From Geobacter sp. UBA4057 (GTDB taxonomy: Bacteria; Desulfobacterota; Desulfuromonadia; Geobacterales; Pseudopelobacteraceae): DNA of 24,811 nt. The notes beneath the pieces were generated by a model. That model saw nothing but the letters and a program-made list of their open reading frames with translations. It did no database searches and was not told where the DNA came from. The position numbers and the translations under genes were made by a program. This document shows, one piece after another, positions 1 through 24,811 of this stretch (positions are counted from its first letter, which is position 1; each line of letters begins with the position of its first letter). The stretch lies in the NCBI GenBank assembly GCA_002382705.1, contig DFZL01000031.1:1-24811 (forward strand). Direction: 5' to 3'.

Positions 1-370
1 TGATCCGATTTTCTTTTCCGATCAGGATCGGTATCGCCTTTACCTGATCTTCCAATATGCTGTTGAAAGGTTTGACTGCCGGATACATGCTTTTTGCCTG
101 ATGAGAAACCATAACCACCTCGCCGTTCAGACAGGTGACATTACGCTGTCCCGGATTATGCAAAACATCTCACTTCGCTTCACAAAGTGGATCAATTACA
201 CTCAATCTCGTACCGGACATCTTTTTCAAGGCCGATACCGCCAGGTTAAGGAAAACGCTGCTCTGGGTAAAGGACGAAAACGGATCAAAAAGGGTGCTGA
301 TACAGTTCTGAAATTCAGCCCGGAGAGAGGATGCTTTTCGCTTCGTCCCCATATTCGCCGTTCTCCTTGA
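1..370 (+). pseudogene. REP-associated tyrosine transposase (RAYT / IS200-IS605-like Y1 HuH transposase, COG1943). The 5' end is cut by the window edge and the C-terminal tail after the catalytic Tyr diverges, so it is possibly degenerate.
   Basis: The reading frame is open from base 2 and runs into the listed ORF 101..370. Its translation contains ...RFDCRIHAFCLMRNHNHLAV (HuH-type motif HNH preceded by CLM.NH, as in the LMPNHVHLL motif) and ...MQNISLRFTKWINYTQSRTGHLFQGRYRQ. The latter matches the RAYT catalytic region (...RTG.LW.GRY..) with the Tyr about 40 aa after the HuH. There is no NPV-type motif after the Tyr and the gene overlaps the 3' end of the neighbouring gene by 56 bp. Confidence 0.7.
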
Positions 371-1037
371 AGATTATCAGCGGAGATAGCGCCTCGGGCG
401 CCCCTTTTCTCCCCTTTGCCAGCTCTGCCAGAAAAATATTGGCGGACGTTCCCATCTTCCCGTGAACCATCCTGATTCTGAGAAGTTGCAGCTTGAGTCC
501 GGAGGCCAGATGCATGAACTCCTGGAGGCGGTCAGGGTGGTACACGAAAAAAATCCTCCCTGATGGCTTTACCAGATATTTCGCTGCGCAAAGAAAATCT
601 CCGATTCCGGCTCCCGATTCGTGACGGGCTGTGTCCCGCCCTTTTCTGGGGCTGATCCTGCCGCTTTCAGGTGTGCGGAAAGGGGGATTCGAGACGACGC
701 AGTCAAAGCTTGAAACCGGGAAGAGTCTCCTTATATCAAGGATGTCATTTTCAAATATCCCGACTCTTTCCGAGAGATTGTTAAGCATTGCGTTTTCCCT
801 GGCGAGAAGAGCCATGTCGCTGTTTTTCTCTATCCCGGCTATTGTCGCATGCCCGAACCTGCGGGCAAGGATGAGTGAGATGACCCCGCAACCTGCACCA
901 AGATCGGCTATGGCTGGCGCTTTTGCATCTGTTGATACAAAATCGGCCAGAAGCAGCGGGTCGAGAGAGAATCTGTAGCCTGTAGCAGGCTGGACAATTT
1001 TCAGGTTGAACCGTTTAAGTTCATCTGCTGTTTTCAT
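315..1037 (-). CDS. Class I SAM-dependent methyltransferase, tRNA (adenine-N6)-methyltransferase-like (TrmN6/YfiC family).
   Basis: 240 aa. The N-terminus FNLKIVQPATGYRFSLDPLLLADF resembles the TrmN6/YfiC signature. A Gly-rich SAM motif DLGAGCGVISLILA and the N6-adenine/amino MTase catalytic motif NPPF (VVSNPPFR) are present. Confidence 0.7.
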   Translation of the reverse strand: MKTADELKRFNLKIVQPATGYRFSLDPLLLADFVSTDAKAPAIADLGAGCGVISLILARRFGHATIAGIEKNSDMALLARENAMLNNLSERVGIFENDILDIRRLFPVSSFDCVVSNPPFRTPESGRISPRKGRDTARHESGAGIGDFLCAAKYLVKPSGRIFFVYHPDRLQEFMHLASGLKLQLLRIRMVHGKMGTSANIFLAELAKGRKGAPEALSPLIIFKENGEYGDEAKSILSPG

Positions 1038-1042
1038 CTTTC

Positions 1043-1215
1043 CCTTTTCTGCTCATTGCGACTGTATTCCAAACTGTTTAAGCAACCTTTGGTAATCGCG
1101 GGAACAGTATTGACTGCCACGATCCGGATGATGAATCAGTCCCTCTGACGGATGTTTTGCTTTTACCGCATTAAACAGCGCTTTACCAACCAACTCCCTG
1201 GTCATCCGCTCACAG
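1043..1215 (-). pseudogene. IS3-family transposase OrfB (rve/DDE integrase core) C-terminal fragment; an IS remnant.
   Basis: Minus-strand translation of about 1215->1043 gives YCERMTRELVGKALFNAVKAKHPSEGLIHHPDRGSQYCSRDYQRLLKQFGIQSQ*. The (L)IHHSDRGSQY(T/C)S...Y..LL...GI motif is characteristic of IS3 OrfB integrase cores. It is bounded upstream by in-frame stops (TAA TAT), is only about 57 codons long and abuts the MTase start. Confidence 0.65.
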
Positions 1216-1244
1216 TAATATTAGGGCAGCTTGTTTCCGTGCGG

Positions 1245-3776
1245 TCAGGAGGGGCAATTTTTATCTTTTTTCCTCCACTCCCTCATCAGCATTAAACCGA
1301 AAAACCCGAAAGAGGCCAGTGTCAGGTTCTTCCCGATCCTGAAAGGGAGAGGATCGTAGACAAACTCGATCCTGTGTCTCCCCTCTTTCAGGTAGACGCC
1401 GCGAAGTACATGATTCACCGGGACTATCCCGGCGCTTTTACCGTCTATTCTGCATCTCCATCCCAGGTCATATTTTTCTCCAAGAACAAGAAGCGCGTCG
1501 GTCGGAGCATCCGCCTTTAAAACTATCCGCTCCCCTTCATACAGCTCGGTCACAACTCTGTCAGGCAAAATTTCCCTGATATTTCCACCTGGCGCTGCCG
1601 GGAGGGGAAAGGGGGGAGGGGAGTCAACCAGGGCGACAGCTTTCGGATTGAACTCCGGGTTCTTCAGAAGGGAGAGTCTCTTCGCCGTATCGCCAGCCAC
1701 TTCGACTGCCGGAACAAGCCACCCTTTGGGGAGCACTCTGCTGTTTTCCAGAATTACCTGGTCACTTCCGGAGTCACTGAAAACTGGCCGGTATTTTGAA
1801 GGGATATACGCTTTCTGCACCAGATAGTCGTTTTTTTTCAATATCAGATATCTGACATTAAGCATGTCCGGCATCGGCCCAGCCAGTGTAAAGCTCTCAA
1901 GAAACTCCTGCCAGCGCCTCTGCTGCACCGCGTTTGGGGTGAACATGACAGGTATGTTGCGGGAGGCGTATATCATCGGATCGCTCCCGTCCATAGGGAG
2001 TACCCGGTAAATCGGGGGAATGGCAGAGAGAAACGCAATTTCAGGGGGAATTGCGACGTTTCCCCCCGGTTTTTGAGGCGGCGGCACCAGAAATATGAAT
2101 TTTGAATCCACTCTGTAAACATCCACGGCGAAGATTGCGAGAAGAATCCATGGGAGATATTTTGCCGCCTTATTTCCGGTAAATGGCAATCTTGCGAGAG
2201 CGAGAAGGTATCTTCTCCCGGAGAGGGTGTCTTGAGACCCGGTTTTACAGCTGTTCACAAGAGGAGCCTGGAATGCCAGAAATACTGCCGCATAAATCGC
2301 TGAAATCACGGTTGCAACCGATGTTTCCGCCATGATGTTTTCCCACCGGCGAATGACCAGTCCCCCCCCCTGCCCGTACCGGGTCAGTTGAGAGAGGTTA
2401 TCAATGAAAGCCGGTATCCATCCTCCTGCTCCAGCTTTTTCGGCTGCAAGAGCCGAAAGCAGAATGACCGGAAGAGCGAGAATGCCGAGAAGATATTTTC
2501 TGAAAGCAATGGTGGCGCGCACCTCGTCATCCATCAGCAGATCGATCCCGCGCGCCGCAAGTATTGCAATCGCAGTCAGAGGGATGAACATCATCATCTT
2601 CGGAACCCTGAAATGATTTATTCCGGGGAAGTAATCGTAGAGGAAATTGTAAAAGGGGGTGTACTTCCCCATTGAGAAGAGAATCCCCCCTGCTATTCCT
2701 GCCGAGAGAATCCAGCTGTATATGTCCCGCCTGAAAATTAACGGGAGCGGGAGAAGAAGCCAGGGGAGAAGACCGAAATAGTCGGTTGTCTGCGTAAAGC
2801 GCATTCTCCCCCAGTAGTAAGCATCTATGTTTTTCGGATTTTCTCCGGCCTCCTGTCTTGAAAAACCGAAAAAACCAGGAATGATGAAGGTCGATATCTC
2901 TTCCGGAGGGAGCGACCATGACATTGCCTCATCCCTGTCAAGCCCTCCTCTTGTGCCTGCTGATCCGCTGTCAGAGCCGCTCTGAACTCCGCGATTGGTC
3001 TCTTTTGACCAGTCGGCCAGGGGGAGGAGCGAGATCGAGACCGTTGAAAGAAAAAATATGAGGAGAAAGGCGTTGTAAAATAAGAGCCTTGCGGCTTCAT
3101 TCCTGTTGAATTCCGGTTTGATGATCGAGGAAACTAATCTCGCCATCCCGTAAGCGGCGATGGAGAGGCAGGTGTAAAAGGCGATCTGCCAGTGGGTGTT
3201 GAAGAACTGGAATGCCAGAACTACCGAAGTGGAGAGGAAAAAAATCAGGCGCCTGGTCTGAAAACCTCGCTCAAGGAGATAGAATGCCCACGGCGCGTAT
3301 GAAATAGTGGCTATCTTCATGACATGGCCTGCATTTATCAGGGAGGCCAGCTCAGGGGCGAGCGCGAATATCGCCCCGCCGGCAAAGGCCGCCAGACGTC
3401 CGGTTTTTATCGCGCGGCAGCAGAAGTATACACCGGCTGCTCCAAAGAAGAGGTGAAGCACGATGAACCAGGCTATTGAAGAGGGGAGCGGTAGTATGCT
3501 GAAGAGCAACTTTTTCCATATCAAAAATCCGATCGACGCGTCCCCTCCGCCTACCGAATAGCCGCTGTTTATCAAAGGGCTCCATGAGGCCTTCAGATTT
3601 ATCCGGAATGCTTCGATCAGGCTTGAATTCGCGATGTCCCTGACATTCCAGTAGAATTCGTTGATTATGTCCGGTGCGCGTATGATTTCTGAGGTGAAAA
3701 GCATCCTGGAGTAGAATGCAAGAAGAAGGAGAAGGAGAGCGGATAAAAAAATCGAATCAATTCCCCGTTTTCTCAT
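1245..3776 (-). CDS. Large polytopic membrane protein, YfhO/GT-C-fold glycosyltransferase-like (extracytoplasmic glycosylation), with a C-terminal soluble domain.
   Basis: The ORF track gives 1245..3872 from a TTG start. The in-frame ATG at 3776 (MRKRGIDSIFLSALLLLLLAF...) is preceded by GGGGGGG and overlaps the upstream GT4 stop by only 20 bp. The N-terminal two-thirds carries many hydrophobic TM segments (about 13) and the C-terminal third (about 280 aa) is hydrophilic. The size and architecture match the YfhO family. No WWDYG (STT3/PglB) motif is seen. Confidence 0.5.
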   Translation of the reverse strand: MRKRGIDSIFLSALLLLLLAFYSRMLFTSEIIRAPDIINEFYWNVRDIANSSLIEAFRINLKASWSPLINSGYSVGGGDASIGFLIWKKLLFSILPLPSSIAWFIVLHLFFGAAGVYFCCRAIKTGRLAAFAGGAIFALAPELASLINAGHVMKIATISYAPWAFYLLERGFQTRRLIFFLSTSVVLAFQFFNTHWQIAFYTCLSIAAYGMARLVSSIIKPEFNRNEAARLLFYNAFLLIFFLSTVSISLLPLADWSKETNRGVQSGSDSGSAGTRGGLDRDEAMSWSLPPEEISTFIIPGFFGFSRQEAGENPKNIDAYYWGRMRFTQTTDYFGLLPWLLLPLPLIFRRDIYSWILSAGIAGGILFSMGKYTPFYNFLYDYFPGINHFRVPKMMMFIPLTAIAILAARGIDLLMDDEVRATIAFRKYLLGILALPVILLSALAAEKAGAGGWIPAFIDNLSQLTRYGQGGGLVIRRWENIMAETSVATVISAIYAAVFLAFQAPLVNSCKTGSQDTLSGRRYLLALARLPFTGNKAAKYLPWILLAIFAVDVYRVDSKFIFLVPPPQKPGGNVAIPPEIAFLSAIPPIYRVLPMDGSDPMIYASRNIPVMFTPNAVQQRRWQEFLESFTLAGPMPDMLNVRYLILKKNDYLVQKAYIPSKYRPVFSDSGSDQVILENSRVLPKGWLVPAVEVAGDTAKRLSLLKNPEFNPKAVALVDSPPPFPLPAAPGGNIREILPDRVVTELYEGERIVLKADAPTDALLVLGEKYDLGWRCRIDGKSAGIVPVNHVLRGVYLKEGRHRIEFVYDPLPFRIGKNLTLASFGFFGLMLMREWRKKDKNCPS

Positions 3777-4962
3777 TGCGCCCCCCGGAATAAAAATCGA
3801 GAAGTTTTTCAGCGTAAATCCCCCACGAAAATTTTTCCTGCATTCGCTTTCTTGCGGCATTTCCGATTTCAAGCCGTTTTGCCGGATTATTTACCAGCAG
3901 GACGACCGCTTGAGCCATCTCCACGGTGTTTCCCGGTTTGCAGAGGATGCCAGTCTCTCCATGCTCGATATATGAAACCGCCTCGCCTGTAGCGTCGGCT
4001 GCCACAGGGAGCCCTGCGGAGAGTAGCTCTGCCAGCTTTGCAGGGCATTTTGCACGGTTTAGCATCGTGTCGTCCATCAGATATACCCCAAGATCGGCGG
4101 CCGCGATATAGTCGGCTGTCTCTTCCGGCCTGATCCAGCCGGCCATGACCAGATTTCCGCTGAATCCGGCCTTAACCGATGCTTCCATCAGGAGTTCCTC
4201 TTCACCGTTTCTCCCTTCTCCCGCCACAAGCATGACAAGATCAGGCAGAAGCCGGTGTATTTCAGAAAAGAGCAGATGAAGTCGTTTCTGACCGAATTCG
4301 AAAAACCGGGTATAGAGGAGAAGCAGATTTTTATCCGGCGGAATTCCCAGCCTCTTCCTGACTCTTTCTCCATCTCCTTTTTCAGGAATGGCTACGCAGT
4401 TAGGGAGGTAAAGTATGCTCTTCACCGGCAGATTCATTGCCGTTGCGATCTTTTCAAGCTCCCTGCTCGCCACTGTAACCCCCCTGGCGTGTTTAGTCAG
4501 CCACCACTCCTGAAGCGAAAATACAAGCTTCTCCGATGTTGAATAATGGTGCAGTTCGTTCATCCCCCCTCTCCCCTCACGATCGTCGCAGTCGAGGAAA
4601 AGCGGGGGGAGAGCTGTTCCTAAACGCTTTAAAAGCAGAACAAGCATAGCCGCCAGACCGGAATACCCCTTTGGTTTGAAGATGTGTATAAGATCGGCTT
4701 TTTCAGAGAGAGCAGCTTTGAAAAGCCGCCAGGAGATGATAAAGGCACCGGTGATTTTCCCGCATTTCGGAAGAGAGATATTGACAAGCCGGACACCTTT
4801 GACCGTTTCAATCTTCCCTGAATCTTCCGGGTTGGTGTAGGGGGGCGCGATTACGGTGACTGAATGCCCCTGTTTCTCGAGCTCCGCGGCAAGCGGGAGC
4901 ATCCTGGCTGGGACAGTCCCTTTCGGCCTGATGCCGAACGGAGCAAGAAAGAGTATCTTCAT
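3757..4962 (-). CDS. GT4-family (GT-B fold, retaining) glycosyltransferase.
   Basis: 401 aa with a true ATG start. The N-terminus MKILFLAPFG... is typical of GT4, and the C-terminal E-x7-E region EHGETGILCKPGNTVEMAQAV is present. Its start overlaps the upstream GT2 stop as ATGA. Confidence 0.85.
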   Translation of the reverse strand: MKILFLAPFGIRPKGTVPARMLPLAAELEKQGHSVTVIAPPYTNPEDSGKIETVKGVRLVNISLPKCGKITGAFIISWRLFKAALSEKADLIHIFKPKGYSGLAAMLVLLLKRLGTALPPLFLDCDDREGRGGMNELHHYSTSEKLVFSLQEWWLTKHARGVTVASRELEKIATAMNLPVKSILYLPNCVAIPEKGDGERVRKRLGIPPDKNLLLLYTRFFEFGQKRLHLLFSEIHRLLPDLVMLVAGEGRNGEEELLMEASVKAGFSGNLVMAGWIRPEETADYIAAADLGVYLMDDTMLNRAKCPAKLAELLSAGLPVAADATGEAVSYIEHGETGILCKPGNTVEMAQAVVLLVNNPAKRLEIGNAARKRMQEKFSWGIYAEKLLDFYSGGRNEKTGN

Positions 4963-5945
4963 GCTCCGCTCCTCATCTTGCGTCTGAAAATCTTCCAGGG
5001 GGAAGGCGGGGGGAGCAGCAGGGCGTTCGCCTTTCGTGCAGGGATTTTCACAAGCTTCCTTATCTCTCTTCTTTTTTCCAGAATCGCGCGAAAATCGGCT
5101 ATCACGCTGATTCTTGCTTTGATGGCCGCCCAGCCTCTCCCTTTGACGGCGGCAAGCAGTATCGATGCCGCGTCATGAAGAAGAATTTCAGGAAGGTGCC
5201 GGGCGATCAGAGGAAATGGCCAGTTTTTGACTATTGTCCGCCATTTGTTCCGGTGCGTATGATAGACAGTGAAATCGCTCATCCGGCCTGAAGTAGCCGA
5301 ATGGATATGATATGCGACCCCCTTCGGGGCTGCCAGAGCTCTCCATCCGGCCAATACGGCTCTCCATGCCAGGTCCATGTCTTCGTAATATGCGAAGAAC
5401 TCCGGGTCGAAAAAGCCTGTTTCAGAGATCATGCTCCGTCTGTAGAGTGCGGCTCCGGCGCAGGCCCCGAAGATATATCTCTCCCTGTCATATTGGCCTC
5501 TGTCGGCCTCCCCGGCTCCGATGCTGACCGCGGTGCCGTTGCTGGCCGGGTATATGCCGACGGAATCGATCATGTCCCTTTTATGATAATCGAGCATTTT
5601 CGCCGCCACGATTCCTGTTTTGCAGCTCTTCTCCGCTACCTTCAGAAGCTCTTCGAGGAAATTTTCAGAAACTTTTGTATCGTTATTCAGGGTTACTATG
5701 TATTCTCCGCAGGATACCGCGAAACCTCTGTTGTTCCCTCCGGCGAAGCCCAGATTTTCAGAGAGCGCCACTATTCTGACCCAGGGGTAATTTTCGCGCA
5801 GATAGTCAACCGATCCGTCAGAGGAGCCGTTGTCCACGAGTATGGCCTCGAACTGCCGGAAGCTCTGGACGCGAAGCGAGTCGAGACACTCCTTCAGGAG
5901 CTTCTTTCCGTTGTAGTTAAGAATTATGACCGATATACGAATCAT
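4959..5945 (-). CDS. GT2-family glycosyltransferase (GT-A fold).
   Basis: The ORF track extends to 6092, but the likely start is the ATG at 5945 (MIRISVIILNYNGKKLL...) with AGGAA 8 nt upstream, which avoids a 100-bp overlap with the upstream gene. Motifs present: VDNGSSDGS, NLGFAGGNNRG and the DXD-like NNDT. Confidence 0.8.
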   Translation of the reverse strand: MIRISVIILNYNGKKLLKECLDSLRVQSFRQFEAILVDNGSSDGSVDYLRENYPWVRIVALSENLGFAGGNNRGFAVSCGEYIVTLNNDTKVSENFLEELLKVAEKSCKTGIVAAKMLDYHKRDMIDSVGIYPASNGTAVSIGAGEADRGQYDRERYIFGACAGAALYRRSMISETGFFDPEFFAYYEDMDLAWRAVLAGWRALAAPKGVAYHIHSATSGRMSDFTVYHTHRNKWRTIVKNWPFPLIARHLPEILLHDAASILLAAVKGRGWAAIKARISVIADFRAILEKRREIRKLVKIPARKANALLLPPPSPWKIFRRKMRSGA

Positions 5946-5989
5946 GTTGCATTCCTGATCAAATGCCCAGACAGAAGGGATTCGCCTGT

Positions 5990-6940
5990 TCAGCGCGCCT
6001 TTGTTTCCGGCTGGCCAGAGCCGGAGAAGTGAAGCAGCGAGACTGCGCCGAGCATAAAATATCTGCCGCGCTTCGGAAACCTGGTGCGGCACGCATTGAA
6101 AATATGGCGTCTCCCTTTTGCGATCTCCCCCTCAAGAATCAGCGCCTTTCCGTAGTCAGCTTCATGAAGCGCCAGCGGAGCGGCAAAGCCGATTCTGCGC
6201 TCTTCAAGCCGGTTTCTGTTTTCAGAGACAAAATCTTTTATGACTTTCCATTTTGCTTCGTGCATCCCCAATGCGTCGCGGCTCGTGTTTGAGTCATGCT
6301 GCCGGCAGAGTGCGTGGCATTTGTCGATAAAACCGAACTTTACCCCTGAAATGGCGAGTCTCAGGAAAAAATCCCAGTCTTCGTTTCGGGCAAGGGAGGT
6401 ATTGAAGCCGTTAACCCTTACTGCGGCCGTTTTCCTGAAAAGGGGGGAATTGACGGTTATGAAGTTGCCGTACAGGAGATTCTCAAGAATGTCACCTTCC
6501 GAAGTCTGCCGTTTTACGGCGAAAGTTCCGTTTTCTTTCTCCCCGCGGAAATAAGCGGCTTTTGAATATACCGCGTCATATCCTCTCCGCTCTTCAAGAA
6601 ATGCGACCTGATCCCCGATTTTGTCCGGAGTGAGGAGGTCGTCGGAATCAAGAAACGAGATGTAAGCGCCAGATGAGATATCGATCCCCCTGTTTCTCGC
6701 CGCGGATCGTTCGAGGTTATCCTGACGGAGGCAGATAACGCCGTCGAATGATCCTGCTATCTCTCTTGTGGCGTCGGTTGAACCGTCGTCCACGACGATG
6801 CATTCGACATTCGGGTAGCTCTGACCCAGGACGCTTTCAATCGCCTCTCTTATGAATTTTTCAGAGTTCATTGCCGGAATGACGACCGAAACCCTGGGAT
6901 GCGATGAATCAGAACTCTTTTTCGAGGCTCTTTCTGTCAT
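5990..6940 (-). CDS. GT2-family glycosyltransferase.
   Basis: 316 aa with an ATG start. Motifs present: VSVVIPAMNSEKFIREAIESVLGQSY, ECIVVDDGSTD and the DXD motif LDSDD. It is a paralog of the gene at 7854..8771, with the same N-terminal motif order. Confidence 0.85.
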   Translation of the reverse strand: MTERASKKSSDSSHPRVSVVIPAMNSEKFIREAIESVLGQSYPNVECIVVDDGSTDATREIAGSFDGVICLRQDNLERSAARNRGIDISSGAYISFLDSDDLLTPDKIGDQVAFLEERRGYDAVYSKAAYFRGEKENGTFAVKRQTSEGDILENLLYGNFITVNSPLFRKTAAVRVNGFNTSLARNEDWDFFLRLAISGVKFGFIDKCHALCRQHDSNTSRDALGMHEAKWKVIKDFVSENRNRLEERRIGFAAPLALHEADYGKALILEGEIAKGRRHIFNACRTRFPKRGRYFMLGAVSLLHFSGSGQPETKAR

Positions 6941-7857
6941 ACTGTTTCACATCTCCCGAACTTCCCTCTGAAATAGTCGAAAATGGCCAGCAGCATAGCT
7001 TTGATGCTGTGTAGTCGCCCCTCTCTTTTCGTGAAAATAATCCGCGCTATTTCCCGAGGGATGAGATTCAGAAGGTAATTCGCCAGAAAGAGGATATATA
7101 ACGGCGCCGGGGCGTTTTTCTTCATGAAAAGGATATTGTTTCTGGTCATGTAATACTTCACAAGCGGCGAACCTTCTCCACCGGTCGAGGCCGCCCCCTT
7201 GTGCCAGACCTTCGAGCCAGGGATGTAGAAAATTATGCAGCCGGTTTTGCGAGCTCTGACACACCAGTCGGTCTCTTCAAAATAGAGGAAAAATCTTTCG
7301 TCCATAAGACCTGTATTCCTTACGGTTTCACTCCTTATGAAGAAGCTGCATCCTGAGACGGTTTCAACCTCCCTTGTCTCATCGAATCTTCCGTCGTCTC
7401 TCTCGCCGTAACCTGTAAGCGAAGGTTGCCCCGTGATCCGGTTTATCCTCCCCCCGGCCGAATTGATAATCCCGGGAGTGTCGCTGAAGAGAATCTTCCC
7501 GCCGAAAATTCCCCCCTGCTTCATCTCGGCTGCTGCCGAAAGAAGATGTGAGAGCGCATCCGGAGCGACAGTCGTGTCGTTATTCAGAAGCCATATGTAT
7601 TCGGCGCCGTTTTCAAGCGCATACCGTATCCCTACGTTGTTTCCGCCGGCAAAACCGAGATTTTCGCTGTTTCTTATGATCGTTATTCCGGGGAAACGGA
7701 GTTGCAGTATCTCACAAGAGCCATCTGTCGAGGAGTTGTCAACTATGACGATCCGGAAGGCGTCACCCTGGAGGCAGAGGCATGACTCGACACATTCAGC
7801 TGTGTCGCTCCAGCCGTTCCAGTTGAGGATTATGATAAAGCAGCTCTCCCTTTTCAT
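6937..7857 (-). CDS. GT2-family glycosyltransferase (rhamnosyltransferase/WbbL-like subgroup).
   Basis: 306 aa. Motifs present: FIIILNWNGWSDT, IVIVDNSSTDGS, NLGFAGGNNVGIRYA and NNDT. ATGA overlaps at both ends. Confidence 0.85.
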   Translation of the reverse strand: MKRESCFIIILNWNGWSDTAECVESCLCLQGDAFRIVIVDNSSTDGSCEILQLRFPGITIIRNSENLGFAGGNNVGIRYALENGAEYIWLLNNDTTVAPDALSHLLSAAAEMKQGGIFGGKILFSDTPGIINSAGGRINRITGQPSLTGYGERDDGRFDETREVETVSGCSFFIRSETVRNTGLMDERFFLYFEETDWCVRARKTGCIIFYIPGSKVWHKGAASTGGEGSPLVKYYMTRNNILFMKKNAPAPLYILFLANYLLNLIPREIARIIFTKREGRLHSIKAMLLAIFDYFRGKFGRCETV

Positions 7858-8771
7858 CTTTTTTTAATGATGCGGTCTGCCGCAAGGTAAAGAGCGTAGA
7901 GCAGGGATTTCGGCCTGAGCGCGCTTAGAGAGAGAGCTGCCGCGTCAATCAGGGCTGGCAGCGTCTCCCCGCTCTTTATCCTTTCATACGCCATCAGAAG
8001 TCTTGCCGTATCAAGATGCCTCATATTCGTTTTTTTCAAGGCGCTGTTTTCGAGAAGATTGCCAAGCTCTGCCCGCAAATCATGATGCGCTTTAATCATT
8101 GAGCTGAAATCGCCGCTTATGTTCCGGTCGTGAATCCTTATAAGGGTTGCGGAGCCCGCAGGGTCGAAGCGTCTGAATCTGGCGCCTTTCATCGCGCATC
8201 TAAGCCAGAATTCCCAATCTTCAAGGTGTCGCATATTCTCCTTGAACATGCCGTATCTGGAGAATACCGAAGAGCGGATGAGAGGGGATGAGATGACGAG
8301 GCCGTTTCTCTCTATCATGCCGCGGAGGAAGGCTTCGTCCGATTCTTCCGATGCCTGTCCGGCAAAGAGGTCGCCGCATCCTTCCTTTTCATCCCTGAAA
8401 TATGAAGCCTGACCGTAAACTATGTCCGTATCATGGTTCACATCAAGAAAAGCCTTATGTTCCGCGATCTTGTCAATTTCCAGAAGATCGTCTGCGTCCA
8501 GAAGCTGGATGTACTCTCCGGAAGAGCTTCTTATCCCTCTGTTTCTTGCTGCGGATACCCCGAGGTTTTCCTGGCGGATGTAGAGGAGTCTCGGCTCTTT
8601 TTGCGCCATCCGGTTGACTGTTTCAGCGCTGTTGTCGGTAGAGCCGTCGTCAACCACGATGCATTCTATATGGCTGTAACTCTGCCCGAGCGCCGATTCT
8701 ATCGCCTCCGGAAGATATCTGGCGTAATTGCGGGTCGGAATTATGACCGATACAAGCGGCTCCGCTCTCAT
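7854..8771 (-). CDS. GT2-family glycosyltransferase (paralog of 5990..6940).
   Basis: 305 aa. Motifs present: VSVIIPTRNYARYLPEAIESALGQSY, ECIVVDDGSTDNS, SAARNRGI and LDADD. ATGA overlaps at both ends. Confidence 0.85.
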   Translation of the reverse strand: MRAEPLVSVIIPTRNYARYLPEAIESALGQSYSHIECIVVDDGSTDNSAETVNRMAQKEPRLLYIRQENLGVSAARNRGIRSSSGEYIQLLDADDLLEIDKIAEHKAFLDVNHDTDIVYGQASYFRDEKEGCGDLFAGQASEESDEAFLRGMIERNGLVISSPLIRSSVFSRYGMFKENMRHLEDWEFWLRCAMKGARFRRFDPAGSATLIRIHDRNISGDFSSMIKAHHDLRAELGNLLENSALKKTNMRHLDTARLLMAYERIKSGETLPALIDAAALSLSALRPKSLLYALYLAADRIIKKR

Positions 8772-9562
8772 GGCGCAATCCCCCTCTTGCCGCTGTTTTC
8801 AACCAGTCTGGCGAAGTAGAGCGAATTTTCCCTCCTCGTTTTCAGGTATCTCCAGAATGCAGGCAGCAATCTGAGCGGGTTTTTCCCCAGGTATCTCCTC
8901 CTGACCCTCCACTCCTCGCTGGAAGCCAGATCAGCCTCGAAGCTTGACCTGCTCTTTTCATGAACGCGGAAGCAGGAGAGCGGCCGGTCTATCAGTGCGG
9001 GGGTGCCGCAGATTTTCCCGACCCTCAGCCAGAGGTCGTAATCCATGGCATATCTGAGCGACAGGTCAAAAAGGCCGCAACTGTTGAAAGCGCTCCTGGT
9101 GACGAAGGTTGAAGGGTGAAGAAGCGTGTTCCCCATGAGGAGGGTTCTGTAATCGTATCCTCTCACCCTGATCTCGTCCATCTTCTCTCCGGTCTCGCCT
9201 GCGCAGAACATCCCCCCTGTCGCCCAGAGCCTCCCTGACTCCGCCAGCGCCTTGGCCACTGACGAAATGACACCGGTGTCAGGGTAGAAATCATCGGCAT
9301 GAAGATGGGCTATGATCTCTCCGGTCGAGAGCCTGATTCCCTTGTTCATCGCGTCCGAAATCCCGTTGTCAGGCTCTGAAATCCACCTTATCGACCGGTT
9401 TTCGTCCGCAAATCTCCTGATTGTCTCAAGGGTGCCGTCGCTCGAGCCTCCGTCTATCAGGATGTATTCGATATCGGGATACTCCTGGGAGAGGACGCTT
9501 CTGATCGTTTCCTCTATAAAGCGGGCTGAGTTCAGGGAGACCGTTATGACTGACACCTTCAT
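8768..9562 (-). CDS. GT2-family glycosyltransferase.
   Basis: 264 aa. Motifs present: KVSVITVSLNSARFIEETIRSVLSQEY, YILIDGGSSDGT and HADDF. ATGA overlaps at both ends. Confidence 0.85.
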   Translation of the reverse strand: MKVSVITVSLNSARFIEETIRSVLSQEYPDIEYILIDGGSSDGTLETIRRFADENRSIRWISEPDNGISDAMNKGIRLSTGEIIAHLHADDFYPDTGVISSVAKALAESGRLWATGGMFCAGETGEKMDEIRVRGYDYRTLLMGNTLLHPSTFVTRSAFNSCGLFDLSLRYAMDYDLWLRVGKICGTPALIDRPLSCFRVHEKSRSSFEADLASSEEWRVRRRYLGKNPLRLLPAFWRYLKTRRENSLYFARLVENSGKRGIAP

Positions 9563-10851
9563 CTTATCCTCCGCGATCCCGACGATTTCGCCTCTTTTCT
9601 CTTTCCTAGAAGCCTCCTGGCCGCTTCGGCTACTTTTCCCGGATCAATCGATTCGATGCAGCGGGGGGATTCATACTTGCATTTCCAGTTGCAATGGAAG
9701 CACTCCATGAAGTTAGTCATGACTATGTTCATCGACTCATCTCCCCAGGGGACAAACCTTCCGTGATGACCCCCTCCTGCTATTCCGATCGTCGGTATCC
9801 CCGCCGCGATCCCCATATGGAGCGGCGCGCTCTCCATCCCTATGAGAAGGTCGCATCTTGAGATGCAGCAGTAGAGCTGACGCAGGGTGGTTTTCCCCGC
9901 AAGATTGAGGCAGACGTGATTATTTGCTGAGCTTTTCTGTATAGTTGCCGCTGTTTCGTCAGCAAGGTCGATCTCTTCCGCCCCGCCGAAAATCAGGAAA
10001 TTCGCGCTTTCTCCGATTTTTTCCGCCATTATCCGGTAGTTTTCGGGAGCCCATGAACGGATTCTGTTTGAAGCCCCCGGAGATATCCCTATGACAGGCT
10101 TTTCTGAAGATGGAACAGCTGCAGCGGCGAAAACTTCGTCATCTTCCGAAACGAAAATGCGTGGTTTCATGTCGGAGATATCGCTGATATTGCACCCCAG
10201 ATGTTCAAGAAAGTCTGCTGTCGCAAGAAACTCATGCCTCCAGGGGTCGGCTCGGGAAATGTCCAGATATTCCGAAAAGAGCCTTTCCGGCGCCAGATGC
10301 GCGGGATACCCCTCCGGAGGCTCGTTCACCCCTGACCCTGCGATTCCGGCTATATTCCTTATCCCCAGATAGTGGATGACCTCTAGCTGCTCTGTTGAGG
10401 GGGAGACCAGGGGGAATATCAGAGCGTCATAAGCAGGATTCAGCCGGTTTGAAATCCTCTCGAGATTCTTGCATATCCTCCTCGGGAGCTTGAAGCGCAA
10501 AAGCGCCGATTTTTCATGTCTTTTCCAGAAAAGAAGCCTGGTGGAAGGGATCAGCCCGTCAATATCCGGCGAAAGCTCAAGGAGGTTCATTATATGCGGC
10601 TTTACCGCAACAGTGATCCCGGCTTCAGGATACCTCTTCCTTATGAGCGGAAAGGCTCCGCTGAAGAGGATCACGTCCCCTATGTTGTCCGGACGGAATA
10701 TCAGGATGCGCTTTGCCCTGCCGTGGGATTTTCTCATATCTGAATCCGTGACGCCTTCGCGGCTCCTCTCGCTTGGAATGCCCAAGTCCTGGCGTTTCAG
10801 GCCATAATAACCAGTGAGGCTGAGTTCACCCGGCAGTGTCGGCATGGACAT
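9559..10851 (-). CDS. GT9-family glycosyltransferase (ADP-heptose:LPS heptosyltransferase-like) with a Cys-rich C-terminal extension.
   Basis: GT9 hallmarks are present: KRILIFRPDNIGDVILFSGAFPLI near the N-terminus, then the GISPGAS...W, LIFGGAEE and LIGMESAPLHMGIAAGIPTIGI motifs. The C-terminal tail is ...FMECFHCNWKCKYESPRCIESID. The start is ambiguous: ATG at 10851, or an internal ATG at 10737 (MRKSHGRAKRILIF...) that gives a more typical GT9 N-terminus. Confidence 0.75.
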   Translation of the reverse strand: MSMPTLPGELSLTGYYGLKRQDLGIPSERSREGVTDSDMRKSHGRAKRILIFRPDNIGDVILFSGAFPLIRKRYPEAGITVAVKPHIMNLLELSPDIDGLIPSTRLLFWKRHEKSALLRFKLPRRICKNLERISNRLNPAYDALIFPLVSPSTEQLEVIHYLGIRNIAGIAGSGVNEPPEGYPAHLAPERLFSEYLDISRADPWRHEFLATADFLEHLGCNISDISDMKPRIFVSEDDEVFAAAAVPSSEKPVIGISPGASNRIRSWAPENYRIMAEKIGESANFLIFGGAEEIDLADETAATIQKSSANNHVCLNLAGKTTLRQLYCCISRCDLLIGMESAPLHMGIAAGIPTIGIAGGGHHGRFVPWGDESMNIVMTNFMECFHCNWKCKYESPRCIESIDPGKVAEAARRLLGKRKEAKSSGSRRIR

Positions 10852-10914
10852 TCACTGGCGGCGATTGGCCCCGGCATTTCGCTTGCTACGCAATTCAGGC
10901 ATCGCGGATTCAGG

Positions 10915-12216
10915 TCATGAACCCGGGTTTTTCCCCATCTTCCACTCCAGAAGCGGAGAGATGAAACCGAGCCTGCCGTCGCCGCTCCCAGGCCATCCGA
11001 CCTGCGTTACATGGAACGTCACTGGCTGCTCCACCTGATCGTAGAGCAGATTGTACGGGAAATGGGCGGCGACAGAGATGCTGTAGGAGCCTGGTGTCAG
11101 GAGGTTCGGGGGGATTACGCAGATAGCGGAGAACTCACCGGGTTCTCTGGGTATTGCAGGGGATCCGGCAGAATCGGTGTCAGCAGTTGTCAGGATGATC
11201 TCCCCTTCTGAATTGAGAAGGCGAAGCGATATCTGGCAGGCATTTATGTGGCGGCTTATGGCATATGATATCTTGATCTCTATCCGCTCGTCGGCGTCAA
11301 AGAGGGTGGCGCCATGCTGATTTCCGGTTTTGAGCTCTATCCTCTTGAATGAAAAAAATTCGCCCGGTTCCGAGCTACGTATCCAGAGCGAGGAGGATGT
11401 CCCCCCGCTGGAGCCGTACTCATCGAGAAGCTCTCTGGCGTCCCCGTATTTCACTACTTTCCCCGAGTCGAGCCACAGAGCGCTATGACAGAGCCTTGCC
11501 ACCGCTCCTATGTTGTGGCTGACAAAGAGAACCGTTCTCCCCTCTCTCCTTGAAACCTCCTCCATCTTACCGAGGCATTTCTTCTGGAACTGTGCGTCGC
11601 CTACCGCCAGAACCTCATCGATTATCAGTATGTCCGGCTCCAGATGAGCGGCCACCGCAAAGGCAAGGCGGACGTACATTCCTGAAGAGTAACGTTTGAC
11701 AGGGGTGTCCAGAAATTTCTCTACCTCCGAGAACAAGACTATCTCGTCGAATTTCCGCCTGATCTCGTTTCTTCCCATGCCTAGTATCGCGCCGTTGAGA
11801 TAGATGTTTTCACGCCCGGTAAGCTCCGAATGGAAGCCTGTGCCGACTTCAAGCAGTGTGGCTACCCTCCCTTTTACAGTCACCCTCCCTTTTGTGGGCT
11901 CCGTTATCCTGGATAGAATTTTGAGAAGCGTTGATTTTCCGGCGCCGTTTCTCCCTATTATCCCGACCCTGTCCCCATGCGCTATTTCAAATGATACTTC
12001 GTCAAGCGCCCAGAACTCTTCAAGCTCACTTTTTTTCCCGGCTCTGCCGGCGAAAGAGGGTTTTATGAGATCGCCCCCCCGACGCAGAAGCTCTTTCCCT
12101 TTTTTCACTATCAGAGCGCTCAGGAGTTCTTCCCGTTTTTCGATCTGATGGGAGAGGATGTATTTTTTCCCGATCCCTTCCGCTTTTATTACAATGTTGT
12201 CGCTCATTGTCACCAT
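10915..12216 (-). CDS. wzt: ABC transporter ATP-binding protein for polysaccharide export (Wzt/TagH/KpsT-like) with a C-terminal Wzt-type carbohydrate-binding domain.
   Basis: Walker A GRNGAGKST, signature YSSGM, Walker B ILIIDE and an H-loop SH are present. A roughly 170-aa C-terminal extension beyond the NBD (IRSSEPGEFFSFKRIELKTGN...SISVAAHF...VTFHVT) is typical of the O-antigen-terminus-recognising Wzt C-domain. The alternative ATG at 12207 has a GGTGA Shine-Dalgarno-like sequence. Confidence 0.85.
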   Translation of the reverse strand: MVTMSDNIVIKAEGIGKKYILSHQIEKREELLSALIVKKGKELLRRGGDLIKPSFAGRAGKKSELEEFWALDEVSFEIAHGDRVGIIGRNGAGKSTLLKILSRITEPTKGRVTVKGRVATLLEVGTGFHSELTGRENIYLNGAILGMGRNEIRRKFDEIVLFSEVEKFLDTPVKRYSSGMYVRLAFAVAAHLEPDILIIDEVLAVGDAQFQKKCLGKMEEVSRREGRTVLFVSHNIGAVARLCHSALWLDSGKVVKYGDARELLDEYGSSGGTSSSLWIRSSEPGEFFSFKRIELKTGNQHGATLFDADERIEIKISYAISRHINACQISLRLLNSEGEIILTTADTDSAGSPAIPREPGEFSAICVIPPNLLTPGSYSISVAAHFPYNLLYDQVEQPVTFHVTQVGWPGSGDGRLGFISPLLEWKMGKNPGS

Positions 12217-12353
12217 GAATGTAGATTCTGTCAGAAGAGCCCTGAAATGCCACCTGTCCGGTCAAATCTGCGGATCAGCATTGCGCGTCTCTCCTGGCGA
12301 TTCCGAAAAAATACCGTCACTACAGACGGAAAAAAGCCGATTCCGTATCCTTC

Positions 12354-13178
12354 TCATATTATGTCTGCAAACACTTTTTCCGTCCCTCTGAAGTATCTGA
12401 TCCCGCCGTAAAGCAGAAATGCGGAGAGGATGAAGGAGATGAGAAAACCTGGCCAGTACATTCCGGATACATCTCCAAGAATCGCCCAGCGGAAGCCGTC
12501 TATCACTCCGACCATCGGATTCATGGAGTATAGGAGCCGCCATTTTTCAGGCACCACGCCGCTTGCGAAACCGACAGGGGATATGTAGAGTCCGAACTGC
12601 ACCAAGAAGGGAACTATGTAGCGGAAATCCCTGTATCTGACATTCAGAGCGGCAAACCAGAGGCTTGCCCCGAGCGACGTGATGATGGCGAGCAGGAAAA
12701 AAAGAGGGAGCGTCACTATCCGCCAGTCAGGAATGAAGTGGTACCATATCATGAGGAACGCCAGGATCAGCAGGGAGATTAAGAAGTCTGCAATGCCGAG
12801 CGCAACTGAACTGGCAGGGACTATCATCCTTGGAAAGTAGACCTTTGATATCATGTTGGAGTTTGTTACAAGCGAGTTGCTGCTTTCCGAGAGTGAATTG
12901 GCGAAAAACTGCCAGGGGAGCATCGCGGCGTAGACCAGTATCGGATATGGCGCATCGCCGGATGGAAATTTTGCCAGCTTGCCGAAAATCACAGTAAAGA
13001 CCACCATCGTGAGGAAAGGTCTCAGCACGCTCCAGGCTATCCCTATCACGGTCTGCTTGTAGCGGACGAGAATGTCTCGCCATGCAAGAAAGAAAAAGAG
13101 CTCGCGGTACTCCCAGATATCTTTCCAGTAACGCTTATCCCTCTTTCCTGCCTCTATTATGACGCTTTTTCTGCTCAT
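12354..13178 (-). CDS. wzm: ABC-2 type polysaccharide exporter permease (Wzm/TagG-like).
   Basis: The ORF track starts at 13259 (TTG), overlapping the upstream gene by 62 bp. The ATG at 13178 (MSRKSVIIEAGKRDKRYWKDIWEYRELFFFLAWRDILVRYKQT...) gives the canonical Wzm N-terminus. Six hydrophobic segments are present and the gene is adjacent to the Wzt ATPase. Confidence 0.8.
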   Translation of the reverse strand: MSRKSVIIEAGKRDKRYWKDIWEYRELFFFLAWRDILVRYKQTVIGIAWSVLRPFLTMVVFTVIFGKLAKFPSGDAPYPILVYAAMLPWQFFANSLSESSNSLVTNSNMISKVYFPRMIVPASSVALGIADFLISLLILAFLMIWYHFIPDWRIVTLPLFFLLAIITSLGASLWFAALNVRYRDFRYIVPFLVQFGLYISPVGFASGVVPEKWRLLYSMNPMVGVIDGFRWAILGDVSGMYWPGFLISFILSAFLLYGGIRYFRGTEKVFADII

Positions 13179-13197
13179 GGTGCGGATGAGTGATCGT

Positions 13198-14172
13198 CTA
13201 CCTTGAAACAACGCCACTTCGACCGGACGACATCCCCTCGAAACGGAGTTCTCCGGCATATTCCCCTCTGTTGTAGATTGCCGCTCTTCCCGAGGGGAGG
13301 TATGAAGGGGTGCTGTTGGTTATCCTGAATGAAATGTCATTGGCCGGAAAGCCGGGTATTCTGAAGTCTGAAACGGGGAGACGGTATGTGCCGAATCTGA
13401 ATGCTCCGGAGTATTCAGGCGCAACTTTTCCGCTCTTCCCGAATTCTGCTACTCCACCCTGCGATGCCGTTATCCTGGCGCCGGAGGGGAGTTCGGCTGC
13501 GCGGCCGTAAAATGTAAGTTCCGCATTTCCCGGAGCATAAAAGCGTATATCGTAAAACGGCGTCCAGCCGTTGCCGGAGGTGGCGAAGCGGATTGTCATC
13601 ATCCCGTTCGGCGGGGTGATGTGAATTCTTGCGCCTCCACCGCCACCGGATGCTCTCTTCCGGGTTTCCACCATTCTCCTTTCCAGGCTCCTCATCTCCT
13701 CCGTTGCCTTTCTTTCTGCCATGTATACGGCCTCAAGGCTTGTTATGGCGTAATCTGTCCCCTGGCGTATGCTCTGCATCGGCTCCGGGTTTGTTTTTGT
13801 CTTTCGCGGTGTCTTTGTGCTCTGTGATTTTGCGGCAGCCATGAAAATCTGCTCTCTTGTGGAGAGCGCTTTAAGTCTCTCTTCCAGACGGTTCTTCTTT
13901 TCCTGAAGAAGTTCGAGCTCTTTCAGAACATTTCTGTCTACCCTTGGGGGGAGAAGTTCAACTCTGTTTATTTCCGCGCCGTGAAGGGGAGTAATCCTCA
14001 GGGTTCCTTCTATCATGTTACCAGGGAAGGTTGTCTCGGCCAGACCTTTCACCGCTCTCAACTGAATCTCCTCTATCGTTCCGTCACTCATTAAATTGAG
14101 GCTCCTCTCCGCCGCCAGGCAGTTGACCGCGGTTGCAACAACAAGAAAAAGCGGAGCGACGCTCTTGATCAT
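13198..14172 (-). CDS. Secreted hypothetical protein with a signal peptide and a central coiled coil; first gene of the glycan locus.
   Basis: An internal ATG at about 14172 gives MIKSVAPLFLVVATAVNCLAA (signal peptide). A heptad-like coiled-coil region (KELELLQEKKNRLEERLKALSTREQ...EEMRSLERRMVETRKR) is followed by a Gly-rich beta-type C-terminal domain. I recognise no catalytic motif. A weak DUF4139-like resemblance is possible but unverified. Confidence 0.5.
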   Translation of the reverse strand: MIKSVAPLFLVVATAVNCLAAERSLNLMSDGTIEEIQLRAVKGLAETTFPGNMIEGTLRITPLHGAEINRVELLPPRVDRNVLKELELLQEKKNRLEERLKALSTREQIFMAAAKSQSTKTPRKTKTNPEPMQSIRQGTDYAITSLEAVYMAERKATEEMRSLERRMVETRKRASGGGGGARIHITPPNGMMTIRFATSGNGWTPFYDIRFYAPGNAELTFYGRAAELPSGARITASQGGVAEFGKSGKVAPEYSGAFRFGTYRLPVSDFRIPGFPANDISFRITNSTPSYLPSGRAAIYNRGEYAGELRFEGMSSGRSGVVSR

Positions 14173-14335
14173 CTTCTTGCCCCTTTTCCCTAAAAAAGAG
14201 TGAACCGATAAAATGTCAGATACCTTACCATAGAGTTGCCGTGTTGCGAGAGACAAAATTGGACAAAAAGATGCCAGCAGTATTCAAACAGCAAGAATTG
14301 TGTTATCAATCACCCCTATCAGACTGAAAAAATTC
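14173..14335. promoter_or_regulatory. Divergent intergenic region likely to hold promoters for the minus-strand glycan locus and the plus-strand VKOR operon.
   Basis: A 270-bp AT-richer gap lies between divergent gene starts. The best minus-strand candidate is TTGATA-N17-TGAATACT (complement of about 14279-14309). It was not scored. Confidence 0.3.
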
Positions 14336-14466
14336 TGAGGTTCTTACAAAAGTCGTAAAGGCTGTCATTCCCGAGGCAGCAATCGGGAATTCATTTTTCA
14401 ACTGTATTAAAAGACTGGATCCATAATGGGATCATTCGGGGATGACACCCTTTTTCAAAAAGCTCC
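14336..14466. repeat. Structured palindromic repeat, copy A, medium form: left arm, short loop, right arm.
   Basis: The element reads TGAGGTTCTTACAAAAGTCGTAAAGGCTGTCATTCCCGAGG...ATCATTCGGGGATGACACCCTTTTTCAAAAAGCTCC. The two arms are inverted complements and match copy C at 21150-21398 almost base for base. The right arm supplies the spurious ATG of ORF 14442. Confidence 0.8.
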
Positions 14467-15503
14467 TCTGTCACCGGTGGAAAATGCATAAAACAGGGTT
14501 TCACGCAATTCTCTACTGGGCGGCTCTGCTTGCAGCCCTTCTGCTTTCGGTTGCCTCACAGATGAAGATATGCTCTTCAGCCTGCAGCGCGACTGCCGAT
14601 TTTTCAATATTCGGAATGGAGTTCGGCTGGTTCGGGATACTCTTCTTCATCTCCCTTGCCTCTGTCTCTGCCCTGGCGAAGCGATTCCCACCCTTCGCCC
14701 ATCTTGCGATGTTCATGCTGTTTTCCGCCGCAGGAGCGGAGGCAAGATTCATATGGATACAGAAGTATGAAATAGGGGAGTGGTGCACCATCTGCCTTTC
14801 AATAGCGGCTACCGTGTTTATTGCCGCTTCGGCCATGATTTATGAAAAATATGCCGATATCAAACATACCGGAGGAACAATGAAATTTATCCTCAAACAG
14901 TTTCCCTTCATTTCGATTGCTTTTATAATCGGCATGACGGCGGCGATTCTTGGCGTCGGAAGAGGAGATGCCGGCGCGGCCCCTCTCAACCAGTTTCTTG
15001 GCAAGCAGGACAGCGACGTGACGGTCTATTTCGTCAGCGACTGGTTCTGCCCTGTCTGCCAGAAGATAGAATCAAGAATCGAAGAGATGTTTCCAGAGGT
15101 AGCCAGAAGAGCAAGGGTAGGTTTTGTGGATATGCCGGTTCACAGGGAGACCCTCAATTTCACTCCGTACAACCTTCAGTTCATCTTTCACGAAAAAGAG
15201 AAATATATCCAGCTCCGTAAGGAGCTCTCCCTGCTGGCGCTCAGGACCAGGAACCCATCCAGGGGAGACGTCCAGAACGCTGTGATGAAGCATGGCGTAA
15301 AGCTGAGAGAGGTCGATTACGCTGATATACTTAACGGAATGCAGGCGGATCAGGCTGTATGCAGGGATTTCAAGGTCAAATTCACCCCGTCAGTGGTAAT
15401 CACCGCTTCCGGAACAGGCAGGAGCAAGGTTCTTGTGGGCGACAAGGAGATCAGCCTGACGGCTATCATCCATGCCATAAACTCTGTAAGGAGCAGAAAA
15501 TGA
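14442..15503 (+). CDS. Vitamin K epoxide reductase (VKOR)-family membrane oxidoreductase fused to a periplasmic thioredoxin/DsbA-like domain (DsbB-replacing disulfide-bond-formation enzyme).
   Basis: Five predicted TM helices. A loop Cys pair (CSSAC) follows TM1, and the VKOR active-site CXXC (WCTICLSI) sits at the start of TM4. The C-terminal soluble domain has the thioredoxin CXXC motif (WFCPVCQ). The listed ATG at 14442 lies inside repeat copy A, so the real start is probably the ATG at 14484 (MHKTGFHAILYW...). Confidence 0.75.
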   Translation: MTPFFKKLLCHRWKMHKTGFHAILYWAALLAALLLSVASQMKICSSACSATADFSIFGMEFGWFGILFFISLASVSALAKRFPPFAHLAMFMLFSAAGAEARFIWIQKYEIGEWCTICLSIAATVFIAASAMIYEKYADIKHTGGTMKFILKQFPFISIAFIIGMTAAILGVGRGDAGAAPLNQFLGKQDSDVTVYFVSDWFCPVCQKIESRIEEMFPEVARRARVGFVDMPVHRETLNFTPYNLQFIFHEKEKYIQLRKELSLLALRTRNPSRGDVQNAVMKHGVKLREVDYADILNGMQADQAVCRDFKVKFTPSVVITASGTGRSKVLVGDKEISLTAIIHAINSVRSRK

Positions 15504-17128
15504 AAAGAATAACAGGTATTTTAAAAAACCAGGTCACCTCTGGCGTCTTTATGGCGCTTTTCCTCTCCCTCTCTGTTTCGAGCCATGCTGCCCCGCTGAA
15601 GGTCAATGTCGCTCCGTTCAATGTTGTCGGGGCTCAGAACAGAGACGAGATGAAAACCACTCTTCAGGGGCTTCTCTCTTCCAGGCTGAACCAGGAGCAG
15701 GTTGCGCCGGAGGAAAATCCGTCAATGGCGGATTTTGTTATAACCGGCAGTTATGCCCGGTTCGGGAGTATGTTCAGCATAGATCTGATGATAAAAGAGG
15801 CCAAAACAGGTCGTGTCGCCAAAATATTCGAGCAGGGGGAGGGGGATGAGAACATAATTCCGGCCATAAACCGGTTGTCCAGAAAAGCGGAGAGTGAACT
15901 TGCAAGGCTGGTTTCACCTCCGGCTGCCACTGTCGCCGGGCAGGCGGCCTCTCCATCCGCGTCTCTCCCGGTTCCGGCTACTCTGCCCCCCAATCGGCAG
16001 GGGGTTGCGGTCATTTCACCTCCAGTATCGCCTTCAGCAGGCATGAAGAGAGAAGTCCCTCCTGCGGTGCAGACTCAAGAATCTCCGCGGGTTCTGGAGA
16101 GGGGAGGGCATGGCGGTTTTGCGATAAAGAGCGAGGGGGCTGACATATCTCCTGATGGTTCTTGGACAAGCGAGCCGCTTGAGGGGAATTACAACAGCAT
16201 GGCTCTTGGGAGGAGGCTTCCGGGTGGCGAGCTTGAGATATTCATCGCTGACGAGCATCTGATCCGCTACTACCTTAAGGGGGAAGGGAAGGGGTTGAGA
16301 CTCGTATCGGAAGTCAGGATACCTGTGCCGTCGCAGGTGCTAGGAATCGATACGGCAGATATCGATGGCGACAGGATTCCGGAGATATACGTCTCCATAA
16401 TCGACAGGGAAAAACTGGCCTCCAGGGTCTATACGGTTGACGGGAAAGAACTCAAACTGGTTTCAGACAGGCTGGCATGGTTTTTCAGAGGGATAGGGAA
16501 TGATTACGCCAGCCGGGTAATTTATGGCCAGGAACTCGGCACAAAAGGGGAATTCTACGGGGGGGTGGCCAGAATCAGGATGGACGGAAAGCGTCTTGAA
16601 GCGGGGAAGAGCCTCCCATTGCCCAGATATGCACATATTTTCAATTTCAACCTCTTAAACGGCTCTTCGGGCGGGACCCTGTTCACTTCGTTCAATGAAG
16701 AGGGATATCTGACAGTGACCGATCCAAAAGGGGAGGAGATATGGAAGAGCATCGAAAAGTACGGCGGTTCCGAAACCAGCTTTAAATTCAGGGATTATGC
16801 TCTGATCGGAGATACGGGGAGCCAGTACCGGATAATTTTTCTGGAGCAGAGGACAGTCACGATGGATGACGGGATGATGATTGTCCCGCGGAATGAAGGG
16901 ATGTTTGTTATAGGGAATGCACGTTCTTACAACAGGAACACCCTTTTAGGGCTTCGCTGGCAGGGGACGGCTTTCAAGGAGATGTGGCACACTAAAACCG
17001 AGCCGGGATACCTGGCCGATTTCGCCTATGACCCGGTTGCACGCTCTGTTGTGATGCTTGAGATCACCAGGAAGAGCGGGTTATCCGGGAAGGGGAAGAG
17101 TACAGTATCGATTAACAGGATAGATTAG
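15500..17128 (+). CDS. Secreted hypothetical protein with a TolB-like architecture: signal peptide, TolB-N/CsgG-like alpha/beta domain, Pro/Ala/Ser linker, and a C-terminal beta-propeller-like domain with an FG-GAP-type motif.
   Basis: The ORF track starts at 15359 (non-ATG). The ATG at 15500 (MKRITGILKNQVTSGVFMALFLSLSVSSHAAP) overlaps the VKOR stop as ATGA. The N-terminal domain (KVNVAPFNVVGAQNRDEMKTTLQGLLSSRL...FVITGSYARFGSMFSIDLMIKEAKTGRV) follows the TolB_N/CsgG/LpoB-type pattern. The linker is PPAATVAGQAASPSASLPVPATLPP. The C-terminal domain includes DTADIDGDRIPEIYVS. The mature protein contains no cysteine. Confidence 0.55.
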   Translation: MKRITGILKNQVTSGVFMALFLSLSVSSHAAPLKVNVAPFNVVGAQNRDEMKTTLQGLLSSRLNQEQVAPEENPSMADFVITGSYARFGSMFSIDLMIKEAKTGRVAKIFEQGEGDENIIPAINRLSRKAESELARLVSPPAATVAGQAASPSASLPVPATLPPNRQGVAVISPPVSPSAGMKREVPPAVQTQESPRVLERGGHGGFAIKSEGADISPDGSWTSEPLEGNYNSMALGRRLPGGELEIFIADEHLIRYYLKGEGKGLRLVSEVRIPVPSQVLGIDTADIDGDRIPEIYVSIIDREKLASRVYTVDGKELKLVSDRLAWFFRGIGNDYASRVIYGQELGTKGEFYGGVARIRMDGKRLEAGKSLPLPRYAHIFNFNLLNGSSGGTLFTSFNEEGYLTVTDPKGEEIWKSIEKYGGSETSFKFRDYALIGDTGSQYRIIFLEQRTVTMDDGMMIVPRNEGMFVIGNARSYNRNTLLGLRWQGTAFKEMWHTKTEPGYLADFAYDPVARSVVMLEITRKSGLSGKGKSTVSINRID

Positions 17129-17254
17129 CAGGCTGTTGAATCTTCATCATAATTTCATGGAAAACTGTATTGCATACATCTGCTGCTTTTTTCTCCTGCC
17201 GCGGCGGGTGTTCAACAGTTGATTCCAGGTTTTCAGTAATGTGTTTTTCAAATG

Positions 17255-17323
17255 AAGGTTCTTGCAAAAGGTTGTCATCCCGGAATGATTCTGTCGGCTA
17301 TGACAACTTTTTTGCGACTGTCT
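17255..17323. repeat. Structured palindromic repeat, copy B, minimal form in inverted orientation.
   Basis: GGTTCTTGCAAAAGGTTGTCATCCCGGAATGATTCTGTCGGCTATGACAACTTTTTTGCGAC shares GGTTCTTGCAAAAG and the TGTCATCCC(C/G)GAATGATTC core with copies A and C. It sits in the 254-bp gap upstream of the SPFH gene. Confidence 0.7.
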
Positions 17324-17382
17324 GTAAATTATGGCCTTTAGCCGGAGGCAGGGGTAAGAAGGATATTTAGAGGAGGCAACTT

Positions 17383-18480
17383 ATGTCTTTATGGGACAAG
17401 GCAAAAGCCGAGCTGCTGGATATTGTCGAATGGAACGACGATTCCTGCGATACGATGGTGTGGCGCTTTCCCAGGTTTGACAACGAGATAAAATACGGCG
17501 CGCAACTGATAGTCCGTCAGGCACAGGCCGCAGTTTTTGTGGACAGGGGTAAAATCGCAGATATTTTCCCTTCTGGCCAGTACAGGCTCACAACCGGAAA
17601 TCTTCCCATTCTGACCACGCTCCTGGGGTGGAAATACGGCTTTCACTCCGCTTTCAAGGCGGAAGTTTATTTTGTAAACCTCCGCAATTTCACAAATCTC
17701 AAATGGGGGACAAAAAAACCTCTCATTATACGTGATCCGGAGTTAGGTCCCGTAAGGCTCCGCTCATTCGGAACATACGTGATACGTGTCGGCGATCCGG
17801 GAAAATTCATAAACGAGATAGCCGGCACCGACGCGCATTTTACTGTAGACGGGATAAGCGAGCAGTTGAGAAATCTCATAGCAAGCCGTCTTGCCGATGT
17901 CATCGGCGAAAGCGGGGTGCCTCTGCTTGACCTGGCCGCAAACTATGGCGAGTTTTCCACTCTTCTGGCAGAAAAAGTGGCTCCGGAGTTCCTTGAATAC
18001 GGAGTGGAAATCACAAAATTGCTTATTGAGAACATATCCCTGCCGAATGAGGTTGAAGAGGCTCTGGACAAGAGGAGCAGCATGGGGATAATTTCGGATA
18101 TGGATACTTTTACCCGGTTCCAGGCGGCTAATTCGATGGAAGCGGCTGCGAGAAACCAGGGCGGCGAGGCCTCCGCCGGCATCGGCATGGGGATCGGTTT
18201 TGCGATGGCGAACCAGTTTGGTAAAATCCTTTCTCCTCCCGGGGATAATAGTGGCCAGAATTCTAAACAGCCAGCATCCGGCTCCGGCTATTTCGTTGCT
18301 GAAGGGGGGAACAAGACAGGACCGTTTGAATATGAAACGGTTCTGAGTATGATCGTTGAAGGGAGAGTAACGGAAGTAACGCTTCTCTGGAAGCAGGGGA
18401 TGGAAAGATGGGAGAAAGCCGCTGCATTCGATGAGTTAGGTCGTGCGCTCCGGAATATCCCTCCTCCAATTCCGACCTGA
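17383..18480 (+). CDS. SPFH/Band-7 (stomatin-prohibitin-flotillin) domain protein of the COG4260 / B. subtilis YdjI-like family, with a C-terminal GYF-like (DUF4339) domain.
   Basis: There is a strong RBS (AGAGGAGG-N7-ATG). The N-terminus MSLWDKAKAELLDIVEWNDDSCDTMVWRFPRFDNEIKYGAQLIVRQ is the highly conserved COG4260 N-terminus. The C-terminus YFVAEGGNKTGPFEYETVLSMIVEGRVTEVTLLWKQGMERWEKAAAFDEL matches DUF4339. Confidence 0.8.
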   Translation: MSLWDKAKAELLDIVEWNDDSCDTMVWRFPRFDNEIKYGAQLIVRQAQAAVFVDRGKIADIFPSGQYRLTTGNLPILTTLLGWKYGFHSAFKAEVYFVNLRNFTNLKWGTKKPLIIRDPELGPVRLRSFGTYVIRVGDPGKFINEIAGTDAHFTVDGISEQLRNLIASRLADVIGESGVPLLDLAANYGEFSTLLAEKVAPEFLEYGVEITKLLIENISLPNEVEEALDKRSSMGIISDMDTFTRFQAANSMEAAARNQGGEASAGIGMGIGFAMANQFGKILSPPGDNSGQNSKQPASGSGYFVAEGGNKTGPFEYETVLSMIVEGRVTEVTLLWKQGMERWEKAAAFDELGRALRNIPPPIPT

Positions 18481-18495
18481 CATGGGGGAAAATCC

Positions 18496-19089
18496 GTGGC
18501 GAACTGCATGAACTGCTCTGCCCCTCTTCCGCAGGACTCAATACTCTGCGGCTATTGCGGGAGCCGTAACGATGTGGACATTAAAGATATCAATCAGGAA
18601 CGGGGTGATGATCCGCCATCTGGACGGGTCTGCCCGCGCTGCGACATTCAACTTTTACCTGTCTGTCTTGATGTTAAGGGTAGTGGCGGGCGTGCCGAGC
18701 GATGCGAAAGCTGCATGGGGCTATTCTTTGCCCCTGGAGAGCTGGAGAAGTTTCTGGATGCCGTTGTCGGGAAGGTTTACAGCATAAACAGAAAGCTTCT
18801 GGAGAATCTGAGAGCGGATAAAAGGGGTGACGATGCTGCCCCGTTTTATATCAACTGCCCTGACTGCGGAAAGATAATGAACCGGGTCAATTTCGGCAGA
18901 AGCAGCGGAGTTATGGCCGACCGCTGCAGAGAGCATGGCATCTGGCTTGACGGAGGGGAGTTGAGGCGGCTTGCCGAATGGATGAAGGCCGGCGGCGAAC
19001 TGCTTCAGAAAGAGCGTGAAGGGGAGCGTATGAAGGAGTCATTGCGCGCGCTGGAGAGGGAGAGAAAGAGGGGAGAATCCGCCCCCTGA
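18496..19089 (+). CDS. Multi-zinc-ribbon protein: an N-terminal C4 ribbon plus two zf-TFIIB-type ribbons (YdjG-like).
   Basis: GTG start (in-frame ATG at 18508). The N-terminal ribbon is CMNC...CGYCG. Ribbon 2 is CPRCDIQL...CESCMGLFFAPGELEKFL and ribbon 3 is CPDCGKIM...CREHGIWLDGGELRRL; both fit the CPxC...C..CxGxWxDxGEL zf-TFIIB pattern. A basic coiled C-terminal tail follows. Confidence 0.7.
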   Translation: MANCMNCSAPLPQDSILCGYCGSRNDVDIKDINQERGDDPPSGRVCPRCDIQLLPVCLDVKGSGGRAERCESCMGLFFAPGELEKFLDAVVGKVYSINRKLLENLRADKRGDDAAPFYINCPDCGKIMNRVNFGRSSGVMADRCREHGIWLDGGELRRLAEWMKAGGELLQKEREGERMKESLRALERERKRGESAP

Positions 19090-21117
19090 AAAACCCTCTG
19101 CTTCAGACGCTGGCGTCTCCTCTTCCGGTTGACCGCTCTGTTTGTCTCCGGGCTCCGCATCGTCGGCATTTCCGGGCGGTTTCCTGCCACCCCCATGCAC
19201 CGGGCACTCTTCCTTGGGCTCACTTCCACGGATATAATACTCATCACGCCTTGACCGGCATTCCGGAACCGAGAGATATCCCGTCTCCGGGTCTATTGAG
19301 ACTGAGAAAACATTTTCAGGCTTTACAAAATCAGCGTCAGCTCTTGACGCAAGAGCCGCCCGCATGAATTTTTCCCAGACAGGGGCGGCTGCGCTCCCTC
19401 CGGTGAACCTCTTCCCTGAAGGTTTGGGCATGTCATATCCGATCCAGACCCCAGTGACAATTTTCGGAGTGTACCCTATGAACCATGCGTCCCTGTAGTC
19501 ATCGGTTGTTCCGGTCTTTCCCGCCGATACATGCTTCTGGCTGAATTTTTCGAGCGATTTGGCGCTTCCGTATATCATTACGTCCTTCAGCATCTGGGTG
19601 GTTATGAATGAGGCTTCAGGAGAAATGGCGGGCGATTTCGGCGCGGGATATTCTGTCCAGCGCCGACTGTTTCTGTCATAAACCCTTATGATTACTCTCC
19701 CCTCCACCCTCTCTCCCCCGGTTGCAAACGCGGAATAAGCCTGAACCATCTCTCTTATGGTGACCTCTTCAGCCCCGAGCGCCAGCGACAGCCCGTTTCC
19801 GGCATTAAATTTCAATCCGTTCCTTGCGGCAAAATCGACAAAATACGGAATGCCCAGTGAGTCAAGCAGCTTGATTGCTATGATGTTGCTGGAGAGGGCA
19901 AGTGCGCGGCGAAGCGACAACTTCCCGAAGCTTTCTCCCCCGTAATTGTGCGGGGTCCAGCTTTTTCCCCCACCCATGTCGTATGTCACAGGAGTGTCGT
20001 CCATTATGGTTGAAGCGGTGAATCCTTTCTCAAGCGCCGCCGCATAAATGAAGGGTTTGACAGATGACCCAGGCTGCCGTCTGGCGTAAAATGCCCGGTT
20101 GTAGTCGTTCTGTTCTGGATTTGTCCCGCCTGCAACAGCCAGAATGTCTCCAGTGGTGGTCTCCATGCAGAGAAGAGCTCCCTCCAGATCAGGCGCGATC
20201 CGCTTCACTCCATCGCGGAGCGCCTGTTCTCCCTTCTTCTGAAGTTCCAGATCCAGCGCCGCCGTAACCTGCATTCCCCCCCGCTCTGTTATCTGCTCTC
20301 CGTACATTGCGATAAGCTTTTCCCTCACAAGCGAGATGTACTGCGGGGCATTCCCCGGCTTGACAACAGTCGGGGGATTAGCACGCAACTCCTTTCTCCG
20401 GCGCTCCGTGATCATCCCAAGCGCGGCCATTCTTTTAAGCACTACATCACGGCGGGCAATGATGTTGGCAGGCTTCCCCAGCGGGTTGTAGCGCGCAGGA
20501 TTTTTCTGCACTCCGGCGAGCATTGAACATTCGGGATCTGTCAGCTCTTCAGGGTTCTTGTCGAAATAGAGCCTCGCCGCCTGGGCTATTCCCCATGCGC
20601 CCTTTCCGTAATAGATTTCGTTGAAATACATCTCAAGAATCTGTTTCTTGCTGTACTTTTTCTCAAATTCCATCGCCATGCGAGCTTCTTCGAATTTCCG
20701 CTCAAACGTCTTTACTCCGGAAAGGTACCGGTTTTTTACAAGCTGCTGAGTTATGGTGGAGCCACCTTCGGCAAACCTCCCCTCAGTCACATCTTTTACA
20801 AGCGCTCTGGCTATCCCTCTGACATCCACTCCCGGATGTTCGTAAAAACGGGAATCTTCTACAGCAATCACCCCTTGTTGCAGAAAAAGCGGTATCCGGT
20901 TCAGCGGAGTCCAGTACCGCTTTTCAGAAAGGACTCTCCCCACGAATCTCTCTCTACGGTCGAAAACCTTTATGGATGAGTAACCTGAAGGGAGAACAGG
21001 GTAAAGCTGAGGATTTTCCAGGGCGAAGCCCGGTTCAGCCTGACAGGCGAGCAGCAGCGTCCATGATGCTGCGAGGGTGAATATCCTTGCGCTTGATGAA
21101 AGTTTCACAGGTTTCAA
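19039..21117 (-). CDS. Class A penicillin-binding protein (bifunctional GT51 peptidoglycan glycosyltransferase/transpeptidase; PBP1A/1C-like).
   Basis: GT51 motifs are present: EDSRFYEHPGVD, GGSTITQQLVKN and RKFEEARMAMEFEKKYSKKQILEMY. Transpeptidase motifs are SxxK (GSSVKPF), SSN (ALSSNIIA) and KTG (AGKTGTT). The ORF track runs to 21390 through repeat copy C, which is spurious. The likely start is TTG 21117 (GGAGG 11 nt upstream) or GTG 21108, giving a signal/anchor MKLSSSARIFTLAASWTLLLAC. The Gly/Pro/Glu-rich C-terminal tail overlaps the zinc-ribbon gene 3' end by 51 bp. Confidence 0.85.
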   Translation of the reverse strand: MKPVKLSSSARIFTLAASWTLLLACQAEPGFALENPQLYPVLPSGYSSIKVFDRRERFVGRVLSEKRYWTPLNRIPLFLQQGVIAVEDSRFYEHPGVDVRGIARALVKDVTEGRFAEGGSTITQQLVKNRYLSGVKTFERKFEEARMAMEFEKKYSKKQILEMYFNEIYYGKGAWGIAQAARLYFDKNPEELTDPECSMLAGVQKNPARYNPLGKPANIIARRDVVLKRMAALGMITERRRKELRANPPTVVKPGNAPQYISLVREKLIAMYGEQITERGGMQVTAALDLELQKKGEQALRDGVKRIAPDLEGALLCMETTTGDILAVAGGTNPEQNDYNRAFYARRQPGSSVKPFIYAAALEKGFTASTIMDDTPVTYDMGGGKSWTPHNYGGESFGKLSLRRALALSSNIIAIKLLDSLGIPYFVDFAARNGLKFNAGNGLSLALGAEEVTIREMVQAYSAFATGGERVEGRVIIRVYDRNSRRWTEYPAPKSPAISPEASFITTQMLKDVMIYGSAKSLEKFSQKHVSAGKTGTTDDYRDAWFIGYTPKIVTGVWIGYDMPKPSGKRFTGGSAAAPVWEKFMRAALASRADADFVKPENVFSVSIDPETGYLSVPECRSRRDEYYIRGSEPKEECPVHGGGRKPPGNADDAEPGDKQSGQPEEETPASEAEGFSGGGFSPLSLPLQRAQ

Positions 21118-21149
21118 GGGTTGTTTCGCCTCCGTTTTGTTCTGCCGGG

Positions 21150-21398
21150 TGAGGTTCTTGCAAAAGTCATAAAAGCTGCCATTCCCGAGGTAGTTTCCAT
21201 CCGGAGTTTCCGGATGGAAACGAGATAAGCGATCGGGAAAAAGAGTCGTCACCCTGCGCGAAGTCGCAGGGTCTACAGGAAACATCATCGAGCTCTTCAG
21301 ATGGATTCTGCGACTACGCTTCGCTCCGCGCAGAATGACAGTATTCTGGATGCCTGATAGAATCATTCGGGGATGACACCCTTTTTGCAAGAGCCTCG
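21150..21398. repeat. Structured palindromic repeat, copy C, long form: arms plus three nested perfect hairpin modules.
   Basis: Left arm: TGAGGTTCTTGCAAAAGTCATAAAAGCTGCCATTCCCGAGG. Hairpin 1: GTTTCCATCCGGA-GT-TTCCGGATGGAAAC. Hairpin 2: CCCTGCG-CGAAGT-CGCAGGG. Hairpin 3: TTCTGCG-N16-CGCAGAA. Right arm: ATCATTCGGGGATGACACCCTTTTTGCAAGAGCCTCGG, the inverted complement of the left arm. Confidence 0.85.
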
Positions 21399-21462
21399 GG
21401 TGGAAGCAATTAATATATTGGGAATCCGCGGTGAATTCAAATTTTCCTTTCTGCTGAAACTT

Positions 21463-21520
21463 TTACAGAAAGATTGTCATCCCCGAATGGCTCTGTCGGT
21501 GAGCCGGATTTTCAAGAACC
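21463..21520. repeat. Structured palindromic repeat, copy D, minimal form, 65 bp downstream of copy C.
   Basis: CTTTTACAGAAAGATTGTCATCCCCGAATGGCTCTGTCGGTGAGCCGGATTTTCAAGAACC carries the TGTCATCCCCGAATG...CTGTCGG core. It ends in the inverted arm (revcomp GGTTCTTGAAAAT) and is closely parallel to copy B. Confidence 0.65.
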
Positions 21521-21697
21521 TTTCAAGGTTCAATTTCTGTCGCATAATTGAAGGAGAAGGGGAGAATCGGAGCTGTTCTGGAGCAGCGCCTCTCTCCTCG
21601 ACAGAATTGCGTTTTCTCATGTTTGTATCTCATGACGGAGTAATAAGGTTGTCTTTTTCATCGCTTGCAGTTATTCTTCCAGGCTGGGAAAAATGCC

Positions 21698-22771
21698 ATG
21701 ACACCCCTTTCTGAAAACATAGGGTCAATCGGTGAATTCGGATTGATTGAAATGATAGGGAGAAAAAGCGAAAACCGCGCCGGGGTAGTAACCGGGATAG
21801 GAGACGACTCGGCGGTTACGGAGATCACCCCCGGCATGCAGCTTTTATCTTCAACGGATATGCTGATCGAGAATATCCATTTTCGTCTTGCATGGCATGA
21901 TCCTTACCTTCTAGGCCGAAAATCCCTTGCAGCGAGCATATCGGATATTGCCGCAATGGGGGGTATCCCCCGCTGGGCTCTCCTTTCAATGGCGCTGCCG
22001 GCAGAGGTTGATCTCGATTTTTTCGAAGCCTTCATCGGCGGTTTTCTTGATATGGCTTCGGAGCATGGAGTGTCGCTAACAGGCGGCGACACCTCTGCAT
22101 CGCCAGATGGCGTGGCTGTTTCCGTGACAATGATGGGGGAGCAGTTTCCAGAGAGGATAATCAGGCGTAGCGGCGCCAGAGTCGGTGATGAAATCTGGGT
22201 GACCGGAACTCCGGGAGATGCGGCAATGGGGCTCAGGATTCTTGAGAGCCGTATCCCGGGGGGAAATGATTCTTCCACCGGCATGATGCCAGATTCCGGA
22301 GAGCGTGAAAATTCTGCCGGCTACCTGGTCTCACGGTTGCTGAACCCCGTTCCTCGAGTTGCTGCGGCGCTATCTCTGGCAGACGCCCGCATCGCCAGCG
22401 CCATGACCGACATAAGCGACGGCCTGATTGCAGATTTCGGCCATATCGCGGAGATGTCGGCTATTGGTGGCGAGATATGCATTGACTCTCTTCCGGTTTC
22501 GGACAGTTTTCTGCTATTCGCCGGAGAGCGGAATAATAATGGCGATGACCTCCGGCTTTCCGGAGGGGAAGATTACGAGTTATGCTTCACGGCCTCTCCG
22601 GACGATCACGAAAGAGTTGTCGCATGCATGGAAAATTGTGGCGTCAAAGCCTCGGCAGTCGGTCTGGTCACAGGCTCCAGGAGTGTGAAGATAGTGAAGA
22701 GGGACGGGTCGGAATTCGTTCCGGATTTTGCTGGCTTCAATCATTTTATTAAACTTGAAAGGAACTCATAA
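21698..22771 (+). CDS. thiL: Thiamine-monophosphate kinase (AIR synthase-related PurM-like family).
   Basis: The ThiL N-terminal signature is present: GEFGLIEMIGRK...GIGDDSAV. The PurM-like N- and C-domains follow (GGDTSASPDGVAVSVTMMG, MTDISDGLIADFGHIAE, GGEDYELCF). The track start at 21665 is TTG; the ATG at 21698 (MTPLSENIGSIGEFGLI) gives the usual spacing. Confidence 0.8.
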   Translation: MTPLSENIGSIGEFGLIEMIGRKSENRAGVVTGIGDDSAVTEITPGMQLLSSTDMLIENIHFRLAWHDPYLLGRKSLAASISDIAAMGGIPRWALLSMALPAEVDLDFFEAFIGGFLDMASEHGVSLTGGDTSASPDGVAVSVTMMGEQFPERIIRRSGARVGDEIWVTGTPGDAAMGLRILESRIPGGNDSSTGMMPDSGERENSAGYLVSRLLNPVPRVAAALSLADARIASAMTDISDGLIADFGHIAEMSAIGGEICIDSLPVSDSFLLFAGERNNNGDDLRLSGGEDYELCFTASPDDHERVVACMENCGVKASAVGLVTGSRSVKIVKRDGSEFVPDFAGFNHFIKLERNS

Positions 22772-24787
22772 ATGCAGGTTGTCATTCCGTCCGACAAGGC
22801 GCGGCTGTGCGCCGACGCAATTCGTTTTTTATCCATCGACGCAGTTGAAAAGGCCAATTCCGGGCATCCCGGCCTTCCTATGGGGGGGGCTGACGCCGCG
22901 TTCGCTCTCTGGGGAAATTTTCTGAGATTCAACCCTGACGACCCGCGCTGGCCAAACAGGGATCGCTTCATACTTTCAGCTGGGCATGGCTCGATGCTCC
23001 TCTACTCCCTGCTCCACCTTTTCGGTTTTGACCTCACGCTTGAAGAACTCCGGAATTTCCGTCAGATGGGGAGCAGAACACCCGGCCATCCGGAATTTGG
23101 CCACACAGCTGGGGTGGAGGTGACAACGGGCCCGCTCGGACAGGGTTTCGCAAATGGAGTAGGCATGGCTATTGCTGCCAAAATGGCTGCGGAACGCTTC
23201 AACACATCAGTTTTCAAGCCTGTTGACCATCATGTCTACGCACTTGTCGGAGATGGCGACCTTCAGGAGGGGATAAGCTATGAGGCTGCTGCGCTGGCGG
23301 GGCATCTGAAGCTTGGAAACATCGTTTATATCTACGACGACAACGGAATAACAATCGAAGGAAAGACAGGCCTCGCATGGTCGGAAGATGTTGCCATGCG
23401 ATTTGAGGCGGCTGGCTGGCATGTCCAGAAAATAGACGGCCATAATTACGCCGGGATTGTATCCGCAATAGCCGCGGCCAGAGACGAATCCTCAAAGCCG
23501 TCGATAATAATGGCCAGGACACATATAGCATTCGGCAGCCCTGGCAAGCAGGATTCGAGCGGGGCGCACGGCTCGCCGCTGGGTGGCGACGAAATAGCGG
23601 CGACCAGACGGAATCTCGGGTGGTCTTACCCCCCCTTTGTGGTGCCTGACGAAGTGAGGGATATCTGTGCCGAGCGGGTTGAAACATTGAAGAGAGGCCA
23701 TGCAGCCTGGGTGCGTGGGATGCAGGTCTGGCACGCGGCCAATCCTGAAATGGCGAAACTGTGGGACAGGATGTGGAACAGGAATGTGCCGGCCGGCATT
23801 GAAAACGAGCTGCTGGAGCTTCTGGCCGGCAAGGATGGAGCTACCCGCTCGCTCTCCGGGGCTGCGCTCCAGAAGGTGGCGGAAATTGTCCCGGCGCTTG
23901 TCGGAGGCTCGGCAGATCTTGCCCCTTCCAACAACAGCGAAATAAAGGGTGCCGGATCGATCATGCCCGGAGCATTCTCCGGAAGGAATATCCATTTCGG
24001 GATTCGCGAACATGCAATGGGCGCCATAATGAACGGGATTGCGCTTTATGGATGCTTCATCCCTTACGGAGCTACTTTCCTCGTCTTTGCGGATTACTGC
24101 CGTCCGGCGGTAAGGCTCTCCGCTCTGATGAAACAGCAGGCGATATATCTTTTTACGCACGACTCTTTCTATGTCGGAGAGGACGGCCCGACTCACCAGC
24201 CTGTCGAGCATCTGGCTTCGCTCAGGATAATTCCGGGGCTCCAGGTGATACGTCCTGCGGACGGGACGGAGACGGCAATGGCCTGGTCAATGGCTTTGAA
24301 AACCGCCGACCGTCCCACGGCGCTCATCCTCACGCGCCAGAAGCTCCCGGCGATCAGCAGGGATGGGCATTTCTCCCCGGATGATATAGCCAGGGGGGGA
24401 TATCCGGTTTTATCCCCGGACTCCGACCCGGATATTGTCATAATGGCGAGCGGCTCGGAGGTTCACCTGGCTCTCGAATCTGCCGAAGCGCTTCTTTCGG
24501 AAGGGATAAGAGGACGTGTGATCTCGGTGCCATGCATTGAACGTTTCATGGAACAGCCACTCTCCTACCGCGAATCGCTCATTCCCCCCAATCTCCCCAA
24601 AGTGGCTATAGAAGCGGGGAGAGGGGAATCATGGCACAGGCTTGTCGGGTGCGACGGCCTTTTTATCGGAATCGACCATTTCGGAGCCTCTGCTCCGGCC
24701 GAGAAGCTGGCGGAAGAGTTCGGTTTTACCGCGTCTCAAGTAGCTGTGAAGATAGCTGATTTCATGAAGAAGATTCAGATTTTCTGA
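22772..24787 (+). CDS. tkt: Transketolase.
   Basis: 671 aa. Motifs present: [21 protein letters not shown] (TPP-binding GHPG), [24 protein letters not shown], the TPP-binding fold, and the transketolase pyrimidine-binding and C-terminal domains. The ATG immediately follows the thiL stop. Confidence 0.9.
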
Positions 24788-24811
24788 CTCGTTTCCATCC
24801 GGAAACTCCGG
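24788..24811. repeat. Copy E: stand-alone copy (cut by the window end) of hairpin module 1 from repeat C, directly after the tkt stop; possible terminator.
   Basis: CTCGTTTCCATCCGGAAACTCCGG equals the first 24 nt of the reverse complement of 21191-21224 (TAGTTTCCATCCGGAGTTTCCGGATGGAAACGAG). Confidence 0.6.

Follow-up and report, generated by a model that had tools for sequence, protein, structure and literature searches.

Repeat copies in the window

What are the palindromic repeats that recur between the genes of this Geobacter sp. UBA4057 contig, and how do they spread? A preliminary description of the window (the whole stretch of 24,811 nucleotides analysed here) had listed five intergenic loci as one family and left two readings open, an active non-autonomous mobile element or a shared cis-regulatory or structured-RNA element, together with a speculative link to a RAYT-like transposase remnant at the window start. 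The motifs on which this grouping was based were present above chance in motif counts compared with shuffled sequences. With up to three mismatches, TGTCATCCCCGAATG gave 6 matches against 0.87 expected, a number reached by 0 of 100 shuffles, the real matches being located at 14433, 17273, 21364 and 21475. The second motif, GGTTCTTGCAAAAG, occurs at 14339, 17257 and 21153; its inverted partners lie at 14450, 21382 and 21507. Profile and covariance-model (CM) searches placed four of the five loci (copies A, B, C and D) in one family and removed the fifth, at 24788-end, from it. The features are as follows.

14337–14465, plus strand: copy A, full-length, probable type-I MITE of 129 bp (nhmmer model positions 1–129, E=1e-30; CM 76.5 bits)
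14337–14352 and 14448–14465: left and right TIRs of copy A
14363–14394, plus strand: left NTS-like hairpin unit of copy A (read from the sequence; helix H1 backed by covariation)
14415–14447, minus strand: right NTS-like unit of copy A (head ATGACA at 14442–14447)
17254–17319, minus strand: copy B, internally deleted (nhmmer model positions 84–125, minus strand; motif matches)
21151–21397, plus strand: copy C, probable type-I MITE with both ends intact (nhmmer 1–55 at 21150–21207 and 77–129 at 21343–21395)
21193–21221, no strand assigned: nested palindrome GTTTCCATCCGGA-GTT-TCCGGATGGAAAC, in the loop of hairpin H1 of copy C
21460–21524, minus strand: copy D, right half with one unit and a degenerate TIR (nhmmer 63–127, E=4e-11; CM 34.4 bits)
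24788–24811, plus strand: start of a second-family element, not a member (100% reverse complement of 21201–21224)

Copy A aligns over its full length with 38 copies of other genomes, and its flanks, ttct (14333–14336) and ctct (14466–14469), represent a target-site duplication (TSD) preserved at 3 of 4 positions. Its left unit displays the head TGTCAT, the stem TCCCGA/TCGGGA, an 8-nt loop and a degenerate tail (ATTCAT), and the 5' stem arm of its right unit has decayed from CCCCGA to CCATAA. Copy B retains one TIR (17254–17270) and one unit head with its arm (17273–17287); its opposite end is degenerate (ATGACAACTTTTTTGCGA, 17300–17317) and its fold consists of one hairpin (z=-2.9). Copy C is flanked by a perfect 4-bp TSD, GGGT (21147–21150 and 21398–21401), and its interior is enlarged by nested insertions at 21194–21342, amounting to ~150 nt of foreign sequence. 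Copies C and D lie 62 nt apart. The size variants described earlier do exist, and the same genome has another true copy 2 kb past the end of the window (L093:5553-5679), which supplies a DAHP synthase gene with its stop codon.

With the covariance model, intact copies reach ~110 bits and the window copies 34–76 bits, several hairpins of the latter being broken. The window copies are decayed relics, and the word "active" is therefore inappropriate for this genome. In a presence/absence comparison, other assemblies of the same population proved to be the same strain, with contigs that stop inside copy C.

The locus at 24788-end, directly after the tkt stop codon, matches only the small palindrome nested inside copy C. 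On a longer contig (L093:3531-3712) this element reaches an inverted GTTTCCATCCGGA ~175 nt downstream. The palindrome nested in copy C at 21193–21221 belongs to this second small repeat family, which is unrelated to the first.

Terminal inverted repeats and target-site duplications

Full copies measure ~128 bp (range 116–131 bp) and are bounded by TIRs of 16–17 bp; across 39 aligned copies the left TIR reads GAGSYTCTTGCAAAAG and the right one CTTTTTGCAAGAGCCTC. The alignment was also inspected for TSDs in 22 full copies, with element ends set as GAG...CTC. A perfect 4-bp TSD was observed in 11 of them and a 5-bp TSD in 3 more, giving 14/22 in total against 0.75 expected by permutation. The L105 copy has AGGA. 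Among the matches listed, the core is carried in more than 92 genomic stretches at least, from many MAGs, and 231 CM matches were counted in 708 kb on both strands. Carriers are labelled Geobacter, Desulfuromonadales, Trichlorobacter, a 'Syntrophus' MAG, Omnitrophota, a Pedobacter MAG, Nitrospirota and others, labels that may partly reflect mis-binning since all related genomes are MAGs. The spread of the core and the TSDs bear out the proposal of a dispersed, non-autonomous mobile-element family. The combination of TIRs and 4-bp TSDs points to MITEs and not to RAYT-driven REPINs, and we consider it probable, at roughly 0.7, that the repeats are decayed MITEs with a core of two Ssn-type hairpins.

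At least three shells, which differ in their TIRs and TSDs (4 or 8 bp), carry the core, and it occurs naked as well. The shells are as follows.

GAG...CTC ends, 4-bp TSD
GTAA... ends, 8-bp TSD
CCTGA... ends, 8-bp TSD

Conversely, the element at L103:13710-13867 has the same TIR and a TATC duplication around an unrelated interior. From the ISfinder tables we take GAG ends with 4 bp to be IS5-like and GTAA ends with 8 bp to be IS66-like, as leads only. No autonomous IS with the same TIR was found, and no TIR pair spaced 300–6000 bp apart encloses a transposase in the 2.1 Mb scanned. The repeat loci gave no IS5-like transposase by tblastn with IS5 InsH and IS1106 transposase queries, and blastn of the consensus against PLSDB plasmids returned only a 45-nt match at chance level. 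It is thus the TSDs that point to a cut-and-paste transposase, which would be supplied in trans and move the shell. Elements of this kind would spread into intergenic DNA by transposition and act at the DNA level.

The family resembles other bacterial MITEs (Correia/NEMIS, ERIC, RUP and Chunjie) in being small, non-coding, intergenic and multi-copy, with TIRs, TSDs, size variants and strong hairpin potential. It differs from them in that its interior is shared by shells that differ in their TIRs and in TSD length. Chunjie of Geobacter uraniireducens comprises elements of 178–235 bp with 21-bp TIRs and 9-bp direct repeats (PMC3184786); identity with it was ruled out, given ~128 bp, 16–17-bp TIRs and 4-bp TSDs in the window family. 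Literature searches with the TIR as a sequence string returned nothing relevant, and a supplement search for the "multicopy nucleotide sequences" of Geobacter genome papers gave no match.

Paired hairpins of the core

The core, ~100 nt in length, consists of two inverted hairpin units, and in DNA folds its single strand forms a perfect four-way junction. Each unit follows the layout 5'-TGTCAT / 6-bp stem / loop / stem / ATCCAG-3', with heads directed outward and tails inward. Covariation analysis found 94.4% of cells paired, compared with only 23–54% in slid controls, and 67 cells with two-sided changes where shuffles gave 18.6 (a count of 67 was reached by 0 of 500). Helices H1 and H3 are 96–97% paired with compensatory changes and vary independently of one another (for instance, CCCGA/TCGGG becomes CCGGC/GCCGG), a pattern that in DNA palindromes may also come from template-switch correction without selection. 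The hairpins would stay foldable through selection or through hairpin-templated correction. The interior is better conserved than the ends, which is unusual for a MITE.

By its sequence, the conserved arm (TGTCATYCCCGA...) is a hairpin of the dRS3/NTS type, that is, an Ssn-related motif. This motif is the single-stranded DNA substrate of the small GIY-YIG nuclease SsnA of Neisseria, which binds and cuts the motif class only as single-stranded DNA; NTS as published reads CGTCATTCCCGCGMAVGCGGGAATCYRG. Cleavage is reported to depend critically on the three bases upstream of the palindrome, and binding on the C that directly follows the palindrome (PMC11893778). Units of the window family share with the Neisseria NTS the head GTCAT, the palindrome type ATTCCCG...CGGGAAT, the C that follows it and the tail (ATCCAG, in agreement with ATCYRG), and the positions that are invariant here are those reported as critical for cleavage and binding. 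In the left unit, which lay outside the constraint of the search pattern, GTC is present in 60/60 sequences and the post-palindrome C in 57/60, with the tail consensus ATCCAG. Since the search pattern covered the right unit, part of its conservation in the loci retrieved is imposed by the search. The length of the hairpin-forming palindrome fits the 20–50 nt Ssn-motif criterion, and Omnitrophota units read TGTCATTCCCGCGAAAGCGGGAATCCAG, one mismatch from NTS.

Differences from the Neisseria motif were also observed. Geobacter-type stems close with A-T (CCCGA/TCGGG) and carry loops of 8–11 nt, and the units occur here in fixed inverted pairs (the four-way junction) within TIR shells with TSDs. 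The strict SRM pattern, HGTCWYN(0-2)YYVSBRHN(0-5)WNVSBRGN(0-2)RNCYNB, gave 0 matches in the window, because units of the window and Geobacter type are closed by A-T instead of C-G and have these longer loops. Across the 92 related loci, 25 strict SRM matches and 7 NTS matches with up to two mismatches were found. MITEs and TSDs are unmentioned in the SsnA paper (PMC11893778).

The Y1 transposase remnant

The transposase remnant reported at the window start is real and occupies the following interval.

2–238, plus strand: truncated Y1 (IS200-like/RAYT-like) transposase fragment (PF01797, 38.8 bits)

It corresponds to approximately residues 23–101 of 316-aa full-length homologues, one of which was located at L107:2959-3909. 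The existence of this fragment raises the possibility that the hairpin pairs are REP doublets moved by a Y1 (HUH) transposase like the window remnant, all the more as the core is a REPIN-like inverted pair of ~33-nt palindromic units and every assembly breaks within the Y1 fragment, suggesting that the fragment is multi-copy. The distribution of the two sequences speaks against this. A metagenome scan recovered 35 loci (117 kb) with 44–94% identical relatives of the RAYT and 0 core copies, and tblastn of the Y1 fragment against the 92 repeat loci gave nothing below E=0.8. The window copy of the gene is truncated after GRY, its 3' end being overlapped by the 3' end of an opposite-strand methyltransferase gene. 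The repeats begin with the head TGTCAT and have no GTAG, and they are associated with TSDs of 4 or 8 bp. To our knowledge, Y1 transposition produces no TSDs. With no co-occurrence in these loci, TSDs present and no GTAG head, the remnant as driver of the repeats is largely refuted, and a REPIN/RAYT origin appears highly improbable.

Gene context

All window copies are non-coding, as had been proposed. The ATGs at 14442 and 21373 are false starts, being the ATGACA heads of right-hand units that open over-long ORFs, and the one at 14442 was taken by the public gene call as the start of a VKOR-like gene. The observation that copies lie upstream of gene starts holds within the window; the gene-context statistics do not extend it to the family.

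A shared cis-regulatory or structured-RNA element in 5' UTRs (riboswitch, leader or sRNA) would agree with the position of copies A, B and C/D upstream of plus-strand genes and with a conserved fold backed by covariation. Across 53 tandem-gene contexts, however, 26 copies are oriented with transcription and 27 against it. Copies lie a median of 82 nt from the stop codon upstream of them and 97 nt from the start codon downstream, with a split of 25 versus 27. Copies were also found between convergent genes (14), between divergent genes and inside ORFs (7). Rfam returned no family at the gathering score for the window and none at E<=5 for copy A, and six intact copies gave only chance matches to miRNA precursors. 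The absence of bias in orientation or position, together with the absence of an Rfam family, argues against a 5'UTR or RNA element, as does the presence of TSDs. SsnA, moreover, has no action on RNA (PMC11893778). The RNA alternative of the preliminary description consequently finds almost no room, and we regard it as scarcely credible.

The copies might instead be exapted bidirectional terminators or insulators, formed by an A-run, a long GC-rich hairpin and a T-run. A conserved AAAA...TTTTT surrounds the core, and a simple scan marks terminator-like hairpins in copy A at 14367–14390 and 14433–14418. Some copies begin 2–4 nt past a stop codon, and the L093 copy supplies that of DAHP synthase. 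Against this, copies are no nearer to upstream stops than to downstream starts, many, A and C/D of the window among them, lie between divergent genes, a position that requires no terminator, and the T-run begins 3–8 nt after the stem. A terminator function is improbable; as general properties of the family, both it and the 5'UTR reading are ruled out by the gene-context statistics.

GIY-YIG genes and the origin of the core

In locus L195, a GIY-YIG ORF (PF01541, 56.9 bits) carries exact units on its flanks, and in related GIY-YIG genes of IMG/VR contigs 5/5 have units on both sides with heads outward. Neither the window nor the 92 genomic repeat loci yielded a GIY-YIG/ssn gene (cd10448 type), and a 53-aa GIY-YIG fragment matched nothing in a tblastn search of plasmids. 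The head-out, tail-in pair of the core has the layout of these ssn-flanking units, which makes the core resemble an NTS-ssn-NTS cassette reduced to a gene-less miniature. We tentatively propose that such a miniature was taken up repeatedly by unrelated cut-and-paste MITE shells, which is possible but the less likely course. The junctions between shell and core fall within a few bases of the SsnA cut site, just 5' of the head, which would fit an exchange of modules via Ssn cleavage. Where a cognate Ssn exists, homology suggests that the hairpins would mark single-stranded DNA for cleavage during replication, transformation or conjugation.

Alternatively, the hairpin doublet itself could be mobile through an Ssn-type GIY-YIG nuclease, the TIR/TSD shells being incidental, pre-existing MITE hosts. 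This would account for naked doublets without TIRs in Omnitrophota, in viral contigs and in the 'Syntrophus' MAG, for the layout shared with ssn-flanking units and for the same TIRs around unrelated interiors; copy C, in addition, directly shows nested insertions into hairpin loops. Transposition by Ssn is only putative, however, no TSD or fixed target is visible at naked doublets, and it is the composite of shell and core that has been amplified within genomes, with TSDs at the shell ends. Mobility of the doublet is therefore rather doubtful, and it is compatible with the MITE explanation at a deeper level and does not exclude it.

The arrangement recalls REPIN-RAYT systems and BIMEs, which likewise consist of inverted pairs of short palindromes occurring as singlets, doublets and clusters, with units flanking a small nuclease gene and gene-less doublets dispersed in the genome. 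In contrast to these systems, the gene class here is GIY-YIG (Ssn) and not HUH Y1, the GTAG head is missing, the window copies reside in TSD-making shells, and the family extends across phyla and not over one genus. Rickettsia palindromic elements (RPE), reported by Ogata and colleagues in 2000, are said to lie in frame within protein-coding genes. Omnitrophota copies are similarly in frame inside ybeY and the mutL linker; the sequences are unrelated to RPE, and the window has no intragenic copy.

Implications

The main practical effects of the window copies are false start codons and assembly breaks. Several annotation artefacts are explained by these elements, including the false start of the VKOR-like gene at ATG 14442, spurious peptides (SFPRKRES..., IPAFAGMT...), in-frame gene insertions and contig breaks.

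How dRS3/NTS hairpins spread to hundreds of copies per genome has been asked ever since the first Neisseria genomes appeared. The Ssn paper of 2025 (Nat Commun) names the enzyme that reads the hairpins and leaves their spread unexplained (PMC11893778). In Desulfuromonadales, Geobacter, a Syntrophus-like MAG and others, the hairpins travel as fixed inverted pairs in ordinary MITEs with clear TSDs, and the range of the Ssn motif is extended to anaerobic sediment bacteria and Omnitrophota. If a gene-less cassette miniature has indeed been taken up by such shells, Ssn target hairpins would have a second, transposase-driven route of amplification and of horizontal spread across phyla.

Repeat copies in the window and their distribution

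The repeat family in the window is real. Both core motifs of the preliminary description are present and enriched: in the motif search of the window, TGTCATCCCCGAATG gave 6 matches with at most 3 mismatches against 0.87 expected. GGTTCTTGCAAAAG marks the left ends of copies A, B and C and recurs, inverted, at the right ends of these copies. An iterated nhmmer profile search, seeded with copy A, placed the copies as follows.

Repeat elements in the window
14337-14465: copy A; model positions 1-129 at 14336-14464
17254-17319: copy B; a 42-nt piece at 17301-17260, minus strand
21151-21397: copy C; both model ends matched, at 21150-21207 and 21343-21395
21460-21524: copy D; right half of the model at 21524-21460, minus strand
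21193-21221 and 24788-24811 (also L093:3531-3712): second small repeat family, ends GTTTCCATCCGGA / TCCGGATGGAAAC

Four of the five loci proposed earlier were confirmed as members (A-D). The fifth, 24788-24811, falls outside the MITE family; it is a perfect reverse complement of 21201-21224 and belongs to the second family. The latter stretch lies within a 29-nt palindrome, GTTTCCATCCGGA-GTT-TCCGGATGGAAAC, in a hairpin loop of copy C; this back-to-back pair of second-family ends (21193-21221) is nested in the H1 loop. The second-family element of ~180 nt (24788-24811; L093:3531-3712) begins 1 nt downstream of the stop codon of tkt. A further true MITE copy of the same genome was located just past the window end (L093:5553-5679, also delimited as 5548-5679), where its terminal TGAG provides the TGA stop (L093:5547-5549) of the upstream DAHP synthase gene. 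Elsewhere in the window, four adjacent family-2 glycosyltransferase genes (5817-9511, minus strand) have a common 75-nt stretch with 60-75% DNA identity and are therefore paralogues; they lie within a long minus-strand polysaccharide cluster that includes a Wzt-type ABC transporter.

The window sequence corresponds to NAPDCCLC_10013115, a contig in JGI metagenome 3300002446 (ENA ERZ27315034). Three other assemblies also contain this strain, and their contigs are broken within copy C and within the Y1 transposase fragment. When one genome per species was scanned for a 21-mer of the right arm, at least 92 stretches were identified, so the family is dispersed and not confined to the window. Going by their record titles, these stretches belong to MAGs of Geobacter, Geobacteraceae, Desulfuromonadales and Trichlorobacter, a MAG labelled ‘Syntrophus aciditrophicus’, one uncultured deltaproteobacterium, a Pedobacter MAG and several Omnitrophota, along with Nitrospirota, Thiotrichaceae and others; all relatives are MAGs. 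Type-I copies are abundant in the MAGs CAXYUZ01, DYNH01 and JAENWA01. Forty copies align to copy A over their full length (~128 nt) with 70-75% identity. In the retrieved loci, part of the conservation seen in the right-hand unit stems from the search pattern, which covered the right arm.

Fold of the core and gene context

DNA folding of the core yielded a perfect four-way junction, comprising a closing helix P1, in which TGTCAT pairs with ATGACA, and three 6-bp hairpins without linker nucleotides: H1 (TCCCGA/TCGGGA), H2 (ATCCAG/CTGGAT) and H3 (CCCCGA/TCGGGG). In a MAFFT alignment of 60 diverse cores, paired cells amounted to 94.4%, versus only 23-54% in slid controls, and double-sided changes were observed in 67 cells against 18.6 in shuffles, a value reached by none of 500 shuffles. 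H1 and H3 vary independently (e.g., H1 CCGGC/GCCGG with H3 still CCCCGA/TCGGGG); therefore, local hairpins are maintained, not one long hairpin. The core can be read differently, as one unit (5'-TGTCAT-stem-loop-stem-ATCCAG-3') occurring twice, inverted, with the tails facing each other.

A shared cis-regulatory or structured-RNA element at the 5' ends of plus-strand genes had also been suggested. Rough ORF maps of about 100 copies showed the flanking genes in tandem (53), convergent (14) or divergent (10) arrangement, with 7 copies inside an ORF. Within the tandem contexts, element orientation and transcription were the same in 26 cases and opposite in 27, and the median distances were 82 nt to the upstream stop and 97 nt to the downstream start (split 25 versus 27). 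Rfam returned nothing at any threshold for the window, copy A and six intact copies. With no orientation bias, no positional bias and no Rfam match, the repeat is not an RNA element. Nor is a position at the 5' ends of plus-strand genes a trait of the family, and its occurrence in this window is therefore a coincidence.

Modular transposon shells

Conservation in other lineages is limited to the core; the inverted repeats around it are different.

Shells around the core (TIR, terminal inverted repeat; TSD, target-site duplication)
Type I: TIR GAGSYTCTTGCAAAAG; TSD 4 bp; ~128 bp
Type II (‘Syntrophus’ MAG): TIR GTAACTATTCAGCA; TSD 8 bp, perfect in 11/18 and with one mismatch in 4 more; 132 bp
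Type III: TIR CCTGAKTMGT...TCTTCCGC; TSD 8 bp, perfect in 3/6; ~155 bp
Naked core (Omnitrophota, some viral contigs): no TIR; no TSD visible

Aligning the copies with their flanks, a check proposed in the preliminary description, defined the element ends as GAG...CTC and revealed target-site duplications. For type I, an identical 4-mer flanks these ends in 11 of 22 copies and an identical 5-mer in 3 more (14/22), whereas permutation gave 0.75 expected and a maximum of 5. Copy C is flanked by GGGT/GGGT and copy A by ttct/ctct. A viral-contig variant carries an AGGA duplication, and a 158-bp element with the type-I TIR and a wholly different interior carries TATC; both type-I and type-II TIRs also surround unrelated hairpin-rich interiors. 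Duplications of fixed length point to a transposase that makes staggered double-strand cuts; Y1 enzymes (RAYT, IS200/IS605) make none. The repeat is thus a transposon, a MITE in the known sense, and not a REPIN. The combination of GAG ends and 4-bp duplications may point to the IS5 family. TIR-pair and transposase searches of the retrieved loci found no autonomous IS with type-I ends, nor one for any other shell type (II, III).

At L075:5144-5275, a type-II MITE lies inside another core element, with CATTCGGG, part of a hairpin arm, duplicated. The insertion directly demonstrates nesting and fairly recent activity in that MAG. In a Desulfuromonadaceae MAG (L076:5125-5240), a type-I copy lies just upstream of thiL-tkt, comparable to 21151-21524 of the window, and the tkt genes share 68% DNA identity. 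The two genomes may share an insertion of old date, or the agreement may be coincidental; since carrying the motif was the criterion by which these loci were chosen, the overlap alone is not significant. Single units (GATCCCCGA...TCGGGGATGACA) were also observed repeated in tandem every ~89 nt on a viral contig (IMG/VR 3300010163_003562; L151:1797-1918, L145:1271-1303).

A link to the RAYT-like remnant at the start of the window had been raised as speculative.

2-238, plus strand (also L097:10668-11063): Y1_Tnp (RAYT-like) fragment, PF01797, truncated after GRY

The remnant itself is genuine. Its gene overlaps, 3' end to 3' end, an oppositely oriented methyltransferase gene, and the break of three independent assemblies inside it suggests a multi-copy gene. 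Full-length homologues are 316 aa long with a long C-terminal extension (e.g., L107:2959-3909) and show no obvious flanking REPs. No repeat copy was detected in 35 metagenomic loci encoding relatives of the fragment, 316-aa forms included, and no RAYT in the at least 92 repeat loci; together with the target-site duplications, these results speak against the link.

Decay of the window copies

The proposal of an active mobile family does not fit the window copies, which are relics. Intact copies elsewhere score ~110 bits with the covariance model, versus 76.5 bits for copy A, 61 bits for the L093 copy past the window end and 34 bits for copy D; copies B and C were missed. H3 is decayed in copy A, copy C has a mutated head and nested inserts, and copies B and D are partial. 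As described earlier, the repeats create false ATG starts. Those at 14442 and 21373 both belong to ATGACA heads of right-hand units. ATG 14442 is used in the public gene call, where the VKOR/thioredoxin-like gene (14442-15503) starts inside the repeat, and the PBP1 ORF (19039-21390) extends into copy C; the true starts probably lie further inside each gene. The window copies also break assemblies.

Relationship to NTS/SRM hairpins and ssn genes

When intragenic copies from Omnitrophota were translated, peptides such as SFPRKRES and CHSRESGNP were obtained. In Omnitrophota MAGs, the naked core forms a 78-nt in-frame insert in ybeY (L013:3108-3185), adding 26 aa (MSFPRKRESRTSGSPINTFGDDKLFG) within YbeY, and is inserted in frame in the mutL linker (L008:5723-5840). 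Such in-frame insertion in housekeeping genes resembles that of Rickettsia palindromic elements. A literature search with the DNA string behind these peptides led to the Neisseria Transformation Sequence (NTS), defined as CGTCATTCCCGCGMAVGCGGGAATCYRG and including the classical dRS3 repeat (PMC11893778). SsnA, a 94-aa GIY-YIG protein, binds and cuts the NTS only as ssDNA; cleavage relies on the three bases that precede the palindrome and binding on the C directly behind it, and “Ssn-related motifs” (SRMs) flank ssn genes in a range of phyla (PMC11893778).

The Neisseria NTS and the units described here agree in head, tail and critical bases. The search pattern left the left unit unconstrained; there, GTC is present in 60/60 sequences and the C after the palindrome in 57/60. 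The Omnitrophota units differ from the NTS consensus by a single mismatch. Unlike published SRMs, window-type units close their stems with A-T and have loops of 8-11 nt, and they fail the published strict SRM pattern. The units appear SRM-like, and by homology they may be cleaved by an Ssn. No cognate ssn/GIY-YIG gene of the source organism was found in the window or in the at least 92 genomic repeat loci. An exact-unit scan of viral contigs identified 109 stretches, one of which (L195) carries a GIY-YIG ORF (PF01541, 56.9 bits) between two flanking units; all five relatives of the encoded protein are likewise flanked, the tails of the units facing the gene and their heads pointing away from it.

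As far as the literature we found shows, neither a fixed inverted pair forming a four-way junction nor its occurrence, across phyla, in TIR/TSD shells of at least three unrelated types has been described. The cargo of the MITE is the known hairpin class dRS3/NTS/SRM. The layout of the core is that of the units around the GIY-YIG genes, from which we infer that the core may represent a gene-less miniature of an NTS-ssn-NTS cassette.
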